Shown here piece after piece: positions 1 to 64,000 of a stretch of 64,000 nt of DNA. The position numbers and the translations under genes are program-made. The stretch covers positions 186,051 through 250,050 of the forward strand of contig JBDRIV010000004.1 in the NCBI GenBank assembly GCA_043815505.1, given 5' to 3'. Positions within the stretch are counted from its first letter, which is position 1. Each line of letters starts with the position of its first letter. The notes under the pieces are model-generated. The model was not told where the DNA came from. It saw only the letters and a program-made list of their open reading frames with translations, and searched no databases. This DNA is from a bacterium. Its GTDB lineage: Bacteria > Patescibacteriota > JABMPQ01 > JBDRIV01.

Positions 1-15
1 GTTTTTATGATTAAA

Positions 16-627
16 CTACTCAAGTTCAAATGTATTAATTATTGTATCAACCTCTTCTGTTCTATCACAGTAATCTCCATAATATATTTCACAATCTGCA
101 TCCCAAACATCATACGCATATACATAACTACTATCCTCTGTTATTTTTGTTGCCATAGTATTTGGTTTAGCAATCTCTTCTTCTATATCCCATTGATCAC
201 TTGTATAAACAAGTATTCTGAAAATGTGATTGCTACCACCCTTTTCAAATCCAAAGCTAATTATCTCTGGATCGGTTCTTGAAGTACTTGTTTGATAATC
301 TTCCCAATCTTCTGGGAACGTCATTGTAAAATTATAATCTAAATTTGAATAGATAATCCCAGAAATTGTATCGGTATCATCATCATCTTCTTCCATAGCT
401 TCCTCTTCTTCAGCTGCAGTGGCTAACACATCAACTGAATCTGAAAGTGTACTTTGTTTGTTGTTTAATTCAGTAATTTTAGCGTCAAGTTCATTGACTG
501 AGGTATCAAGATCACTTGATACATCTGTAATCATCATATAATTCCAATACAACCCTCCAGCTGCAAGCATTAGAACAACTAGTGCTGAAATGACAGCTAC
601 TGTTGTATTTCCTTGTTGATTTTTCAT
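16..627 (-). CDS. hypothetical membrane-anchored protein: N-terminal TM helix, coiled-coil segment and an acidic E/D-rich stretch
   Basis: Long ORF. N-terminal hydrophobic helix 'VAVISALVVLMLAAGGLYW' followed by a polar, acidic region. Confidence 0.5.
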   Translation of the reverse strand: MKNQQGNTTVAVISALVVLMLAAGGLYWNYMMITDVSSDLDTSVNELDAKITELNNKQSTLSDSVDVLATAAEEEEAMEEDDDDTDTISGIIYSNLDYNFTMTFPEDWEDYQTSTSRTDPEIISFGFEKGGSNHIFRILVYTSDQWDIEEEIAKPNTMATKITEDSSYVYAYDVWDADCEIYYGDYCDRTEEVDTIINTFELE

Positions 628-665
628 GATTTTATTTTAATTATTACTTAAATAATTTTAACTTT

Positions 666-1364
666 TTATTGTGCAAATGAAAATCCTTGAAGAAACTGAT
701 TGTAGAAAATCCAATCAGTGTAATCGGCAGCATGTAGAAAACTCATCATAAACAACTGACCATCTTTAGCAAAATAGTAATAGTCAGCACCATAAGCTTG
801 CGGTGAGCGTTCATCGATAAAATGAGCTGCCGTTAATCCAGCGATGGTGGTGTTGTCTTTTTGGGTATCATGCGGTTGACCACTAACCCAAGCAGCAATT
901 TCTACTCCTTCTGGCGGATGATATAAATCTGAATCAGTGTGCGTAACAGATACATTTGGCCAATAATCCTTTTGTCCTTCATTTTCAATTTCAGGTCCAG
1001 TGACTAAAACAGAAGTTGGTAAGTTGTTGGTATTTAAATTATATTCAGATGGATACTTAAACGAATATCCAAATTCATCGTTAGTATAAGTTTCCCAATT
1101 TGTATAATCATATTCTGTCGTTTCCATCTCAGTCACAATCTCTTTTTCGACTATATTTTCTTTTTCTTCTGCAATTGAATCTACTCGTTTTTGCAAAGTT
1201 GTAACCTGACTATTGATGGTGTTATATCTATCCACAACTTCGCTTTCGATGTCAGAAATAGAAAGTTTGCTCCAAGCATAAAAAGCTGCTCCACAAACTA
1301 GCACTGTAATTACAACAGCAATAAAAACTGCCGACGCTGCACTTTTGTGTTTTTCTTTTGTCAT
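666..1364 (-). CDS. hypothetical signal-anchored extracytoplasmic protein
   Basis: ORF with an N-terminal TM 'AVFIAVVITVLVCGAAFYAW'. The stop lies 2 nt before the next gene. Confidence 0.5.
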   Translation of the reverse strand: MTKEKHKSAASAVFIAVVITVLVCGAAFYAWSKLSISDIESEVVDRYNTINSQVTTLQKRVDSIAEEKENIVEKEIVTEMETTEYDYTNWETYTNDEFGYSFKYPSEYNLNTNNLPTSVLVTGPEIENEGQKDYWPNVSVTHTDSDLYHPPEGVEIAAWVSGQPHDTQKDNTTIAGLTAAHFIDERSPQAYGADYYYFAKDGQLFMMSFLHAADYTDWIFYNQFLQGFSFAQ

Positions 1365-1366
1365 TG

Positions 1367-1927
1367 TTATTCCTTAAATTTTTTAATTCCAATCCAAATT
1401 AACAAAGCTAAGGTTAGTCCTAAAATTGTAAAGCGTAAATAATCATCCATAGCTGACCAATAGCGCATGGTTCCAATTACAAGCGAAAGCAATCCACCAA
1501 AAGAGAAACCAATGGAAACCGGTCCAGTTTTTATCATGAAGAAGCCGATTAGAATTGCAATCATTCCGGCAATGACATGAATTACAAAAGCATTGCGATT
1601 ATACAAATCACGCTCTGTATCATAATCAACTGAACAGGTATAAGTTTCATCACAATATCCATCAGCGCCAATATCTTCTTTTTCGCGCGCTGAATCAAAA
1701 TTTGACCACAGACCACCCTCTTCTTCACATGACTCTTCGTTAGTTAAATTCTTAGCTGATAATTCTCGTGGACAATAATCTTCAAAATTAGGACTATCAT
1801 AAAATGTGGATACGCCATAACCAATAAATAGATTTAAAATAACAATCAATCCCAAAACGAGAATTATTTTTTTAAAACCCTTGTTAACATCTATGGGTTT
1901 TCTTGGTTTTAAATCATCTGTTTCCAT
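1367..1927 (-). CDS. hypothetical integral membrane protein (two or more TM helices)
   Basis: ORF with hydrophobic segments at both ends. Adjacent to and co-oriented with the previous gene. Confidence 0.5.
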   Translation of the reverse strand: METDDLKPRKPIDVNKGFKKIILVLGLIVILNLFIGYGVSTFYDSPNFEDYCPRELSAKNLTNEESCEEEGGLWSNFDSAREKEDIGADGYCDETYTCSVDYDTERDLYNRNAFVIHVIAGMIAILIGFFMIKTGPVSIGFSFGGLLSLVIGTMRYWSAMDDYLRFTILGLTLALLIWIGIKKFKE

Positions 1928-2369
1928 ATTTTTAAATTACTTTTAAAATCTTGACTTTTATGTTATTTTAAGTATACTATAATGTTCTTTGAAAAGAAAG
2001 ATATTACCCTTCTTTAGCTGATAAGTTGTCCTGAGTTGTTAGCTACAGGAGGGTAATAATTGCGAGGAAAAACATTTGATGGTACTGACTCATGTCGGTA
2101 CACGCAACCCTTCTCTAATCATTAATGTATAACTATGTTATACGCATTACGAGGAGGCTTGCTACTTGCGGTGACCATCATCGTATTCAAGTTTTTCCTC
2201 CCAGAGGTTGGTGTTCGATTGGTCGAATTGATCACCCGCGTGATCGATCTCGTGCTTTCCGCACTTGATCACATTCCCACCAACTTCTAGCTTAAAGAGG
2301 CTATCATATTCATTTTATCTTAATAGATAATCTAAGAATCACTGTTGCCTCTTTTTTCGTCTTTTTCTA

Positions 2370-2395
2370 GTGTACCCTTTACGTAAAGGGTACAC
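2370..2395. promoter_or_regulatory. perfect 26-bp palindrome gtgtaccctttac|gtaaagggtacac, a possible operator or bidirectional terminator
   Basis: The first 13 nt are the exact reverse complement of the last 13 nt. It lies ~70 nt downstream of the 2468..2977 stop and is flanked by T-runs. Confidence 0.4.
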
Positions 2396-2467
2396 TAATT
2401 TATATGTTTTTAAATATAAAAAACGGCGACAGACTTCGGATGAAGTTATCGCCGCACGTTGGCTTGT

Positions 2468-2977
2468 TTAAGTAATTTCAACTGCCAGTTTGTTTTGCGA
2501 TTCCAACTCGTGCAGGAAACGCTGTTTCAGACTGATGCCGCGGAACGAAGCTAGGAGAATCAGCCCAGCGGTAATGGCTAAGGATTCCGGCACCTGAACC
2601 ATCTCTGGACGCACCACCTGTAAAACATAGCAGATGATAGTCGTTAAAACCCAGCCCCATACGTAGATAGGACCGATGACCCGAGGTCTAATATCTCCTT
2701 TTGGCCGGTGCACCTTCTCTTTAGATTCGACGTACGAGCCAACGAGAAACAGGCAGAAGCAGATCATCTCCCATGGCACTTTGAAAATATCAGGAAGAGC
2801 GAACCACCAACCGCTGAACAACTGGAGCATGAAGCACCAATAGAGAGTAATCAACGGGATGTCGACGCAGAGCACGCGCCGGCGGTATATGGCCTCCTTG
2901 AATCCCGGATACAGACGATCTAGTATCCAACGAATAATGGCGACGACGATGGATTTTAACATGGCTTTATCCTCCAA
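2468..2977 (-). CDS. hypothetical multi-pass membrane protein on a GC-rich (~50%) segment
   Basis: ORF with 4-5 hydrophobic helices. Its GC content is markedly higher than the flanks (~33%). Confidence 0.5.
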   Translation of the reverse strand: MEDKAMLKSIVVAIIRWILDRLYPGFKEAIYRRRVLCVDIPLITLYWCFMLQLFSGWWFALPDIFKVPWEMICFCLFLVGSYVESKEKVHRPKGDIRPRVIGPIYVWGWVLTTIICYVLQVVRPEMVQVPESLAITAGLILLASFRGISLKQRFLHELESQNKLAVEIT

Positions 2978-3161
2978 TATTTCTCGAACGATTTCGAGTT
3001 TTCGATGACCAACTTATCTTTATGATATAGAACGAGTGCCAAAAATGACATAATAGAATATCATAATATAATTATATTGTCAATGATAGGCCATTTTTAT
3101 GGCTTGTTTAGACAAATAAAAAAACTCCAGCATTAAGCAATAAAGAGTTTTTAATATCTTT

Positions 3162-3968
3162 TTAACGCAAATCTCTTTTTTCTGACAAGAGCAGGCTTCC
3201 TAAAACAAGAACTAAACCTATTCCTCCCAACACAAATAAATTTATCCACTCTAAATTACCGGTGGAAAGAATCATTTGTGCATCACCATAATAATGAATA
3301 AAAGTAAACCATTTCAAATCAGCAGCCTTTTCTATTAGTTTGGAAATAATATCTAGAAAATATGATGCTGTGAGAAAGCCTCCTGCCAAGGCATAAACTC
3401 TACTTTTAGAATTTAACATGACCGATAAAAATGTGGCTAGAGCTAGCATAAAAAAAGAAGTAAAAATCATTGCTAAAAACAGAGCACCGAACCCTTCCCA
3501 TTTTGGAGTTTCATCAACAGCGTAAAATCCTAGAGCCGTACTAAAAAGAATCACAAAATTGATTACCACTTGAAATATAACACTAGAAACAAATTTGCTT
3601 ATTACAACCTTCCATCTTTTAATTGGCAAAGAAAAAGTAAATTCCGAAGTTCCTTTGTCAATTTCCCCTGCCATAATGGAAGCACCGAGTGAAAAAGAAA
3701 TTACTCCCATAATAATTAGCCAAACAATCGAAAAATATTCTACCGCTAAAAATCCTTCTAGAGTTCCAAATGTAGATACATCAATTCCAAAACCTTTAGT
3801 TATGGCTTCCGGATATACACTAATTAATTCATTAAACTTGGCTGATTGATCACGCAATGAGGGAAAAAAACTAACCATCATTAGAGAATATAAAACAAAA
3901 GTCAGGCCGTACCAAAACAAACTGCGCTTGAAATCAAAAAAGAATTTCTTAATTATAGTCCAACTCAT
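3162..3968 (-). CDS. ABC-2 type transporter permease
   Basis: Six predicted TM helices. There is a 4-nt start/stop overlap (ATGA) with the upstream ATPase gene. Confidence 0.8.
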   Translation of the reverse strand: MSWTIIKKFFFDFKRSLFWYGLTFVLYSLMMVSFFPSLRDQSAKFNELISVYPEAITKGFGIDVSTFGTLEGFLAVEYFSIVWLIIMGVISFSLGASIMAGEIDKGTSEFTFSLPIKRWKVVISKFVSSVIFQVVINFVILFSTALGFYAVDETPKWEGFGALFLAMIFTSFFMLALATFLSVMLNSKSRVYALAGGFLTASYFLDIISKLIEKAADLKWFTFIHYYGDAQMILSTGNLEWINLFVLGGIGLVLVLGSLLLSEKRDLR

Positions 3969-4858
3969 TTTTCCGTTTCATAATATTTAAGGAAAATTTC
4001 TTCTAAGTCTGGAAAATAAGCTGTGATATCAATTATTTTATATTGACTGAGCTTGTTTAATAATTCGTCCATACTGGCACTTTTAGCATAGAGATTCAAA
4101 TGTTCACCATTGGCTCCCAAAACTTCAACTCCGGGAATACTAGCAAAATCATCTTTTTTAAATTCTTGGCCAAAAATAATTTCTACTCTTTTTTTCCGGT
4201 GTTTTCGAATTTCCTCAACTGTTTCTACGGTTACTAATTTCCCCTCTTTAATAATTCCAATGCGATCGCAAATTTTTTCCACTTCTGCTAAATTGTGAGA
4301 AGAAAAGAAAATAGTAGTTCCCTCATTTTTTAGCTCACGTAAAATCTTATATAACTCTTGCTGAGAAAGTGGGTCTAAGCCAGAAGTTGGTTCATCTAAA
4401 ACAAGTAGTTTGGGCTTATGAAATAGTGCCATTAAAATTCCAATTTTTTGTTTATTACCTTTAGAAAGTTTTTTATATGGAACTTTCATCTCACAATCAA
4501 GACGCTTGGCTAAATTTTTGGTATATTCTTTATCTACGTCACGAAATAAACTACTAGCAAATTTTATCATTTTGTTGGCCGTCATTCTATCATACAACTG
4601 AACATCACCTGGCATATAACTAACATCCTGATAAATTTCTTCGTAATGATCTCGGGAATTTTTACCAAAAATAAACGCTTCTCCCTTAGTTGGTTTATAG
4701 AAATTGAGAAGTGTTTTTATAGTTGTGGTTTTGCCGGCACCATTTGGTCCCAGGAAACCAAAAATCTCACCCTTTTCAACTTTAAGATTAACATCAGAAA
4801 TTGCCCTCTTTTTACCATAGTCTTTGGTGAGATTTTTTAATTCAATTACGGAACTCAT
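3965..4858 (-). CDS. ABC transporter ATP-binding protein
   Basis: Walker A 'GPNGAGKTT', ABC signature 'LSKGNKQKIGI', Walker B 'LLVLDEPTSGLD'. Confidence 0.9.
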   Translation of the reverse strand: MSSVIELKNLTKDYGKKRAISDVNLKVEKGEIFGFLGPNGAGKTTTIKTLLNFYKPTKGEAFIFGKNSRDHYEEIYQDVSYMPGDVQLYDRMTANKMIKFASSLFRDVDKEYTKNLAKRLDCEMKVPYKKLSKGNKQKIGILMALFHKPKLLVLDEPTSGLDPLSQQELYKILRELKNEGTTIFFSSHNLAEVEKICDRIGIIKEGKLVTVETVEEIRKHRKKRVEIIFGQEFKKDDFASIPGVEVLGANGEHLNLYAKSASMDELLNKLSQYKIIDITAYFPDLEEIFLKYYETEK

Positions 4859-4861
4859 ATT

Positions 4862-5305
4862 TTATTTATTTTGTTTCGTAGTCTTACGTTTTGCAGTTTT
4901 TCGAGCTGTTTTTTTCTTAGCTGGTTTTCGTTTTTTTACAGCCCTGCGCTTTGCGGGCTTCTTTTTCTTATTTCTTTGTTTGGCTTTAAATGCCTTATAT
5001 TGCTTTTCTATATCTTTGCCAACTTTTTTGCCAACAGTTTCCATTTGACGCCCGAATTTTTTACCTTCTTCTGCAACCTTGCGACCAACTTTTTTGGCAC
5101 TTTTACCGGCTTTATTAAATTTATTTTGTACGTCTTCATCTTGAAAACGTTTGGCAAAAGCTTTGGCGGAAGCTTCGGTAGCCTTTCCTAAAGCTTTGGC
5201 TTTTTCTTTCAATTTTGGGTCATCGAAAATTTCTGCAATGGCTGAACCAAATTCAGCAAACATCGCCTTGAAATCATTACCCGTTGTTTTTTTCTTTTTG
5301 GGCAT
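4862..5305 (-). CDS. lysine/alanine-rich basic protein, histone H1/AlgP-like (possible nucleoid-associated protein)
   Basis: 147 aa. The C-terminal tail 'KAKQRNKKKKPAKRRAVKKRKPAKKKTARKTAKRK' is extremely K/R/A-rich. The plus-strand ORFs over it are antisense shadows. Confidence 0.65.
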   Translation of the reverse strand: MPKKKKTTGNDFKAMFAEFGSAIAEIFDDPKLKEKAKALGKATEASAKAFAKRFQDEDVQNKFNKAGKSAKKVGRKVAEEGKKFGRQMETVGKKVGKDIEKQYKAFKAKQRNKKKKPAKRRAVKKRKPAKKKTARKTAKRKTTKQNK

Positions 5306-5402
5306 TTTTGTTTGTTAATTATTTTGTTTTATTATAGCAAATTTGAAGAAAAGAAAAAAGTCCTGTTGTGTAACAGAACTTTGTTCTATTGGAAATGTGC
5401 GT

Positions 5403-5756
5403 TTATCTATACACTCCGAATTTTCTTCCGGTTCTATGAGACATCTCAAGGTTGTTTGTTTCTCTCCTTACTACTTTTGATGTTTCGTTAATCGCCCTTT
5501 TGAGAAGTTCTTTTTTAGCCTGGTCACCTGTGACCAGATTGAAGACTTTCCAGTAGGTGCGTTTTTTAGTAAGCTCGCCACAGTTATCAAGAATCCTTAC
5601 CTTGACGCTGTTGTTCCGAAATTCGATCAGCCGGGACTCATTCTTTCTAGGCAACAAACGACCAAAACTCTCACTGACCACATTGAATACCAGCTCACCA
5701 GAAGTTAGATCTCCAATGAATAGAGAATCTATAGTCATGGGTATTGGTTGTTTCAT
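5403..5756 (-). CDS. hypothetical protein (GC-richer segment)
   Basis: ORF of 117 aa. Local GC is elevated. No recognisable motif. Confidence 0.4.
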   Translation of the reverse strand: MKQPIPMTIDSLFIGDLTSGELVFNVVSESFGRLLPRKNESRLIEFRNNSVKVRILDNCGELTKKRTYWKVFNLVTGDQAKKELLKRAINETSKVVRRETNNLEMSHRTGRKFGVYR

Positions 5757-5870
5757 GATTTCACCTCACTTGACGATTTGCAATAGCCGGGACCTTGCTT
5801 GGCATCATCGGCATGAAATTTATGAATCCTTTTTTGAATTTCTCGCGCTTCAGTTAATCTTTTAGCGTTA

Positions 5871-6152
5871 TTATTTTGATTTCCAAAATGGTTTTAATCC
5901 TAGTTCTGCATGACCTATTTTTGCATCATAATCATGTTGAGCATCTAGAAACAAAGTCAAGGGATTATAACTTCCGCTCCCATCTCCCTCCTTCAGAACT
6001 CCTTCAACAGAGACTAAAATAGGATCTTTGGCATCGTGAGCTATTAATATCATGGTGATTCTTCTGCCAGATCTGGCAATAGCTTCATTAAGTTGCTCTA
6101 GAATAGTTTCAATTTTTTCATCTGACCACTTACCAGCTTTTTTGCTACTCAT
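5871..6152 (-). CDS. hypothetical protein
   Basis: ORF of 93 aa in a GC-richer segment. No recognisable motif. Confidence 0.4.
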   Translation of the reverse strand: MSSKKAGKWSDEKIETILEQLNEAIARSGRRITMILIAHDAKDPILVSVEGVLKEGDGSGSYNPLTLFLDAQHDYDAKIGHAELGLKPFWKSK

Positions 6153-6347
6153 TTTTACCTCCGTGTAAGGAACATTCTTATTTGTGACTAAATACTACCA
6201 TATTGGATTAATAATAGGCAAACTATTGACAAATTATAAAAAAAGTACTATTATTGACACATTATAATTAATCGTTAATTAGTTCATAAAAACGTCAATT
6301 TTCTAAAGTTGGTTTTAATATGAACAGTTAATATATAGGTCAATATA

Positions 6348-6506
6348 ATGGATCAAGACAATTCATTCGGTGATCGAAAAATGTTCCAGGGTAACTGGAA
6401 ATGTTCCGGCTGTGAAGCTGAAATCACCGAACTACCATTCGAACCGGATGGTGAACGTCCTCTATACTGCCGCGATTGTTATCGCAAGCAGAGAGACGAA
6501 CGATAA
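6348..6506 (+). CDS. small C4 zinc-ribbon protein (52 aa; CxxC-x17-CxxC with an 'ELPFEPDGERPLYCRDCY' core)
   Basis: Not in the ORF track (under 60 aa). ATG..TAA read manually. It has two CxxC pairs and elevated GC. The motif resembles zinc ribbons found at the C-termini of some bacterial DEAD-box helicases. Confidence 0.5.
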   Translation: MDQDNSFGDRKMFQGNWKCSGCEAEITELPFEPDGERPLYCRDCYRKQRDER

Positions 6507-6946
6507 AACAACTTTAGAAAGTTAACGTTCGAAAAAACCCAGCTCCATTTTTGCAGAACTCACCCAAAATAAAAGTGACTTCTCCAAAAATGGGGCTGGG
6601 TTTGTTTTTATAATTAAAAACCCCTGCCATTTCAATTGAAATGTTAGGGGTTTATTCTTCAGATGGCCACGTGTAACCGGTTTAGTTGATTTCCGCTGTG
6701 GGCATTTAATCCCACATTTTTTCGACCTTTTCAAACTCTTTCTACATTGCAACCAAAGTTGCATCAACAAGCGCAACCAAAATAATAAAACAGAAAGCGA
6801 CAATACATTTTTTCAATATTATTCCTCCAAAAAAGAACGTTTATAATTTGAAAATATTATAAGGTACCACATAATTCAATATTTTTAAGTGTTTATCAAA
6901 ATAAAAAACACCTAAATATTTTACTTAATATAAGTGTGTTTATTAT

Positions 6947-7651
6947 TTAACTAAAAGAAATAGAATTTAAAAATTCTTCAAAAATAGTTGGACCGTTTGG
7001 ATATTCATCCGGATTATAATTCATACGAATTGAAATGCCACTACTTCCCTTGGTAATAAATATTCCCATAAATTTTCCTTCTTTGGTTGAAGGTTCGGTA
7101 TAAGTTTTTAATTTACCGTTAATCCCATCCACGGTAAAATCTTTTTCTGATTCCACAATTGAATACATTGTAGGATCGGTAACATCAGTTGTAATATGAA
7201 TATTTATAAAAGCGCCTTTGTCTATGTAGGTTTCACTATATGGCCCTTCAGTTTCAACGGAATGGTCAGAATAATCAGTAGTTTTTAAATCGGTACTGGA
7301 AAGCTGGATTCCAGATGAGGTTTGCTTTTCAGTTACGGTAAATCCCTCTGGCAAAGTGGCGGTAAATAATTCTTTGGCATCACTAAAAACATTGTCAGAA
7401 CTTTCTTCTATTTTCGCATTAGTTGTTTCTTCTGTTGCTGAAGAATTTAATTCTGAATCTTCCTCAATTATATCACCCAAATCATTTTCGTCTTCGGGAA
7501 TGGAATAACCTTCATCTATATTTAGTTCTGTAGTTTCATCCATGAATAGTTCTTCTCCTTCTTTTTCTTTATCCACTAAAAAATACCAAAATACTACTAC
7601 CAAAATTATAATGACAATTATTAGAGTAATATAGAAAACGCTTTTTTTCAT
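6947..7651 (-). CDS. hypothetical signal-anchored acidic protein
   Basis: N-terminal TM 'VFYITLIIVIIILVVVFWYFLV' followed by a D/E-rich ectodomain. Confidence 0.5.
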   Translation of the reverse strand: MKKSVFYITLIIVIIILVVVFWYFLVDKEKEGEELFMDETTELNIDEGYSIPEDENDLGDIIEEDSELNSSATEETTNAKIEESSDNVFSDAKELFTATLPEGFTVTEKQTSSGIQLSSTDLKTTDYSDHSVETEGPYSETYIDKGAFINIHITTDVTDPTMYSIVESEKDFTVDGINGKLKTYTEPSTKEGKFMGIFITKGSSGISIRMNYNPDEYPNGPTIFEEFLNSISFS

Positions 7652-7738
7652 TGTTATTTGTTAATGCTTTCTTTATTATAACAAAATTTCACTCTAGCAA
7701 AAAGACCTCGCCAGTTCAGCCAAGGCCTTTTTGTTTTT

Positions 7739-7936
7739 TTATTCAGCAGGTGTCTGTGGTGCTTCTGGCTTATCTTTTTTGTCGGCCAAAGCGATAATGA
7801 AGGCAATGGCGCCAACAATTATCTTCACCCAAGCATGCCATAGTGGTTCTGTGGCCATTTCCAAAGATGGAAATAGTGCTAGGATTCCCATGATGAGAAG
7901 TCCCAAACCAATTATTATGAGAAAAGCTTTGCTCAT
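7739..7936 (-). CDS. small two-TM membrane protein
   Basis: 65 aa with two hydrophobic helices. Confidence 0.4.
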   Translation of the reverse strand: MSKAFLIIIGLGLLIMGILALFPSLEMATEPLWHAWVKIIVGAIAFIIALADKKDKPEAPQTPAE

Positions 7937-7980
7937 AATGGCTACTTTAATAATAAAGGTTTCTACTTTTGAAACTACAA

Positions 7981-8370
7981 ATTATTTTTCAGTATTACCA
8001 GTTTTATTCATTAATTTTTTAATAATTTCTACAAAACTATCGGCATTTATATCTGTTTTATTATAATATTCAACTTTGTTATTAGCATATTTTTCGGTTC
8101 TCACTTCAGCATCAATCATGTAATTAAAATAATCACTTATGCTTTTTTACTCCACTCATCATTACGTAAATATTTTTAATACTGAAACGCCATCCATTAC
8201 TGGCATCAGCATGTCTAGAATAATTAGATCTGGATGTTTTTAACTGCTATATCAAACCCCTCTTACCCGTTTTCAACTTCAATTACTTCAAATCCAGCAC
8301 TTTTCAATTTTTCACTTAAAGCAAAAAGAATTGTTTTTTCATCTTCTATTATTAGAATTGTCTTACTCAT
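7981..8370 (-). pseudogene. degraded response-regulator receiver (REC) domain gene
   Basis: Minus-strand translation gives 'MSKTILIIEDEKTILFALSEKLKSAGFEVIEVENG' then TAA. A -1 frame continues 'PDLIILDMLMPVMDGVSVLKIF', and a third frame gives a 'DYFNYMIDAEV...' tail. The central portion is missing. Confidence 0.55.
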
Positions 8371-8436
8371 TTGATATTTTAATGTTGGTTTTACCCTTTT
8401 TATTATAGCTAAATATTGCTTTTTTTACAAGTTAAA

Positions 8437-9171
8437 TTATTCTCTTTCCTTAAATGATAATGACCCTACCACAGTTAAAACCACAGCAAAAATTGCCAAA
8501 TAGCCAATATTAGCCCAGGCATCAGAATAATTTAATGTTGGTTCAATAGTTGCTTTTAAAACTGAGATGCCCGGTCGAATTGGAAAGAATTGTCCGACGA
8601 TTTCTGCCCAGCGCGGTAGCAGTGAAGTGTCGGCCATCAAACCTGAAAGAAAAGCTGGTAACACAACGAGCAGTGGAATAAAAGGAATGACATGCGCTTC
8701 CTTTCTGGCAAAAGTGGAAATGAATATTCCTAGCAACACTGAAACAACAGCCAAAACAAATAATCCAATACTCATCATCCAGATTACATCCCAACCATAA
8801 TTAAGTTCAAACAACCATAAAACTTCAATTAATACAAAAGCAGCTTGAATGACAGCTAATCCTAAATATCCTAAAACGTAACCAAGAATGATATCAATTT
8901 TATGCACGCCGCTGATTAACATACGACTGAGAGTTCCTTGAATTCTTTCCTGTACAAGTAAAAGCGCGCTTAAAATGAAAGTTAAAAAGTAAACAATATA
9001 GGCCATGAAAGGAACAACAAAAGCTTCGCGGGAAACAGCTTCTGGTAAGGTGTCAAAAAACAGTTTTAAAAAATAGGCAATAATAAGTGGAATGATAATT
9101 GTAAAAACCGCAAAGCGCTTGTCATGTCTAAGTTGTTGTAAAACTCTTCTGGCTATAATTAAAATATTCAT
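8437..9171 (-). CDS. ABC-2 type transporter permease
   Basis: Six TM helices. There is a 4-nt overlap with the upstream ATPase gene. Confidence 0.8.
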   Translation of the reverse strand: MNILIIARRVLQQLRHDKRFAVFTIIIPLIIAYFLKLFFDTLPEAVSREAFVVPFMAYIVYFLTFILSALLLVQERIQGTLSRMLISGVHKIDIILGYVLGYLGLAVIQAAFVLIEVLWLFELNYGWDVIWMMSIGLFVLAVVSVLLGIFISTFARKEAHVIPFIPLLVVLPAFLSGLMADTSLLPRWAEIVGQFFPIRPGISVLKATIEPTLNYSDAWANIGYLAIFAVVLTVVGSLSFKERE

Positions 9172-10022
9172 TGCTTTTTCTTTTGATTAAGAAGTTCAAT
9201 CATTACGTCTTCTAAATTTTTGGTATCTATGTCTAAACTTTCAATGTCTCGCGACAAACCATATTGATGCAACAAATTGGCCATAGCTTTTCCGGAGGCT
9301 TCAACTTTTTCTGTCCATTCTTCTTTGCTCTTATGAAATATTAATTTAGAAGTTCCTTTAGCAATTAAGTTTTTTGGTGTATCGTGAGCAATTACTTCAC
9401 CTTTTTGTAATAGAATTACACTATCACAAAGCATCGCTTCATCAATTAAATGAGTACTGATTAACAATGTTTTTCCTTCTTCAACAAATTCTCTAAATTT
9501 TTTCCAGAGATTTCTTTTTAGTAGCGGATCTAAAGCTGCTGTTGGTTCATCTAAAAGTAAAAGGTCTGGATCATGAACTAAAGCTGAGGCTAATGAAACA
9601 CGTTTTTTCATTCCTCCAGACAGAGTATAAACTGGGCTTTTAAAACGTTCTTCCAAGTTCAACATTTTTAGAAGTTCCTGAGCTTTCCCACGAGGATTTT
9701 TGACTTTGTGAAGACGAGCAAAAAAAGAAACATTTTCTCGAGCAGAAATATCTTCGTAGAGTGCTGAGTCTTGAGGCATATATCCTAAATTTTTCCGCAT
9801 TTTGTATCTATCTTTTATAGGATCAAAACCAAGCACTTCAATTGACCCGGCAGTTAAATTTAGAGTCCCAATAACCGATTTAATAAATGTAGACTTCCCT
9901 GCTCCATTTGGTCCAACGAGACCGGTAATCTGACTTTGAGGAATTTCCAAACCAACGTTCTTTAAAGCCTGAACGTTTTTATAATGTTTGGATAAATTTC
10001 TTGCAACAATTGCTTGCCTCAC
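9168..10022 (-). CDS. ABC transporter ATP-binding protein
   Basis: Walker A 'GPNGAGKST', signature 'LSGGMKKRVSLA', Walker B 'LLLLDEPTAALD'. Confidence 0.9.
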   Translation of the reverse strand: MRQAIVARNLSKHYKNVQALKNVGLEIPQSQITGLVGPNGAGKSTFIKSVIGTLNLTAGSIEVLGFDPIKDRYKMRKNLGYMPQDSALYEDISARENVSFFARLHKVKNPRGKAQELLKMLNLEERFKSPVYTLSGGMKKRVSLASALVHDPDLLLLDEPTAALDPLLKRNLWKKFREFVEEGKTLLISTHLIDEAMLCDSVILLQKGEVIAHDTPKNLIAKGTSKLIFHKSKEEWTEKVEASGKAMANLLHQYGLSRDIESLDIDTKNLEDVMIELLNQKKKQ

Positions 10023-10092
10023 GTTTTTATTGCAATACGACTAATAAACGACAATTACTATTATTTATAGTGATTTATACAACCACGGTATT

Positions 10093-11751
10093 TTATTCTG
10101 ATATTATCCCCTCTAAAAATTTAAATATCATTTTAATATACTGATCCCCTGGTTTACCCAATTCTGTTGATATTGTTTGGTGATCTCTATCTTCGGCACT
10201 TACTACCTCAGCATTAACATTTATATCCGTAAGACTATTAGCAAAAAGTTGAGCTTGGATACGAGCAACAATTCTATTACCTGCATAAAATAATTGTGCA
10301 GGTGGTATATCTTTTCGTTCTTCTACATTTAACCTCGGTGAAGCACTGATCCACACATTTTCATCATCTCCAAACTCTGGTCTTAATAATAAATCAAAAT
10401 GAGTAGGATTTAATTCGTAAACCACTGGTATATCATATTCAGCACCATCCAATAATACTAGTCCTTTAATATCAGAAAGGCTTAGTCCTTCATCATTTAA
10501 ATAATCTTGATTGGTTGCAGACAAAGAAATCATGTGTGTCCCAACAGAATGTCCCATAAGAAACAGTTTATCTGGATCGCCTTGGTACTTTTCAATATTA
10601 TTGTGAACCCAGGCAATGGCTTCAGCAACATCTTTAGTGTGATCAGGGTGCATGGTGTCTTGTTCTTCGGTGTCCAAGCGATAATTTATACTAACAAATA
10701 TATATCCATTATTTGTGAACGCAGCTCCTTTATTTGTGTGATTTCCTTTATCACCAATTTCCCAAGCTCCACCATGTACAAATATCATAACTGGGTAGTT
10801 AGAAGTGTTAGAATCTTCTAAAGAAGAGTCTTTTTTTAGTTTAGCTTCCGGTACATAAATATCAAGATATTGGAATGGGGAATCAGATTCATTATCATCT
10901 GAATACGAAATATCTTCGTAAAAAGTATAATTAGAATTATCCTCTATCAATGTTTCATCACAATCCGCATCAGCATCATCAATATAATTATCACAATCAT
11001 CATCAATATGGTTGTCACATATTTCGTAATTTAGAGAGCATTTTTTATGAAATATTTGGACAGCTGGATTACTAACATAAGATGAGTAAAGAAAACTTTT
11101 GTGCATTTCAAAGCCAAACTGAATGTATTTCTTGGTGGAAATAGATGATGGCATCTGGATAATGTCAAAGGCAGAATCGGTGATTTCTTGTCTACTCCAT
11201 TCAATTGTTGTGTCATCAGCTGTGAAGGCGGTGTTTGATGCTCTTACTATTAAATAGACTTTATTTCTTCCCCAAGCTAGACGTTTAGTATTGAAAGCTA
11301 CTTTGTATAGTCCCGATGGTGCCTCTGAGTAGACTGATGTATCTATAACTGGTGAGGTAGCTGTTCCTTCATCGCCGTTGATTTTGATAGCGTTGTAGTT
11401 ATCAAGCGCTTTTACATCTCCTGTCATGTTAAATTCTGTTATGTCGTAGGCTACATTAGTTTTAGTGTAGTCTCCAGGAGTAAGGAATGTATATGAATCG
11501 TTTGTATCAAAATCTTTTTCATATTCAGGTGGTACTATGTTCGTAGTATTTATATATTGTTGTTCATTAACTTCAATATAGGCCTTAGTATCTGGAAAAG
11601 TTGGTAATAGAGCCGTTGCGGCAACAAAAAATGCTGAAGTAAGAGATATTGTCCACAGCATTGTTTTAAGACGTTTTTTGGTCTTAGTTGTAGATGTTTT
11701 TAGTTTTGTTTTTGTTTGATTTGGTATATTTTCTTGGTTATTTTTTGGCAT
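10093..11751 (-). CDS. secreted alpha/beta-hydrolase (esterase/lipase-like) carrying the conserved 'MPKNNQENIPNQTKTK' leader and a Cys/Asp-rich 'DDDCDNYIDD' motif
   Basis: 'VMIFVHGGAWEIGDK' (HGG oxyanion-hole motif) and 'LMGHSVGTHM' (GxSxG nucleophile elbow). The N-terminus is a polar K/T-rich stretch followed by a TM helix. Confidence 0.7.
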   Translation of the reverse strand: MPKNNQENIPNQTKTKLKTSTTKTKKRLKTMLWTISLTSAFFVAATALLPTFPDTKAYIEVNEQQYINTTNIVPPEYEKDFDTNDSYTFLTPGDYTKTNVAYDITEFNMTGDVKALDNYNAIKINGDEGTATSPVIDTSVYSEAPSGLYKVAFNTKRLAWGRNKVYLIVRASNTAFTADDTTIEWSRQEITDSAFDIIQMPSSISTKKYIQFGFEMHKSFLYSSYVSNPAVQIFHKKCSLNYEICDNHIDDDCDNYIDDADADCDETLIEDNSNYTFYEDISYSDDNESDSPFQYLDIYVPEAKLKKDSSLEDSNTSNYPVMIFVHGGAWEIGDKGNHTNKGAAFTNNGYIFVSINYRLDTEEQDTMHPDHTKDVAEAIAWVHNNIEKYQGDPDKLFLMGHSVGTHMISLSATNQDYLNDEGLSLSDIKGLVLLDGAEYDIPVVYELNPTHFDLLLRPEFGDDENVWISASPRLNVEERKDIPPAQLFYAGNRIVARIQAQLFANSLTDINVNAEVVSAEDRDHQTISTELGKPGDQYIKMIFKFLEGIISE

Positions 11752-11949
11752 ATGAATTTATTAAAAGTTGCTTATATTATACAAGAAAATATGAATATGA
11801 GAAAGCCCAAAAACTTGCTATTTCTTAGTAAAATACTAGACTTAAAGCACGTACCTTTACAATTTGATTCGATTTAAGCTTGAAGTATATAACTTATCTT
11901 TAAAATACCAACTTCAAAGTAGCAAAAACATGCTAATAGGAGAAGAAGC

Positions 11950-13866
11950 ATGAGACACTTACAAGGCAATTTTGTCCCTAAGAACATTGTTTTTCTAGAA
12001 CCAAAAGCTAGGGATCCTCACACTTTTTCTGGACTTCCCATTCCCCGAGTCGGTTGTGTGGAGCTAGCTACTATGGCCAGGGACTGGCGTGGAAAAAATG
12101 TCCGAGTACTTGTTGAAGAGGTTGCCTCATTTAATCCTGAAGTTGTATTGGGTGATGATGTTGACATGGTATGCATTTCTACTCTCACCAATACTGCTCC
12201 CGAGGCTTACGAGTGGGCCAATCTTTGCGCCCTCGCTGGCAAACCTGTTGTATTAGGTGGAGTACACGCAACTTTCCTTCCCAACGAATCTCTATATCAT
12301 GCCCCTTTAGTAATCCGCGGGGAGGCGGAAGAATCTTTTCTAGATCTCTTGGATTGCCTGGCAGCAGGTGATGACTTATTTAAGGTTAGAGGACTTTCTT
12401 GGAAAGATGGTCTTGGCCATCATTTTCATAATCCTCCAACAGATCCCCTTGAAATGGTTCCCTCGTCAGAGTTTCTTAACACAATTCCTGTTCCTGATTT
12501 CAGTCTGGTAGAAGGCTACCAACTCAAGAAACCAGCAGCAATTCCCATCGCCACCATTCGTGGTTGTCCTCACATGTGCACTTTCTGTTCGGTCACTGCT
12601 TTTAATGGTAGACGTTACCGGCATCCGTCAGTTCTTTGGGTGCTAAATGCACTTGAAAAATACATCAAGGATTTTGGTAACGTACGTTGGTTCTTCTTTG
12701 TAGCTGATAACTTCATTGCTCATCCTAAATGGGCTGAAGAGTTAATGCTAGGGATAATTGAACGTCAGCTCAACATTTCTTGGGGAGCACAATTCACCAT
12801 CCATTTCACCAAGAACGAAAGGTTAATGGAACTGGCAGTTAAGGCTGGTTTGGACAGAGCTTTTCTCGGTTATGAATCACCAATCGATAAATCTTTAGCC
12901 GACTGTCATAAAAGCCAAACTACTGCCCAAATTGAAGAAGCTCAGAAAAAATTGAAGGAATTTGATATTCCTGACCATGGCATGTATATGATCTTTCCGT
13001 CTGATCCATCAGACATCGCTTCTCGCATAGTGGATTTTGCGGAAAGAAACAGTAACGACACTATCCAAATAATTCCTTTGGGTGCTAACCCTGGTTCAGA
13101 ATTATGGACAACGTTACAAACGTCTAGAGAACAACTTCTATCCCAAGACTGGCGACTGTTTAATGGACAGCAACCATTGCTGATTCCGAAAAACATGTCT
13201 CCCTTGAAGCAACATCAAACCACGGCAACTGCTTTGTCTCGATTCTATCGACCGACAAAGATCTGGCAATCATTTTTCGCTTACTTGAAAACTCGGGATA
13301 TAAAACAGCTTAAGACCATGATGATTAGACTAAAAGGGTGGCAACTCACTAAACTAATTAAATGGTCAAAAAGCAATCGTTTGTTTCTCAAATTCTTGAG
13401 GAGTCATCCGGAAACAACTGGCGAAACCTATGAATCCTGGGAATTGAAAAGAAGGCTGGCTCGGCGTATTACCATTCGCTGTCCGCAAAACCTCAGACAA
13501 ACCGTGAGTTCATTCCTGGCAGAATTGGGTTTTTCTAAAGTTCGTGTCAAACCAATTAAACATAAACCAAACCTATCTGGACAAAAAATTGGTGAAATCC
13601 GTATATCCTTGTCCAATTGGTTACGAAAGCAAAAAGCACATTTCGTTGTTTCTGATTTAAGCGAAATCGGCGACGATTGGCGTGAGCGCTTTGCTGACAT
13701 CGTAAACAGGTGGCCCAAATTCAGAAAACAATCCAAACTCATTTGTCTCCCCAGAACGTCTGAAAATAACACAATTAAGAATATGCTCAGACGACTGGGA
13801 GCGTATCTTTCTTCCAATGAAGAAACGATCGAATCAGCTATCAAAAAAATTCCCTTGAAGGATTGA
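11950..13866 (+). CDS. B12-binding-domain radical SAM protein with a ~250-aa C-terminal extension of unknown function
   Basis: N-terminal cobalamin-binding-like region ('DMVCISTLTNT...VVLGGVHATF'). Radical SAM 'GCPHMCTFCSV' CxxxCxxC motif. GC ~45-47% against ~33% flanks. Only sizeable plus-strand gene in the first 30 kb. Confidence 0.8.
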   Translation: MRHLQGNFVPKNIVFLEPKARDPHTFSGLPIPRVGCVELATMARDWRGKNVRVLVEEVASFNPEVVLGDDVDMVCISTLTNTAPEAYEWANLCALAGKPVVLGGVHATFLPNESLYHAPLVIRGEAEESFLDLLDCLAAGDDLFKVRGLSWKDGLGHHFHNPPTDPLEMVPSSEFLNTIPVPDFSLVEGYQLKKPAAIPIATIRGCPHMCTFCSVTAFNGRRYRHPSVLWVLNALEKYIKDFGNVRWFFFVADNFIAHPKWAEELMLGIIERQLNISWGAQFTIHFTKNERLMELAVKAGLDRAFLGYESPIDKSLADCHKSQTTAQIEEAQKKLKEFDIPDHGMYMIFPSDPSDIASRIVDFAERNSNDTIQIIPLGANPGSELWTTLQTSREQLLSQDWRLFNGQQPLLIPKNMSPLKQHQTTATALSRFYRPTKIWQSFFAYLKTRDIKQLKTMMIRLKGWQLTKLIKWSKSNRLFLKFLRSHPETTGETYESWELKRRLARRITIRCPQNLRQTVSSFLAELGFSKVRVKPIKHKPNLSGQKIGEIRISLSNWLRKQKAHFVVSDLSEIGDDWRERFADIVNRWPKFRKQSKLICLPRTSENNTIKNMLRRLGAYLSSNEETIESAIKKIPLKD

Positions 13867-13952
13867 GATAGCACAAAACCTCACACAAGATTTGCGTGAG
13901 GTTTTCTTTATTAGAAAACCTCGTTCAGTTTTCTGCGCGGGGTTTCTTTTTC

Positions 13953-13980
13953 AAAAAACCGCCCTTTTACAGGGCGGTTT
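13953..13980. terminator. bidirectional rho-independent terminator, the genome's typical 'aaaaaaccgcc-loop-ggcggttt' hairpin
   Basis: GC stem with A/T runs on both sides. It lies between convergent genes 11950..13866 and 13999..15273. Confidence 0.6.
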
Positions 13981-13998
13981 AGAATAATTATCTAGAAT

Positions 13999-15273
13999 CT
14001 ATTCATCGCTCCTAAGAACCCCTATTTCTGGCACTGTAAGAATCACTTCATCATTATCACTTGTTCCAATTTTCATTATTTGAACAGGATATCCTTCATC
14101 AGCACAAGCATTTATTTCTATGTTCCCTTCATCTTCTAGCACATTATTTTTATCGTATGCTTGATACTCAATTTGTGCCAGCCAAGGAAATGATTCATAA
14201 CAATGTCTAACTGAAGGATCTTCAATTGATTCCATTCCTAAGTATTTAACGTCAGTTCTTCCACCATCTTTTCTATCAAAACTTACTTCATTATATTCAG
14301 AATCGTTTCTCATATTTACAAACACACCCGCATTCACACTATTTGTCGAACTGGCAATTTCTGGAACCGTTATTATAATTGAGTAGGCTCCATAATCTCC
14401 AATTCGTAGAATTTCTATTTTTTTACCAACTTCACAAAACTTAACTTGAATATCTTGCTCTCCTGGTTCAATGACATCACCATTATCATCATATTCGGTA
14501 TAGGTAAAGTTTGCTTGCCAGGGATATCTTTCTTCACAAGTTGTTTCGCCTTCATATTCTTCCAAACCATTGTATAGAATTTCAATCTTTCCACCTTCAG
14601 CTGTATTGAATATTGAGTGTTTTTCATCAAATCTATTTGTTCTCACAACATACCCAGTTTTAGCAATATTTCTAAACTTATAATTATTATCCTTCTGCGG
14701 TGTTCCTAGAACAGGATTTCCTGGAACAACCTTTGTTACCATTGTATTAGGTTCATCGCTCCCATCAACCGTAGCTTTAAGTGTCATAGTTTTAATATCA
14801 CCACCATAAATCAAACAAGGGCCCTGAGGATAAGTTCCATTTGACCATTGAAGATCACCATCTGCATCATACGCAAACTCAATAATACCTGGTGATTCAG
14901 GATAATCTTGCTGACAAACAGTTTCACTAACATCAGATATTTGTCCGTCAAAGATAAATTCTATTCTACCAGCAAGATCATTATAATCTGTAAAACGATA
15001 ATTTGTTGCATAGTCTTCATTCAAACTATAAGCTTTTCCTAATTCATCAATTTTTACAGCCTTTTTTATACCACCAACTTCCAAACCATTTGTTTCAGAA
15101 TCTTGTGCAACACTAAAATTTTGATGAATCAGAGAATAAGCTGGCACTAAACCCATAGCTATTGCTGACACCAAAAAAACTGACCACACCATTACTTTCA
15201 TACTAATTTTTGTTGATGTTTTTTGTTTTGTTTTTGTTTGATTTGGTATATTTTCTTGGTTATTTTTTGGCAT
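13999..15273 (-). CDS. secreted repeat protein with the conserved 'MPKNNQENIPNQTKTK' leader and three or four ~90-aa Cys-bracketed internal repeats
   Basis: The N-terminal 16 aa and upstream DNA are near-identical to those of 10093..11751. Internal repeats include 'C..YP....EF.Y.ADGD..' modules. Confidence 0.6.
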   Translation of the reverse strand: MPKNNQENIPNQTKTKQKTSTKISMKVMVWSVFLVSAIAMGLVPAYSLIHQNFSVAQDSETNGLEVGGIKKAVKIDELGKAYSLNEDYATNYRFTDYNDLAGRIEFIFDGQISDVSETVCQQDYPESPGIIEFAYDADGDLQWSNGTYPQGPCLIYGGDIKTMTLKATVDGSDEPNTMVTKVVPGNPVLGTPQKDNNYKFRNIAKTGYVVRTNRFDEKHSIFNTAEGGKIEILYNGLEEYEGETTCEERYPWQANFTYTEYDDNGDVIEPGEQDIQVKFCEVGKKIEILRIGDYGAYSIIITVPEIASSTNSVNAGVFVNMRNDSEYNEVSFDRKDGGRTDVKYLGMESIEDPSVRHCYESFPWLAQIEYQAYDKNNVLEDEGNIEINACADEGYPVQIMKIGTSDNDEVILTVPEIGVLRSDE

Positions 15274-15426
15274 ATGAATTTGTTAAAAGCTGCTTAAATC
15301 TTATTAAAAAACCACCCAACTCCAGTTTTTTTAAATTAAACTTACTATATTTTAATACAAAAAATTATAATTTTTAATGTTATTGCTACAAAAATGAAAC
15401 TGTGTCTAGACGGTTTTTTTTGAATT

Positions 15427-15825
15427 TTATTCAGTTGTTGTTCCTTTAAAGTCTTCTTCGTTGGCTTCTGTTTCTTCTTTGGTTGCCCGCACGATGCCAT
15501 CTTTGTGATGAGCTGGTGAATAGATTGTGTAGAGCTTCAAATCATCCAAATCTGAAGTGTTAACTACATTATGTTCAGTTCCGGCTGGAACAACAATAGC
15601 AGAACCATCAAAAACCTCATATTCATTCCCATCAATTATTACTTTACCAGTTCCTTTTTCAAAACGGAAAAATTGATCATTTTCGTTGTGCACTTCCATA
15701 CCGATTTCTTCTTTTGGTTTCAGACTCATTAGAACGAGCTGGCTGTGCTTTGAAGTATAGAGAACCTTGCGAAAATTATCATTGGCCAAAGTATCTTTTT
15801 CTATATTGGAATTAAATCCTTTCAT
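15427..15825 (-). CDS. cupin-domain protein
   Basis: 'HNENDQFFRFEKGTGKVIIDGNEYEVFDGSAIVVPAGTEH' matches the cupin-2 barrel pattern. Confidence 0.65.
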   Translation of the reverse strand: MKGFNSNIEKDTLANDNFRKVLYTSKHSQLVLMSLKPKEEIGMEVHNENDQFFRFEKGTGKVIIDGNEYEVFDGSAIVVPAGTEHNVVNTSDLDDLKLYTIYSPAHHKDGIVRATKEETEANEEDFKGTTTE

Positions 15826-15834
15826 ATAATTTTG

Positions 15835-16242
15835 TTAATTCTTTATACATTGTAAGCATTTATAACGATGAATGCAAATCGTACCTTGGCATTTTTTGCA
15901 TTGCCATTTATTTTTTTCATTTTTTACAAACTCTCTAATCCCATTATCACGAATAAATTCTAGATTTGCAATCATGCTCATGCCATATCTTGTCCGATAT
16001 CTCTTATCAAGCTGTTTAAGCTTAGTGCAAGGAAACTTTTCACATTCATAACAAAATTTGTAACCATTTTCTACTAAAACATCACAATTTCTTTTTACAC
16101 ATTTTCTCTTGTAACTTTCTTTAAAGCCGTCCATATTGCGACAACCATAACATTTTTCTTTTTCCCGCTGGAATCCTAAGCACAAAGCACAATTCATTCC
16201 ACAAGAAGCTATTAAATTTTGTTTTATTAAACTTTTAGACAT
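15835..16242 (-). CDS. cysteine-rich protein, DUF3795-like (probable metal-binding)
   Basis: 'CGMNCALCLGF...CYGC' N-terminal Cys cluster plus further CxxC pairs. Reads as an operon with the flanking genes (overlaps). Confidence 0.55.
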   Translation of the reverse strand: MSKSLIKQNLIASCGMNCALCLGFQREKEKCYGCRNMDGFKESYKRKCVKRNCDVLVENGYKFCYECEKFPCTKLKQLDKRYRTRYGMSMIANLEFIRDNGIREFVKNEKNKWQCKKCQGTICIHRYKCLQCIKN

Positions 16243-16810
16243 TTATTTCAGCAATGTGTTTTGGATACACTCGCCACAAATAATAAATAATTAAAGCATC
16301 AACAATTATGAATATAAAAGTCAAAAATGAAAAAGCACTTATAAGCTGATAAATTCCAAATATGGTGACAAGAGAAAAGAATAGCAGAGCAATGTTTCTA
16401 ACTTTTTTTGATTTAAACCACAAACCAGCTATTAAAATAATTTTTAACAATCCCAACACAATTAGAATTATAGCTGATCTTAATAAATTATTTTGTGTGA
16501 AAACAAATGGACTTTGCGTAATTAACCAATTGGCAAAAATATCTGTTGGATCTTCTGTTAATTCATTAGCAAAAACATTTTCTAAAAATTGTGTAACTGG
16601 TAAATATTCAATAAAGAAAGATGATAAAAATGCCAAGGCACCTAAAACAATTTCCAAAAGTCCAGCCACTCCTTTATAAAGAAGCACGAGAATAAAACTT
16701 AATGGTCGGTTAAATAATTTCATGTATTCACTGTACCAAAAAACCGCCCAAATTATAAGGGCGGTTTCAATTTTAATATGATTAGACGGGTTTTTCAGTC
16801 CAGTCACCAT
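16235..16810 (-). CDS. hypothetical multi-pass membrane protein
   Basis: Four or more hydrophobic helices. Overlaps its neighbours by 8 and 29 nt. Confidence 0.5.
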   Translation of the reverse strand: MVTGLKNPSNHIKIETALIIWAVFWYSEYMKLFNRPLSFILVLLYKGVAGLLEIVLGALAFLSSFFIEYLPVTQFLENVFANELTEDPTDIFANWLITQSPFVFTQNNLLRSAIILIVLGLLKIILIAGLWFKSKKVRNIALLFFSLVTIFGIYQLISAFSFLTFIFIIVDALIIYYLWRVYPKHIAEINV

Positions 16811-18200
16811 ATGAACTAGTTATTACCCAGTTAGTGCCATCAACAGCCAATAAAGTAATTGTATCACCTATATCACCAGCTGTAATTTCCTTGCCTACGC
16901 CGCTGGTCATGCCTTGAATTTGATCAGCGTCGTCGGGATTGATTTCTATGGTTTCCCCGTCAACAACAACCGCAAAAATGTAAAACGTACCAATCGCAGT
17001 TGAAGCTTCCGGCAAATTCCAAACAGCAGTGCCACTAGCACCGGCATTGGTCTGGACGAAACCGGATTCAGTTATGGCCAGATCTTTACCAGTCGGCTCT
17101 TCGACTAGGCCTTTTCTTTCATTTAGATAAATGAGTCCGGTTGATAAATCACCGATGATGGCATCGCCGATGTTTAATTGATTGCTGGTAGTAGGAACTT
17201 CTACATCTGCCTGATAACCTATCATAATGTTGTTTGTACCAGAAGATATGTTAGATCCTGCTTGATAACCAAGGGCGGTATTATTGTCCCCGGTGGCTGC
17301 GGAAAGCGCTAAATATCCAACAGCCGTACTGGAATCAAGACCAGTGCCGTTACCAAGTGCTCCATAACCCACCGCTGTACTCCAAACACCGTTGGTATTA
17401 GCATCAAGGGCATAATTGCCGACGGCTACGTTTCGCTGGCCAGTGCCGGTATTGGCCACTAAAGCGTTATAGCCAATGGCTAAATTATCAGAACCTGTAT
17501 TATTGGCACCAAGAGCACCAGATCCTAGGGCCAGATTTCTATCACCAGTAGTAGTAGCATCACCAGCCTGGTATCCGATGAATGTATTGTCAATGCCACT
17601 ACTTTGAACTGAATTGGCTGCTTGATAACCTAGAGCGGTTAAATGCATATTGCTGGTATTATCAAAATTTATATAATCAGCTACCTGGATTGTGCTAGTT
17701 GGCGTAGCTGTTCCAATACCAACTCTTTCAGCATAACTACCAGCTGCATCACCAATAAACAAGGTACCATCTTCGATATTTAAGTCATCATCAAGTCCTG
17801 GACTATCAACTATATCTTTAAAACCAATGGTGTCAGCAATAATTTTATTGCTACCTACGGAATCATTTGCTAAATCTGTTTTTTGAATAGTACCATTATC
17901 AATCTGAGTGCTAGTTATTGCATCATCGGCAATATCAGAAGCAGTTATTGTTTTATTAGAAATTTTTGAACTGGTGACCGAATTCTTTCCCATGTCAGAA
18001 GCTGTAATTGTTCTTGTGGCAATTTTTGCACTGGTAACTGCTCCATTAGCAATATTATTAGTATTTATTATATTTGCATGAAATCCTTGATCGCTAGTAA
18101 TTTTAAAAATATCATTCCAGTCAGATGACGCTGAAACTATTCCAACAGAAATTACCATCACACTAACAATAATAATGGCAATTGATGTTTTCTTCTTCAT
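16782..18200 (-). CDS. secreted beta-helix/beta-roll repeat protein with YadA-head-like or tail-fibre-like 'N..A.G(Y)QA' repeats
   Basis: Signal peptide. Repeated 'ITASD..D.ITS..I' units are followed by 12 or more Gly/Asn-rich 'NxAxGYQAxxN' repeats. Confidence 0.6.
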   Translation of the reverse strand: MKKKTSIAIIIVSVMVISVGIVSASSDWNDIFKITSDQGFHANIINTNNIANGAVTSAKIATRTITASDMGKNSVTSSKISNKTITASDIADDAITSTQIDNGTIQKTDLANDSVGSNKIIADTIGFKDIVDSPGLDDDLNIEDGTLFIGDAAGSYAERVGIGTATPTSTIQVADYINFDNTSNMHLTALGYQAANSVQSSGIDNTFIGYQAGDATTTGDRNLALGSGALGANNTGSDNLAIGYNALVANTGTGQRNVAVGNYALDANTNGVWSTAVGYGALGNGTGLDSSTAVGYLALSAATGDNNTALGYQAGSNISSGTNNIMIGYQADVEVPTTSNQLNIGDAIIGDLSTGLIYLNERKGLVEEPTGKDLAITESGFVQTNAGASGTAVWNLPEASTAIGTFYIFAVVVDGETIEINPDDADQIQGMTSGVGKEITAGDIGDTITLLAVDGTNWVITSSYGDWTEKPV

Positions 18201-18275
18201 AGTTTTTCTTAATACTTATATATTCTATTTTAACAAAAAACCGCCCTTTTTGAAAATGGCTGTTTTCAACCTAAA

Positions 18276-20057
18276 TTATTTTTGTGTCAGTTCTTTTTTC
18301 CGCAAACGCACTGACTTAGGAGTGATTTCTAAAAGTTCATCCTCAGCCATCACTTCTAAACCGCGTTCTAAAGTAAGTTTTAAAGGTGGCGTTAAACTAA
18401 GAGCATCATCGGAACCTGCGGCGCGCATATTAGTTAATTGTTTTCCTTTAGTTGGATTTACCGTCATGTCTCTGCCCTTGCTGACGTTGCCAATTACCAT
18501 ACCCACATAAACTTCGGTGGTAGGACCAATGTATAAAATTCCGCGATCCTGCAAATTATAAAGAGAAAATCCCAAAGTTTTCCCATTTTCCATAGAAATC
18601 ATTGATCCAGTTTCACGACTTTTAATTTCGCCCACGTGCGGTCTGAAACCAATTACGCGCGAAGCCATAATCCCCTCACCCCGAGTATCAATTATAAATT
18701 CGGAACGCAGACCAATTAAACCGCGAGTAGGAATTTCAAAAATGAGACGCGAGTTAGCTTGATTATTTTTCATTTCTATTAAAGTTCCTTTGCGTTTGGC
18801 CAATTTTTCAATTATGGCACCTGACATTGATTCTGGCACATCAATTATTAATTCCTCAAACGGTTCCAAAGTTTGGCCATTCCCCTCTTTTAAAATTACT
18901 TGGGGTTGAGAAACTTGTAATTCAAATCCTTCCCGACGCATATTTTCAAGTAAAATTGCTATATGCATTTCCCCTCGTCCATGAACAATGTATTGGTCTT
19001 TGGCAGAAAAATCTATTTTTAATCCGACATTAACTTCCAATTCCTTTTCCAATCTTTCCTTCAATTGTGAATTGGTAACAAATTTTCCTTCGCGACCAGA
19101 AAAAGGAGAATTGTTAATCATAAATCCTAAAGAAATAGTTGGTTCATCAACTGCAATGTGGGGAAGAAGTTCAGACTGCTCATCTATTGTCATGGTATCG
19201 CCAATATAAATATCAGGAAATCCAGCCACCACCACAATGTCTCCGGCCGATGCTTCGGCAACTTCTTTTCGAGAGAAACCATCAAAAGTAAAAAGTTTAG
19301 TAACATTCCCTTTTTGCAAAGTGCCGTCAACTCGTTTAATAAATAGCTGATCTTTTTCTTTCACCGTTCCTTCATAAATTCTGGCAATGGCTAAACGTCC
19401 TAAATAATCGTCGTAATCTAAATTAAAAGATTGTAGACGTGCGGGTTTGGTTGTTTCTTGTTTGGCTGGAGCAACATTTTTTAGAATTGCATCTAATAGT
19501 GGTGTCATATCACCTAAATCATCAGTTAATTCTTTTTTAGCTTTTCCTTCTCGGCCAATGGTATAAACTGTGGCAAAATCAAGTTGCTCATCGTTAGCCC
19601 CTAAATCCATAAATAATTCTAATACTTCTTCTACAACTTCTTCTGGTCTGGCCGCTTCTTTATCTATTTTATTTATTACAACTAAAGGTTTCAACCCAAT
19701 TTCTAAAGACTTCTTTAGAACGAATTTTGTTTGTGGCATTGGACCTTCTCCCGCATCAACAACCAAAATAACAGAATCGATGGAACGCAAAACGCGCTCT
19801 ACCTCCGAACCAAAATCGGCATGACCAGGCGTGTCCACAATATTAATTTTAGTAGTAGCTTGCCCTGAGCTTGCCGAAGGGTAAAACATGGAAGCATTTT
19901 TGGCATAAATAGTAATACCACGCTCTTTTTCAAGCACGTTGGAATCCATACTCACAGACTCATTGGTAATAGCACCGGTTTGACGCATCAATGAATCGGT
20001 AATGGCGGTTTTCCCATGATCAACATGAGCAATAATGGCAATATTTCTAATTTCCAT
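18276..20057 (-). CDS. typA: translational GTPase TypA/BipA
   Basis: 'IRNIAIIAHVDHGKT' (G1), 'DTPGHADFG' (G3), 'NKIDK' (G4), with a BipA-like C-terminal region. The track start at 20165 is an unsupported N-terminal extension. Confidence 0.9.
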   Translation of the reverse strand: MEIRNIAIIAHVDHGKTAITDSLMRQTGAITNESVSMDSNVLEKERGITIYAKNASMFYPSASSGQATTKINIVDTPGHADFGSEVERVLRSIDSVILVVDAGEGPMPQTKFVLKKSLEIGLKPLVVINKIDKEAARPEEVVEEVLELFMDLGANDEQLDFATVYTIGREGKAKKELTDDLGDMTPLLDAILKNVAPAKQETTKPARLQSFNLDYDDYLGRLAIARIYEGTVKEKDQLFIKRVDGTLQKGNVTKLFTFDGFSRKEVAEASAGDIVVVAGFPDIYIGDTMTIDEQSELLPHIAVDEPTISLGFMINNSPFSGREGKFVTNSQLKERLEKELEVNVGLKIDFSAKDQYIVHGRGEMHIAILLENMRREGFELQVSQPQVILKEGNGQTLEPFEELIIDVPESMSGAIIEKLAKRKGTLIEMKNNQANSRLIFEIPTRGLIGLRSEFIIDTRGEGIMASRVIGFRPHVGEIKSRETGSMISMENGKTLGFSLYNLQDRGILYIGPTTEVYVGMVIGNVSKGRDMTVNPTKGKQLTNMRAAGSDDALSLTPPLKLTLERGLEVMAEDELLEITPKSVRLRKKELTQK

Positions 20058-20061
20058 AATT

Positions 20062-21357
20062 TTATTTGCGACGACGATAATTATTACGACGTCCTTTATA
20101 ATTTCGTTTATTTCCAGAATTATTTCTGTTACCTTGTTTATTGGAACGATTTCTGCCGCGACCATGACGACGATTTCCTTGAAACTGATTCTGATTTTGT
20201 TCCTGAGCTGGTCTTTGTCTAGCAGGAGGAAGTTGTGGTAATGACAAAACGGGTAAAGATTTTCTAATCAGTCGTTCAATTTTTTTAACATCTTTTTTCT
20301 GAGATGAAGTAATAAAAGTAATAGCCTTTCCCGATAATCCAGCGCGACCAGTTCTGCCTATGCGATGAACGTAATCTTCTGAACAATCTGGTAAATCAAA
20401 ATTAATTACTAAATCAATATTTCTGACATCAATTCCGCGCGCAGCAATGTCAGTGGCAATTAAAATTCGAAAAGTTCCCTTTTTAAATCCTTCCATCGCC
20501 GCTTTGCGTTGTCCTTGAGAACGATTGGAATGAATCTCTGTTACCGTATGACTCATGTTGAGAATATCGCGTGTAATTTTTTTAGCTCCATGTTTAGTGC
20601 GAGAAAATATTAAAACCTTGTCGTTTTTATTTTTTTCTAATACAGAATCCAACAAACGCATTTTGTTATCTTTTTCTACCACAAAAACTTTTTGAGAAAC
20701 ATTTTCGGCCGCAGTTCCCTGCGGAGCAATTTCTATTCTTAAGGGTAGTTTCATAAAAGCACTGGCCAACATGGAAATGGTTTTGGGCATAGTAGCAGAA
20801 AACAACATGGTTTGTCGCTTCTTTGGTGCAGCTTGTAAAATTCTTTTAATCTCTGGCAAAAATCCTACATCCAGCATTCGATCCGCTTCGTCCAAAATAA
20901 TAATACTAATTTGATTTAATTTATAAATTCCTTGTTTCATTAAATCAGCTAATCTTCCTGGTGTAGCCACCACAACGTGAGGATTTCTCCGCAAAGCTTT
21001 TACCTGCACTGCTTGAGATGCTCCTCCAATTACTACAGCTGTGCGTAGTCCAAGTGGTACACCAACTTGTCTAAGCGCTTCCTCTACTTGAAGTGCCAGC
21101 TCGCGAGTTGGAACTAAAACTAAACCTTGTCCTTTTGCTTTGGCAATGTGTTGAATCATAGGTATGCCAAAAGCTAAGGTCTTTCCCGTTCCGGTTTGGG
21201 CAATACCTACCACATCTTTTCCTTCCAAAGCGCCAGGAATAACCTGACATTGAATTGGCGTCGGGATAGAAAATTTATTTTTAGCAAGAATTGGCAGAAA
21301 TTTCTCAGCAATTCCTAGATCGCTAAAATGAATTATTGGTTGTTCTTTTCTGGGCAT
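20062..21357 (-). CDS. DEAD-box ATP-dependent RNA helicase with an Arg/Asn/Gly-rich C-terminal tail
   Basis: Q-motif, 'AQTGTGKT', 'PTRELA', 'DEAD', 'SAT', 'HRIGRTGR'. Confidence 0.9.
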   Translation of the reverse strand: MPRKEQPIIHFSDLGIAEKFLPILAKNKFSIPTPIQCQVIPGALEGKDVVGIAQTGTGKTLAFGIPMIQHIAKAKGQGLVLVPTRELALQVEEALRQVGVPLGLRTAVVIGGASQAVQVKALRRNPHVVVATPGRLADLMKQGIYKLNQISIIILDEADRMLDVGFLPEIKRILQAAPKKRQTMLFSATMPKTISMLASAFMKLPLRIEIAPQGTAAENVSQKVFVVEKDNKMRLLDSVLEKNKNDKVLIFSRTKHGAKKITRDILNMSHTVTEIHSNRSQGQRKAAMEGFKKGTFRILIATDIAARGIDVRNIDLVINFDLPDCSEDYVHRIGRTGRAGLSGKAITFITSSQKKDVKKIERLIRKSLPVLSLPQLPPARQRPAQEQNQNQFQGNRRHGRGRNRSNKQGNRNNSGNKRNYKGRRNNYRRRK

Positions 21358-21561
21358 AAAAATATGTGACCCGATGTTCTTTTTAGGTCACATTTGACGC
21401 AAAAATAGTCGAATCGCTAAAGATAATGAATTACTCTATTAAGCATAAACTATATAGTAAAAACATTATTCTGTCAATTATTATCTATTTAAATATTATA
21501 TTTTAGTATTATTTTACTACACTAAAAACATCTCTTATTTTCAAATAAGAATTAAATCTTC

Positions 21562-22314
21562 TTAAAGAGAGTTTGAGGATAAGGGTTCGAGAGGAATGGT
21601 TGTGCCTGCAGGAGCATATTCAATTTTTGTACCAGCTGGCCAAATTAATTGAATATCTTCGTTGTAAGAAAAATCCAAATAAATTTCTGCACCAGCAACT
21701 GTAAGGTTGGTCATATTTGACACACCTTCAAAATTAGCAGTATGTTCTCCAGAAATTGATTGCACATATTGAACAGAACCATCATTAGTAGCTGTTGTAG
21801 CTATAGCACTGTCTGGACAAGACCAGGTTCCAGGAGTACCGCTAACAGTTTCGTGAATCGTGCCTTTGGGATAAAAAGGTCCAGCATCTGGTAATTGATC
21901 TGCCGTTATTCCCAAATCCGAAAAATCAATTTCGATATAACCGTCAATATAAACAACCTGTTCTGTTAAATTTTGACAAACACTAGAATACATTGATAAA
22001 TCCGTACGCTGTACCTGACTGAAACTTATTTTCCAAGGTGTCAAATAAGCATTGTATTTAATACTTTCTGAATCCGCCAAAGAATGACCGACGATGTATT
22101 GATGATATGTCATTCCACCCAATGGTGCGGCTGATGAATCAGTATAAAATATGGTGTAATCGGTGCGATCAGTAACTTCTTTTGAACTGCCACTTTTATC
22201 AGTTATATTATTTGAAGTTGTTTTGTTGCCTCCCTGACAACTGAATCCTGTTAAAACAGTTACAGCCATTATAAGCAAAGTTACTGTAATAATTTTTGTT
22301 TTCATAGGTTTCAA
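21562..22314 (-). CDS. hypothetical lipoprotein
   Basis: Signal peptide with lipobox 'LTGFSC'. Confidence 0.5.
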   Translation of the reverse strand: MKPMKTKIITVTLLIMAVTVLTGFSCQGGNKTTSNNITDKSGSSKEVTDRTDYTIFYTDSSAAPLGGMTYHQYIVGHSLADSESIKYNAYLTPWKISFSQVQRTDLSMYSSVCQNLTEQVVYIDGYIEIDFSDLGITADQLPDAGPFYPKGTIHETVSGTPGTWSCPDSAIATTATNDGSVQYVQSISGEHTANFEGVSNMTNLTVAGAEIYLDFSYNEDIQLIWPAGTKIEYAPAGTTIPLEPLSSNSL

Positions 22315-22374
22315 TTAAAAATATCTTGATTATAATATAACATATATTCGTCTTTTTAATGATTTTTTGTTTTG

Positions 22375-22626
22375 TTATTTAACTCCCATAAATTGAAGCA
22401 ATTCATAAACCATAAACGCTGGCCAGACACAAGCTTTTAAAAATCCTAGAACGCCAATCCAAAATGAACCGGCAATGCTTATATAATATACCGCTGCACC
22501 AATAACACCAACACAATACACTCCGCCACCGCCAGTTTTTACCACATTCTTTTTCTTCCATTTTTTATCACCACACCAATCTTTTTCAAATTTATTTTTG
22601 AACCAATTTTCAATATTTTTTTCCAT
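22375..22626 (-). CDS. small membrane protein
   Basis: 83 aa with a Gly-rich stretch and two hydrophobic helices. Confidence 0.4.
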   Translation of the reverse strand: MEKNIENWFKNKFEKDWCGDKKWKKKNVVKTGGGGVYCVGVIGAAVYYISIAGSFWIGVLGFLKACVWPAFMVYELLQFMGVK

Positions 22627-22696
22627 TTCTTCATCTGAAAATGATTCTTTCTTATTGTTTTCTTCTTCTATAGTTTTTTATTAATTATTAATTTAT

Positions 22697-23494
22697 TTAA
22701 ACCGGTCTTAAAGTTCCGGCCCAAACCTGCCAAGCCAGCAAAGATTTAGCCACCAAACTTAAAATAATGTACATCCATTCACCATAGGTATAACTTCTCC
22801 ATTTGCCAACCTTTTTGTATTGCAGAATCATATTGATGGCAAAAATGTTAAAGAAGATAAACAGGGTGAAGAAAATCCAATAGACAAAAGTTGGCACTTC
22901 ACCATTTTCTCCCCCACTACCAATTAGATAAATTGCGATGGCCACCCATGGCACAAAACCGGCAATGCAACCAAAAATATAAGAAGTCCAATTGGTTTTT
23001 TCCGTCGATTGATTGTGTAGTTCCATTATCCAACCAAAGAGAATCATCATAGCATTCAAAAAGAAAATGAGAAGCAGACTTACACCATCGTAAATTCCCA
23101 CCAACATAGAAATGGCTACAATCATTAACGAAGAACTAAATGAATACTCAATCCAACGAGCGTAGTTGGCACCTTTTTTAAGATTCTTCACATACCATTT
23201 ATAAATTCTTGGCAATGAAACCATTAGATGAGCCAAAGCTGACATAAATAGAAAAGTAGCAATTATCGGACCGAGGGGAAGTTCCCAAGCAGTTTCTAAA
23301 GATGGCGCCAGTTTTTGTGTGGCGGTATCAAATTGAATAAATGAAGTTGTAATTGGTAACTTAAAATCACTACTCAAAACAACCATTAGCACACCTTGAA
23401 TTAGGTGTAAAAACATCATAAAGATGTTGAATTTGCGCAGATTAATAAACTTCTTTTCGTCCGTTTTTTCTTCTGGTTGTATATTTTCCTCCAT
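22697..23494 (-). CDS. heliorhodopsin (7-TM retinal protein, inverted topology)
   Basis: 'ARWIEYSFSSSLMIV', 'MILFGWIMELHNQ', 'FGCIAGFVPWVAIAIYLIG' and the lysine-bearing 'ILSLVAKSLLAWQVWAGTL' closely parallel heliorhodopsin 48C12 ('FRWVEYSLSSSVMIV', 'SMILFGWLQEKYTQ', 'FGCIAGIVPWIGLLIYVIA', 'SLVAKSALAWQIFSGTL'). Confidence 0.85.
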   Translation of the reverse strand: MEENIQPEEKTDEKKFINLRKFNIFMMFLHLIQGVLMVVLSSDFKLPITTSFIQFDTATQKLAPSLETAWELPLGPIIATFLFMSALAHLMVSLPRIYKWYVKNLKKGANYARWIEYSFSSSLMIVAISMLVGIYDGVSLLLIFFLNAMMILFGWIMELHNQSTEKTNWTSYIFGCIAGFVPWVAIAIYLIGSGGENGEVPTFVYWIFFTLFIFFNIFAINMILQYKKVGKWRSYTYGEWMYIILSLVAKSLLAWQVWAGTLRPV

Positions 23495-23578
23495 AAATAT
23501 TTTATTAATAATACTTTCCTTTATTTTACCAAAAAACTGCCTCTTAATAAAGGGGCGGCTAGATTCAAATTAACAAAT

Positions 23579-24775
23579 TTATCTTGTCACCATTTTCTTG
23601 AAAATTGGGACCGAGACTATCAAGGTTGTAACCCCAAATATTATCAAAATTATAAATTCAGTAGAAATATCTGAAATTCCACCACCAAGTATCATCACTT
23701 TTCGCAAAGCTTCAATGGCATATGTTAGAGGTAAAACGTGAGCAATTTTTTGCATGAATTCTGGCATTTGTTGGATAGGAAAGAAAGCGCCCGACAAAAA
23801 CAACATCGGAAACTGAAACATAAATAAAACTTGCGTGGCGGTTTCTTGTTCGGTTGCCGAAGCTGAAACTAAAACTCCTAAACCAACAAATGAAAACACG
23901 CCTAACAATAAAATTAGCAGAACTAAAAATAAATTACCATTGATGGTTACACCAAAAAGAAATACTGCCAGTAATAAAACGATGGCCCCCTGAATTAAAC
24001 CTCTGATTGATTGAGCAGCAGCTTTGCCTAGAATAATTGATAAACGACCAATGGGAGAGATTAAAATTCCGTCCAATGTCCCCTGCTCTTTTTCGCGCGA
24101 AACCGAACCAGCCAGACCTGTTAAAACTGCTGTCATGACAACCATGGCCATAATGCCCGGCGCCACAAATTCAAAATAATTTGTTTCTCCAGTAAATAAA
24201 CCAGCCAGACTGATTTTGATCGGTGTGACAATTGCTTGCACTAAATTTTGATCGGGCGGCGTTCCAGCCGAAACAGTCGAAGTTAGAATAGAACTTACTT
24301 TTTGTTGTTCTAAACCTTTGCTAAAACCGGTAACCATCTGACTTAAAGTTTGGGTAGTAATAGCCATGATTTGTGGATTGGATTGATCCTCCACGATGGT
24401 AACTTCTGTTTGTTCGTTGGCAGCAATCGCAGTAGCAAAATTTTCTGGAATAACAATACCACCAGAAACTTCTTGTTTTCTAATTCCTTCTTTTATAGCT
24501 TCCAAACTATCATAAGTTTCTACATTGAAAGCTTTTTTACCCTCAACTATTTCCAAATTAGCCACCGTGTCGATTAGTGCCTGACCCATTTGATCATCGT
24601 TGTTAACCACGCCGATTTCTATTCCTGTTAAAGTCGATTGACTAGGAAAAATAAAGCCAGTTAGAATCATCATAAAAATTGGCATGATAACAAACGTTAC
24701 CAAACGCATACGATCGCGAGAAAATTCCAGCAAATCTTTTTTAGTTATTTTCCAAATGTCATGTAAACTTTTCAT
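23579..24775 (-). CDS. ABC-2 family permease with a large N-terminal extracytoplasmic domain
   Basis: N-terminal TM, ~170-aa soluble domain, then five C-terminal TM helices. Confidence 0.75.
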   Translation of the reverse strand: MKSLHDIWKITKKDLLEFSRDRMRLVTFVIMPIFMMILTGFIFPSQSTLTGIEIGVVNNDDQMGQALIDTVANLEIVEGKKAFNVETYDSLEAIKEGIRKQEVSGGIVIPENFATAIAANEQTEVTIVEDQSNPQIMAITTQTLSQMVTGFSKGLEQQKVSSILTSTVSAGTPPDQNLVQAIVTPIKISLAGLFTGETNYFEFVAPGIMAMVVMTAVLTGLAGSVSREKEQGTLDGILISPIGRLSIILGKAAAQSIRGLIQGAIVLLLAVFLFGVTINGNLFLVLLILLLGVFSFVGLGVLVSASATEQETATQVLFMFQFPMLFLSGAFFPIQQMPEFMQKIAHVLPLTYAIEALRKVMILGGGISDISTEFIILIIFGVTTLIVSVPIFKKMVTR

Positions 24776-24792
24776 TGTTTTGTTTAATAATT

Positions 24793-25611
24793 TTACCTAA
24801 CTCGGTTTTGACCTCCACCACGCATGGGACCATGGCCACCGCCACTTGAAGGCGCGGCTTTTATCATTTCATTACGCACGTCAAAGCCAGTTAATTGTAA
24901 AAAGACATCTTCCAAAGTTGGATTATCTTTGTCTGGCACTTGTTTTTTCAACTCGTCAGTAGTTCCCACTGCCACAATTTTACCTTGATCAATTACTGCC
25001 AAGCGATCGCACAACGCTTCAGCTTCAATCATATTATGGGTTGTTAGAATTACCGTTGTGCCGTGTGCTCTCAATTCTTCAATAAATTTTCTGATTAAAT
25101 AGGTTGTTTGCGGATCAAGTCCCAATGTTGGTTCATCTAAAAATATAATTTCTGGTTCGGTTAGAAGCGCGCGCACAATATTAATTCTTTGTTTCATACC
25201 AGTAGAATATCCTCGCACTTTAGAATCCATCCAGTTTGTCATGCCTAGTCGGTCAACCCATTTTTCTGATCTTTTGTTAATTTCATCTTTGGATAAATTA
25301 TTTAAGCCACCAAAAAACTCCAGATTTTCTCTGGCGGTTAGAAGATTATAAAGAATTATTTTTTCTGCCACCAAACCAATTTTAGTACGGATTTCATCTT
25401 GATCTTTTTTTATATCATAACCAGCAATTTGGGCCGAGCCTTTTGTTGGTGTTAGCAAAGTTGTTAAAATTCTGATGGTGGTTGATTTACCGGCGCCGTT
25501 CGGTCCCAGAAATCCAAAAATTTCTCCCTTTTCCACATTAAAGGAAATGGAATCTACGGCAGTAAATTTCTTAAATTTTTTAGTTAAATTTTTTACTTCA
25601 ATTATACTCAT
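24793..25611 (-). CDS. ABC transporter ATP-binding protein with a Gly-rich C-terminal tail
   Basis: 'GPNGAGKST', 'YSTGMKQRINIVRAL', 'IIFLDEPTLGLD'. Confidence 0.9.
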   Translation of the reverse strand: MSIIEVKNLTKKFKKFTAVDSISFNVEKGEIFGFLGPNGAGKSTTIRILTTLLTPTKGSAQIAGYDIKKDQDEIRTKIGLVAEKIILYNLLTARENLEFFGGLNNLSKDEINKRSEKWVDRLGMTNWMDSKVRGYSTGMKQRINIVRALLTEPEIIFLDEPTLGLDPQTTYLIRKFIEELRAHGTTVILTTHNMIEAEALCDRLAVIDQGKIVAVGTTDELKKQVPDKDNPTLEDVFLQLTGFDVRNEMIKAAPSSGGGHGPMRGGGQNRVR

Positions 25612-25865
25612 TTCTTTTTGTTCTTGACTTTTTTCATTACTTTTTGTACAGCTTTCAATTTAGTTAATAAACTGGTTTCTATTTCTTGTAAATTGGCCAA
25701 TTTAAACATGGAAAGCATGCCATTATCCAAACCAAAAACTAAAAGTTTCTCTCCTTTTTTAAGCTTCATTTTTTCTCTTGCTTCGGAAGGAATTACCACT
25801 TGACCCTTTTCTCCTAGCGTCGTTGAACCATGAAACATGATATTGTAACATTTTTTACTGGTCAT
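25608..25865 (-). CDS. AbrB/MazE (SpoVT-AbrB) family DNA-binding protein
   Basis: 'TTLGEKGQVVIPSEAREKMKLKKGEKLLV' matches the swapped-hairpin motif. 4-nt overlap with the ABC ATPase gene. Confidence 0.6.
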   Translation of the reverse strand: MTSKKCYNIMFHGSTTLGEKGQVVIPSEAREKMKLKKGEKLLVFGLDNGMLSMFKLANLQEIETSLLTKLKAVQKVMKKVKNKKK

Positions 25866-25883
25866 AAAATTGCTTTAATAAAT

Positions 25884-25899
25884 ATCCTACATGTAGGAT
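25884..25899. promoter_or_regulatory. perfect 16-bp palindrome atcctacatgtaggat, a candidate operator just upstream of the AbrB-like gene
   Basis: Exact inverted repeat ~20 bp upstream of the 25608..25865 start. Confidence 0.35.
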
Positions 25900-26566
25900 T
25901 TAGATACTAAGTAAACATATTCGTTCTGATATTTTGTGTCAAGAGGATAACTTAAAAATGCTCACTATTAAATGCAAGCAGAATTATTTAGAACGATAGC
26001 TTCTCTAAAGGCGCTTAATTTATTAACCGGCTCCGCCCTTTCTCCTCGTACAATACGAGAAGGAATTTTAAATAGTCGATAAATAAATATTAAGCTGACA
26101 ATAATTCCCGTTGTCCAATAAATAATTTGCATTATCAAGCTTCCTGAATCGGTGCCAATAAAAACTCCGTGAATGAAAAGGGCTGTAAAAGTAATATAAG
26201 TAAGATAATAAAGAAGCCTCCAAAAATTGTATTTTTGAAATTTTTTTCTTCTCCCCCTTCGATTAATTCAAGTCTTTTTTGTAACAATTCTAGCGCCTAT
26301 TTCTCTTTATTAGGACAATCCGCAAATTTCTCTCAATAGATGCCACCTTTCTTCTTCCGTTCCATTTAACAAGCTTAGCTTCACGAAATTCATTTGAAAC
26401 CCTTAATCTAACATTTCAGGGTTTCTCATAAATATAGTTTTAGTTGCTTAACCGCTAATTATGATGATGGTAATTGATGTCTTATTCTTCATAGTTATCT
26501 TTTAATAGTATTGATTTCAATCTATTAAAAAACCGCTACGAAAGCGATGTTTTTGTTAATTTAATA

Positions 26567-27145
26567 TCAGTTTAATGTAAAACTTTTTTTCATCTGTTTA
26601 AAACCTTTGCGGAATAACCCTTCGTCTTTCAGATTTTCATAGTTGCAACTTAATCCTCGACCGGTGTCATCATCAAGCATTATATAAACGTCTCTATAGG
26701 CTTTGCCTGTTTGTCCATAAATTACTTCTCGGGCTTCTTCGCCTGCCATTGTTGTTTCTTCTTCTTGAATTGATTCTGTGGTCGGATCACTCAACAGCCA
26801 ATCAATAAATTGATCTAGCGTCTGTGGATTTCCTTCTTCATTAAATAAAGCATTTTGAAATCCATAAGCGTGGCAGGTTACCTTACCATCTTCTGATGTA
26901 AAAGTGCGACCATCGTTATTGGTTGGTGCTTCACCTAAAATCCAATCAGGAGGATACTCCACACTAAATCCGTAGCGCGTATTGGAATAATTTTGCCATT
27001 CGCCAATAGTATTAGAAAATATTCTAACTTCATCCACATCCGGTTCTGTTTCATCATCAAAATATCCATTTATATAGTAAATATACAAAACTAGAAGTCC
27101 AATAACAATTAGTAAGATTATTAAGATAAACCAAGTTTTTTTCAT
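26567..27145 (-). CDS. hypothetical signal-anchored protein
   Basis: N-terminal TM 'WFILIILLIVIGLLVLYIYYI'. Confidence 0.5.
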   Translation of the reverse strand: MKKTWFILIILLIVIGLLVLYIYYINGYFDDETEPDVDEVRIFSNTIGEWQNYSNTRYGFSVEYPPDWILGEAPTNNDGRTFTSEDGKVTCHAYGFQNALFNEEGNPQTLDQFIDWLLSDPTTESIQEEETTMAGEEAREVIYGQTGKAYRDVYIMLDDDTGRGLSCNYENLKDEGLFRKGFKQMKKSFTLN

Positions 27146-27639
27146 ACTTCTTTTACTTTATTACTTCTCATTAATAGCATTATGTTGCCACTAATCAAAA
27201 TGGCCGTTGTGACAATAACGGTAACTTTGATGCTTGAAATACCAGAATATATTTCCAATAGCGACATAAACTGAATAATCAGAACTGATATTGACCAAAT
27301 TGCCAAATACCAAATATTTCCAGTACTAAGCACCTTACCACCAACTTTGGTGACTTTAGTTGTCATGCTAAGTCCAATTCCTATGCCAGCACCAACAAGC
27401 GGCCACAATCCATAGTAAATCCATTTGGAACCGGGTGCAAAGTTTAAACCATATAACCAATCAAAGATAAATAGCATGCCGACAGCCATAATAATAGACA
27501 TGATTAACGAATTAGATTTTACCTCTTTGCTTTTTTTGAAGTTGACAACTTCAGAAAAGATAGTAAAGAAGAAAAGGACTAAGAACAATATGCCAATTAT
27601 TTTTAATCCCCAGTTTAGTAAAAAGTATAGTATTTCCAT
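27142..27639 (-). CDS. hypothetical 4-TM membrane protein
   Basis: Four hydrophobic helices. 4-nt overlap with the downstream gene. Confidence 0.5.
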   Translation of the reverse strand: MEILYFLLNWGLKIIGILFLVLFFFTIFSEVVNFKKSKEVKSNSLIMSIIMAVGMLFIFDWLYGLNFAPGSKWIYYGLWPLVGAGIGIGLSMTTKVTKVGGKVLSTGNIWYLAIWSISVLIIQFMSLLEIYSGISSIKVTVIVTTAILISGNIMLLMRSNKVKEV

Positions 27640-27644
27640 AATAT

Positions 27645-29093
27645 TTATTTATTTTTCTTGCCACAATTGGTGCAGAAATTGGCGCCAATCGCTAATTGGT
27701 TTCCGCAGCTAGTGCAGAATTTTTTGCCCACATCTGGCTTATCTTTCTTAGTTGCCTTATTAACAGCTTCATCTTTAATTTCAGCATTTTGTTCTTCTTT
27801 GGTTTTTGGCGTTTTTGCATTCTGACTTGAAGTAGTTTTCTTCATTTTGAATAATCCATTTTGTCCAAATAAACTATCAAAACGCTGCTTAAAATTAAAT
27901 CCGCCTGATGTCCAATATGCAAACAAAGTTCCAGCTACACCGGCTGTAGCAGCTCCAGCTGCTTTTTTAGCATTATTTTTAGCCTCTGCCTTACTGGCTT
28001 CTATATCTATTACTTTTTCGGTATCTAATTTTCCGCCACCAGCCTTAGTAATTTTTTTTAATTCATCTTTAGCTGTTGTTTCTAGATTGTAACCGACAAT
28101 CTTAAAATCAATATCAATTGAAGCTGATTTCAATGAACTGGCAGCCGCAATAGGATCACCGGAGCAATTTTCTCCGCCGTCAGTATAGATTACTAATTTT
28201 CCTTTTTCGCCATGATGATTGTTCTCCAAATAATTCTTGCCTTTTTCTATAGATTCAGCCACTGGCGAAGCTCCTCCCTGAGCTGTTGCCTGATCAAGTG
28301 CATTGAGTATTTTTGAATAGTCCTGAGTAAAACCTTGTAGCATCGGTACGGTACCGCAGTAAGTGAACATAAAAAGGGCAGCCTCATCGTCAGTTTTAGA
28401 AAGTTTGTTTACCAGTTTTGTAACTTCCTCTTTGGCTGTCTTAATCTTTTCACCGGCCATGGATCCAGATGAATCAATTACAATTACTACCGACGTCCCA
28501 TCAATGGTACTGGTCACATCATCAGTATTATCCTGCTCTAATGGTTCAGGCAAAATAATACCATTTTGGGCAGCTTCATTAGAATTTCCCTTATCTCTTA
28601 AACCATACCAGCGATCAATAATAGCGTAATATGTTTCGTTATTCTTCGTCCAAGAAACATAAATACCATATTTTCTAACGCTGAAAATCTGGACATTATT
28701 GCCAACCATAGAAGCAAGATTGGTATCCAATGTAATAATTTTACCAACACTACTGGGATAATCGGTGGTAGCTGAAAGACAAATTACTTTCAGAGTTGAA
28801 TTGTTCATAAAAACTGCAAAAACAGAATTATCGGCTTCTTCTACTAAAAACCTACTATCGGTTGTTTTCAAATAACCGCTCTCATTTACTCGTCCGGAAT
28901 AATCCTGATAATCATAGTAAACCGTTTTTATATCTGGCTGTACATCAAAATTATAGGTTGTTCCCATGCCATCTTGAACCGATATATTCTGATTTTGAGC
29001 CGCAGTTACTCCTGCAATAAAAATTCCTATAACCACTAAAGTTAATATTGCCAATTTACTACCAGTTGAAATTTTTAAATTCTTTATGCTCAT
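27645..29093 (-). CDS. von Willebrand factor A (VWA) domain protein with a C-terminal double zinc ribbon
   Basis: 'VVIVIDSSGSMAGEKI' MIDAS motif. The C-terminus is 'KKFCTSCGNQLAIGANFCTNCGKK'. N-terminal signal anchor. Confidence 0.7.
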   Translation of the reverse strand: MSIKNLKISTGSKLAILTLVVIGIFIAGVTAAQNQNISVQDGMGTTYNFDVQPDIKTVYYDYQDYSGRVNESGYLKTTDSRFLVEEADNSVFAVFMNNSTLKVICLSATTDYPSSVGKIITLDTNLASMVGNNVQIFSVRKYGIYVSWTKNNETYYAIIDRWYGLRDKGNSNEAAQNGIILPEPLEQDNTDDVTSTIDGTSVVIVIDSSGSMAGEKIKTAKEEVTKLVNKLSKTDDEAALFMFTYCGTVPMLQGFTQDYSKILNALDQATAQGGASPVAESIEKGKNYLENNHHGEKGKLVIYTDGGENCSGDPIAAASSLKSASIDIDFKIVGYNLETTAKDELKKITKAGGGKLDTEKVIDIEASKAEAKNNAKKAAGAATAGVAGTLFAYWTSGGFNFKQRFDSLFGQNGLFKMKKTTSSQNAKTPKTKEEQNAEIKDEAVNKATKKDKPDVGKKFCTSCGNQLAIGANFCTNCGKKNK

Positions 29094-29109
29094 AAATTTA
29101 TTCTAGATA

Positions 29110-29682
29110 TTAGTTGGAGATGCTTGTAAAAGGCGGAAATTCCACTACGTAATCGGTTCCTTCTTCTTTGTTGCTGTAATAAATCCAAATTTCAACCTTT
29201 TTATTATTGGCATTCTTATAAATAGCACTTCTATTGCTGTCCTCACTTACTTTGTTCCAACCGAGATCAGGGAGTTCTTCTGCATAATAATCCAACACAG
29301 TTTTTCCGGTAGCTCCTTTAGGGGTTTTATAGGTTGCACTAACATATTCATCTTCATCGGTATATGCCCGCATGGTTGATTTGGGATAAATGGGAATATT
29401 AGCCACCTCTTTTACTGTTGAATTATCATCTTTGTCAGTCTTTGTACTATCATCAGTAGTTGTTTTATCGCTTTTACTTTCTTCGGGCGGCGTGTCCAAA
29501 TCAGATTTATCAAACGGAACTTGTGGTGTATCTAAAGTGACATCTTCATCATCAGCCTGATTTGTATTCTCTTGATCATTATTATTAAAAAAATAATTGT
29601 ATCCCCAATAGCCAGCGTAACCGATTGCTCCTAATAACAATACAATTATAATTATTATAATAATTATTTTTTTTGTTTTCAT
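29110..29682 (-). CDS. hypothetical signal-anchored protein
   Basis: 'KKIIIIIIIIVLLLGAIGYAGYWGY' TM helix followed by an acidic linker. Confidence 0.5.
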   Translation of the reverse strand: MKTKKIIIIIIIIVLLLGAIGYAGYWGYNYFFNNNDQENTNQADDEDVTLDTPQVPFDKSDLDTPPEESKSDKTTTDDSTKTDKDDNSTVKEVANIPIYPKSTMRAYTDEDEYVSATYKTPKGATGKTVLDYYAEELPDLGWNKVSEDSNRSAIYKNANNKKVEIWIYYSNKEEGTDYVVEFPPFTSISN

Positions 29683-29691
29683 ATTTTTGTG

Positions 29692-30435
29692 TTAATTAAC
29701 TGCTAGACAATCAATGCTTGCAATAACCCAGTCATCGTCGCTGATTTTCAGATTAAAATCCCACATATCTTTCATATTGCCGCCGTATTCTGCGCCGACG
29801 GTAACAATAGCTGTGTTACCAGAAATTTCGGCTGTACCTATATTTACACTAGTTGGTCCGTCTTGAATACAATACGATAACGGCACAAATCCCGGTGTAT
29901 CAATTTGTTGTTTAAGATTTGATGACAAATATTTTTTGGCGGCATCATAATCAACATTAGAATTTGGTAACATTCCCAGAGTATTATTTATATAATTAGT
30001 AACTACCTTTTCTGGTTTAATGCTTGGGGTGGTAGTTGTGTTATTTAAACTTGTATCAGTGTCATCATCAATATTTTTATCTGTTTCTTCATTAAACATT
30101 TCTTCCCAAAAATTTGGATTGTTTTCTATCTCATCTTGATACCAATTTCTGGCAACAATAAAACCCCAAATTGAGAGCCCTATTACAATAACTACAACTC
30201 CTAAACAGCCTAAACCAATTATTTTTCCCCCCGAATTTTTTTTCCTATTCGGTGAGACTACCGCATTTTCAGCCGGAGTTTCTTTAGGAACTTCCTCTTT
30301 TTGAGGCGTTTCTTCTCTTTGAGGCGTTTCTTCTTTTTTATTTTCTTTTTGTTTTTCTGGAGAATTTACTGTTCCACATTTAGCGCAAAATTTAGCATTA
30401 TCTGCAAGCTTTTCTCCACATTTTGAACAATACAT
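29692..30435 (-). CDS. N-terminal zinc-ribbon, single-TM protein with an extracytoplasmic domain
   Basis: 'MYCSKCGEKLADNAKFCAKCG', a P/E/K-rich linker, a TM helix and a ~130-aa C-terminal domain. Confidence 0.55.
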   Translation of the reverse strand: MYCSKCGEKLADNAKFCAKCGTVNSPEKQKENKKEETPQREETPQKEEVPKETPAENAVVSPNRKKNSGGKIIGLGCLGVVVIVIGLSIWGFIVARNWYQDEIENNPNFWEEMFNEETDKNIDDDTDTSLNNTTTTPSIKPEKVVTNYINNTLGMLPNSNVDYDAAKKYLSSNLKQQIDTPGFVPLSYCIQDGPTSVNIGTAEISGNTAIVTVGAEYGGNMKDMWDFNLKISDDDWVIASIDCLAVN

Positions 30436-30567
30436 TACCCTCTTTTAATGATTTTGTTATTTCTATTATACAATAGATAAATAATTGAAGCAATACCTTT
30501 AATTCACAACCTGACTTTTCTAAAATTTATAAAGAGTGTAAAATAAGTAATGACTTAATGAAACATT

Positions 30568-31116
30568 ATGAAAAAGTGGTTCATAACAACTATAATAATT
30601 ATTGTCTTATTAATTTTGTTTCCTGTTGCTTGGTATTATTTTGATTTAAATTGGCCGTGGTCTGACTTAGGTGAAGATGATTTAAACAATAATGATTCGG
30701 GAGAATTTGTTTCGTATTCAGAAAACTGCAATAACCTAGTCAATAATTCTATTCCTCTAAAAGACAAACAAACTTTCTTTGATACTAATTACACAGCAGT
30801 GACTTTGACTTCACGTGATGCCTGGGATCAGGAAAAACTACCAGCTCAAGTAACAGAACTTGAAAGCCAGGACTATATTTGTTATCCGATGCCTTATGAT
30901 TTCTCTGAATACTCTGAACCGGCCGGCATAAATGCTGAATTGGAAGTCACTAAAGTACAATGGGACTGTGAGTTAGAATACAACGACTATAAATATTTAG
31001 AAAGTTCTGAAACAACAACGAGGGAAGATTTGGTAACAAATGGCTATTCCTGTAAGGAACAAGAATGTGAAGAAAATGACGGCACAGAGAGTTCTATCTG
31101 GTTATGCGCTAAATAA
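30568..31116 (+). CDS. hypothetical secreted Cys-containing protein
   Basis: N-terminal TM/signal. RBS-like 'aatgaaacattATG'. Confidence 0.5.
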   Translation: MKKWFITTIIIIVLLILFPVAWYYFDLNWPWSDLGEDDLNNNDSGEFVSYSENCNNLVNNSIPLKDKQTFFDTNYTAVTLTSRDAWDQEKLPAQVTELESQDYICYPMPYDFSEYSEPAGINAELEVTKVQWDCELEYNDYKYLESSETTTREDLVTNGYSCKEQECEENDGTESSIWLCAK

Positions 31117-31165
31117 ATTCACTAAAAAGAGCTAAAATTTACCTTAGCTCTTTTTTATTTAACTA

Positions 31166-31927
31166 TTATTCTGTAACACTAATCTTGTATGTCGCTTCAA
31201 TCTCTCCTTCCTCCAATGCTTTAGCTTCATCAATTCCCCAACTTTCGTATCCTTCACTATTCTCTTGATAATAAAATGGTGAGACATCAATGATATCAAA
31301 TTGATCTTTGTTAAATAAAGCATCATAATCAAATTCATCACAGGATCGATATTCAGCATGAGTATTGTAGAAGGTCTCCGTGGTCATGCCATATGATCCT
31401 ACTGGCGGCAAACAGCTACGATAATAATCAAAAGCAGAATCTAAGTTATCAGCCACAGCTATCGGATCTGGTAAACCGCTCTTATTGCAATATGCTCCAC
31501 CTATTGACCCACTAGAATATGTGCCCGATTGACCCTTTGTTTTCAGACTTCCAATATAATGATATCCCAAACCAACATCATTACTCGCTTGCTTTTGTGG
31601 TAAGGCCTCATCAATTCGTAATGCGTATATTATCTTTACTGGTGGCAATGCTTCCCCGTCAACCTCACTCTCCTCATCAATAACAATTCCTATTTGTCCT
31701 TCGAGTTTACCGCTTGTGGAAGATATGTCTAAAATTGTACCATTATACTTTTCTACCTCCGCACACTCACCAGCATTAGATGTTTTTGTTTTTTCTTCTG
31801 AGTTTATAGTTTTTTCTGTTTTTGTATCTTCATCACCAATTGAGTCTTGAGTAAATTTCCAAATAAGATATCCACCGATTGCCAGAACTATTATTAGTAT
31901 GATTATTATGATTGATTTCTTGTTCAT
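31166..31927 (-). CDS. hypothetical signal-anchored protein
   Basis: N-terminal TM 'IIIIILIIVLAIGGYLIW'. Confidence 0.5.
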   Translation of the reverse strand: MNKKSIIIIILIIVLAIGGYLIWKFTQDSIGDEDTKTEKTINSEEKTKTSNAGECAEVEKYNGTILDISSTSGKLEGQIGIVIDEESEVDGEALPPVKIIYALRIDEALPQKQASNDVGLGYHYIGSLKTKGQSGTYSSGSIGGAYCNKSGLPDPIAVADNLDSAFDYYRSCLPPVGSYGMTTETFYNTHAEYRSCDEFDYDALFNKDQFDIIDVSPFYYQENSEGYESWGIDEAKALEEGEIEATYKISVTE

Positions 31928-31963
31928 ACTTTTTATATAAATATTATGCTTCTATACTACCAA

Positions 31964-32017
31964 AAAACCGCCTGTTCAACAATCCTAGTTTTCTGTTTTG
32001 TTAAGGCGGTTTTTAGT
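31964..32017 (-). terminator. rho-independent terminator of 32028..33773, ending in the genome-typical 'ggcggttttttggtag'
   Basis: Minus-strand reading: 'aaaaccgcc...ggcggttttttgg' hairpin followed by a U-run. Confidence 0.6.
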
Positions 32018-32027
32018 TGTTTAAGCG

Positions 32028-33773
32028 CTAATTAGCAGATGGCATATCATCCCATACTTCTAAATCATCAATGCCGTGGTATATTCCTGCCGGCGGTGTG
32101 CCGTTGGAAAAATTAGCTTGGATGATAAAATGTCCAGCTTTTTCAATGTTGCCAAATTGACCACTATCGTCTATCCATTCTCCGGTCGCATTGTCTGCAG
32201 TTTCATTATCTTCATCAACCCAAATACGGGCAATAGCGGCATCAAAATCAAAGAAGAAAGACCATTTATGCCAATTACCATCATTAACATCTTCTACAGG
32301 AAAAGTGTCTAAGCCTGTGTTGGTTCCATATTGTAGTCTTACGTCAGTATCATCGCCATCAAAAATATCGTTAACAGTGGTGAGGAAAATTATATGAGAA
32401 TCTAATTCACTTTCATACGGATAACCGTATACTCTAATCCATTTGTTTTTTGGATAATAGGGGGGATTAGGCCACACAAAACCACTGTTGCGAGACCAGA
32501 ATCTGACAAACAGTTTTTCTGTATTAATATCTTCATCTATATCTAGACCGTTGGTGCTACAAGCCGAACCATTATATCCAATATTTCCTCTAACATTTAC
32601 CAAACCACAATCAATACCATCAACTTCTGGATTGAGAGGGATGTAGTTACCTTGGTCACAGGTAGTAGAGCTATCTGATCCACGGCTATCATTTTGCAGA
32701 AGGAAATAATTACCCGAATGTGGTGCCCAATTACTATAATTTTCTACAATTTCCGTAGCATGATCTTGCATACTACAATATTCCGGCTCACCGCTGGATA
32801 ATGGAAATCCTTCCGGTCGGGAATCAACTTCACCGCTAAAATTCTCAAACCCATAAGAGTAGAGCAGATTGGCATCACCTTGCTGTTCACAATCCTCAGG
32901 ACAAGTAACATAGTTCTCTCCTTCTTCACATTCACCATTGCCACATTCTGCTTCTTCACAATCAAAGTCCTCATCATCAATGTAGTTATCACAATCATTA
33001 TCAATTCCGTCGGAGCATTCAGTTTCGGTGGTAGTACATCTTTGTTCTAGGACTTGATAGACTACGTTACCCACTTTAGGGCGATAGTAAGAATCCCTTT
33101 TCAACCGAAAACCGAATTGAAAATATTGCCAGTCGTAAGTAACGGTAGAGGGAACTGATATAACATGAAAACCATTGGTTGTAATAGGAATGGAGTACCA
33201 AGACAAAGTACTGTCATCAACATCAGCTGCAAACTGTTCCTCTGATCCTCTAAGGAAAAAATCAAATTCGTTGTTACTACCAATAAATTTACTAAACTGA
33301 GAGAAATTGAGAGGAGAAAGGAGAGTAGTGAAAGCTACTTTAGAAAGACCGGTGGCGGCGCTGTCTTCATCACCAAGAGAATCAGTGTCTATTACTTCAG
33401 AAGTAACCTTTATAATTCCATTTTTAGCCGCAATAGCATTATTGAAACGAGGTAGTTGTTCATAATCTCCTTCTATATTAAAAGTAGTCATATCATAAGG
33501 AGTGTTGTGTTTAATATATTTACCGGGGACATAAACAGTGGGCTCACCACTAAGTCCACTGGCATCAAAGTTTGATTCTCTGATATCTTCGGGTGGAATG
33601 ATAGGAAGAACCGCTGCTCCAGCTACGGCCAGAGCAGAGATTATAAAGACACTCCAGACCATTAGCTTGAGGCGTTTTTTGGTTTTGGTTTGAGCGGTTG
33701 TTTGCTCTGTTTGGGTTTGTTTGACCATCATATTTTTGTTGTTATTTGTTTTATTTTGATTATTTTGAGACAT
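32028..33773 (-). CDS. secreted protein, paralog A of the 'MSQNNQNKTNNNK' leader family, with a Cys/Asp-rich 'DNDCDNYIDDEDFDCEE' putative metal-binding motif
   Basis: The N-terminal ~290 aa and the 5' DNA are near-identical to those of 44567..46609. The C-terminal part is unique. Confidence 0.65.
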   Translation of the reverse strand: MSQNNQNKTNNNKNMMVKQTQTEQTTAQTKTKKRLKLMVWSVFIISALAVAGAAVLPIIPPEDIRESNFDASGLSGEPTVYVPGKYIKHNTPYDMTTFNIEGDYEQLPRFNNAIAAKNGIIKVTSEVIDTDSLGDEDSAATGLSKVAFTTLLSPLNFSQFSKFIGSNNEFDFFLRGSEEQFAADVDDSTLSWYSIPITTNGFHVISVPSTVTYDWQYFQFGFRLKRDSYYRPKVGNVVYQVLEQRCTTTETECSDGIDNDCDNYIDDEDFDCEEAECGNGECEEGENYVTCPEDCEQQGDANLLYSYGFENFSGEVDSRPEGFPLSSGEPEYCSMQDHATEIVENYSNWAPHSGNYFLLQNDSRGSDSSTTCDQGNYIPLNPEVDGIDCGLVNVRGNIGYNGSACSTNGLDIDEDINTEKLFVRFWSRNSGFVWPNPPYYPKNKWIRVYGYPYESELDSHIIFLTTVNDIFDGDDTDVRLQYGTNTGLDTFPVEDVNDGNWHKWSFFFDFDAAIARIWVDEDNETADNATGEWIDDSGQFGNIEKAGHFIIQANFSNGTPPAGIYHGIDDLEVWDDMPSAN

Positions 33774-34052
33774 ATGATTATGCTAATAGTTGGTTTTATT
33801 GTAGCAGGAAATTGGCATTGAGTCAATGTTAGTTTTTTTATATTATTAAAATTAAACTATTTTTCTATCCACTTTTTGGCTAGGCAATTTTTATTCAAAA
33901 TTCAAGTTTCATACGTTAGTTTCTTAAAAAAAGTAAAACTGGGATTATAAATAATTGCCTTAAAATATCAAAATTGATTAATGTGCCAATTTGATTTATA
34001 CTTTAAGTAGAATATTTATCTTTTCACATTGTTATAATATAGGGAGATTACA

Positions 34053-34232
34053 ATGGCAAAATATGAAGATGAACCAGATATGACAAATGCAGCTTTCACT
34101 GTAAACACCAATCCTATCATCAATGGTAGCCACATTCCCAACAATATTCCTCGAATAACTCAAGGACACAAAATATTAGCAGAACTTAGACGCCTTTTAG
34201 AAGAGGCTGATGAATTTGACTTGTTAGATTGA
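34053..34232 (+). CDS. small hypothetical protein (59 aa)
   Basis: Not in the ORF track. It is preceded by a 'tataat' -10 (34033-38) and RBS 'agggag' 6 nt before the ATG. Stop is TGA. Confidence 0.45.
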   Translation: MAKYEDEPDMTNAAFTVNTNPIINGSHIPNNIPRITQGHKILAELRRLLEEADEFDLLD

Positions 34233-34466
34233 CCACTACAAAAAAGAAGTGATCAAGTATCATCCATATTTAAAAAAACCGGAACAGAATTATATCAATT
34301 TCTGTTCCCTTTTTTTACTTAAAATACAAACAGTTATAGTTTTTCCCGTTCTAATATGTTCACAGGATTATAAATAGAGTTAGTTTTATAAAATTTTGAT
34401 TATTTCCATCCTACTAAAAAAACCTCTAAATATTAGAGATTTCTTATTAATTCCACCTAAATTATA

Positions 34467-37400
34467 TTAAAATTCACTAGTTGTTATATTCAATCCCTCT
34501 CTCAAATTTTTATTATACACAAAGAAGCTCATTAAAACATTTGTCTCGGCATCAAAAGTCTTTACATGTGGACCTCCTCCCTGATCAGGAGCTGTTACTA
34601 TTTCTGCATTACCATCATTATTCATGTCGCCAACCGCTACATTAACTCCGCACGAATAATTTGAATCATAAGCAAAGAACGAAGATAATAATTTTGCATT
34701 TAACGGATTGAACACTTTAACATTAGGACCGTTTCCAGAGGAAACACCGGTTACAACCTCTACTGTTCCATCTCCTGTGAGATCTCCGGCTGCCACAGTA
34801 ACTCCGGTAAAATAATTTGTGCTATCATATGCTTTCCATTCTGATACTAATTCGGCTTGGTGATTAAATATTTTGACAGTAGCTGGAAAATAACCACCAC
34901 CACCAGAACCAACAATAATTTCTTCCCTGCCATTATTTGATGTATCACCAGTAGTTATGTATCCAGCTGCTCTTCCTGTATCTGGATAGGCAAAAAAACT
35001 ACTAAGCAGCTTTCCGGTTTGATCCCAAATTTTTACGTGAGCAGGAGCAGCTTTAGCAGGAATTGTAATTATTTCCTTTTGGCCATTACCATTTGTGTCT
35101 CCAACAGCCACTTTTATTCCAAAACGGGCATTGGAGCTATATGCCATGAATTGACTAAGAAGAACCCCATTTTGATCAAATATTCTAACTTGAGGTCCTC
35201 CTCCTCCACCTGGACCTGTTACTATTTCTGTTTTGCCATCCATGTTTAAATCTCCTGCCGCTACATTTACCCCGAATCGATAATTTGAATCGTAGGCAAA
35301 AAAAGTGGTTAATGGATCACCATCTTGATTATCAAAAACACTAACTTGGGGGCCATCACCCTGTCCGGCACCAACAACAATATTATGTGAACGTTTTAAA
35401 TTGGTCATGGAAACTGACGCCGATTTCGTATTATTTGCAAGATTACTATCTTCGCCATCACTAGAAACACTTACTGTGATAATAAAATCATTGGCTAATG
35501 AATTTGCATTTACAATAATTGTGATTTCATTCGCTTCTGCGCCGCTATCTATTATTGATGTCTCACAGGTTACTTCACCGTTCAATTCTTCACAGCTCCA
35601 GCCTGTTCCTGATGCTGAAATAAACGTGGAGTTTGGAGGTAGAATTATGGAAGCAACAACGTTTTCCGCTTCATCAGGACCATTATTGCTAATACTTATT
35701 CCGTAAGTAATGTTGTTTGTTGTCGGGTCCGCGCTAGTATTAATTTCCACTTTTAAATCAGTATTTTTATACGCTACCAAAACACTTTTTGAGGTAGTAT
35801 TATTTGTAATATCATCATCAGTGGTATTTGAACTTATAGTGGCTTGAGTAGTAATTGTCCCCTCTGTTTGAGGAGCTTTTATTTTTATAGAAATATTGTC
35901 ATTAGATGATGATTGCTTATTGAATATATTAATATTTTTTTCTTGCCTCCATATATCTACACTTGAACTGGCAGACAGAGATATTCTTGTACAAGTAACT
36001 TTCAAATTTGACTCATAACAACTCCAGCCGGTGCCAGAAGCAGAAACATATGTTGAACCTGATGGTAAGGTGGTTGTAGAAATTAAATTTTCGGCTTCAT
36101 TGGGACCATTATTGGTAATACTAACTGTATAAATAATTGAATCTCCCGGCTCGACGGATGAAGCGCTAGCATTGATTGATGTAGAAAGATCAGCTGATAA
36201 ACTATCATCATCTAATATAGTGTATGTATAATTTGTATTGGTGGTGGAATCACCACTCGCATCTCCAACTACAACATAGCTCGATGGATTCTGAAGGCCA
36301 AATATTATTGTTTCATTATTTTCTACTTTAGTATCGTTTTTAATAGTCAGAGGAATTGTCACCTTGGTTAGGGTTGTATAATCTGCGTTTGGTATAGTAA
36401 TTGTTTTGGGACTTGAAAATGTATAATCTGTTCCCGTTGTTGCCGTACCTCCCGTAACAGCTACTTTTATTGTTAATGTGCCACTATAACCAGTGGCATC
36501 TCCACCACTGACACTTAATTTAAATACTGGACTGGTTACCGTCTCTGACTTACTGTTTGTTGCCTTGGTAAATTCTACTGTTAAACCATCGTCCTCGGTA
36601 ATAGTAGCAGTTGCCGTTGATCGATTCGTTGTATCTTCATCGGCATCACCACTAATAGCACCGGCAGAGAAATTGTTCAGAGAAAGATTGATTGTTTCAT
36701 TCCCTTCCAAAAGATTATCGTCGGTTACAGTAATTGAAAAAGCTACAGATTGAACAGTTGTGTAATCTCCTATCGGGATTGTAACAGATATTGGACCAGC
36801 GACATAATCTGTTCCTGCTGTAGCAGTGTTATCAGCTAATACCACGTTCACACTTTCACTAGCTGCTATTATTCCTCCGCGCACACTAAGATTACCACTA
36901 ATAGAACCACTCGCCTCTGCTTCTGAGTAGGCTATATTATTGAACTCTACTAAAAGATAACTATGATCAGTAAAGTCTACTACGAAATCAGTCTTTGAAT
37001 AATTCGTAACATTGGCGGCCGAAGTTGTGTTGGTAAAGGCTCCATCTAGCCAGACTATTTCCAAATTAGATATATCGTCAGCATCAGTATGACTAGTAGC
37101 ATTACCAGTGAGGGAAACTTCTATGGTTGTTGCTCCTGTTCTATTTACCGAAGCACTTAGCCCTGCTGGTACATTGTTAACTTGAACATGAACACCAAGA
37201 GTTATTGGATCTACAAAGGTATCACCTGTTAAGGTAGCTGTGGTTGGATCATTGCCTATAGAGCCATCATTCGCTGCGTCCTCTGTAAAAGTAGTAACAT
37301 CATAAGCAATGCTTGGTTGATCAGCAAAGTCTACACCCAGAGAACTGGAAGCTGGTCCAGTAGCATTATCTACATTGGCTGCTGTAGTGGTATTGGTGAA

Positions 37401-40400
37401 AGCGCCATCTTGGAAAGCAAAAGTAATGTCAGCTACATCATCGGCATCTAAGTGATTGGTAGCATTACCAGTCAGAGTTAGAGTGGCTACTGTATCTCCT
37501 GCTGACAGGGTAATAACAGCGGTGAGTCCAGTTGGCACATCAGCTAATACCAGTTCTGTGGTTTCATCAAGAATATCATCAGTGTCTGTATCTTGATAAG
37601 TGTCACCTGTTAGAGTAGCAATAATTGATCCGGTGACGGAGCCATCATTGGCTGTGGCTTCAGTAAACCCTGCTCCTGTATAAGCAATGCTTGGTTGATC
37701 AGCAAAGTCTATTTGACCTGTATTGTCAGTATAACCAACAACATCACTGGCCGTTGCATTGTTTGTAAACACACCATCGACGAAGGTAACTGTAAGGTCA
37801 GCTACATCATTTGCATCCAAATGATTGGTGGCATTACCGGTGAGAGTAAGAGTTGCCACAGTAGAACTGGTTTTGGTTAACACTGCCGTTAAACCGGTTG
37901 GAACATTGGCTACAGTATAGTGGGTGGTTTCAGTAAAAGGATTACCATTGGCAATTCCAGCTATGTAGGTATCATTTGTTAGAGTGGCCGTTCTTGATCC
38001 CGTAACTGATCCATCATTCGCTGTGGCTTCGGTAAAATTTCCTGACCAGGCGATACTTGCCCCCCCTTCAGTAACAATAGAAAAATAATCACCGTCGGTA
38101 ACTGCGACGGTGTTCTTAGAATAAATGTTATCTGCTGCAATGGCATCGCCATTGCTCGCATCATCATAAAGTTGATACTCTATAGCACCACTAGAAAAAT
38201 CGCCATCAGCATCAACGAGAAGATAATAATTTGTTTGTGCAGCGGGAAGATCAAAGTCTGCGTCCTCTGCATCAATAGTAAATGTCACCGTACCAACATC
38301 GCCCGTTTCTTGAATTTTCCATACCCGGTCTAGAATTTCCCGACCTGTGGGGGCACCAGTTGTACTAAAGGTGGCAGCGCCATTATCATTTCCCCAAATA
38401 AGAGATTCTAGACTACCCTGATCTGTAGCTGAACCAATAGAAACAATTCCGTCTGCGTTTTCTGATTTTGAGGTAACTTGATTCAGTTCAGAATCAGTGT
38501 CTTCCTCTACACCCGCCACATCATTATGATAAGTCTGATTAACAGAGGCATCCCAAACTACGGTGTCATCACTTAAGACATAATCTCCTTCGTGAATACC
38601 ATCGGCGTTGGGAGCTTCAAAAGTGGTAGAGTCACCGTTATTGTCATTGGAGAGAGTAAGACCATATTTTAGCGCTAAATAGGATTCAATTTTTTGTAGG
38701 TCAGCTAAAGATACAGCATCGTCATAAACAATAGCTTCGGCGATTTTTCCGTCGAGGAAATTGGCGGAACGGTAAGCTCCGATTTGTAAATTACTAGTAG
38801 TACCTAAAAAACCCCCTGAATCAAGACCAGCATTTGCTTCCTCTTTCCCGTTAATATTAATAATCGTATCCACTAAACCGTTCCCATGCAACCCTGTCCC
38901 AATATAAGGCGTACTATCAAGTTGATCATTGGTGGTTTCTATGTCAAAGCTAGTACCATTACGTAAATTCATTCTTGCTGACCCGAGCCCAAAATTCATT
39001 GAATGGTTGCCGTTTGCTGGAGTTGATCCAGCAGAAATAAGGTTACCACTATAACTAGTATTATCACGAATAAAAACAACTACCTTAGTATAAGCATTAC
39101 CGTTGGGAATTATCCCTGCAGTTACCGTTTCCATATAATCGCTATTAGCGCCATTAAATTCTATTACGGGGTTAAAATTTATTAGATCAGTGGTTCCACT
39201 TTCATAAGTTGGTTCATTCCCACCAGGTGCTGAAACATCATTGCCGTAACCTGATTGATCTGACCAGCTGGTCAGATTGGCTCCGTCGATGACGGTGGAG
39301 GTTCCTGTATTTGCTTTAAGCCACCATTTTATGTTAGTTAAGACACCTCCAGGTGTACCGCTAATAAAATCAATAACAGCATCATCTTTCTCGTATCTTC
39401 CCACATCAATCGCTGACGCAGTTGTAGTAAAGGCGCCGTCTTGCCAAGTTATAGTTAGATCACTAACATCATCTAAATTATTATGATAAGTAGCATTACC
39501 AGTGAAAGTTAGGGTAGCAGTATCCCCAGGACCACTAACATTCATGACAGCAGTTAATCCAGCTGGTTTATTGGTCAAAATAAAGTGAACTCCTTCAGTT
39601 AGAGTACTGCCACCGTTAACAAAAGTGTCATCAGTGATAGTAGCTACAACTGATCCGGTAACTGACCCATCATTATTTGCACTTTCAGTGAAAGATCCGG
39701 AGTAAGCAATAAAGGGATCCATGGCTTCATCTATAAACGGATCGGCTGGTAAGTTATAAGTGCTGGAATCAGTTGGCACAGTTTCTCCGGCAGCGTCGTT
39801 GCTATCACCCAAACTAACTGTTACTGTTCCGGTGGCAGCCGCAGATAAAGTTATAGTAATTTCATCAGTAGCGGTACGATCAATACTATCGATGGCAACT
39901 GGGGTACCATTATTTTTAACTTCAAATCCTCCTAATCCAGATGTTGGCAAAAGAGGTAAATTGTCATCAGAGAAAGACATGGTAACCAAAGTATTAGTGT
40001 CATCAATAAAAGCATTGAGTAGTATGGGGCCACGACCATCAGAACCACCATAAAAATGTTCTTCTAGTGCTGCCCACCAACGATCAGCTGCAGTTTGTCC
40101 TTCAGCATCAGTAGTAAGATGAACACCATCAGCTAATGGCCCAAGATCATAGATTTGAGGTCCATAAAGAATACCAGCATTGTCATCCCAAGCTTCTATG
40201 GTAGCAGCACGGATACCACTAACATAATTGGGAGCTGTCCCTACTTGCCCGATTACTGCTGCCACCATAGGAGGAGCGCCGGGAAGATCAGCCGCCATGT
40301 CAGAAGCAACTTGATCAAACGCGGTATTATAATCATTTTGACTAACATTATTATTAGCATCTCGTTCTCCTTGATGCCACAAAACAGCTTTGACTGCATT

Positions 40401-43400
40401 AACTCCAGAATCAGTAACTTGCTGCTGCATATTCTCGTACTGTCCTGATCCAGTACCACCTTTTTTCCAATCTTCATCAGGAGTAACTAAACCAGTTGCA
40501 CTATCAGCAGTAGTAATAAAAGCAACTGGTACATCTTGGTTACCCATAATATGAGTTGCTAGTAATGGCCAAACGGAACCTTTTTCAGCTGGGTCAGGAT
40601 CGGTAGGGTCATTACCTTCTAACCAATTATCATCCTCGTCAAAAACAGCTGCTTTAAGTGAGGCATGGGAATAGCTTTTTTGGTTGGTTAATCGACCTTC
40701 AGCATTTGACTGGCCTGCTACAACATAAACATCACCGATGCCAACATCAGCGACTGTGTCTTGAGTATCAGTATCTGATTCACATCTTACTATCAAACTA
40801 CCTTGACCAGCTGATTGACTAGATAACGTTCCACTAAAAGTACCGCCTGCTAAACTACTGTCAATAGTAGCGTAGGCACCACCATTAAAAGAAGCTTCAG
40901 CATTATCACTATCACAGCCAACATAAGTACCAGTGATAGAAATATCAGCCTCATCACCACCATCGCGTTGATAAGTTTGATACTGAACTGGACTGGTAAT
41001 AATAAGAGAGGCTGAAGTTATAAAAGAAAAGTAATCACCATTATTAAAATCTATGGTTGCTTCTAAATTATCACCATTAACTGAAAGTGTGACTTCGCGG
41101 TCAGATGTGGCAAAGCTAGGATCAGTGTGTACTACCATTTTTTCCAAGTCCGCTACTGCAGCTGACGGAATAGATACGGTAATAGTCCCAACATCACCTG
41201 TCTCTTGAACTTTCCAAACACGAGCAACACGTTTGTTAGAAATCCCGTTATAACTTGCTGTAGCTGCTAGCGCGCCGCCATCATTACCCCAAATAAGTGC
41301 TTCTCCATCGTCTTGCCCAGTAGCACCAGATATGATAATTTTATCTTCACCATCACTATCATCAGCACTGGATTGAGTTTGGTCTAGAGCTGAAGTATCA
41401 TCTTGAGCAATTCCCGCCACATCATTATGATAAGTCTGATTAACAGAAGCATCCCAAGCTACGGTGTCGTCACTTAAGACATAATCTCCTTCGTGGATAC
41501 CATCGGCGTTGGGAGCTTCAAAGGTGGTAGAGTCACCGTTATTGTCATTGGAGAGAGATAAACCATATTTTAAAGCCAGATAAGATTCAACCTTTTGAAG
41601 ATTAGCTAGTGTTATGTCATCATCATAAATAATAGCTTCAGCAATCTTGCCATCGAGGAAGTTGGCGGAACGATAGGCGCCAAGCTGAATGGTGCCATTA
41701 CCATTGAAAGCGTGGGCACCAGTATTATCACTGACTTCCTCTTTACCATTAACATCAACAATAGCATCGGTAATGCCAGCGCCATATTTTGCCACGCCAA
41801 TATAGGGAGTAGCGATGCTTTGTGCTGTTGCGGATCCGATGTTTAGAGTAGTGATATGATATAAGCGCAACTGACTTATACCTGGTCCATACAAGAAAGC
41901 GTGAGTATCAGGTGTTGCCCCAGAGGAAATAAGGTTGTTGGCATAACCAGTGCTTTTAATTATATATACAGCTATTTTTGTATAAGCATTGTTACTACCA
42001 ATTATTCCCGTGGCGGCGGTTCCTAAATAATCGCTATTAGCGCCAGTAAATTCTATTACTGGATTAAAATTTATTAAATCAGTAGTTCCACTTTCATAAG
42101 TTGGTTCATTTCCCCCTGGCGCTGTGACATTATTGCCGTTACCTGATTGATCTGACCAGCTGGTTAGATTAGCTCCGTCGATGACGGTGGATGTCCCCAT
42201 ATCAGCTTTGAGCCAGAGTCCTAAATTTGTCATTACTCCTCCTGGTCCATCAGTTGGTGGTGTATCATTAGCAATCTGCCAAAAGCGATCTTCTTTTATT
42301 TTGATGGATTTTTCTTCTAGATTCATTGAAGGTGAAGAATTTTCATTTTTAAGTTCAAGAGGACCAATAGTATAGTATTCTGGAGAAATATCAGGAGCAT
42401 TAAAATCATAATTATACATTAAAGTATCACCTGCTACTGCCGAAACATTCCAAATAATTGTTTTACTATCTTTGGCTTCAGATATTCCTATAGCTCCTTC
42501 ATTAGAAAGATTAGATATCTCAAAACTATCTGGAACAACATCAACAATATTTCCCTGATAATCTTCGTTAAATTTAACCTCGAGAGTCATAGGAGTTGGT
42601 CCTAGAGGATAGTTCCTGGTAGCTGAAGTTCTTCTAACAACAAAATCAGGTTTATCAACTTCATCAAAAACATTGATTTTTGAACTAATAGTTTTTTCAC
42701 CGCTACCAATATCAGCTGTGAGTGTCATTAAGTATTCCCCTGCTTCGGTAAAAGTGTAATTGGCTTGGTAATCGGGAATAATGTGTCCTACTTCAAGAAC
42801 CTCACATTCTCCGGTATTTTGCACTTCTGGTTGATCAATAATTTGGTTAGGAGTGGTAATTTCTAGTCTTACTTCAGCATTACAAACTGGTACGCCAAAA
42901 TCATTAAGAACACCTATGTGAACATCCGCTTTTTCCCCAATCTGATAAGTATCTTTGTCAGTATTAACAGCCAAAACTCCCCAAACAAAGTCTTGAGTGA
43001 ATATTTTTGTATTTTTATTTTTTTGACTAGAAACAGTTGCTTCTAAAGTATAAAGTCCCGGAGTAAAAGATCGCAATGGTTTTACTATCATTACTACTGA
43101 TCCAGCTTGAAAACGAAGGTGGTCATTGGGAATGGTAAATTTATTTCCTTTAGTGTCAGTAACTGTGGCATCAACTTCCGCTTCGGTATCGTCAATAAGA
43201 ACAGTTAAAGCTTCCTCCTTAGTCAACTCATCTCCCGTCTTTTTGTCTGGAATACTATTTTCAGAAAGTTTAAATGCTGTTTCACCAGTAACTAAATTTG
43301 GAACATCAGCAATAACCTGGGAAGATGATATGTATTCCTTATCACTGACAAAATTATCGTTAAAAACGAAAAAATAAATGCTTCCCAAAATCAGCAGTAA

Positions 43401-43508
43401 TACACCAAAAATAATTGGTAAAATTGTATTTTTATTCTGGCCTATCTCCTCCTTACTAAAATAACCAAAAATGGTTTGAATTTTTCCTCCCACTTCAGTA
43501 TTTTTCAT
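34467..43508 (-). CDS. giant (3013 aa) surface adhesin-like multidomain protein (domains listed under evidence)
   Basis: N-terminal TM. Two LamG-like copies ('LWLKA..GTSTVIDGANLTSWSDQSG'). 'VVAGQSNAEGR' plus 'VLWHQGERD' SGNH/sialate-O-acetylesterase motifs. Calx-beta 'LADNTATAGTDY...LLEGNETI'. DUF11-like 'TVSITNNGPNEAEN' (x2). Seven or more FG-GAP-like 'FAYDSNYRFGVNVAAGDLNMDG' repeats at the C-terminus. Confidence 0.85.
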   Translation of the reverse strand: MKNTEVGGKIQTIFGYFSKEEIGQNKNTILPIIFGVLLLILGSIYFFVFNDNFVSDKEYISSSQVIADVPNLVTGETAFKLSENSIPDKKTGDELTKEEALTVLIDDTEAEVDATVTDTKGNKFTIPNDHLRFQAGSVVMIVKPLRSFTPGLYTLEATVSSQKNKNTKIFTQDFVWGVLAVNTDKDTYQIGEKADVHIGVLNDFGVPVCNAEVRLEITTPNQIIDQPEVQNTGECEVLEVGHIIPDYQANYTFTEAGEYLMTLTADIGSGEKTISSKINVFDEVDKPDFVVRRTSATRNYPLGPTPMTLEVKFNEDYQGNIVDVVPDSFEISNLSNEGAIGISEAKDSKTIIWNVSAVAGDTLMYNYDFNAPDISPEYYTIGPLELKNENSSPSMNLEEKSIKIKEDRFWQIANDTPPTDGPGGVMTNLGLWLKADMGTSTVIDGANLTSWSDQSGNGNNVTAPGGNEPTYESGTTDLINFNPVIEFTGANSDYLGTAATGIIGSNNAYTKIAVYIIKSTGYANNLISSGATPDTHAFLYGPGISQLRLYHITTLNIGSATAQSIATPYIGVAKYGAGITDAIVDVNGKEEVSDNTGAHAFNGNGTIQLGAYRSANFLDGKIAEAIIYDDDITLANLQKVESYLALKYGLSLSNDNNGDSTTFEAPNADGIHEGDYVLSDDTVAWDASVNQTYHNDVAGIAQDDTSALDQTQSSADDSDGEDKIIISGATGQDDGEALIWGNDGGALAATASYNGISNKRVARVWKVQETGDVGTITVSIPSAAVADLEKMVVHTDPSFATSDREVTLSVNGDNLEATIDFNNGDYFSFITSASLIITSPVQYQTYQRDGGDEADISITGTYVGCDSDNAEASFNGGAYATIDSSLAGGTFSGTLSSQSAGQGSLIVRCESDTDTQDTVADVGIGDVYVVAGQSNAEGRLTNQKSYSHASLKAAVFDEDDNWLEGNDPTDPDPAEKGSVWPLLATHIMGNQDVPVAFITTADSATGLVTPDEDWKKGGTGSGQYENMQQQVTDSGVNAVKAVLWHQGERDANNNVSQNDYNTAFDQVASDMAADLPGAPPMVAAVIGQVGTAPNYVSGIRAATIEAWDDNAGILYGPQIYDLGPLADGVHLTTDAEGQTAADRWWAALEEHFYGGSDGRGPILLNAFIDDTNTLVTMSFSDDNLPLLPTSGLGGFEVKNNGTPVAIDSIDRTATDEITITLSAAATGTVTVSLGDSNDAAGETVPTDSSTYNLPADPFIDEAMDPFIAYSGSFTESANNDGSVTGSVVATITDDTFVNGGSTLTEGVHFILTNKPAGLTAVMNVSGPGDTATLTFTGNATYHNNLDDVSDLTITWQDGAFTTTASAIDVGRYEKDDAVIDFISGTPGGVLTNIKWWLKANTGTSTVIDGANLTSWSDQSGYGNDVSAPGGNEPTYESGTTDLINFNPVIEFNGANSDYMETVTAGIIPNGNAYTKVVVFIRDNTSYSGNLISAGSTPANGNHSMNFGLGSARMNLRNGTSFDIETTNDQLDSTPYIGTGLHGNGLVDTIININGKEEANAGLDSGGFLGTTSNLQIGAYRSANFLDGKIAEAIVYDDAVSLADLQKIESYLALKYGLTLSNDNNGDSTTFEAPNADGIHEGDYVLSDDTVVWDASVNQTYHNDVAGVEEDTDSELNQVTSKSENADGIVSIGSATDQGSLESLIWGNDNGAATFSTTGAPTGREILDRVWKIQETGDVGTVTFTIDAEDADFDLPAAQTNYYLLVDADGDFSSGAIEYQLYDDASNGDAIAADNIYSKNTVAVTDGDYFSIVTEGGASIAWSGNFTEATANDGSVTGSRTATLTNDTYIAGIANGNPFTETTHYTVANVPTGLTAVLTKTSSTVATLTLTGNATNHLDANDVADLTVTFVDGVFTNNATASDVVGYTDNTGQIDFADQPSIAYTGAGFTEATANDGSVTGSIIATLTGDTYQDTDTDDILDETTELVLADVPTGLTAVITLSAGDTVATLTLTGNATNHLDADDVADITFAFQDGAFTNTTTAANVDNATGPASSSLGVDFADQPSIAYDVTTFTEDAANDGSIGNDPTTATLTGDTFVDPITLGVHVQVNNVPAGLSASVNRTGATTIEVSLTGNATSHTDADDISNLEIVWLDGAFTNTTSAANVTNYSKTDFVVDFTDHSYLLVEFNNIAYSEAEASGSISGNLSVRGGIIAASESVNVVLADNTATAGTDYVAGPISVTIPIGDYTTVQSVAFSITVTDDNLLEGNETINLSLNNFSAGAISGDADEDTTNRSTATATITEDDGLTVEFTKATNSKSETVTSPVFKLSVSGGDATGYSGTLTIKVAVTGGTATTGTDYTFSSPKTITIPNADYTTLTKVTIPLTIKNDTKVENNETIIFGLQNPSSYVVVGDASGDSTTNTNYTYTILDDDSLSADLSTSINASASSVEPGDSIIYTVSITNNGPNEAENLISTTTLPSGSTYVSASGTGWSCYESNLKVTCTRISLSASSSVDIWRQEKNINIFNKQSSSNDNISIKIKAPQTEGTITTQATISSNTTDDDITNNTTSKSVLVAYKNTDLKVEINTSADPTTNNITYGISISNNGPDEAENVVASIILPPNSTFISASGTGWSCEELNGEVTCETSIIDSGAEANEITIIVNANSLANDFIITVSVSSDGEDSNLANNTKSASVSMTNLKRSHNIVVGAGQGDGPQVSVFDNQDGDPLTTFFAYDSNYRFGVNVAAGDLNMDGKTEIVTGPGGGGGPQVRIFDQNGVLLSQFMAYSSNARFGIKVAVGDTNGNGQKEIITIPAKAAPAHVKIWDQTGKLLSSFFAYPDTGRAAGYITTGDTSNNGREEIIVGSGGGGYFPATVKIFNHQAELVSEWKAYDSTNYFTGVTVAAGDLTGDGTVEVVTGVSSGNGPNVKVFNPLNAKLLSSFFAYDSNYSCGVNVAVGDMNNDGNAEIVTAPDQGGGPHVKTFDAETNVLMSFFVYNKNLREGLNITTSEF

Positions 43509-43797
43509 TAAAAATGATTAATTATAAATTATGAAAGGATGCCCTTTCTTTATTGCAGTTTACATAAAAAATCTTTCCTAGTCAATCGTAAATATCCGCA
43601 ATTAAGGTATTTTTGATACTTATAACAATTTTCATCAGAATTGCAGTTTTTTTGTATATTAAAAGTTTGTCCGCCACCCGTCAACTGATGGGGGCAGAGG
43701 CAATTCTTTGTGTAATATTATGTGTCTTTTGCTAAAACTCGTATTGGGTGCATCTTAAGGGAGATGCTATTAGAAATAAAGTTATCTAACTATGTAA

Positions 43798-44353
43798 TTA
43801 TTTAAAATGTCTGGGGTATTTAAAATATGTTTGTACAATACCAAAAATTGAATCTCCGACCCATATTTCACCATTCTTTACCATCTCTAATGCTTTTTTG
43901 GAAGAAACTTTTAATACCTCAATCTCTTCTGTCATATCTAAATTCTGTTTGGAATTAAATTCCAGATCTTTGGCATAATAACAATGAGTTACTTGTTTAG
44001 TTTTTGTGGGATTACTTGATATTTTTCCTATAAATTCTAAATTGTCTTCTGTTGTTTTTAATACCCACCTCTTCTTCTAGTTCTACTAAGGCTGATTCTT
44101 TTAAAGTTCTATTCTTTTGTTGAAATCCTCCTGGCAATTCAATCATTGTTTCTCCTACTGCGTGCTTATACTATTTAACTAAAACAATCTCATTATTAGT
44201 TGTAATAGGCAACACCATTACAACATTACCTAGTGGGGAGAAAAAATAATCATCAATAATAGTTCCCTCTAGTAATTCAACCTCATGGCGAATAACAGGA
44301 AACCATTTACTTGGTGAAACGTCTTCTTCTTTTATTACTTTCCATTTTTTCAT
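43798..44353 (-). pseudogene. NUDIX hydrolase (ADP-ribose pyrophosphatase-like) disrupted by an in-frame TAG and a frameshift
   Basis: The N-terminus 'MKKWKVIKEEDV...VMVLPITTNNEIVLVK' stops at TAG. The frame then resumes 'YKHAVGETMIELPGGFQQKNRTLKESALVELEEEVG'. After a frameshift it continues 'LEFIGKISSNPTKTKQVTHCYYAKDLEF...EVLKVSSKKALEMVKNGEIW'. Confidence 0.6.
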
Positions 44354-44566
44354 ATATTTTGTTTAATCTTTCACTACACAAAACATTCTAAATGAAAGAC
44401 AATTTCATCTGCTTATTTGTTGAAATTTATTTCGTCATTCTGCCTCAAATTAGGATGCCATCAACAACACAAATTTTTTCCTACCGTACAGCAACTTGAA
44501 AACATCCTTAGACAAAAGATTAGTATTTCTTATAATTTCAGAACAAAAATTCTCACTTAGACAAAC

Positions 44567-46609
44567 CTACCTGTTATTTTCGTTCCCAATCTCTGCGTTC
44601 AAGTTTACATCATAGAAGTTTTTATATGAACCTCCGACTTGTTGTGTCCAAGTCCATTCCACTGGCCCACCATAATTCCACCACGTCTGATACCTCAATG
44701 GGTATTTACAACCACCTCTTTCCGCATCATAGTTGTCATCACTTGTTTGCCATGTTTCTCCCAAATCAGGTGACACCAGCATTTTAGGACGGCTTCTGTC
44801 ACCACAACTTCCCCCAGATATACCCGTGTCTTTACTGCTCCGAGATGCAACATATATTGTTTGACCGTCTGCTCCCAACCCAGGACTTGGATCACTATAA
44901 CCGCATGTCTCTTCAATTAATTGCCATTCAGTCCAAGTATCTCCTAAATTATCAGATTGTTTAAATACTAAGCCAGTATATGTCGCCGTACTTTGAGCAA
45001 ACACAAAGAGTTGATTAGCGCCTACTGTAAGAATTGCTGGATTGCTGGTGTTTTCATCTGACAAGGAAGTTCTTGTCCATGTTTCACCTTGATTGGATGA
45101 TTTGGCAAACCACAACTCTCTTTCTGGAGATGCCATTTCAGAATAAGTTGCCACCAACACATTTTCAGAAGTAACCTCAAAATGAGGGTAATAGAATATA
45201 CCACTGCCAGAACTTACGGTATATGGATCTGACCAGTTGTTTCCTCCATCTATTGACTTAAGTAAATATATTGGCTCATTAGATGAACCCCAATGAGTTG
45301 CAACATATAACGTTCCTGATTCATCTACGGTAGCATTCACGCTTCTATATACCCCAGTTGATGATTCTGACAAACTGGAATTCGTATATATTGTCTGTGG
45401 TGAAGGAGGTGTTTCATTATATCCAAATTTGACCATTTTCAAATTATCACCATCTCTATAAAAATGATAAACCATTTCATTGGGCCCAGAAATTAAACTG
45501 CTGGAGTAAATACCATCAGTATCTATGCGTGTCCAAGTTTCACCGTTATCAGTGGAACGATAAGTATGGTCATAACTACCAGCACTGGCCAAGGTAACTA
45601 TAGTATCATTAATTCTAACCATTCTACGCCCACCAGAGTTATAATGGCAGTTATTTGAACTTATAGTTGAATCAATAATGATTGGTTCGTGTTCATACCA
45701 ACCGCCTACTATCTCTTCACAATCCTCAGGACAAGTCTCGTGATTTTCCCCTTCCTCACAAACATCATTACCACATTCATTAGTAACTTCTTCACAATCA
45801 AAGTCCTCCTCGTCAACAAAGCTATCACAGTCATTATCTAAGTTATCTGTGCATTCAGTTTCTGTGGTGGTACATCTTTGCTCTAAGACTTGGTAGACTA
45901 CGTTACCCACTTTAGGGCGATAGTAAGAGCCTTTGTTGAGACGGAAGCCAAATTGGACATATTGCCAGTTGTAGGTAACGGTAGAAGGAACAGAAATAAC
46001 ATGAAAACCATTGGTAGAAATGGAAGTTGAATACCAAGGGACAATACTATCATCGGTAGTAGCATCAAACTGTTCGTCTGTTCCTCTAAGAAAGAATTCT
46101 AATTCATTGTTACTACCTAAGAAATTGCCAAATAAGGAAGAATTAAGAGGTGAAAGTAAGGCGGTGAAAGCTACCTTGGAGAGACCAGTAGCAGCACTAT
46201 TTTCATCACCGAAGGAAGCGGTGTCTATTACCTCTGAAGTTACCTTAACTATGCCATTATTATTTTCAATGGCGTTGTTGTAACGAGGTAGTTGTTCGTA
46301 ATCTCCTTCTATATTAAAAGTAGTCATATCATAAGGAGTGTTGTGTTTAATATATTTACCGGGGACATAGACGGTTGGTTCTCCTGATAGTTCGTCGGCT
46401 TGGAAGTCTGATTCTCTGATTTCTTCTTTGGGGATAACGGGGAGAACGGCTGCTCCAGCTACGGCTAGAGCAGAGATTATAAAGACACTCCAGACCATTA
46501 GCTTGAGGCGTTTTTTGGTTTTGGTTTGAGCAGTTGTTTGCTCTGTTTGGGTTTGTTTGACCATCATATTTTTGTTGTTATTTGTTTTATTTTGATTATT
46601 TTGAGACAT
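44567..46609 (-). CDS. secreted protein, paralog B of the 'MSQNNQNKTNNNK' leader family: shared N-terminal module + 'DNDCDSFVDEEDFDCEE' motif + C-terminal BNR/Asp-box beta-propeller
   Basis: Five Asp-box repeats: 'STDNGETW', 'SIDGGNNW', 'SSNQGETW', 'SDNLGDTW', 'SPDLGETW'. Confidence 0.7.
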   Translation of the reverse strand: MSQNNQNKTNNNKNMMVKQTQTEQTTAQTKTKKRLKLMVWSVFIISALAVAGAAVLPVIPKEEIRESDFQADELSGEPTVYVPGKYIKHNTPYDMTTFNIEGDYEQLPRYNNAIENNNGIVKVTSEVIDTASFGDENSAATGLSKVAFTALLSPLNSSLFGNFLGSNNELEFFLRGTDEQFDATTDDSIVPWYSTSISTNGFHVISVPSTVTYNWQYVQFGFRLNKGSYYRPKVGNVVYQVLEQRCTTTETECTDNLDNDCDSFVDEEDFDCEEVTNECGNDVCEEGENHETCPEDCEEIVGGWYEHEPIIIDSTISSNNCHYNSGGRRMVRINDTIVTLASAGSYDHTYRSTDNGETWTRIDTDGIYSSSLISGPNEMVYHFYRDGDNLKMVKFGYNETPPSPQTIYTNSSLSESSTGVYRSVNATVDESGTLYVATHWGSSNEPIYLLKSIDGGNNWSDPYTVSSGSGIFYYPHFEVTSENVLVATYSEMASPERELWFAKSSNQGETWTRTSLSDENTSNPAILTVGANQLFVFAQSTATYTGLVFKQSDNLGDTWTEWQLIEETCGYSDPSPGLGADGQTIYVASRSSKDTGISGGSCGDRSRPKMLVSPDLGETWQTSDDNYDAERGGCKYPLRYQTWWNYGGPVEWTWTQQVGGSYKNFYDVNLNAEIGNENNR

Positions 46610-46639
46610 ATGATTATGCTAAGGATTGATTTTATTATA

Positions 46640-46747
46640 ACAAAAAACCGCCCTTCTGTATATTGCTTGCTCTGCTTGTCCCGAATTATTTTGAGGGGAG
46701 CTTATCGAAGAAGTTTACTCTGAGTTTATCGAAGAGGCGATTCTTTG
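46640..46747. repeat. cassette-array repeat, copy R0 (terminator module with an internal direct repeat)
   Basis: 'caaaaaaccgccc...gagtttatcgaagaggcgattc' is shared with copies R2 and R4. Confidence 0.6.
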
Positions 46748-46765
46748 TTTATTATAGACGATTTG

Positions 46766-47074
46766 CTAGAGATTTAATTCTTTTTCAGTAACAATACCCT
46801 TTGCAATTAAAACTTGCTTGATCTTTTCAACACGAGCTGCAATGATTTTAGAATCTTCATACCACCTTTCGACAGTTTTAATTAGATTGTCTATTGAGTT
46901 AGTAAGATTATCTATCTTCTTGCTTAAAGGTTTAACCTCTGTTTCAAAGCGCCTATTTACCTCTTCTGTTAAACTGTCAATTTTATTATCAACGCTGTCA
47001 AACTCTTTTTTAAATATCCTTGCTAGTCCTTCAAGGCCTTTGTCCAGTTCTTTTTTAGTTAGTGGTTCTGCCAT
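46766..47074 (-). CDS. small coiled-coil protein (cassette gene, paralog 1)
   Basis: The N-terminus 'MAEPLTKKELDKGLE' and ~150 bp of upstream DNA are identical to those of 47884..48225. Confidence 0.6.
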   Translation of the reverse strand: MAEPLTKKELDKGLEGLARIFKKEFDSVDNKIDSLTEEVNRRFETEVKPLSKKIDNLTNSIDNLIKTVERWYEDSKIIAARVEKIKQVLIAKGIVTEKELNL

Positions 47075-47096
47075 TTTGATTGATTAAAGTAGTAAT

Positions 47097-47124
47097 AGTA
47101 TATCAAATCGGTTTTCAGTGTCAA
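47097..47124 (-). promoter_or_regulatory. sigma70-like promoter TTGACA-16-TATACT for 46766..47074
   Basis: Minus-strand 'TTGACActgaaaaccgatttgaTATACT', ~22 nt upstream of the ATG. Duplicated exactly at 48248..48275. Confidence 0.5.
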
Positions 47125-47140
47125 ACACTTTGGAAGTGAA

Positions 47141-47286
47141 TCACTTGGCAACTTTGCTTATTGGCTTAAGTGTCGCTTGCCCGCGGATGCGGGACGCAGC
47201 CAGTTTACTCGCCGATTGCAAAGCAATCAAGGGGTGAACGTTGCCTGCCCGCTCCAAAACTTTAGTGAAAAAGGGTTAGAACAAGG
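47141..47286. repeat. cassette-array repeat, copy R1 (B-core tail + diverged C module)
   Basis: 'tcacttggcaactttgcttattggc' ... 'gggttagaacaagg'. Confidence 0.6.
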
Positions 47287-47421
47287 TTAATAGATATACC
47301 AAGCTCTAGTCTTTGACAATTCTCACACTATATACTACATTATATAGTCAATGAGTGACAAAACCTGTTTTTTAATTATATCACTTAGGACAAAATGTTC
47401 TCTTTATTGGAGGAAAAGACT

Positions 47422-47691
47422 ATGAACGCATTAATTCCTGGCTTCTTTGTTATTGTTGCTTTTATTGTAGCTGCTTACATTCATAAGAATAGTGAATGGC
47501 TCATCATTTCCTATTTCGTTACAGGAGCTGTTGGCTATGTTTTGGACTACCTACTACAATCTTTTCTCGAAAATCAACTCAGTAACTATACACTTTTCAG
47601 TCCGAATAGTGTGGATTTTACCGTTATGTATGCTGTATTGTTCGTTATTCCACTCGTTGTTATTTTCAGAAACAAATTGATGCGCTCCTGA
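47422..47691 (+). CDS. small 3-TM membrane protein (start revised to the Met preceded by GGAGG)
   Basis: 'ttggaggaaaagactATGAACGCA'. Putative -35 TTGACA at 47313-47318 with TACATT 16 nt downstream. Confidence 0.55.
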   Translation: MNALIPGFFVIVAFIVAAYIHKNSEWLIISYFVTGAVGYVLDYLLQSFLENQLSNYTLFSPNSVDFTVMYAVLFVIPLVVIFRNKLMRS

Positions 47692-47883
47692 ACTATCTCA
47701 AATACTGCTAGTGGTTCTTCTAAATGAGACCCTTGTATTTATTTCAACTTCAATTGTGAAGATGGAATGATGCATGGGTTTTTTTGTCAAAAAACCGCCC
47801 TTCTGGCTATCAAGCTTGCTCTGAGCTTGCCGAAGAGGCGATCTTCTTTCAGGTGAACAGTTTTTTGTTTATTAACTCTTTTA

Positions 47884-48225
47884 TTATGTGAGGTTTAATT
47901 CTTTTTCCGTGGCAATTCCTTTTTTTATTAGAACCTTCTTCATCCTTTCAATTCTTGCGGCAAGAATTTTAGACTCTTCTTGCCACTCTTCAACTTTCTT
48001 AACGTATTTATCTAGCATATTTATAAATCTGTCAAATTTATCATCAATTGCTTTAAACTTTTTGTTCATTTCTAATTTTAGAGAATCTATTTGCATATCT
48101 ACACCATCAAGTCGCTTATCAATACCGTCAAAACGCTTATCAATTCTATTAAATTCTCCTTTAAAAGTTTGTGCTAACTTTTCAAGGCCTTTGTCCAGTT
48201 CTTTTTTAGTTAGTGGTTCTGCCAT
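47884..48225 (-). CDS. small coiled-coil protein (cassette gene, paralog 2)
   Basis: Same N-terminus and promoter (48248..48275) as 46766..47074. Confidence 0.6.
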   Translation of the reverse strand: MAEPLTKKELDKGLEKLAQTFKGEFNRIDKRFDGIDKRLDGVDMQIDSLKLEMNKKFKAIDDKFDRFINMLDKYVKKVEEWQEESKILAARIERMKKVLIKKGIATEKELNLT

Positions 48226-48291
48226 TTTGATTGATTAAAGTAGTAATAGTATATCAAATCGGTTTTCAGTGTCAAACACTTTGGAAGTGAA

Positions 48292-48373
48292 TCACTTGGC
48301 AACTTTGCTTATTGGCTCAGTGTCGCGTGTCCAGCTGAACTGTGTGCAGCTGGGTGGACGTTGTTAGAACCAA
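48292..48373. repeat. cassette-array repeat, copy R3 (B-core tail + long C module with a palindromic insert)
   Basis: 'tcacttggcaactttgcttattggctcagtgtcgcgtgtccagctgaactgtgtgcagctgggtggacgttgttagaacc'. Confidence 0.7.
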
Positions 48374-48491
48374 GTTAGTCTCAAATGCTTGACATTTTCG
48401 TTATTATGTGTTAACATGTAATGTTCCTATTCTAGGGACAAAAGTGCCTATCCTTTGATGGGCTAGCCATTTCACCGAGGAGGATGAGAAA

Positions 48492-48827
48492 ATGGCTAAG
48501 AAGAAATCGAAGACGTTCTTTGGGTCAATTTGGGATGAGGATCAGCGAGTTGAGTCTATGAATTTTCAACTCCATGACGCGACTGGGGAACTCGATCAAC
48601 GTTGCGTCCAGAAATGTCATGCTCGCACAACACCCGAGGTTGATTTCTTTATCAGATTGGCTTCTCAAGCTGAGTCTGGCACCATCTACGAAAGAGCGCT
48701 TCATCTCTCGAAAGCCGAAGATGGACGCTTCATTCTAAGAGAAGGTGTCCGAACCCTGTATCTGAATCACCTAGAGTTCACCACCCATGATTTACCGAGA
48801 TTCCTCGGCTACAAAATGGGTTTCTAA
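48492..48827 (+). CDS. hypothetical protein (GC-richer cassette gene)
   Basis: RBS 'gaggagg' 8 nt before the ATG. TTGACA-17-TAACAT at 48389-48417. Followed by an 'acgacc...ggtcgttttt' terminator. Confidence 0.6.
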   Translation: MAKKKSKTFFGSIWDEDQRVESMNFQLHDATGELDQRCVQKCHARTTPEVDFFIRLASQAESGTIYERALHLSKAEDGRFILREGVRTLYLNHLEFTTHDLPRFLGYKMGF

Positions 48828-48891
48828 AACAACAAATCAGGCTGCTTCTTTTGAAGCTACAACGACCCGCCATATAAGAGGTCGTTTTTAC

Positions 48892-49018
48892 TTACCAAAA
48901 AACCGCCCTCCTGTATATTGCTTGCTCTGAGTTTATCGAAGAGGCGATTCTTTGGGTGCCGAACGACCAAACCTATCTTGGATAGGAACGGGTCACTTGG
49001 CAACTTTGCTTATTGGCT
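48892..49018. repeat. cassette-array repeat, copy R4 (terminator module + full B core)
   Basis: 'ccaaaaaaccgccctcctg...ggcgattctttgggtgccgaacgaccaaacctatcttggataggaacgggtcacttggcaactttgcttattggct'. Confidence 0.7.
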
Positions 49019-49093
49019 CCCCAGTCCAAAGCTTATTATAATCCTTAAAGATGCCCGCTATCTAGCGGAACTGAAGGAGCAATTATTAGCAAT

Positions 49094-49324
49094 TCAGGCG
49101 TTGTTGTGATGACTGTTCCTACTCCCGTGTTCAATTCCACGGTTTTCATTAATCCCTTTACTTCCTAACGTTTTGTTCTTTTTCGCTTTGTTGTTCTTAT
49201 TGTTTCTCTTTTTGTTGTTATAAAGACACTGGTCCCATAAGATGTCTGCTAGTTGCTCGGTTCCCATGTCTAATATCTCTTTCTTTGTAAATTTGTCATA
49301 GCTATTATTGCTGTTCTTTGACAT
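49094..49324 (-). CDS. low-complexity K/N-rich small protein (uncertain)
   Basis: ORF downstream of the oxidoreductase gene. Its C-terminal part overlaps a degenerate repeat. Start placed at an internal Met. Confidence 0.25.
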   Translation of the reverse strand: MSKNSNNSYDKFTKKEILDMGTEQLADILWDQCLYNNKKRNNKNNKAKKNKTLGSKGINENRGIEHGSRNSHHNNA

Positions 49325-49437
49325 AAAATCATCTTTTAATAGCAGGTTATTAGTCCAATTACATGGCAAGGATATTATGATAGCACACCATATCATCCTC
49401 TATTATATTTAAACTGCTAGAACTAATTATATGTTTT

Positions 49438-50553
49438 CTAAAGCTTTCTAGGATCTCTTAAATGTTTTGAGTATATCAATCTGGCAAGTGGGTAAATTGC
49501 TTTTTTCAACAAAGATGGTCTATAAAAATCACCAAGGAATCTAATGGGATCCGCATTGTCGTGGAGCATTCCTACAAACAATCTATATGATCTACGTCCT
49601 AACATATGATACAGTAATCTGTTAGAAATAGATGTTTTTAGTCTAGGTAAAACCACTTTCTTAAATAGAGAATAATAATCTTTATTATCTATGATACTTT
49701 TAGCAGCTATATAACCTGTTGTCATTGCATGTCTAATCCCAAACCCCCATAAGTAATCTTGAGTTCCATTGGCTTCACCCACATATATTTTTCCGTCACT
49801 GGGTTCCTTAGGCAAGAAGAAATTTCCTGTCCCTCCGAATTGTTTTACATTAGTCATTGTAAAATTGATAGATTCTTTGCAAAGCTTGAGTGTTTTGTCA
49901 CGATATTCATTTAGATTCTTGAAGTCATTGAAAATACAAGTAGCAATGACACCATGCCCATTATGGACGAGAAAATAGGAATATCCATCTTTGGCATATT
50001 TGTCATCTGCAATCATTACAATTCGATCTTCGGAATCTGTTTTAAATGTATAACCGCTAGCGAAACCATCTTTAACAGGATCGTTTACTGCTGGCCCAGT
50101 AGCTACAACATCTACTTCTTCAGGTTTTACCAAAGTATTATAAGCGACCTTGATATTGTCATATCTCATAATTTGTTGATTGAGACCATGGTCTAGTGAT
50201 CTTTTTTCAACACCTCGCTTGACCATATAAAAAGCGGGGCGCTCTACATCAAATTCTCTTCTAAATCCATCAGGACCCCAGAAAGATATCTCTTTAAATC
50301 CGGGATGATCAAAATTTGTTTCTATATTAGCTCTCTCTAAAAAATCAAGAGCGTCTTCTTCAAAGCTCCAGTTTTCAATTCCTTGGAAATCCCCTTCAAA
50401 TCTTTTTCCTGAAGTTTCATTTTTCTCATAGATTTCGACCTCATACCCTTCTTTGGCTAAACATAAGGCTGTAGTTATTCCGGATACACCTGCACCTGCA
50501 ATTTTTATCTTTTTACCTTTCATAGTCTTTATTATTTTTTTTAATCCTATCAA
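49438..50553 (-). CDS. FAD/NAD(P)-binding oxidoreductase (geranylgeranyl-reductase-like family)
   Basis: N-terminal Rossmann motif 'KIKIAGAGVSGITTALCLAKEGYEVEIYEK' (GxGxxG + acidic residue). Confidence 0.7.
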   Translation of the reverse strand: MIGLKKIIKTMKGKKIKIAGAGVSGITTALCLAKEGYEVEIYEKNETSGKRFEGDFQGIENWSFEEDALDFLERANIETNFDHPGFKEISFWGPDGFRREFDVERPAFYMVKRGVEKRSLDHGLNQQIMRYDNIKVAYNTLVKPEEVDVVATGPAVNDPVKDGFASGYTFKTDSEDRIVMIADDKYAKDGYSYFLVHNGHGVIATCIFNDFKNLNEYRDKTLKLCKESINFTMTNVKQFGGTGNFFLPKEPSDGKIYVGEANGTQDYLWGFGIRHAMTTGYIAAKSIIDNKDYYSLFKKVVLPRLKTSISNRLLYHMLGRRSYRLFVGMLHDNADPIRFLGDFYRPSLLKKAIYPLARLIYSKHLRDPRKL

Positions 50554-50710
50554 AAAACCGCACTTTTGTACATCAGAGCAAGCGTGTTTGGCGATTTTTT
50601 GATATCTGGATTATCTATCTAGCCATCTTTAGTGGTGAGATTAGACAGGATATGTGTTATCCACAGTTTAGGGGGGTTAATTTGCTTTAAAAGTTATATT
50701 TTCATAGCTA

Positions 50711-50743
50711 AAACTCAGTGTCGTGGACATTGTTAGAACCAGG
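50711..50743. repeat. cassette-array repeat, copy R5 (short C module)
   Basis: 'aaaactcagtgtcgtggacattgttagaaccagg'. A degenerate terminator module lies at 50549-50610. Confidence 0.6.
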
Positions 50744-50811
50744 ATAACAAAAAAGGCGTACGTAGATACTACTTAGTTCTACGACGCCCATTTGATTCTC
50801 CCCTTTGTTGT

Positions 50812-51408
50812 TTACTCCTTGAATCTCTTGATTTCGACGTGATCTTCTCTTATCTTTATCAATTTGTTGACCACAGCTGTCGTTTTATTAGTTGAGATAA
50901 ACTCTATAAATTGGATTTCTGAATTCTGAAAAACGGTTTTGGTTAACGTTTCTCCAGGGTTGAGTTCCTGCAGAACACTGTCCTGCTTGGGGTCATGTAG
51001 GATAAGAATAACTTCTTCATCATCTGTTACAACTCGTTGCAAAATTAGAAGATAAAGAGTCAGGATCTCATCACCAACATTGGTGAAATTCGCGAGGTAT
51101 TGATTATCTTCTGATTCCTCAACACATAATTCGACTCTGTGAAGAAGTTTGGTTTCACCAAAATCGATTAACTCTTCTACTTCCAATGGTTCATTTCCAC
51201 CATTGGAATTAATATCACCAATCGACCTCGGCTCAAAAACGACCTCCTTTTCATTAACTACATCCGTAAACGCTGGTAGAAAGAAAACCCTCTTTCCTTT
51301 CACGGTACCTTCAGTAACGTTGATAGCAACGTAAATGAGTGCAACGATTGCTGCTCCCGCCAACAAACAGGCAATAAACCTTATAACATTTGCTGTTTCG
51401 ACTTTCAT
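50812..51408 (-). CDS. hypothetical signal-anchored protein
   Basis: N-terminal TM 'FIACLLAGAAIVALIYVAI'. Followed by an own terminator, 'gggcgtcgtag...ctacgtacgcc' + T-run. Confidence 0.5.
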   Translation of the reverse strand: MKVETANVIRFIACLLAGAAIVALIYVAINVTEGTVKGKRVFFLPAFTDVVNEKEVVFEPRSIGDINSNGGNEPLEVEELIDFGETKLLHRVELCVEESEDNQYLANFTNVGDEILTLYLLILQRVVTDDEEVILILHDPKQDSVLQELNPGETLTKTVFQNSEIQFIEFISTNKTTAVVNKLIKIREDHVEIKRFKE

Positions 51409-51473
51409 TTTTTTCTTCCTCCCAATGAATTTGTTTTTGAAACTATTTCGAGATGTAAGAGTGCTATATTTAT

Positions 51474-51678
51474 CCTACTAAAAACCGCCCTCCTGCGCAA
51501 TGCTCCTGAGCGGGCAGGCCTGTTTTTTACCAGCCTGGGGCGGGGGCGATTTTTTGGATGCCATACGACCAAACCTATCTTGGATAGGAACGGGTCACTT
51601 GGCAACTTTGCTTATTGGTTTGAGTGTCGCGTGTCCAGCTGAACTGCGTGCAGCTTGAGTGGATGTTGTTAGAACCAG
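51474..51678. repeat. cassette-array repeat, copy R6 (terminator + B + long C; full-length form)
   Basis: Contains all three modules, with a few substitutions relative to R4 and R10. Confidence 0.7.
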
Positions 51679-51805
51679 ATTGATGGTTAGTACTTGACAA
51701 TTGTATAATAAAGTGTTATTCTTCTATGATTCAATGAGTACAAGTTTCTGCTTTATAAACAGCTACTTCCTTGTTGAAGTATGCACATTTCTGGAGGTAC
51801 AGAAA

Positions 51806-51928
51806 ATGTTTTGGTGGCAAAGGACAAACATTGTTCACGGTGGATATCGAGTCGAATACGAAGTGATGAATAACATCGTGGCTGGTACACAAACATACAC
51901 AGGCAGGCATCGTTATGTTCCTGCCTAA
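51806..51928 (+). CDS. small protein (40 aa; start revised to the Met with a GGAGG RBS)
   Basis: 'ggaggtacagaaaATG'. A terminator hairpin 'ggggcgttagtgaaactaacgtcc' follows the stop. Confidence 0.45.
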   Translation: MFWWQRTNIVHGGYRVEYEVMNNIVAGTQTYTGRHRYVPA

Positions 51929-51976
51929 ACAGTATCTTTGCCTTCGGGGCGTTAGTGAAACTAACGTCCTTTTCTT

Positions 51977-52077
51977 CTACCAAAAAACCGCCTGTTTGGC
52001 GATTTTTTGTTTACAACTGAAGTGTCGCGTGTCCAGCTGAACTGTGTGCAGCTGGGTGGACGTTGTTAGAACCAGGA
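51977..52077. repeat. cassette-array repeat, copy R7 (terminator + long C)
   Basis: It ends exactly at the stop codon of 52078..52482. Confidence 0.7.
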
Positions 52078-52482
52078 TTACTCAAAGAAATTATCCATTA
52101 TCTGCTTAGCGTCTTCTAAATCACCATATTTCTTGCAATCAACACCTGACCCTAGAATCATACCTGATACTCTTTTCCCATCTTGTAGTTTGTATAAACA
52201 TAGTATTTTTTTATCGTTCTCCAATGCTCTACCAATTTCGTATCCAACCCCCAATGATGGAATTGTAATTTCTGCAACAACCACATCTGAACTTAAAAGC
52301 CATTTCATATCACGATTATGTATAATTTCATCTTTCTCATTCTCTCCTAGACTGTTTAGATTACTATCACCAATATGCTCTGTAAGCACTTCTCCATATT
52401 TTTTTAGATGTTCAATGATTTGTAAATACAAATCTGTATCATCTCTGCCACCTCTTATGGCTCCAGCAAAATATATTTTCAT
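52078..52482 (-). CDS. 2'-deoxynucleoside 5'-phosphate N-hydrolase (DNPH1/Rcl; nucleoside 2-deoxyribosyltransferase-like fold)
   Basis: 'KIYFAGAIRGGRDDTDLY...VLTEH...DVVVAEITIPSLGVGYEIGRA...KKILCLY...GKRVSGMI' parallels DNPH1 'SVYFCGSIRGGREDRALY...VLTEH...DVVVAEVTQPSLGVGYELGRA...KRILCLF...SGRVLSAMI'. Confidence 0.8.
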   Translation of the reverse strand: MKIYFAGAIRGGRDDTDLYLQIIEHLKKYGEVLTEHIGDSNLNSLGENEKDEIIHNRDMKWLLSSDVVVAEITIPSLGVGYEIGRALENDKKILCLYKLQDGKRVSGMILGSGVDCKKYGDLEDAKQIMDNFFE

Positions 52483-52507
52483 TTTTGAAATTTAATTACT
52501 TCTACAT

Positions 52508-52576
52508 CCTACCAAAAAACCGCCACTTTGGCGATTTTTTGTTTACAACTCCGCATTGTAGACAACATTAGAACCA
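52508..52576. repeat. cassette-array repeat, copy R8 (terminator + variant C)
   Basis: 'cctaccaaaaaaccgccactttggcgattttttgtttacaactccgcattgtagacaacattagaacc'. Confidence 0.6.
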
Positions 52577-52997
52577 TATTAATGAAGCAGAAAGGGTGTG
52601 TTTATATACCAGACTTAAGGCCAGAAGCCTTAAAGAAGTAATTACCCCACACCTGTTTACACTATATATCAAATAAAAAAAGACCTTTTAACAATGTAGA
52701 GGTCTAACTGCGGTTGTGGTTTATGGATCAACATTGGGGAGAAATTCGACTTTTAGAATGGCAGAGAATTCTACTTCAATTCTTGTGCCGAAGTTTTCGA
52801 TAATCCTGTCGCAAACTCGTTCGATCTCCGTTATAACTGATGCCACCTGCGATTCCATCAGGGGAGAATACATTCCGATGTTCCCATCAAGGGTGTAACT
52901 ACCCCTCTTAATTATCACGTTGCAGGTCCCGACTGTGAGCTTGTTTTAACTGGGTTTCTTAGAATTGTTGGGGATTTTAGCAATACATAATAGAAAA

Positions 52998-53828
52998 TCA
53001 CGACTTTTTTAATGCAGCACTTAGTTGTTTCACAAATCTTTCATTACTCTTAGATGCCTCATCTTGCTCCTTTGAAATGTTTGTTACAGAGTTAATTGTC
53101 TTTATTAGTTCAAATAGTAGACTTCCCGTATTCATAAATAGAGTCGTATGGTTCTTTTCCATATGCATTTCCAGGCTTTCCATTTCGGGAGTCTCACCAG
53201 GTGTAAATACCCCAGTATGAAACAAGAACCCATATAATGACCCGTGCAGTGATTCAGAAGCATCTGTATAATACAGGGTCTGATAAATTAGAAAATGACC
53301 TATATTTGATTCTGAATTCTCCCCAATGATTTTTATTCTCTCCGGTATAGATGTATTGGTCCACCTTCTGATTTCTTTACCTTTTTTTGTAGTAAACTTT
53401 TTTAGAGCAATATCTAATTCTGACCCCTTCTTTGGTTCTTTCTTACCAGAATATTCTAATTTTATTTTTTGATCTCCAGCTTTAAATTCCTGATCAAGCC
53501 TTCGATAGGCTTTTTGTATTGTATATAAATAGTAATTATTGAACTCATCATCGGAACAAGTCAGTAAGTAGCAAATATTTACTACTCCCTCAAAATATCC
53601 TCTCGCAATCATTACAGATGCATTATAAAATCTATCATCTTCACTGAGCCTTTCCAATGCTCCTACGGTAGATAGTAAACTTCCAATAGCTACCAATATT
53701 TTTTTAACCCTTTCATGCTTGGGCGATTTCTTGAAAATTCCGTATACAATACTTGCTTGCTCTGATAAGAATATTCTTGATTTAGCTGTAAGGATTTTTG
53801 AACCAAAAAAGAGAGCACTCTGATTCAT
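52998..53828 (-). CDS. hypothetical protein (cassette gene)
   Basis: ORF of 276 aa with no recognisable motif. Confidence 0.5.
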   Translation of the reverse strand: MNQSALFFGSKILTAKSRIFLSEQASIVYGIFKKSPKHERVKKILVAIGSLLSTVGALERLSEDDRFYNASVMIARGYFEGVVNICYLLTCSDDEFNNYYLYTIQKAYRRLDQEFKAGDQKIKLEYSGKKEPKKGSELDIALKKFTTKKGKEIRRWTNTSIPERIKIIGENSESNIGHFLIYQTLYYTDASESLHGSLYGFLFHTGVFTPGETPEMESLEMHMEKNHTTLFMNTGSLLFELIKTINSVTNISKEQDEASKSNERFVKQLSAALKKS

Positions 53829-53855
53829 ATAAATTCTTTAATAATTTTGTTCCAT

Positions 53856-53927
53856 CCTACCAAAAAACCGCCTGTTTGGCGATTCTTTGTTTACAACTCA
53901 GTGTCGTGGACGTTGTTAGAACTAGAA
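53856..53927. repeat. cassette-array repeat, copy R9 (terminator + short C)
   Basis: It ends exactly at the stop codon of 53928..54968 and lies ~28 nt upstream of the 52998..53828 start codon (53828). Confidence 0.7.
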
Positions 53928-54968
53928 TCACTTCTCTACAATCGTAATTATTCCTTTCTCGGCGTCAACTTCTACTTTATCGCCATCTTTAAGCACTTGT
54001 GTTGCATTCTTTGTGCCAACTATACATGGGACACCTAGTTCTCTGGCGATAATAGCTGCGTGACATAAAAGCCCTCCTTCATTTGTTACTATGGCAGAAG
54101 CTTTTTTCACTGCATGCAATAGTCTGGGAGTTGTCATTATAGAAACCAAAACATCTCCTTGCTTAATTTTTTTGATATCAGCTTTGGTATTCACAATACG
54201 AACAATACCCACCACCTTACCAGAATAAGCTTTAATGCCGGCTATTTCACTAGTTTTAGCTATCTTTTCCGGTAACAATTGACTCTTTTCAATTTCTTTT
54301 GCTTTATTCTTTGTAAATATTTGTATTTTATTATTTTGTAACCAAAGAACATAGTATTTTTCTCTTTCACTCAATTTTTTACTATCAATCAATTTATCGT
54401 TTTGAATAAGACCAAGGAATTCACTGGGTAAGTAGAACATCAGATTCTTCTGAGAGATTCCATACTTTTCTGAGAGACTGATAAAAAATGGTGATGTCTT
54501 ATCCCAAGCAGCACAACTTTCAACTTCGGCTTGTTCGTGCCATTTCCCAACTATATTTAGATCTTTTAGTTTGTTATTTTTTGATTCTAAGTACTTAATC
54601 ACATATTCTGTATAATACACAATACCTCTTGCTAATTTATATTGACTTATAAAGCGTTTAAGTTCTTTATAGTTTTTTTTAGTTATTAGGGAATTAGTAG
54701 AATTTTTGAGCTCACTCAATATATGTTCCCAGGAAGGAATTAGTCTTTCCAAATAGCCATTTTTGTATTCCCTTCTAATGATTTCCTGTTGACCTTCAAT
54801 ATCGGAAGCAAGTTCATATACTGCTGTTAAGCTGTCATTGTTAACAACAAATAAATTTCTAACCTTAAACTCTGATTTATTACCAAACATTTCTCTGTAA
54901 CCATCAATACGAATGAATCTCTCTAATAGAACGGTTTCTCTTGTAACAAGAAGTTTCCAATCGTTCAT
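53928..54968 (-). CDS. protein with a C-terminal PEP-utilising-enzyme mobile (phosphohistidine swivel) domain and an unknown N-terminal domain
   Basis: 'GDVLVSIMTTPRLLHAVKKASAIVTNEGGLLCHAAIIARELGVPCIVG' matches the swivel domain of PEP synthase / PPDK / rifampin phosphotransferase. Confidence 0.7.
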   Translation of the reverse strand: MNDWKLLVTRETVLLERFIRIDGYREMFGNKSEFKVRNLFVVNNDSLTAVYELASDIEGQQEIIRREYKNGYLERLIPSWEHILSELKNSTNSLITKKNYKELKRFISQYKLARGIVYYTEYVIKYLESKNNKLKDLNIVGKWHEQAEVESCAAWDKTSPFFISLSEKYGISQKNLMFYLPSEFLGLIQNDKLIDSKKLSEREKYYVLWLQNNKIQIFTKNKAKEIEKSQLLPEKIAKTSEIAGIKAYSGKVVGIVRIVNTKADIKKIKQGDVLVSIMTTPRLLHAVKKASAIVTNEGGLLCHAAIIARELGVPCIVGTKNATQVLKDGDKVEVDAEKGIITIVEK

Positions 54969-55008
54969 AATAAACTATCAATTAAAAATATTTCTTTCAT
55001 AACTCAAT

Positions 55009-55159
55009 CCTACCAAAAAACCGCCCTTCGGTAAACTCAGGATATATACCTGTTTGGCGATTCTTTGGGTGCCGAACGACCTTTGCAGTTCCGGATAGGA
55101 ACGGGTCACTTGGCAACTTTGCTTATTGGCTCAGTGTCGTGGACGTTGTTAGAACCAGG
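55009..55159. repeat. cassette-array repeat, copy R10 (terminator + B + short C; full-length form)
   Basis: 'cctaccaaaaaaccgcccttcgg...ggcgattctttgggtgccgaacgacc...gggtcacttggcaactttgcttattggctcagtgtcgtggacgttgttagaaccagg'. Confidence 0.7.
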
Positions 55160-55225
55160 ATAATAAAAACTCAGAATCATTTTTATATCATTGATTAGAA
55201 TATGGTATAATACTATGTAGAAAAT

Positions 55226-56041
55226 ATGTCTTTGTGTTTATGTGCAAAGATTCGTAAACTTCGTATCCTTATTCATCGCTGTATGAAAAGAGTAACAAAA
55301 ACTACCTTGATAGCTGTTGGTTCTATAATAGGACTGATAATTCTTGTGTATCTTTATTTCTTTTTTGGGGAAATCAGAAGAATGCATTTTTCAAGTTGTG
55401 ATACTGCTGTAACTGAAACATCATCCTTAGAAAAAATTGAACAAGTTTCAATGGCTTATTATAAATCTCCAAACCCCGATATTGTTGTTCCAATGATTAA
55501 TACTCTTACAGAACAAGACACATTTCAAACAAATTCCTTTGGTCCAATGGCTGCATTTTTTAGTAGAATCTTTGCAGATAACCCAGACAAATTAGAAAGA
55601 TGGGTTATGCAAGACCTTTGTGGTTTAAATAATCAACCTCTTTCAACTTTTGATGTGGTTGTAAATGCTTTATGGATGGCCGATACCCCTGAAGCAAGAG
55701 ACATTCTTAATAAAATTGAAGATACAACAAAAGTCCCTGATGGAAAAAATTATATTGAAAGTCAAATAACTAGAGAGGTATTGGATTTAAAAACTATGAG
55801 TGTTACAACCTCTTTGGATTTAGATATTATTTGGTCCGCATTTTTTGCAACTGGAGATAAAGAATATATTGAACAAATTGTCTCTGTTCTCTATTCAGAT
55901 GATGAAAATTCGTCTAATGATGTCTTATTAGAATCTACTGCTAAGTGGTCCCTTAAATCAAATTACGCGGACAATCCAAAAATAAAGGAAGTATGTGACT
56001 TGAATTCTGAATGCAAGAATCAACTTTTTTCTGAAGAATAA
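55226..56041 (+). CDS. hypothetical signal-anchored protein
   Basis: TM 'TTLIAVGSIIGLIILVYLYFFF'. TATAAT at 55203-55208. The true start may be the internal Met at 55283. Confidence 0.5.
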   Translation: MSLCLCAKIRKLRILIHRCMKRVTKTTLIAVGSIIGLIILVYLYFFFGEIRRMHFSSCDTAVTETSSLEKIEQVSMAYYKSPNPDIVVPMINTLTEQDTFQTNSFGPMAAFFSRIFADNPDKLERWVMQDLCGLNNQPLSTFDVVVNALWMADTPEARDILNKIEDTTKVPDGKNYIESQITREVLDLKTMSVTTSLDLDIIWSAFFATGDKEYIEQIVSVLYSDDENSSNDVLLESTAKWSLKSNYADNPKIKEVCDLNSECKNQLFSEE

Positions 56042-56058
56042 TAAATAAAAAGATTTTC

Positions 56059-56204
56059 TTTACCAAAAAACAGGGTTATTCCCTGTTTTTATTTTCAACT
56101 CACTCACTGGGACGATTTTCGAACTTTCAAATGGATTGATGGGAACATCGAAGAGCTACTTAGTGAAATTAAAACTCAGTGTCGTGGACGTTGCTAGAGC
56201 TGAT
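56059..56204. repeat. cassette-array repeat, copy R11 (terminator-like hairpin + unique spacer + variant C)
   Basis: 'taccaaaaaacagggttattccctgttttt' ... 'aaaactcagtgtcgtggacgttgctagagctg'. It lies between convergent genes. Confidence 0.55.
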
Positions 56205-56238
56205 GCAGCGTTTAATTATTCTATACTTGATATGATTA

Positions 56239-59200
56239 TTATGTGTTCAGTAGCGATACAATGTCTTTGATTATTATTCCCTTGTCATTCCTCTGATTCG
56301 TCCAATCTGAATATTTTATTCTATAAAAGTCCCACCCAGCAACCTCTAATCTTTCCTGTCTATCAAGGTCATTCTGTACATATATTGATAATTCATCGTC
56401 AAGTTCATCTTTGAAATGAGTTGGGCCATCACATTCAAAAGCGATTTTTTGACCATTGCTCTTATTATGTATCACGAAGTCAATTATATAACCACAACTG
56501 TTAACCTGGCTACGAATAGAGTAATCTTTGCCAAGCTCACTTCTCAAATAATCGTATACATTCTCTTCGAATTTATTTGTACATTTTATTTTCTCGTTAG
56601 TGAGATCGCCAATCTCTCCATTTTTATTAACATATTCTAAATATCTTTTTATCCAAATACCGCCAGGAATCTCAGAAATCGGCATACTTATAAAGCAATG
56701 AACCTGCTTTTTAGCTCTAGAGAAAGCAACATTTACTCGTCCCGTATTTATTGCTCCTTGAATATCTCCGCCCTCTCCAGTTAATGGTACGTATTTTCGT
56801 TTATCTTCTTTATTTTTTATTACAAATGAATAAAGAACTATGTCCTTCTCATCACCTTGAATTCCCTCAATTATACTTATTTTATAATTATCCTCTTCTT
56901 CTTTGTATCCTGCTTCTTCAAATACTTCTCTAATGTAAGATGCCTGTGCGTTAAAGAATGTTAAAATCCCAACAGACATCTCTGAGCACCGTTTTTCTTT
57001 TCTAATTTCTCCAAAATATTTAAGTATTGCTTTTGCTTCACTAACATTTATCTTGTCTGAAATCTCCTCACTTAAATCTACCTCTACTTGATTAATGGTC
57101 ATTATTCTGTTTGTATTCTTGTATGTTATATAGTTATCGTTTACAACTACCAGACCTTTGTTTTTTGGTTTATAGAAATACTTATTACTAAAACCTATTA
57201 ATTCTCTAGGTGACCTATAATGATATCTGAGAGATATCATTTGAGTTCCCCTTAATTCCGAAATATCAAGCACAGATTGCACCGCATCACCAGTTGCTTT
57301 AATTTTTAGTTCGTCAGGAATATTATATTTTTTAGCCAACTCATCAAAAAACTTATTTGATTTAAACCGTGTAGTACCATCTTTCATTTGCTCACTATCA
57401 CCAACGAATATAACCTTTTTCCCCCTAAACATTGAGGGTAATGTGTATGCTATATTGCATTCGGAAGCTTCGTCAAGTATTACAATATCAAAAATATTGG
57501 GGTCCAGTGGAATAAGACGACTCGCATCATCTAGTTCCATAACCCAAGTAGGTATAAGATCAACTATTGTTCTAAAATTTTCTGGGTTCTTCCTGAGGTC
57601 ATCAAAGGTTTTAAAGGCTCTTTTTGATTTTCTGAATGCTTTTGCTAATTTACTTATAATTGCTCTATTTTTTTGAATTTTCCACTTTTCAAACAATTTA
57701 TTATTAATAATATTTTGCAAATAGTTTGCAATATGATCATTCTTTCCCTTTCTTGCATTCTTAATCTTTTTGGAAATATCATTTATATTGAATCTTGTCG
57801 ATTTCTCCAATTCTCTTCTTTGCTTTTCTAATTTGTATACTTTAATAACATTATCTTTTGCGCTATCAAAATTCCTTTTTGACTTTTCAATAACTAGACT
57901 ATTAAACAGCTTGAAGCTATTTTCAGATAAGCCACAAGTCTCTAGACTCTTCTTTACTACTGTTTTTAATTCCTTAATTTTGTTTTTATTCTCGCAAAAT
58001 ACTAGATAGTTTTCTAACTCCATTAACTCAATTTCTTGTGATTTTCTTGAAGACTCTTTATTTAGTGCTTCATCAATATAGTCAATAATTTCCTTAGGTA
58101 GTTTTTCTCGTGTTCGTTTCAACCTTACTTTACGCTTAAGATTATTAAATGCTCTTATTATATTTGAATTTCTGTCGTAGCCAGTTTTATGTACATCACT
58201 TAAAATACTCTTAATGGCGACAGAGAAACCTTTTACTGTTAAATCATAGTTGTGAAATAATTCATCAAATTTATTCTTATGGCTAGAAGTATGATATTCT
58301 TCTCTCTCTTCTTGGATTCTATTGACTAATGTCCTATTATTGTTTATTTCTTTCCACATCTTCTCATCGAAAGTATCTGTGAGCTTAGATACATTTCTAA
58401 TTGGAACAATAAAACTCTCTAGATCACTAATTTTCTGAGATTTTGAGAAAATTTCTCTTTGGACCTCTACTACGCTATTAAACAGTTTTTTTAATTTATT
58501 TAGTTCTGTAGATTCTTTGTTAATTAGTTTTTTAGAATCATCGTGTAAATCATTCTTATTATACTCGATAAGTTTTTTTCTAATATCAGTATTAATTCCG
58601 ATGTTTTCCATATGTGCAGCTAAACTAGTTAGCATATTTGCCACACCATCTTTTTCATCAATTTCGTTAACCTGTGCTGAAGACAAATTTGGAATATAAC
58701 CAAAAAGGTATGCAACATTAAGTTCCTTTAGCTTGTCCTTCACTACTTTTACTGCTTGTGATTTTTGGCTCACAAATAACACTCTCTTTCCAGTAGCTGA
58801 ATAATGACATATGAGATTTGCTATTGTTTGAGATTTTCCAGTCCCAGGAGGACCCTGAATAATAGAAGCTTTGTTTTTTGATAAACCAAGAGATCTATAT
58901 TGTGACTCATCATAAGGAAATGGGAAATATACTTCCTTGTCGGTGACACTGTCACCAAAGCCATCGAATTCATCATCCCAATCCTCCGTCCAGCTGGATA
59001 AAGAGGTTTCATTAAGATCCTTTTCATCAACATTTATCATATTCTGGAGATCTTCAGCCAGGAAATAATTTGACTTTGAACTCAGTGCTATTTGCATTTC
59101 TTCTAATGAAAAGGATTTCTCATCATATATTGCTTCAGTTGTTTTTAGAAGTGCTTTTGTTTTATGCCATATATCAATAAATACTTTGTCATCTGTTATA

Positions 59201-59805
59201 GGTATATTAAGATCGCCCTTATCTTCAAGTATTTTTATTTCTTCAATCAATTGATAAAAAAGATTTTCACCTAACACATCCTCTAATAGACTGGTATTAA
59301 CTTGTACTTCCGTATTGCTTGTATATATATGGTACTTACCCCTAGATTTTTTTTCAATATGAATTGGCATAGAAAACAATGGAAACCTATCAACTCGTTT
59401 ACTAAAATCTTCTGGTAAATCATCATCCGTATCGTTCGTATCGTCATTTTCTAAAACTGGTAACTCAATTTCAAAGAAACCAAAGTTTAAGACTATTTGT
59501 TTTATATACTCATTATTACGATACTTGCTATATATATCCTCAACTTTACTTGCAATACTCTTCTCCTTCTCATATTGTTCTGAGTCTTTTTCAGTTACTT
59601 GTTTTGGATCGAGTGAATAAAAAATATCTAATTTTAGTAATTCTTCTAAATGACCGTCTGTATCACCATTTAGAAGTCCTATAAGTGACACTTGCTCTTC
59701 CGAAATAGACACAAAGTTTTTTCTTTGAGATGCAAAATTTCTCTGACGAGCTAACTTAACGTAATCAAGACAGTATTTGATATAGTTTTCAAGATTGTCA
59801 TTCAT
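56239..59805 (-). CDS. Upf1/DNA2-like superfamily-1 helicase (COG1112; AAA_11/AAA_12) fused to a C-terminal DUF559/Vsr-like endonuclease-fold domain, preceded by a ~300-aa N-terminal region
   Basis: Walker A 'IIQGPPGTGKSQT', Walker B 'IVILDEASEC', 'GDSEQM', 'IEGIQGDEKDIVLYSF', 'NVAFSRAKKQVHCF'. C-terminal 'IIDFVIHNKSNGQKIAFECDGPTHF...ERLEVAGWDFYRIKYSDW'. Confidence 0.8.
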   Translation of the reverse strand: MNDNLENYIKYCLDYVKLARQRNFASQRKNFVSISEEQVSLIGLLNGDTDGHLEELLKLDIFYSLDPKQVTEKDSEQYEKEKSIASKVEDIYSKYRNNEYIKQIVLNFGFFEIELPVLENDDTNDTDDDLPEDFSKRVDRFPLFSMPIHIEKKSRGKYHIYTSNTEVQVNTSLLEDVLGENLFYQLIEEIKILEDKGDLNIPITDDKVFIDIWHKTKALLKTTEAIYDEKSFSLEEMQIALSSKSNYFLAEDLQNMINVDEKDLNETSLSSWTEDWDDEFDGFGDSVTDKEVYFPFPYDESQYRSLGLSKNKASIIQGPPGTGKSQTIANLICHYSATGKRVLFVSQKSQAVKVVKDKLKELNVAYLFGYIPNLSSAQVNEIDEKDGVANMLTSLAAHMENIGINTDIRKKLIEYNKNDLHDDSKKLINKESTELNKLKKLFNSVVEVQREIFSKSQKISDLESFIVPIRNVSKLTDTFDEKMWKEINNNRTLVNRIQEEREEYHTSSHKNKFDELFHNYDLTVKGFSVAIKSILSDVHKTGYDRNSNIIRAFNNLKRKVRLKRTREKLPKEIIDYIDEALNKESSRKSQEIELMELENYLVFCENKNKIKELKTVVKKSLETCGLSENSFKLFNSLVIEKSKRNFDSAKDNVIKVYKLEKQRRELEKSTRFNINDISKKIKNARKGKNDHIANYLQNIINNKLFEKWKIQKNRAIISKLAKAFRKSKRAFKTFDDLRKNPENFRTIVDLIPTWVMELDDASRLIPLDPNIFDIVILDEASECNIAYTLPSMFRGKKVIFVGDSEQMKDGTTRFKSNKFFDELAKKYNIPDELKIKATGDAVQSVLDISELRGTQMISLRYHYRSPRELIGFSNKYFYKPKNKGLVVVNDNYITYKNTNRIMTINQVEVDLSEEISDKINVSEAKAILKYFGEIRKEKRCSEMSVGILTFFNAQASYIREVFEEAGYKEEEDNYKISIIEGIQGDEKDIVLYSFVIKNKEDKRKYVPLTGEGGDIQGAINTGRVNVAFSRAKKQVHCFISMPISEIPGGIWIKRYLEYVNKNGEIGDLTNEKIKCTNKFEENVYDYLRSELGKDYSIRSQVNSCGYIIDFVIHNKSNGQKIAFECDGPTHFKDELDDELSIYVQNDLDRQERLEVAGWDFYRIKYSDWTNQRNDKGIIIKDIVSLLNT

Positions 59806-59929
59806 ATTATTCTAGCATTTAATATCCTTTTGATTCATACTCTAAAATTACCACCAATTCATATATTGATCAAATGAAAAACGGGTGGAGCTTTTTAGGC
59901 TTCACCCGTGTTGTTTGTTGTAGGTATTC

Positions 59930-61477
59930 TTATTGCACGCCCATCACGATACAAGCATCTGTGTCTGTATCACCAGAGGGCGGATAAGGAGGTTGGTTAT
60001 ATGGTGAAGGTGTAATGTCTTCACCAAAAAGTGTGAACACATTGTTCCCAAACACACTGCCGGATCTCGGAAGAGTTGCGCTGAAATGATACGAGAAGTT
60101 GTTGAAGCTAGTGAGGGTTTTCGTACCCTGCTTCCAATTATCAAAAACCGTACCATTTGCCAAATCTACTCGTATTTTGGCATATACTGTTCGAGGTGAA
60201 TCGAAGTGCTTGGTGAGCAATACGTAGAAATCAACATTGAAAGGAAGGACCCCAGCTGGAGGTAGGCATTCGAGATTTACGGAGATTCTTTCTGTGCCAG
60301 GATTGAAAGTATCGAATACATAAGCTGACCCTGCAACGTTTATACTGGCACTATCTCGGTGAGCTCCAACAAGTGCATTATATCCATCAAGTGCTACTGC
60401 GGAGCCAAACCAAGCATCTTCAGTGAAGTCCGAAGGGATAAGTTTGTTTTCTTCAGTCCATTCTGTTCCATTCCGCTTGAACACATAGGCATCTTCATAG
60501 TGAGTTCCAATGACGATATAATCACCGTCAATAGATAAACTCCAACCGAAACTATCCCAATCCTGTCTATCAGAAGCCATTAATTCGGCTTCTTCCGTCC
60601 AGACAATGCCGTTTCTGTGGTAGACATATGCTGAACCTTTATAGCCATCGGTGCCTGTTGCTCCGATAACGGCGTAGTCACCATTTATGGAAACGACGTG
60701 TCCAAAGTAGTCATACGTCAGTCCATTAGATGCAGTAAGTTTTGCTTCCTCTGTCCAAGTTGAGCCTTCTCTGTGAAAGATGTAGGCTGAACCTGTGTAG
60801 GAATCATCTGCAACAGCACCGATAACTGCATAATCACCACATATGAACACTGATTGTCCAAAATGGTCATTTGCCACTCCGTCGCTTGCAAGAAGTTTCG
60901 TGTCTTCAGTCCAATCGACTCCGTCAAAACGGAAGATATAGGCTGAGCCTGAATCACCTCCGTTATCGTCGTCAACATAAGCTCCTAATACTGCATACTC
61001 GCCATCAAAATCAACGGAATACCCCAAAGAATCACCAGCTTCTCCGTCAGATGCAAAGAGCTTGGTGTCTTCAGTCCAAGTTATTCCATCTCTTTTAAAA
61101 ACATAGACGGCACCCGCATTAGTAGCAACGTCATCGTCGCCGTGTGTACCTATAAGAATGATGTCTCCATAAATGCTTACAGATGATCCGAAAACATCAT
61201 TTGCCTCACCAAAATTTGGTATAAGTTTTTGTTGTTGAATCCACAATCCATCTTCACGATGGAATACGTAAACTGAACCACCGTCCTGACCAATGTCATC
61301 ATCGTATGTGGCGCCTACTACAGCGTAATCGCCATCAATGTCAACGGAATAACCAAAGTAGTCACCCTCTTGTGCATCAAGAGCAGCCAATTTGGCTGTT
61401 TCGGAGATTTGTCCGTGAGCTACACTACAGCTCACAAAAAAGACTGCTATAAAAACCAAGAGTGCTTTCTTAAACAT
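59930..61477 (-). CDS. secreted FG-GAP / integrin-alpha-like beta-propeller repeat protein
   Basis: Signal peptide. Seven or more repeats of the form 'FG.SV.I.GDYAV(I/V)GA..DD....GSAY(V/I)F' that match the FG-GAP repeat. Confidence 0.7.
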   Translation of the reverse strand: MFKKALLVFIAVFFVSCSVAHGQISETAKLAALDAQEGDYFGYSVDIDGDYAVVGATYDDDIGQDGGSVYVFHREDGLWIQQQKLIPNFGEANDVFGSSVSIYGDIILIGTHGDDDVATNAGAVYVFKRDGITWTEDTKLFASDGEAGDSLGYSVDFDGEYAVLGAYVDDDNGGDSGSAYIFRFDGVDWTEDTKLLASDGVANDHFGQSVFICGDYAVIGAVADDSYTGSAYIFHREGSTWTEEAKLTASNGLTYDYFGHVVSINGDYAVIGATGTDGYKGSAYVYHRNGIVWTEEAELMASDRQDWDSFGWSLSIDGDYIVIGTHYEDAYVFKRNGTEWTEENKLIPSDFTEDAWFGSAVALDGYNALVGAHRDSASINVAGSAYVFDTFNPGTERISVNLECLPPAGVLPFNVDFYVLLTKHFDSPRTVYAKIRVDLANGTVFDNWKQGTKTLTSFNNFSYHFSATLPRSGSVFGNNVFTLFGEDITPSPYNQPPYPPSGDTDTDACIVMGVQ

Positions 61478-61922
61478 TTCAGGTCTCCTTTTCTTGTGTT
61501 TGCTTGAACTGGCGTTTCAATCAAATAAGCCCTTTTCTCCTTTCTGGATTTGGAGTTATGTCATTAACCAACCAATTGTAAAAGAGCGAATTACTTCAAA
61601 TCATAATACAACTAATCTAGTATCAAGTCAAAAAAACCGCCTATTATAACGGTTTTTGTTTACTCTTAAGATATAAATCATAAAAGTCTAACTTTGTGGC
61701 TTATCATAAATCAAAATAGTAGTTAAACTCAATTATTGTATAGTGCTACTAATTTATTAGTGTTTAAACTAGATGATTAGGGTTGATTTCGCGTGTTTAA
61801 ACACACAAAAAAATCAATTAATCTGATTCCCCATCTCACTCGGGGGAATTTTGATGAACTTGTAGTACAGGAGGTGCATGGGACCCATCCATATAAAACT
61901 CAACAAAAATGTAACTGAAAAT

Positions 61923-62741
61923 CTACCAATTAATACATTTATTATAGTAATCATCTTGTGCTTTGTCTGCATCTTTTCGAATTACTACAGCAGCTTTCTC
62001 TGGTATTCTAATTCTATCACGATCTCTCCAAGAAATTTTATCATTTACACAAAGTTGTATAAAACGCTCTTGACTACATTCATTTTCTAGTTCTTCTGTT
62101 GATTTATATAATTCAGGATAGTTTATGGGCATTTGCTCTTTAAAAGCAGCTAGTCTGTCTTCATATATACGATCTCCTGTTGCTTTTGCCTCATACTCAC
62201 AATTTGCAAATTTTAATGTCTGGTCCTCTTTTTCATTCGATTGTTCTGATACCTCATTATTAGTATCTGGTTTTACTTCTTTTTGAATAACGGCAGGGGC
62301 AGAATATGTTTGTGCTGAAACTTCTTTTTCTTCTTCAAATACACCTTTTAGAGTAAGAGTTTTTTCAACTACACTTTCATTGTATTCTGCAACAATTCTT
62401 ATATTGTTATCTCCATTTTCAAGTTCCAAAACCATTCCAAAATCACCACTTTCTGACACTCCTGACTGACTACCATTTATCTTCACAGTTGCGCTAGGTA
62501 TTGAAACGTTTCCTTTAATTTCAAATTCCTTTGTATGAATTTCGTCATAATCATTGGCATTTGATATCTCAAGTTTTAGCTCTTCAGTTTCATTATTCTC
62601 TCCATCAGCTTTTTCATTTTGTAAGCTATTTATGACAGAACCTTCTGTACTATTATCACTAAATTCGTTCCAACCATATACTGAAACTAAGGCAACCAAT
62701 ACTACTACGCCTACAATTATAGATATTGCTTTTTTGTTCAT
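61923..62741 (-). CDS. hypothetical signal-anchored protein
   Basis: N-terminal TM 'AISIIVGVVVLVALVSVYGW'. Confidence 0.5.
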   Translation of the reverse strand: MNKKAISIIVGVVVLVALVSVYGWNEFSDNSTEGSVINSLQNEKADGENNETEELKLEISNANDYDEIHTKEFEIKGNVSIPSATVKINGSQSGVSESGDFGMVLELENGDNNIRIVAEYNESVVEKTLTLKGVFEEEKEVSAQTYSAPAVIQKEVKPDTNNEVSEQSNEKEDQTLKFANCEYEAKATGDRIYEDRLAAFKEQMPINYPELYKSTEELENECSQERFIQLCVNDKISWRDRDRIRIPEKAAVVIRKDADKAQDDYYNKCINW

Positions 62742-62808
62742 TTTTTCGATTTATTAATTAACGTTTTACTATACTTTAGAATGCATTATTTTGCAACTAG
62801 TCACCAAT

Positions 62809-63324
62809 TTAGTAATTACGTTGTTCCCAATAATCAAAATCAATAGTATATGAATCGTCATTATCACAGTTTGGGTCCATATTAAGCAATCCTCTATAAT
62901 TATCATCATTCTCATTTACATATGCATATATAAATATTTTAGCACTTAAACTTTTTTTCTTGTCATAAACATCTTTGAGAACGGCCTCTATCTGTTTTTG
63001 AGTAGCACTTTCACTTACTATTAATCTGTATTCTATTCTTTTACATCCAACATATGATAAATCTGATTCACTATAAATATTATATTCTATTAGATTGTCA
63101 TCAATTGTATTATTATCGTCTTCTATTCCATTGATATTCTCATCATTCAGTTCAGTTTCAGTAATTGCTTTATTTTTAGTAGAAATATTTTCCGTATTTT
63201 GTTCACTATTTATATTTTCATTAGCTTCTTTACTTTTTTCATAATTATTTGATGCTACAATCCAATATATCATCCCTGAAATAATAATTATAAATATTAC
63301 TATTGTTATTATTACTTTTTTCAT
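62809..63324 (-). CDS. hypothetical signal-anchored protein
   Basis: N-terminal TM 'VIITIVIFIIIISGMIYWIV'. Confidence 0.5.
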   Translation of the reverse strand: MKKVIITIVIFIIIISGMIYWIVASNNYEKSKEANENINSEQNTENISTKNKAITETELNDENINGIEDDNNTIDDNLIEYNIYSESDLSYVGCKRIEYRLIVSESATQKQIEAVLKDVYDKKKSLSAKIFIYAYVNENDDNYRGLLNMDPNCDNDDSYTIDFDYWEQRNY

Positions 63325-63333
63325 AGTATTGAA

Positions 63334-64000
63334 TTAATTACATAAAGTTTCACAGGGTATACCGTCTTTATCATTATCTCTTATGCTACATCCACAAGTA
63401 TTGAGCTGATAATAGGCCTCATCACAAGATGTAATCTGAGTACAGGTTCTTGAACAGTCGCACGTGTATGTTGTTGTTGCTGGAGGAACAACTGGAATTG
63501 CCTTATCTTCTTGTGTTGTTTCATCAACCTTATCTTGAACAGGTGGAGTTGAAATTGGTTCAGGTTCGATAAGTTCTGTAGACCCATTACATGTATCTTC
63601 CGCCCACAAACCAATCTTAGACTCCCTGGCCTGCTTTTCGTATTCTTTGTATTTATCAGTCATCGATACAGGATATTTCAAATAAGCATAAGCATAACCT
63701 TGCTTAATCATTTCAGCTCCAATATCAGTATTATTAAGATAAACATATCTGAGCAATCTTCCATATCTGTCTTTGTCGCCTTGTGACAAATCAACTAACA
63801 AGATTACTTTTTTTCCATTCACATATTCAGTCATTTTCTTTGATGCTTCTTCTCCAAAACATTGAACTGGTTTTCTAGGGTCTTTAGTTTCTGGTGTGTC
63901 AATTCCAAGTATTCTGACTTTGTTGCCGTCCGAAAGTTTAATTGTGTCTCCATCAATTACTTCTGAAACAATTGCTTCAGAGCCCACAGGATTGATTATG
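63334..64000 (-). CDS. thermonuclease (staphylococcal-nuclease fold) with a C-terminal Cys-rich Excalibur-like Ca-binding domain; 5' end outside the window
   Basis: 'VIDGDTIKL...VRILGIDTPE...DRYGRLLRYVY...KIGLW' is the SNase pattern. The C-terminal 'DNDKDGIPCETLC' is an Excalibur motif. The frame stays open upstream of the track start up to the window edge. Confidence 0.7.
   Translation of the reverse strand, partial: IINPVGSEAIVSEVIDGDTIKLSDGNKVRILGIDTPETKDPRKPVQCFGEEASKKMTEYVNGKKVILLVDLSQGDKDRYGRLLRYVYLNNTDIGAEMIKQGYAYAYLKYPVSMTDKYKEYEKQARESKIGLWAEDTCNGSTELIEPEPISTPPVQDKVDETTQEDKAIPVVPPATTTYTCDCSRTCTQITSCDEAYYQLNTCGCSIRDNDKDGIPCETLCN

What the first reader, a model, noticed from the sequence alone, without database searches (positions are those of the whole stretch)
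46640..56204. Cassette array: ~13 heterogeneous small genes, each bounded by copies of a modular structured repeat
At least 11 copies of a repeat family sit between consecutive genes across ~9.6 kb; module coordinates are in the repeat features above.

Composition:
- module A: a terminator hairpin 'CCTACCAAAAAACCGCC-loop-GGCGAT(T/C)TTTTG'
- module B: an optional ~65-nt core 'GGGTGCCGAACGACCAAACCTATCTTGGATAGGAACGGGTCACTTGGCAACTTTGCTTATTGGCT', containing the palindrome cctatcTTGgatagg
- module C: 'CAGTGTCG-[optional inserted palindrome GTCCAGCTGaactgtgtgCAGCTGGgtGGAC]-GACGTTGTTAGAACCAGG'
- short (~70 nt) and long (~150-200 nt) forms coexist
- the two ends are only weakly inverted (CCTACCAAAAAACCGCC against CCTGGTTCTAACAACGTCC)

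Placement:
- several copies abut a stop codon to the base (52077/52078 and 53927/53930)
- copies R1, R3 and R6 (coordinates in the features list) are each followed within ~30 nt by a TTGACA promoter for a plus-strand gene

Cargo:
- the genes between them are unrelated, mostly short, often orphan or GC-deviant
- they include the helicase-nuclease, the PEP-swivel protein and the DNPH1-like gene

Conserved boundaries, a variable middle and promiscuous cargo are the hallmark of an integron-type cassette array. The alternative is proliferated Correia-like MITEs that donate promoters and terminators. This would be uncommon for a reduced genome and may represent an undescribed cassette-capture or defence-island architecture.
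Basis: seen in the sequence. Interest (0 to 1): 0.85.

Follow-up and report, generated by a model that had tools for sequence, protein, structure and literature searches.

The report
Gene-cassette array with tRNA-like junction sites
A 9.6-kb stretch of a small candidate-phyla (Patescibacteria-like) genome holds about a dozen unrelated small genes, each separated by the same ~27-base junction sequence. The same junction separates different accessory genes in other such genomes, so this looks like a gene-cassette system that is not an integron.

Summary
Twelve intergenic modules lie between 46.6 and 56.2 kb. They are built from a hairpin (A), an optional 65-nt block (B) and a core (C).

A sequence model of the C core finds 9 copies. 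All are on one strand, all within 48.3-56.2 kb, and none elsewhere in the 64-kb window.

The core reads GTTCTAAC-nnn-GTCC-n6-8-GAGC in gene sense. It recurs in at least six other Patescibacteria contigs, always in same-orientation arrays between unrelated small accessory genes.

Comparative evidence for cassette behaviour:
- One gene (a glycogen-debranching-like enzyme) sits between cores in three genomes with unrelated neighbours.
- Homology breakpoints fall between GTCC and GAGC.
- One array starts exactly at the 3' end of a tRNA-Asn gene.
- Another array is contiguous with bona fide partial-tRNA repeats.

It is not an integron:
- there are no complementary R''/R' pairs;
- the core has no consensus structure;
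- no recombinase was found in 64 kb.

It is also not a dispersed REP or MITE.

Best reading, at confidence 0.5: single-gene cassettes have accreted at a degenerate tRNA-3'-end-like attachment site, through a recombinase encoded elsewhere. Each cassette carries its own terminator/promoter module. The tRNA likeness of the window's own cores is weak, and mobility is inferred, not shown.

The parts
46641..46748 (-). R0: long form of hairpin A, directly upstream of the BNR-repeat gene start. On the minus strand it reads GGCGGTTTTTTGTTATAAT, that is, hairpin plus extended -10.
46766..47074 (-). Cargo 1: 102-aa coiled-coil protein, paralogue of cargo 3, with its own TTGACA-16-TATACT promoter at 47124-47097.
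47141..47286 (-). R1 junction: the last 26 nt of B, then a core split by a ~95-nt insert (AGTGTCGC ... GGTTAGAAC).
47395..47691 (+). Cargo 2: 98-aa membrane-like ORF, no family hit, promoter at 47313.
47788..47849 (-). R2: hairpin A (long loop).
47884..48225 (-). Cargo 3: 113-aa coiled-coil protein, 53% identical to cargo 1. The gene and its upstream region are duplicated (repeat families D7 and D17).
48292..48374 (-). R3 junction: partial B plus a core carrying the 29-nt CAGCTG palindrome insert (48329-48351).
48492..48827 (+). Cargo 4: 111-aa ORF, no family hit, promoter at 48389.
48896..49022 (-). R4 junction: hairpin A plus full B ending in GAGCC. The GTTC..GTCC half of the core is missing, and the break lies exactly 5' of GAGC in gene sense.
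49094..50553 (-). Cargo 5 and 6: a 100-aa ORF and a 371-aa FAD-dependent oxidoreductase (a two-gene unit).
50551..50745 (-). R5 junction: hairpin A, ~110 nt of unique sequence, then the core (50713-50739).
50812..51408 (-). Cargo 7: 198-aa ORF, no family hit.
51478..51682 (-). R6 junction: hairpin A, B, and a core with the palindrome insert.
51807..51928 (+). Cargo 8: small + strand ORF (40 aa from the ATG; listed by the ORF tool as 75 aa from a TTG at 51701). Promoter at 51694. Its terminator at 51946-51970 is a palindromised copy of the core sequence.
51981..52077 (-). R7 junction: hairpin A, GTTTACAAC, then a core with the palindrome insert. It ends one base before the stop codon of cargo 9.
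52078..52482 (-). Cargo 9: nucleoside 2-deoxyribosyltransferase-like protein (134 aa).
52513..52580 (-). R8 junction: hairpin A plus a degenerate core (AGACAACATTAGAAC).
52998..53828 (-). Cargo 11: DUF5677 protein (276 aa). A doubtful 65-aa ORF lies at 52721-52918.
53861..53927 (-). R9 junction, shortest complete form: hairpin A, GTTTACAAC, then the core. It abuts the stop codon of cargo 12. This is the best-scoring core (38.9 bits).
53928..54968 (-). Cargo 12: 346-aa protein with a C-terminal PEP-utilising mobile domain.
55014..55160 (-). R10 junction: hairpin A (long loop), B, and the core (55129-55155).
55226..56041 (+). Cargo 13: 271-aa ORF, no family hit.
56064..56205 (-). R11 junction: an A-like hairpin and two cores. 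One is subtype II (GTTCGAAAATCGTCC, 56098-56124). The other is a degenerate subtype I (56174-56200), 38 nt downstream of the helicase-nuclease stop codon.
56239..59805 (-). Bordering gene: SF1 helicase fused to an MTES_1575/DUF559 nuclease. It is conserved at ~50% identity across candidate-phyla genomes and is not cassette-like elsewhere.

Best explanation
The region is an array of small, self-contained expression cassettes of one or two genes.

Anatomy of a unit, read in the sense of most cargo (the window's minus strand):
1. The 3' part of a junction site (GAGC, often GAGCCA).
2. A portable regulatory module. In this genome it is hairpin A, AAAAATCGCC-loop-GGCGGTTTTTT, followed at once by an extended -10 (TGGTAGGAT). 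Some copies have block B in front of it, and some cassettes have a TTGACA-type promoter instead.
3. The ORF.
4. The 5' part of the next junction site (GGTTCTAAC-nnn-GTCC plus about 6-8 variable bases), within 0-25 nt of the stop codon.

I propose that the ~27-nt junction is a DNA recombination site, with exchange in the variable stretch between GTCC and GAGC. I further propose that it descends from the T-loop-to-3'-end segment of a tRNA gene, which is the classic attachment site of integrases. Cassettes would be added, lost and shuffled at these sites by a recombinase encoded elsewhere in the genome or on a visiting element. Short-homology recombination between the conserved modules may add to this. 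The hairpin insulates each cassette from read-through, and the promoter makes it independent of position.

Shown:
- the anatomy, clustering and single orientation of the sites;
- conservation of the core across genomes;
- unrelated cargo;
- shared cassettes in different contexts;
- the positions of the breakpoints;
- one array anchored at a tRNA gene.

Inferred:
- that exchange is site-specific;
- the tRNA origin of the window's own cores;
- the identity and location of the recombinase;
- present-day activity.
For: 1. Clustering. There are 9 model hits on one strand within 7.9 kb and none in the other 56 kb of the window. There are none in 63 kb of core-genome loci L043-L045, nor in L048/L049.

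2. Conservation.
- The same core occurs in Candidatus Falkowbacteria LCGL01000001 (L032; 4 model hits at E<=2.5e-5, a weak fifth at E 0.44, and one more remnant seen by eye).
- It also occurs in L033, L034/L022, L016, L011 and L006/L040 (7 hits in 4.5 kb plus 2 weaker).
- It occurs in L042 and L046 as well.
- All copies are antisense to the motif strand used here, that is, just downstream of cargo ORFs.

3. Cargo. It differs in every array and is typical accessory material: GNAT, NUDIX, Fic, HAD, glyoxalase, KilA-N, RhuM, aminoglycoside/choline-kinase-like, CDPS.

4. A shared cassette.
- The GDE gene is the only sequence shared by L040 and L042 (85% nt identity over 1266 nt).
- The left edge of homology is at ...GGGG|AGCAAAATAAAAATCGCC against ...ATGA|AGCATAAAAAAATCGCC, right at the end of the upstream core.
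- Both copies carry the window's hairpin A.
- Both are followed by GGTTCTAAC-AGC-GTCC with the same variable triplet, after which the sequences diverge.
- L046 shows the same gene between core-like sites with yet other neighbours.

5. Mosaics.
- L032_7445 and L034_6715 share CTGCGGAG, the terminator and the promoter, but differ in the hexamer plus GGAC... part.
- L032_4164 and L032_7445 show the reverse pattern.
- R4 of the window breaks exactly 5' of GAGC.
- Inserts of 29, 36 and 95 nt sit inside the core.

6. The tRNA link.
- The L042 array starts at the 3' end of tRNA-Asn. A TTGACA promoter follows 4 nt after the CCA, the same spacing as after cores.
- In L040 three partial-tRNA 3' ends (z = 7.5-8.3 against tRNA 3' ends for the two that were scored) continue directly into the core array.
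- L040 and L042 cores score z = 3-5.4 against tRNA 3' ends.

7. Position. The core lies before the terminator in the window and L032, but after it in L040 and L042. The only constant is 'between the ORF end and the next promoter'. This favours a DNA-level role over an RNA-level role.

8. Precedent. Tandem islands separated by partial tRNA or tmRNA repeats are known, including integrase-less cis-mobilisable remnants (10.1101/2020.12.28.424599; PMC3146451).
Against: - No recombinase gene was found in the 64-kb window, nor in about 90 kb of related array-bearing loci.
- The window's own cores resemble tRNA 3' ends only weakly (z = 0.7-3.4).
- The core model does not score the L042 tRNA-Asn 3' end. 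The tRNA origin therefore rests on a chain of intermediates.
- No two strains were found that differ by presence or absence of one cassette at an otherwise identical locus.
- Regulatory modules also reassort relative to the cargo on their other side. The promoter module of L032_7445 and L034_6715 drives different genes. A single crossover point does not explain this, and it suggests that general or illegitimate recombination contributes.
- GDE changes neighbourhood in every genome examined, including three that have no cores (L043, L048, L049). Its different neighbours therefore carry less weight as evidence of core-mediated mobility.
- A relic 3' end of another gene inside one L034 cassette points the same way.
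- The whole source genome could not be examined, so other clusters or dispersed copies cannot be excluded.
Confidence: 0.5

Rival explanations
1. A regulatory module without any dedicated recombinase. The core would be a protein-binding site, for example for a regulator or silencer of accessory genes. It would travel with a terminator/promoter unit. Copies would spread by promoter propagation and ordinary or short-homology recombination after DNA uptake. The repeats would then passively favour gene shuffling, as proposed for promoter-stem-loop repeats of T4-type phages (from my own knowledge).
For: - The core almost always lies just upstream of a promoter: 3-6 nt before TTGACA in L040/L042, and before the hairpin plus extended -10 in the window.
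- Whole terminator+promoter modules are shared between different genes and genomes.
- No recombinase is seen near any array.
- Relic gene ends inside cassettes suggest non-site-specific replacement.
Against: - The distance from the core to the -35/-10 is not fixed. It is 3-6 nt, 29 nt, or about 45 nt with a hairpin in between, which argues against a factor working through promoter geometry.
- Breakpoints cluster within about 8 nt inside the core, rather than anywhere in the 150-nt modules.
- One array begins at a tRNA 3' end, and another is contiguous with partial tRNAs.
Confidence: 0.2
2. A modular miniature transposable or REP/BOX/BIME-like intergenic repeat (A-B-C). It would have proliferated locally and would donate terminators and promoters to neighbouring genes. 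The genes themselves would not be mobile.
For: - The element is modular, with short and long forms, hairpins and palindromic inserts.
- Copies R4, R6 and R10 are 88-95% identical over 74 nt.
- There are weak terminal inverted bases, ATCCT...AGGAT, in R5 and R10.
- Copies lie at gene ends, as REP/BIME and BOX elements do (from my own knowledge).
Against: - All copies lie in one 9.6-kb cluster and in one orientation.
- There are no target-site duplications and no consistent terminal inverted repeats.
- ATCCTA is better explained as the -10 box TAGGAT of the next gene. It is present only where a minus-strand gene follows.
- Between genomes only the 27-nt core is conserved, not the element as a whole.
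- Several genes lie inside 'elements': between A and B/C in R0-R1, R2-R3 and R4-R5.
- B has no match in 596 Gb of genomes.
Confidence: 0.2
3. A canonical integron cassette array lacking its integrase (a CALIN). The repeats would be attC sites recombined by an IntI-type integrase through folded single strands.
For: - The array has one orientation, with sites abutting stop codons and heterogeneous small cargo typical of chromosomal integrons.
- The gene-sense start of the core, TTCTAACAA, resembles the inverse core site of the aadA1 attC (from memory).
- In 4 of 4 folded Falkowbacteria modules an outer stem (for example CGTTCCAA/TTGGAACG) encloses the hairpin.
Against: - There are zero RYYYAAC/GTTRRRY complementary pairs 50-145 nt apart on either strand of the array.
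- The best inverted partner of the core is not better than shuffles for most copies, and for all window copies.
- The AAC/GTT triplets are not conserved in several core variants (GTTCGAAA, GTTCTAAA).
- The core has no consensus structure.
- Both strands fold equally well.
- No IntI or any tyrosine recombinase was found in the window.
- Most cassettes have their own promoters.
Confidence: 0.05
4. Local tandem duplication of one ancestral gene-plus-spacer unit, followed by divergence and gene replacement, with no mobility function for the repeats.
For: R0-cargo1-R1 and R2-cargo3-R3 are an obvious duplication: 89% identity over 194 nt, and the proteins are 53% identical.
Against: - The other cargo genes share no similarity with one another.
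- The core is conserved in unrelated genomes with other cargo.
Confidence: 0.05

Closest known systems
Tandem accretion of integrative elements at tRNA/tmRNA genes. Examples are Prochlorococcus islands built by tycheposons (Hackl et al., bioRxiv 10.1101/2020.12.28.424599) and Dehalococcoides ssrA-specific genomic islands (McMurdie et al. 2011, PMC3146451).
   Same: - Direct repeats derived from the 3' part of a tRNA or tmRNA gene separate successive blocks of accessory genes, all in the orientation of the RNA gene.
- New arrivals push older ones inward.
- Integrase-less remnants ('cis-mobilisable elements') persist between repeats.
- Insertion is in the T-loop region.
- The islands hold most of the strain-specific genes of a streamlined genome.
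- Here, L042 starts at tRNA-Asn and L040 has true partial tRNAs in series with cores.
   Different: - Units here are 0.4-2.4 kb with one or two genes, against 5-20+ kb.
- None of about 40 units seen carries an integrase or a replication module.
- The repeat is a diverged 27-nt consensus with an apparent 5-nt insertion relative to a tRNA, not an exact copy of the resident tRNA end.
- The window array has no tRNA gene within 64 kb.
- Each unit has a stereotyped terminator/promoter module.
Integron cassette arrays, including integrase-less CALINs (Cury et al. 2016; from my own knowledge)
   Same: - Arrays in one orientation of single, unrelated, mostly small accessory genes.
- Each gene is followed closely by a recombination-site-like repeat.
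- Repeats within one genome are alike.
- There is a variable-length middle.
   Different: - The site is a sequence motif, not a folded attC.
- There is no R''/R' pairing.
- No IntI is present.
- Cassettes carry promoters and terminators.
- The likely ancestry is from a tRNA attachment site.
Modular intergenic repeats: pneumococcal BOX, enterobacterial BIME/REP, neisserial Correia elements (from my own knowledge)
   Same: - Mosaic A/B/C build with optional modules.
- Hairpins.
- Location at gene ends.
- Ability to supply terminators or promoters.
   Different: Those elements are dispersed genome-wide in both orientations and do not delimit variable genes. Here the copies are clustered, lie on one strand, and share only a 27-nt core across genomes.
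Promoter-early stem-loop (PeSL) repeats of T4-type phages, proposed to mediate modular shuffling of small ORFs (Arbiol et al. 2010; from my own knowledge)
   Same: Repeated stem-loop-plus-promoter units flank small, variable ORFs in hyperplastic regions. Shuffling is thought to occur by recombination between the repeats.
   Different: Those are in phage genomes and lack a conserved non-regulatory core or any tRNA link. Here the conserved part is the core, not the promoter or hairpin, and breakpoints fall inside it.

Membership tests
Integron / CALIN | attC sites: RYYYAAC (R'') and GTTRRRY (R') 7-mers that are mutually complementary and lie 50-145 nt apart | tested here: not met
   A regex-plus-complementarity scan found 0 pairs on either strand of 46600-56300.
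Integron / CALIN | A conserved folded structure (R and L boxes, extrahelical bases) rather than a conserved sequence, with strand-specific folding | tested here: not met
   - RNAalifold on 28 cores predicted no pairs.
- The best inverted partner of the core is not significant for most copies.
- The two strands fold with similar energy.
- An outer stem appears only in the four folded L032 modules, in L033_4923 and in R7.
- IntegronFinder's own attC model could not be run.
Integron / CALIN | An IntI tyrosine recombinase with attI and a Pc promoter at one end of the array (not required for a CALIN) | tested here: not met
   No recombinase domain was found in the 55 window ORFs scanned, which covers nearly all ORFs >=110 aa. 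Precomputed Pfam hits for L040 and L042 also show none.
Integron / CALIN | A one-orientation array of sites <4 kb apart separating unrelated ORFs | tested here: met
   Nine cores lie on one strand at spacings of 76-2369 nt. Cargo genes are unrelated.
MITE / REP-BIME / BOX-type dispersed repeat | Copies dispersed around the genome in both orientations | tested here: not met
   Within the 64-kb window all core and B copies lie in 47.1-56.2 kb on one strand. The whole genome was not available.
MITE / REP-BIME / BOX-type dispersed repeat | Terminal inverted repeats and target-site duplications (MITE), or REP palindromes with a cognate RAYT transposase | tested here: not met
   - The only terminal inverted bases are 5 nt, ATCCT/AGGAT, in 2 copies.
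- No duplications flank the copies.
- No transposase is present in the window.
Tandem integrative elements at a tRNA/tmRNA gene | Direct repeats that copy the 3' part (from the T-loop onward) of the target RNA gene | tested here: inconclusive
   - L040 fragments: clear (z = 7.5-8.3; one ends in CCA).
- L040/L042 cores: z = 3-5.4.
- Window cores: z = 0.7-3.4, though several end in GAGCCA.
- The tRNA genes of the source genome were not available.
Tandem integrative elements at a tRNA/tmRNA gene | The array adjoins the intact target RNA gene and shares its orientation | tested here: inconclusive
   This is met in L042, where tRNA-Asn (5202-5276) is followed at once by the first cassette promoter. 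It is not met in the window, L040, L032, L033 or L022, where no tRNA gene was found.
Tandem integrative elements at a tRNA/tmRNA gene | At least some units carry an integrase | tested here: not met
   None was found in any array-bearing locus examined.
PeSL-like mobile regulatory cassettes | Repeated stem-loop-plus-promoter units flanking variable small ORFs | tested here: met
   Hairpin A plus an extended -10 lies upstream of cargo in the window, and upstream of two L040 genes and of GDE in L042. A shared TTGATT-16-TATAAT module is seen in L032 and L022.
PeSL-like mobile regulatory cassettes | Exchange by homologous recombination between the regulatory repeats themselves | not testable with these tools
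   The breakpoints seen lie in the core rather than in the hairpin or promoter. The mechanism cannot be told from sequence alone.

The most novel reading that the evidence does not exclude
Patescibacteria may possess an integron-analogous gene-capture system that evolved independently of integrons. In it, single-gene cassettes each carry their own terminator and promoter. They would be inserted, excised and reshuffled at a dedicated ~27-nt site descended from a tRNA attachment site. The recombinase would act in trans and be encoded elsewhere, in the genome or on a phage or episome. Such a system would give these tiny, host-dependent genomes a compact 'plug-in' accessory gene store.
Probability: 0.3. 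Interest if true: 0.85.

Novelty: new variant of a known kind. Interest (0 to 1): 0.65.

Why it matters
Candidate-phyla (Patescibacteria) bacteria have very small genomes, and how they acquire and turn over accessory genes is poorly understood. I found no paper describing integrons or cassette arrays in this group.

A conserved junction site that delimits single-gene units would be useful in four ways:
1. It is a searchable marker for the flexible gene pool of these organisms.
2. It offers a concrete substrate, GTCC-n6-8-GAGC, for finding the responsible recombinase.
3. It may be an evolutionary intermediate between classical tRNA-targeted islands and integron-like single-gene capture.
4. It makes the question testable with existing long-read metagenomes, by looking for cassette gain or loss and for circular junctions.

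If instead the core proves to be a regulatory site, it would define a lineage-wide regulon of horizontally acquired genes.

Tried and rejected
1. Structured RNA. Rfam gave 0 hits at gathering thresholds and only two chance-level hits at E<=5. RNAalifold on 28 cores predicted no structure.

2. Coding remnant.
- On the + strand the cores read ..VVD-x-(V/F)-RT.. with synonymous-looking changes and shared tails such as YIPDLR and DDFRTLDWIEE.
- I pursued a parent gene with Pfam and NCBIfam, with a word-indexed search of 5.8 billion proteins, and with a full phmmer search of 1.84 billion representatives.
- Only spurious repeat proteins came back.
- No copy has a long upstream ORF or a consistent start codon.
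- The 'stop codon' is the complement of the neighbouring terminator's T-run.
- I rejected this as an explanation, but the periodicity in the L006 pairs remains unexplained.

3. The helicase-nuclease as a conserved anchor for the array. Homologue loci L035-L039 have no cores.

4. Source contig retrieval. Exact-protein look-ups failed, although a 100%-identical protein is on record from a 255-kb NCBI MAG contig. A genome-wide census was therefore impossible.

5. The B 24-mer in 596 Gb of genomes: no hit. B is specific to this genome.

6. Defence island. PADLOC hits only the bordering helicase.

7. Phage or plasmid origin. There is no blastn match in either collection. The one core-pattern scan of viral contigs gave two single matches that lack the core's flanking context.

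8. Other readings of the core. I considered dif/Xer-like, sigma-54, ECF-promoter and DNA-uptake-sequence readings from the sequence and dropped them. The core has no dyad symmetry, the spacing is wrong, or the copies are clustered rather than genome-wide.

Full report
WHAT IS THERE

The window is low-GC (about 0.35). Most genes lie on the minus strand, and there is no tRNA gene and no Rfam family hit. Its gene content includes heliorhodopsin, BipA, type IV pilin-like relatives in related loci, and giant surface proteins. The best homologues come from Buchananbacteria, Magasanikbacteria and Falkowbacteria. Together these place it in the candidate phyla radiation / Patescibacteria.

Between 46.6 and 56.2 kb, twelve intergenic modules (R0-R11) separate about 14 ORFs.
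- Hairpin A occurs nine times, plus one A-like copy.
- Block B occurs three times in full and twice as its last 26 nt.
- Core C occurs about ten times, three of them with an identical 29-nt palindrome insert.
- Two junctions abut stop codons to the base.
- TTGACA promoters follow R1, R3 and R6.

A sequence-only covariance model built from 28 cores finds nine window hits. All are on the + strand and within 48,343-56,205, with none elsewhere in the window.

READING DIRECTION AND MODULE A

CAAAAAACCGCC also marks terminators of minus-strand genes across the whole window, so that motif is not array-specific.

The array copies pair ACCGCC with GGCGAT. On the minus strand this gives ATCGCC/GGCGGT with a U.G wobble, and on the plus strand a C.A mismatch. 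The hairpin is therefore built for the minus strand.

On that strand the hairpin is followed at once by TTTTTTGGTAGGAT, an extended -10 (TGnTAnnAT). A start codon follows 20-40 nt later. The TAGGAT box is present only where a minus-strand gene follows.

The same hairpin plus -10 (AAAAATCGCC-loop-GGCGGTTTTTTGATAAAG) precedes two genes in locus L040 and the GDE gene in L042. These come from other genomes. Module A is thus a portable terminator-plus-promoter unit that belongs to the 5' end of the downstream cassette.

THE CONSERVED CORE

Scans of public collections with the core found relatives only in Patescibacteria-type contigs:
- L006/L040 (seven model hits within 4.5 kb, plus two weaker hits at 17.9 and 19.7 kb);
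- Candidatus Falkowbacteria L032 (four clear model hits, one weak hit, and one more remnant seen by eye);
- L033, L034=L015=L022, L016, L011, L005 and L025;
- later L042 and L046.

The shared block is 27 nt. In gene sense it reads GTTC[T/C/G]AA[C/A]-nnn-GTCC-n6-8-G[A/C][G/A]C. GGAC, TT and GAAC are nearly invariant on the opposite strand.

The block has no predicted consensus structure. Everything around it differs between genomes.

In every locus the cores share one orientation. They sit within 0-60 nt downstream of small ORFs that are unrelated from array to array. Examples are GNAT, NUDIX, Fic, HAD, glyoxalase, KilA-N, RhuM, a kinase-like protein, a cyclodipeptide synthase and many orphans.

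In the window and L032 the order is ORF, core, hairpin, next ORF. In L040 and L042 it is ORF, terminator, TTTTTTTACCCAAA..CAG, core, then TTGACA promoter 3-6 nt later, then the next ORF. The one constant is that the core lies between an ORF end and the next promoter. This argues for a role at the DNA level.

EVIDENCE FOR CASSETTE BEHAVIOUR

1. The GDE cassette.
- The 395-aa glycogen-debranching-like gene is the only sequence shared by L040 and its 81%-identical relative L042 (1266 nt at 85%).
- Homology begins at the last bases of the upstream core (..GGGG|AGCAAAATAAAAATCGCC against ..ATGA|AGCATAAAAAAATCGCC).
- It runs through hairpin A and the ORF.
- Downstream, both copies have GGTTCTAAC-AGC-GTCC with the same variable triplet, after which they diverge. 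The L042 copy is split by a 36-nt hairpin insert.
- In L046 the gene again lies between core-like sites, with other neighbours.
- In L043, L048 and L049 it lies in other contexts without cores.

2. Mosaics in L032 and L034. These two loci show a two-by-two reassortment of 'left parts' (CTGCGGAG, terminator, promoter) and 'right parts' (hexamer plus GGAC..GAAC plus tail). The junction lies between the hexamer and CTCCGCAG.

3. Window R4 keeps GAGCC, B and A but lacks GTTC..GTCC. It breaks exactly 5' of GAGC.

4. Inserts of 29, 36 and ~95 nt sit inside the core.

These four lines place breakage and joining in or next to the variable stretch between GTCC and GAGC.

THE tRNA LINK
- In L042 the array starts at the 3' end of tRNA-Asn. 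The sequence ..GGTTCGAATCCTACCGCCGGAGCCA is followed 4 nt later by a TTGACA promoter, just as after a core.
- Some L042 cores (GGTTCTAATCC..AGCCGGCGGAGC) resemble that tRNA end (z = 4.4).
- In L040 three partial tRNA 3' ends (GTTCGAGTCCTAGCCCGnnAGC; the two that were scored give z = 7.5-8.3, and one ends in CCA) separate the genes just upstream. They run directly into the core array.
- L040 cores look like such an end with five extra bases (GTTCGA-acact-GTCC-..-GGGGAGC; z up to 5.4).
- The window's own cores are only weakly tRNA-like (z = 0.7-3.4), although several end in GAGCCA.

I therefore treat tRNA ancestry as a reasonable inference, not a finding.

WHAT IT IS NOT

Integron:
- No complementary RYYYAAC/GTTRRRY pairs on either strand.
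- No significant inverted partner for most cores.
- No strand asymmetry in folding.
- No recombinase domain in the 55 window ORFs scanned, nor in the related loci.
- Promoters are present in most cassettes.
- An outer stem around the hairpin appears in the four folded Falkowbacteria modules, one L033 module and R7. I record this as a lead.

Dispersed REP or MITE:
- The copies are clustered on one strand.
- There are no inverted termini or target duplications.
- Only the core is conserved between genomes.

Defence island: only the bordering helicase-nuclease hits PADLOC.

Phage or plasmid borne: no matches in either collection.

MOST LIKELY MECHANISM (confidence 0.5)

Cassettes of one or two genes, each insulated by a hairpin and driven by its own promoter, have accreted and been reshuffled at a dedicated junction site derived from an integrase attachment site. 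Exchange occurs between GTCC and GAGC. The recombinase acts in trans.

This is the logic of tandem islands at tRNA or tmRNA genes and their integrase-less remnants, as in Prochlorococcus tycheposon islands (10.1101/2020.12.28.424599) and Dehalococcoides ssrA islands (PMC3146451). Here it is miniaturised to single genes, which makes it function like an integron.

Weak points:
- No recombinase has been found.
- No strict presence/absence polymorphism between strains has been seen.
- Regulatory modules also reassort at their other end.
- GDE also changes neighbourhood in genomes that lack cores.
- The source genome could not be scanned.

The main rivals are a purely regulatory module spread by ordinary recombination (0.2) and a local MITE-like repeat (0.2).

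UNEXPLAINED

The strand opposite the cores has a codon-like pattern (..VVD-x-V/F-RT..). Close pairs in L006 show an excess of third-position differences there. No parent protein exists in the databases searched. The ORF ends are simply the complements of terminator T-runs.

CAGCTG-centred palindromes are inserted into cores in two unrelated genomes.

VERDICT

This is a real, non-random and comparatively supported cassette array. It is not an integron. It is best filed as a new, miniaturised variant of attachment-site accretion in Patescibacteria. Interest is 0.65.

Noticed in passing
window 22697-23494 (-): A heliorhodopsin gene (Pfam PF18761, E = 2e-101) in a Patescibacteria-like genome.
   Followed up: no
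window 10093-11751, 32028-33773, 44567-46609 and 34467-43508 (all -): A family of secreted proteins shares an acidic, Cys-rich segment (..CTDNLDNDCDSFVDEEDFDCEE..) and similar N-termini. A 3013-aa surface protein carries an internal ~2.9-kb duplication (repeat families D1-D5).
   Followed up: no
window 18233, 26527, 31962 (and generally): Outside the array, terminator hairpins of the form AAAAAACCGCC-loop-GGCGGTTT are followed at once by an extended -10 (TGnTAnnAT) and the next start codon. Terminator and promoter overlap, which seems to be the house style of this genome.
   Followed up: partly
window 48329-48351, 51633-51655, 52031-52053; L042 ~7300 and ~7960: Palindromes centred on CAGCTG are inserted into the junction core in two unrelated genomes. 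In the window the insert is GTCCAGCTG..CAGCTGG, and in L042 it is GTCAGCTGAC. This may mark a cleavage or repair hotspot or a protein-binding site.
   Followed up: partly
window cores on the + strand; L006 189, 2363, 2802, 3695, 4206, 4656: The strand opposite the cores reads like the C-terminus of a protein (..VVD-x-V/F-RT.., with tails DDFRTLDWIEEFGDLE and GNIYIPDLR). Differences between close pairs are mostly at third positions. No parent protein was found in 1.84 billion representatives.
   Followed up: yes
L042 11816-12292, and inserts at ~5700, ~9800 and ~16300: There are four tandem copies of cacttcgactttgctcagtgtaaa. Related 'cttcgactacgctcagcacgag' blocks are inserted into several junction cores of that genome. 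This looks like a separate small repeat family.
   Followed up: no
window 56239-59805 (-): The SF1 helicase fused to an MTES_1575/DUF559 nuclease matches the PADLOC candidate defence models PDC-S37, Hhe and MkoA/MkoC. It is conserved at about 50% identity in very many candidate-phyla genomes, which is unusual for a defence gene.
   Followed up: partly
window 51946-51970 (+): The terminator of the small + strand gene is a palindromised copy of the core sequence (GGGGCGTTAG-tgaaa-CTAACGTCC). Its 3' arm can also pair with the R7 core about 90 nt away.
   Followed up: partly
L038/L039 5401-7023: A large serine recombinase lies about 3 kb upstream of a helicase-nuclease homologue in a Buchananbacteria contig. 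No junction cores are nearby.
   Followed up: no
L035 1314-1401: ARAGORN reports a tRNA-Ile with an AAT anticodon and an unusually long (88-nt) gene, next to a normal tRNA-Ile(GAT) and a tRNA-Ala.
   Followed up: no

Follow-up and report, generated by a model that had tools for sequence, protein, structure and literature searches.

A tandem array of putative att-type sites with single-gene units next to an Hhe-like helicase-nuclease in a Patescibacteria-type genome

The 64,000-nt stretch of DNA analysed here (the window), from the CPR (Patescibacteria-type) genome of an uncultured, ultra-small bacterium, appears to carry an array of about 9 kb (about 47.27-56.20 kb) with the region treated here as its right-hand end. 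The account that we regard as fairly probable combines att-type sites along the array, a DUF5677 gene and a swivel-domain gene that are independent cassettes, a swivel protein that is half of a split kinase, and an Hhe-like nuclease outside the array. The three ORFs singled out in a first-pass annotation are all present on the minus strand, and NCBI proteins 100% identical to each of them are found on a 255-kb MAG contig. Their domain calls, a helicase-nuclease and a swivel domain, were confirmed with Pfam.

The array and its repeat sites

The core motif GTGGACGTTGTTAGAAC occurs in seven copies between 48354 and 56200, all on the plus strand, where 0.09 would be expected, and further variant copies of the site are present beyond these seven matches. 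About ten sites of roughly 30-45 nt each, in a single orientation and with the pattern TGGCTC-N9-GGAC-GTTGTTAGAAC, cut the array into units of 0.4-2.4 kb, mostly with one gene apiece. On its left, the DUF5677 unit is bounded by a degenerate site on the plus strand (GTAGACAACATTAGAAC, 52556-52572; repeat families D6 and D12). The copy CTCAGTGTCGTGGACGTTGTTAGAAC (53897-53922, plus strand) separates the stop codon of the swivel gene from the DUF5677 unit, and the copy TGGCTCAGTGTCGTGGACGTTGTTAGAAC (55127-55155, plus strand) closes the swivel unit on its right. Directly to the left of the latter lies a 74-nt module (55056-55129, plus strand; family D9), which is found in three copies in the array and folds as a stem-loop. 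A 271-aa protein encoded on the plus strand (55226-56041) has a unit of its own; its conceptual translation shows a hydrophobic N-terminal stretch and gave no family match in four libraries. This gene falls within the range covered by the first-pass annotation and is absent from it.

To the right of this gene lies a variant copy (..CTCACTGGGACGATTTTCGAAC, 56098-56124, plus strand), of a type common to two copies in the metagenome locus L157. The array ends on the right with a degenerate final copy (CTCAGTGTCGTGGACGTTGCTAGAGC, 56175-56200, plus strand). No site copy occurs within 56201-64000, and the final degenerate match (56184-56200) is located to the left of the helicase stop codon. The helicase-nuclease, previously placed inside the array, adjoins it but stands outside.

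Terminator-like hairpins are also frequent, with 24 copies window-wide against 1.3 expected. One of them, predicted by DNA folding (A-tract/GC-stem/T-tract, CCAAAAAACCGCC...GGCGATTCTTTG, 53860-53891), is located upstream of the DUF5677 start. The interval 59806-59929 contains nothing but a terminator-like hairpin (59881-59909), which we assign to the FG-GAP gene as its terminator.

Origin of the sites

The array sites are most likely att-type recombination sites and not integron attC sites. This reading rests on related contigs, because the window has no tRNA gene, and no recombinase was found among the scanned window ORFs (a set that leaves out about 27 ORFs of at least 90 aa in 1-26 kb), nor by tblastn of the window with an approximate IntI1 query. 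The extended site is present in 49 of 120 metagenome loci retrieved by a 15-mer, and several of these form arrays. In L206, L091 and L185, a tRNA-Arg gene stands at the far end of each array (its anticodon is CCT in L206 and L091), and its 3' end, taken as the reverse complement, agrees with the left 18 nt of the site at 14-18 of 18 positions. In L206 and L091, the copied stretch also includes about 35 nt from the flank downstream of the tRNA. In L206, the first site copy follows 59 nt after the end of a full-length tyrosine recombinase. The recombinase beside the site scores 73 bits, compared to the 265 required for an integron integrase, and Xer-type models score higher. In the CPR-like loci L127, L143 and L187, a nearby tRNA-Ser matches the site at just 10-12 of 20 positions. 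We propose that the sites were left by serial integration at a tRNA 3' end, mediated by a tyrosine recombinase.

Such an arrangement resembles the tandem accretion of integrative or cis-mobilisable elements at tRNA genes: in L206, L091 and L185, direct repeats copy the tRNA 3' end and its flank, with a tyrosine recombinase at one end and an intact tRNA at the other. However, the units of the present array are single-gene, carry no recombinase of their own and resemble integron cassettes in size and content, unlike tandem tRNA-accreted elements, and the window has neither the tRNA gene nor a detected recombinase. Moreover, the element-side junction GTTGTTAGAAC is kept across hosts whereas the tRNA-like parts vary. 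A difficulty of the att reading is that units of 0.4-2.4 kb are far below the usual size of integrative elements.

Could the array instead be an ordinary sedentary integron or CALIN, its genes being attC-bounded cassettes? As in CALIN cassette arrays, sites in one orientation bound gene-sized units, the cargo is diverse, mostly small and without assigned families, and some cassettes have promoter-like sites of their own. GTTAGAA is similar to the GTTRRRY core, some site copies contain an imperfect hairpin, and in metagenome contigs a tyrosine recombinase adjoins the identical site. However, the sites lack the R''/R' and L''/L' inverted repeats: the upstream inverted complement (R'') is no better than in shuffled sequence at any true site, and the stem is absent altogether from short copies. 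No IntI was found among the scanned window ORFs or by tblastn, the recombinase scores given above fit a Xer-type enzyme better, and the site itself derives from a tRNA-Arg end in L206, L091 and L185. We therefore consider an integron origin unlikely and retain the att reading.

The DUF5677 and swivel genes are separate cassettes

The only large gene of its unit, 52998-53828 (minus strand), encodes a 276-aa protein. The ORF had been correctly delimited but described as unknown; Pfam assigns it to the DUF5677 family (1.9e-11), its score of 44.8 bits passing the gathering threshold of 27.1. It has no PADLOC, NCBIfam or PHROGs match. Close homologues form four clusters besides its own, and the homologue contexts (n=3) are variable islands in which HEPN, DUF4145 and Schlafen-like genes also occur. 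DUF5677 was picked in a defence screen as enriched near serine recombinases, and the protective ORFs of that screen did not include the one DUF5677 ORF tested, which came from a distant Bacillota host (PMC12632615). The protein is probably an accessory factor tied to variable or defence-type islands.

The DUF5677 and swivel genes are neighbours in one orientation with 99 nt between them, and had been proposed as a two-gene module, acting in defence or as a toxin, in which the swivel protein phosphorylates a protein or nucleotide target. Besides this adjacency, the island contexts of the DUF5677 homologues and the enrichment reported in the screen are in its favour. The repeat described between the two genes does exist (53853-53922, family D12); within the spacer, a site copy and the terminator-like hairpin stand between the genes. 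A tblastn search with DUF5677 found no match in the 79 loci of swivel homologues, and the three DUF5677 homologue contexts contain no swivel gene. Neither gene is matched by PADLOC, and the negative outcome for the DUF5677 ORF in the screen also argues against a module. Because the homologues of neither gene keep the adjacency, the module model is already largely refuted and has in our view only the slimmest chance of being correct. The two genes are independent cassettes in separate repeat-bounded units, and form no operon.

The swivel protein

The 346-aa product of 53928-54968 (minus strand) consists of a helical N-domain (aa 1-235) and a phosphohistidine swivel domain (aa 268-339, nt 53952-54167; Pfam PEP-utilizers mobile domain, 8.7e-26). 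As first annotated, it has the swivel domain alone: Pfam matches nothing on aa 1-250 and finds no PEP-utilizers_C domain, and no sequence-detectable relatives of the N-domain were found beyond 25 clusters. The putative phospho-acceptor H303 (codon 54060-54062) is invariant in 25 sequences. The AF2 model has a pLDDT of 92.4, and its top Foldseek matches are to RPH-Lm (E 3e-12 over 266-282 columns, with a low TM of 0.38). RPH sequence alignments extend back to aa 168-184, upstream of the swivel domain, and NCBIfam RIF_Ptrans_rph aligns, below its cut-off, residues 696-863 of 864 with aa 172-343.

RPH, composed of an ATP-grasp, a rifampin-binding and a His swivel domain, and the PpsA/PPDK class share with the window protein a C-terminal swivel with the His in GG(I/L)xxHAAI; a helical domain precedes the swivel as in RPH, the best structural match. 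The rifampin-binding domain of RPH is about 430 aa long, compared to about 235 aa for the N-domain. Unlike in RPH, the ATP-grasp domain is absent from the polypeptide and in relatives has a gene to itself, of about 315 aa. The earlier view that a swivel domain is unusual when it lacks its catalytic partners does not hold: among species-representative genomes, 584 relatives were confirmed, most of them from CPR and DPANN and as a rule in tandem arrays, with at least three swivel paralogues in 48 of 78 loci. Their commonest non-swivel neighbour cluster is a stand-alone, PPDK_N-only ATP-grasp protein (Pfam 2.5e-101). A PPDK_N-like ORF lies within 6 kb in only 22 of the 79 swivel loci; in L012, the locus of the closest genome-collection homologue, it lies just upstream of that gene, and it is absent from four of five close 346-aa-class contexts (L001, L211, L212, L213). 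Within the window there is no PPDK_N gene and no second swivel gene.

The swivel protein is most likely one half of a split His-relay kinase, the relay being taken from the chemistry of the family, and not a defence gene. It would be the substrate-binding and phosphohistidine-carrier half of a kinase of rifampin-phosphotransferase/PEP-synthase type. A separately encoded PPDK_N ATP-grasp protein, absent from the window, would phosphorylate H303 from ATP, and the swivel domain would then hand the phosphate to a small molecule bound by the helical N-domain. Foldseek matches to Enzyme I N-terminal domains (swivel and helical HPr-binding subdomain, E about 5e-6), together with phmmer matches to EI swivel regions, could instead suggest an EI-like phosphocarrier or regulator with a protein target. 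We find this very unlikely. The RPH matches are stronger and longer, PEP-utilizers_C is missing, no PTS component was found among the scanned window ORFs (a scan that omits most of 1-26 kb), and the recurring neighbour is PPDK_N, which in the RPH/PpsA class serves as ATP-grasp donor domain.

The close homologues sit amid core genes and genes for NUDIX, HAD, Ham1 and His-phosphatase proteins, a setting of the kind named in the first-pass annotation as refuting, which, with the lack of a PADLOC match, speaks against the defence or toxin role suggested earlier. These neighbourhoods point to phosphoester- or nucleotide-type metabolism over immunity.

The helicase-nuclease

The gene 56239-59805 (minus strand) encodes a 1188-aa Hhe-like protein with Pfam matches to AAA_11, AAA_12, MTES_1575 (1.3e-15) and DUF559. 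A partial DUF4011-like region (about aa 131-300; Pfam DUF4011 18.1 bits, below the 22.2 cut-off) is followed by the Walker A motif GPPGTGKS (aa 318-325, nt 58831-58854), a helical insertion (about aa 420-770), the DEAS motif (aa 778-781) and the MTES_1575/DUF559 nuclease (aa 1079-1173, nt 56287-56571), in which D1109 and E1124-C-D1126-G-P-x-H1130 are invariant. The motifs are invariant across 25 homologues, with a mean column identity of 63%. PADLOC matches are PDC-S37 (1.8e-74) and Hhe (1.8e-36), and the NCBIfam scores for ProA (249.8 vs 1500) and Hhe (154.6 vs 2000) miss the curated cut-offs widely. By BLASTP the protein is collinear with a DUF4011 (Hhe-type) plasmid protein (1e-19 and 3e-29, 26-27% identity). 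These matches uphold the defence-like character noted at first pass.

The protein is a distant relative of the Hhe/DUF4011 anti-phage helicase-nucleases and a compact member of their superfamily; its ATPase and PD-(D/E)xK motifs are intact. With Hhe (a single-gene anti-phage system of DUF4011-helicase-Vsr/DUF559 type), ProA and PDC-S37 it shares a collinear domain order: DUF4011 tail, Upf1-like SF1 helicase with a large insertion, and MTES_1575/DUF559 PD-(D/E)xK nuclease. Like Hhe, it retains both sets of motifs and is a lone gene in variable contexts. However, it is 1188 aa long compared to about 1800-1940 aa, lacks the first ~500 aa and the C-terminal extension, and belongs to a well-conserved CPR-wide family of its own.

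That conservation could indicate a housekeeping factor for the repair or replication of DNA, adjacent to the array by coincidence. More than 120 full-length relatives with about 50% identity are found in Levy-, Gottesman-, Buchanan-, Magasanik-, Moran- and Paceibacteria, none was found on a viral contig, one homologue lies amid pps, eno, recA and recX, and the window gene is outside the last repeat. However, the three homologue contexts all differ, so that no syntenic core position is seen, and the other two adjoin a serine recombinase and TerL/ParB/methylase genes with an OLD-family nuclease, respectively. The closest named relatives are the Hhe/DUF4011, ProA and PDC-S37 defence proteins. A housekeeping role thus appears rather unlikely. 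The helicase-nuclease is most likely directed at foreign DNA, on which it may act as a single-protein DNA-tracking nuclease.

Organization of the array

Seven copies of the motif GTGGACGTTGTTAGAAC lie between 48354 and 56200, all on the + strand, where 0.09 copies are expected. Together with divergent copies (~47272, 52556 and 56108), they define sites on the + strand at ~47272, 48345-48370, 50714-50739, 51650-51675, 52047-52072, 52556-52572, 53897-53922, 55127-55155, 56098-56124 and 56175-56200. The site core is TGGCTC-N9-GGAC-GTTGTTAGAAC, often with CAGGATTA directly after it. The sites delimit units of 0.4-2.4 kb, most of which hold one gene each. The cargo comprises two paralogous coiled-coil genes, a FAD-oxidoreductase-like gene, a nucleoside 2-deoxyribosyltransferase gene, the DUF5677 gene, the swivel gene, a 271-aa gene and several small unknowns.

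The three ORFs proposed in the first-pass annotation are present, on the minus strand, exactly at 52998-53828, 53928-54968 and 56239-59805, and proteins 100% identical to their products of 276, 346 and 1188 aa exist in NCBI, from a 255-kb MAG contig. The closest homologues of the helicase and of the swivel protein come nearly all from Patescibacteria/CPR lineages, which makes a CPR bacterium the probable source of the window. An ORF of 271 aa at 55226-56041 (+), lying between these genes, had gone unmentioned; its product has no match in Pfam, PADLOC, NCBIfam or PHROGs.

The position of the sites bears on two earlier proposals. First, the 276-aa and swivel genes had been taken for a possible two-gene module. 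A site copy lies between them, so that they form separate units, at ~52573-53922 and ~53923-55155, each bounded by site copies. Moreover, their adjacency is kept in no relative context: it was found in 0/79 loci of swivel homologues, 0/5 annotated contexts of close homologues and 0/3 DUF5677 contexts. A new two-gene DUF5677/swivel defence module is therefore refuted. Second, the helicase had been placed inside the array. The final, degenerate site copy (56175-56200) lies to the left of the helicase gene and none follows up to 64000, which places this gene outside the array. Upstream of the helicase, the sole element is a terminator-like hairpin at 59881-59909, which we assign to the FG-GAP gene as its terminator.

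Several smaller elements accompany the units. Three site copies carry a 29-nt hairpin, CGTGTCCAGCTGAACTGTGTGCAGCTGGG, inserted at the same point after AGTGTCG (48328-48356, 51632-51660 and 52030-52058); the other copies are devoid of it. A 74-nt module folding into a stem-loop is present at 48943-49016, 51545-51618 and 55056-55129. Two of these three copies are directly left of a site copy, and none follows the copy at 48943; in the copy at 55056 the inner hairpin sequence differs and the pairing is kept. The hairpin CCAAAAAACCGCC...GGCGATTTTTTG is not array-specific, with 24 copies window-wide. The 13-mer CCAAAAAACCGCC forms the left half of this A-tract/GC-stem/T-tract hairpin and is found 24 times against 1.3 expected (for example at 13951, 16736, 31960, 51980 and 53860). 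Within the array, on the minus strand, CCAAAAAACCGCC is followed by a conserved GGTAGGAT shortly before several start codons, and the two may constitute a combined terminator and promoter element. In consensus scans, promoter-like sites numbered 65 against 49.6 in shuffles (sd 7.4), about 2 sd above and as consensus matches only, and terminator-like sites showed no enrichment over shuffles.

The two coiled-coil paralogues, of 102 aa (46766-47074) and 113 aa (47884-48225), both on the minus strand, are almost identical in their upstream regions, each of which includes a promoter-like site, TTGACA-16-TATACT. Weak PHROG matches were obtained for the 113-aa gene. The gene of the nucleoside 2-deoxyribosyltransferase family at 52078-52482 (minus strand) has a 500-bp unit to itself, which lies two units to the left of the swivel gene, and represents a nucleoside-salvage function as cassette cargo. 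Elsewhere in the window, the large minus-strand ORFs at 32028-33773, 44567-46609, 10093-11751 and 34467-43508 share common repeated blocks (families D1, D3 and D20). A 680-aa minus-strand ORF contains BNR repeats and a 3013-aa ORF contains internal repeats of 250-270 nt. Finally, the minus-strand gene at 63334-63987 combines staphylococcal-nuclease and Excalibur domains and matches the PADLOC profile C3a212 (SNc+LTD) at 2.3e-35.

Nature of the sites

The GTTAGAA core and the hairpins found in some copies had suggested integron attC sites at first reading. Integron attC sites carry R''/R' and L''/L' inverted repeats, whose pairing forms a hairpin. At each true window site, 31-188 of 200 shuffles gave an upstream complement to the R'-like 11-mer at least as good as the best one in the real sequence; in contrast to integron cassette arrays, the window sites thus have no such inverted repeats. 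Folding of the short site copies revealed no stem. The attC reading was rejected because of this shuffle test and because of the identity of the site with a tRNA-Arg 3' end in related contigs. No IntI or other recombinase was found in the scanned ORFs of the window, a set that leaves out some 27 ORFs of at least 90 aa in the 1-26 kb region. The recombinase encoded at L206, one of the related metagenome loci, reaches 73 bits against the NCBIfam integron-integrase cut-off of 265 and scores as Xer-type.

Related loci were recovered from metagenome contigs with a 15-mer of the motif. It matched 120 loci, 49 of which have the extended site context, several as arrays (L157, L158, L203, L091 and L136/L167). 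Against the reverse complement of the tRNA-Arg 3' end, the 18 nt at the left of the site (TGGCGCGCCTGGCAGGAC) match at 18/18 positions in L206, 16 in L091 and 14 in L185. In all three contigs a tRNA-Arg gene is located at the right end of the array, with anticodon CCT in L206 and L091, where ~35 nt of the tRNA downstream flank are also repeated. In L206, a full-length tyrosine recombinase gene ends 59 nt left of the first site copy. A tyrosine recombinase gene next to an end site is also full length in L174, and four contigs carry fragments of such genes; the one beside the site in L091 is a fragment. The pattern of L206, L091 and L185, in one lineage, is what serial site-specific integration at a tRNA gene leaves behind. 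Hosts that differ in their tRNA-like parts share the element-side junction GTTGTTAGAAC.

The window site fits the layout of a tRNA 3' end (TGG, one base, 7 nt, 5 nt, AC). Arrays of tRNA-targeted elements such as L206 have a recombinase and an intact tRNA gene, whereas the window has no tRNA gene and no recombinase was found among its scanned ORFs. In three CPR-like contigs (L127, L143 and L187), a nearby tRNA-Ser matches the site at only 10-12 of 20 positions. Since the window has no tRNA gene and the tRNA-Ser match is poor, it is from homology of the site that we infer the window copies to be tRNA-end att-type sites. Under the att reading, the 3' end of the source tRNA would read GTCCACGACACTGAGCCA; the site may resemble tRNA-Asn (U1-A72, GGAGCCA end). 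The motif had also been considered as a tRNA T-arm or a tmRNA end. The T-stem pairs only if 5 nt are removed, and this reading was reduced to a resemblance of layout. Rfam searches of the window and of the array gave no match, and the ten 15-mer matches in the viral collection all lack the site context.

The cargo of the related arrays includes a glycoside hydrolase, a cyclodipeptide synthase, GNAT, ankyrin-repeat and C39-like peptidase genes, and that of L206 includes SIR2_2 and DUF4365 proteins. These arrays carry general accessory genes rather than defence genes in particular. What is most unusual in the window region is that its array has integron-sized cassettes bounded by tRNA-end-type sites.

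The helicase-nuclease

Pfam assigns AAA_11, AAA_12 and MTES_1575/DUF559 to the 1188-aa protein, in agreement with its initial description; the C-terminal nuclease is detected as MTES_1575 (1.3e-15) and DUF559 (4.7e-05). In an alignment of 25 homologues, with a mean column identity of 63%, the Walker A motif GPPGTGKS (318-325), DEAS (778-781) and the later helicase motifs are invariant or nearly so, as are D1109 and E1124-C-D1126-G-P-x-H1130 of the nuclease, with D1109, E1124, D1126 and H1130 invariant. More than 120 clusters of full-length homologues, at ~50% identity, are distributed over many CPR classes.

Profile matches connect this protein with named defence proteins. In PADLOC it matches PDC-S37 (1.8e-74, over profile positions 644-1330 of 1550 only) and the Hhe and Mokosh helicases; nothing was found in the literature on PDC-S37. 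In NCBIfam, Hhe_antiphage gives 154.6 bits against a cut-off of 2000, over aa 416-1174 only, and ProA (NF058533) gives 249.8 bits against 1500. Pfam DUF4011 remains below threshold (18.1 bits against 22.2; aa 135-175 only). Relatives with 25-30% identity were detected by tblastn on 527 plasmids, those listed being annotated DUF4011 or DUF3320. BLASTP against a 1942-aa plasmid DUF4011 protein produced a collinear alignment, in which helicase aa 131-367 correspond to 518-748 (1e-19) and aa 746-1168 to 1300-1712 (3e-29). The protein shares with Hhe a C-terminal PD-(D/E)xK nuclease of the Vsr/DUF559 type and the Upf1-like SF1 core (AAA_11/AAA_12), whose Walker A and B motifs are intact, but lacks ~500 N-terminal residues and the C-terminal extension of Hhe-type proteins. 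The collinear alignment and the profile matches therefore place it in the Hhe-type superfamily, as a member both compact and distant. The AF2 model of the full protein is poor (pLDDT 65, pTM 0.33), and the Foldseek matches obtained with it (Aquarius, Upf1 and Dna2) do no more than restate the SF1/Upf1 class.

Three genomic contexts of homologues were examined and are all unlike one another. The first consists of housekeeping genes near recA (L007), the second contains a serine recombinase and a PDDEXK nuclease (L009), and the third TerL, ParB, a methylase and an OLD-family nuclease (L011). No relatives were found on IMG/VR contigs. On the basis of family resemblance and non-synteny, a putative defence role is most likely for the helicase; it may possibly be a CPR-specific repair factor instead. 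The defence-island framing given to the whole region stands for the helicase only.

The swivel protein

As stated initially, the 346-aa protein carries only the PEP-utilizers mobile domain according to Pfam (aa 268-339, 8.7e-26). H303 is invariant among 25 full-length relatives, in the GG(I/L)xxHAAI context of phospho-acceptor histidines, and in the same alignment a number of Arg, Tyr, Glu and Asp positions of the N-domain are conserved as well. AlphaFold models the protein with confidence (pLDDT 92.4, pTM 0.87): ahead of the swivel fold lies an N-domain that is mostly helical and includes two small sheets. In a Foldseek search of the PDB, Listeria rifampin phosphotransferase (RPH; 5fbu and 5hv1) comes first, with E ~3e-12, followed by pyruvate kinase, PPDK and Enzyme I. 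The alignment with RPH extends over 266-282 columns, far beyond the ~100-residue swivel domain; by sequence, RPH aligned from ~aa 170-184 on. Neither equivalog level nor PEP synthase identity is reached in NCBIfam, with 71.6 bits against 999 for RIF_Ptrans_rph and 125 bits against 598 for the PEP synthase profile.

The N-domain alone is rare, with matches in only 25 representative clusters out of 1.84 billion. Its near-full-length matches are N-terminal in proteins of 240-424 aa, none of the matches being long enough for an added ATP-grasp domain. The wider family, which shares aa 160-346, has 584 relatives confirmed in species-representative genomes, mostly those of CPR bacteria and DPANN archaea. 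Its main size class is 460-530 aa and its second 330-370 aa. A swivel domain is present in 267 of the 580 ORFs within three genes of a family match, and 48/78 loci contain at least three swivel genes. Up to nine paralogues stand in tandem, in CPR and DPANN alike (for example L016, L053 and L032, and also the close-homologue context L212). Scattered among the paralogues are genes for stand-alone PPDK_N ATP-grasp proteins, His phosphatases and HAD hydrolases.

When neighbours other than swivel genes are clustered, the largest group is a stand-alone protein of ~315 aa, a complete PPDK_N ATP-grasp domain (Pfam 2.5e-101). PPDK_N-like ORFs occur in 22/79 swivel loci, and one lies directly upstream of the closest homologue in the genome collection (L012). 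With 584 relatives and such neighbours, a swivel domain without its catalytic partner domains is no longer an oddity, as it had first appeared. In the window itself there is neither a PPDK_N domain, which Pfam does not find in the 346-aa protein either, nor a second swivel gene. His_Phos_1, HAD, a methyltransferase and TrmB also recur next to swivel genes. Counting NUDIX, HAD and His-phosphatase motifs in the neighbours by regex lacked the sensitivity needed, and these counts were set aside. Among the contexts of close homologues, L001 contains HAD, NUDIX, MTase-NUDIX and MBL genes and L211 a radical-SAM gene. In L213 the order is NUDIX, cupin, NUDIX, homologue and Ham1, flanked by aminoacyl-tRNA synthetase genes, and in L212 the homologue lies within a paralogue array with a His phosphatase. 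None of these four contexts includes a DUF5677 gene.

RPH/PpsA dikinases possess a swivel domain and phospho-acceptor His like those of the 346-aa protein. In contrast, their ATP-grasp PPDK_N domain is not in this polypeptide and is encoded by a separate gene near some of its relatives. The invariant H303, the RPH-like fold and the PPDK_N neighbours therefore make split RPH/PpsA chemistry the best-supported reading, in which the swivel protein would be one half of a split phosphotransferase. The protein itself shows the His and the fold, whereas the proposed partner is deduced from the gene neighbourhoods of relatives. A separate ATP-grasp protein would phosphorylate His303, and the swivel domain would ferry the phosphate to a ligand held by the N-domain. 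The gene is better explained as a cassette-borne member of a large CPR/DPANN family. Nothing was found in the literature on swivel-domain families in Patescibacteria, nor on the tandem paralogue arrays of CPR and DPANN.

The DUF5677 protein

The 276-aa protein, initially called unknown, belongs to Pfam family DUF5677 (1.9e-11; 44.8 bits against a gathering threshold of 27.1). Only four clusters besides its own contain close homologues, at 47-49% identity. Their contexts are runs of small accessory genes, with a second DUF5677, DUF4145 and a faint HEPN in L003/L004, and DUF4062 and a Schlafen/AlbA_2 ATPase in L006. One DUF5677 ORF was chosen in a screen as enriched near serine recombinases and was not among the phage-protective ORFs (preprint, PMC12632615).

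In L003, apparently from a Bacteroidota genome (a Por_Secre_tail gene is nearby), a tandem DUF5677 pair at 7103-8913 stands between copies of a 58-nt repeat (TTTTATGTAAACTTTGAATTTTACACCC...), which is also found after another gene 5 kb off. This suggests another cassette-like arrangement in a different phylum.

Implications

The tRNA-end-type att array is a possible gene-capture mechanism that deserves separate study. A more far-reaching scheme, which we consider rather unlikely, combines an integron-like capture of single-gene cassettes in CPR, by tRNA-3'-end-derived att sites with the GTTGTTAGAAC junction and an Xer-like tyrosine recombinase, with a role of the swivel cassette as a plug-in substrate-specificity module for a stand-alone ATP-grasp protein of the host. 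If it were true, the tandem swivel arrays of CPR and DPANN would amount to a set of small-molecule phosphotransferases that diversifies and can be exchanged horizontally, with roles such as antibiotic or toxin inactivation, as in RPH, or nucleoside salvage.

The compact helicase would widen the Hhe-type superfamily across CPR, where immune repertoires are poorly known. The swivel relatives point to a large uncharacterised family of split His-relay phosphotransferases, tandem-expanded in both radiations of ultra-small symbionts, CPR and DPANN, of which one member would here have been captured as a mobile cassette. Their substrates, once identified, could explain part of the metabolite or antibiotic handling of CPR and DPANN.
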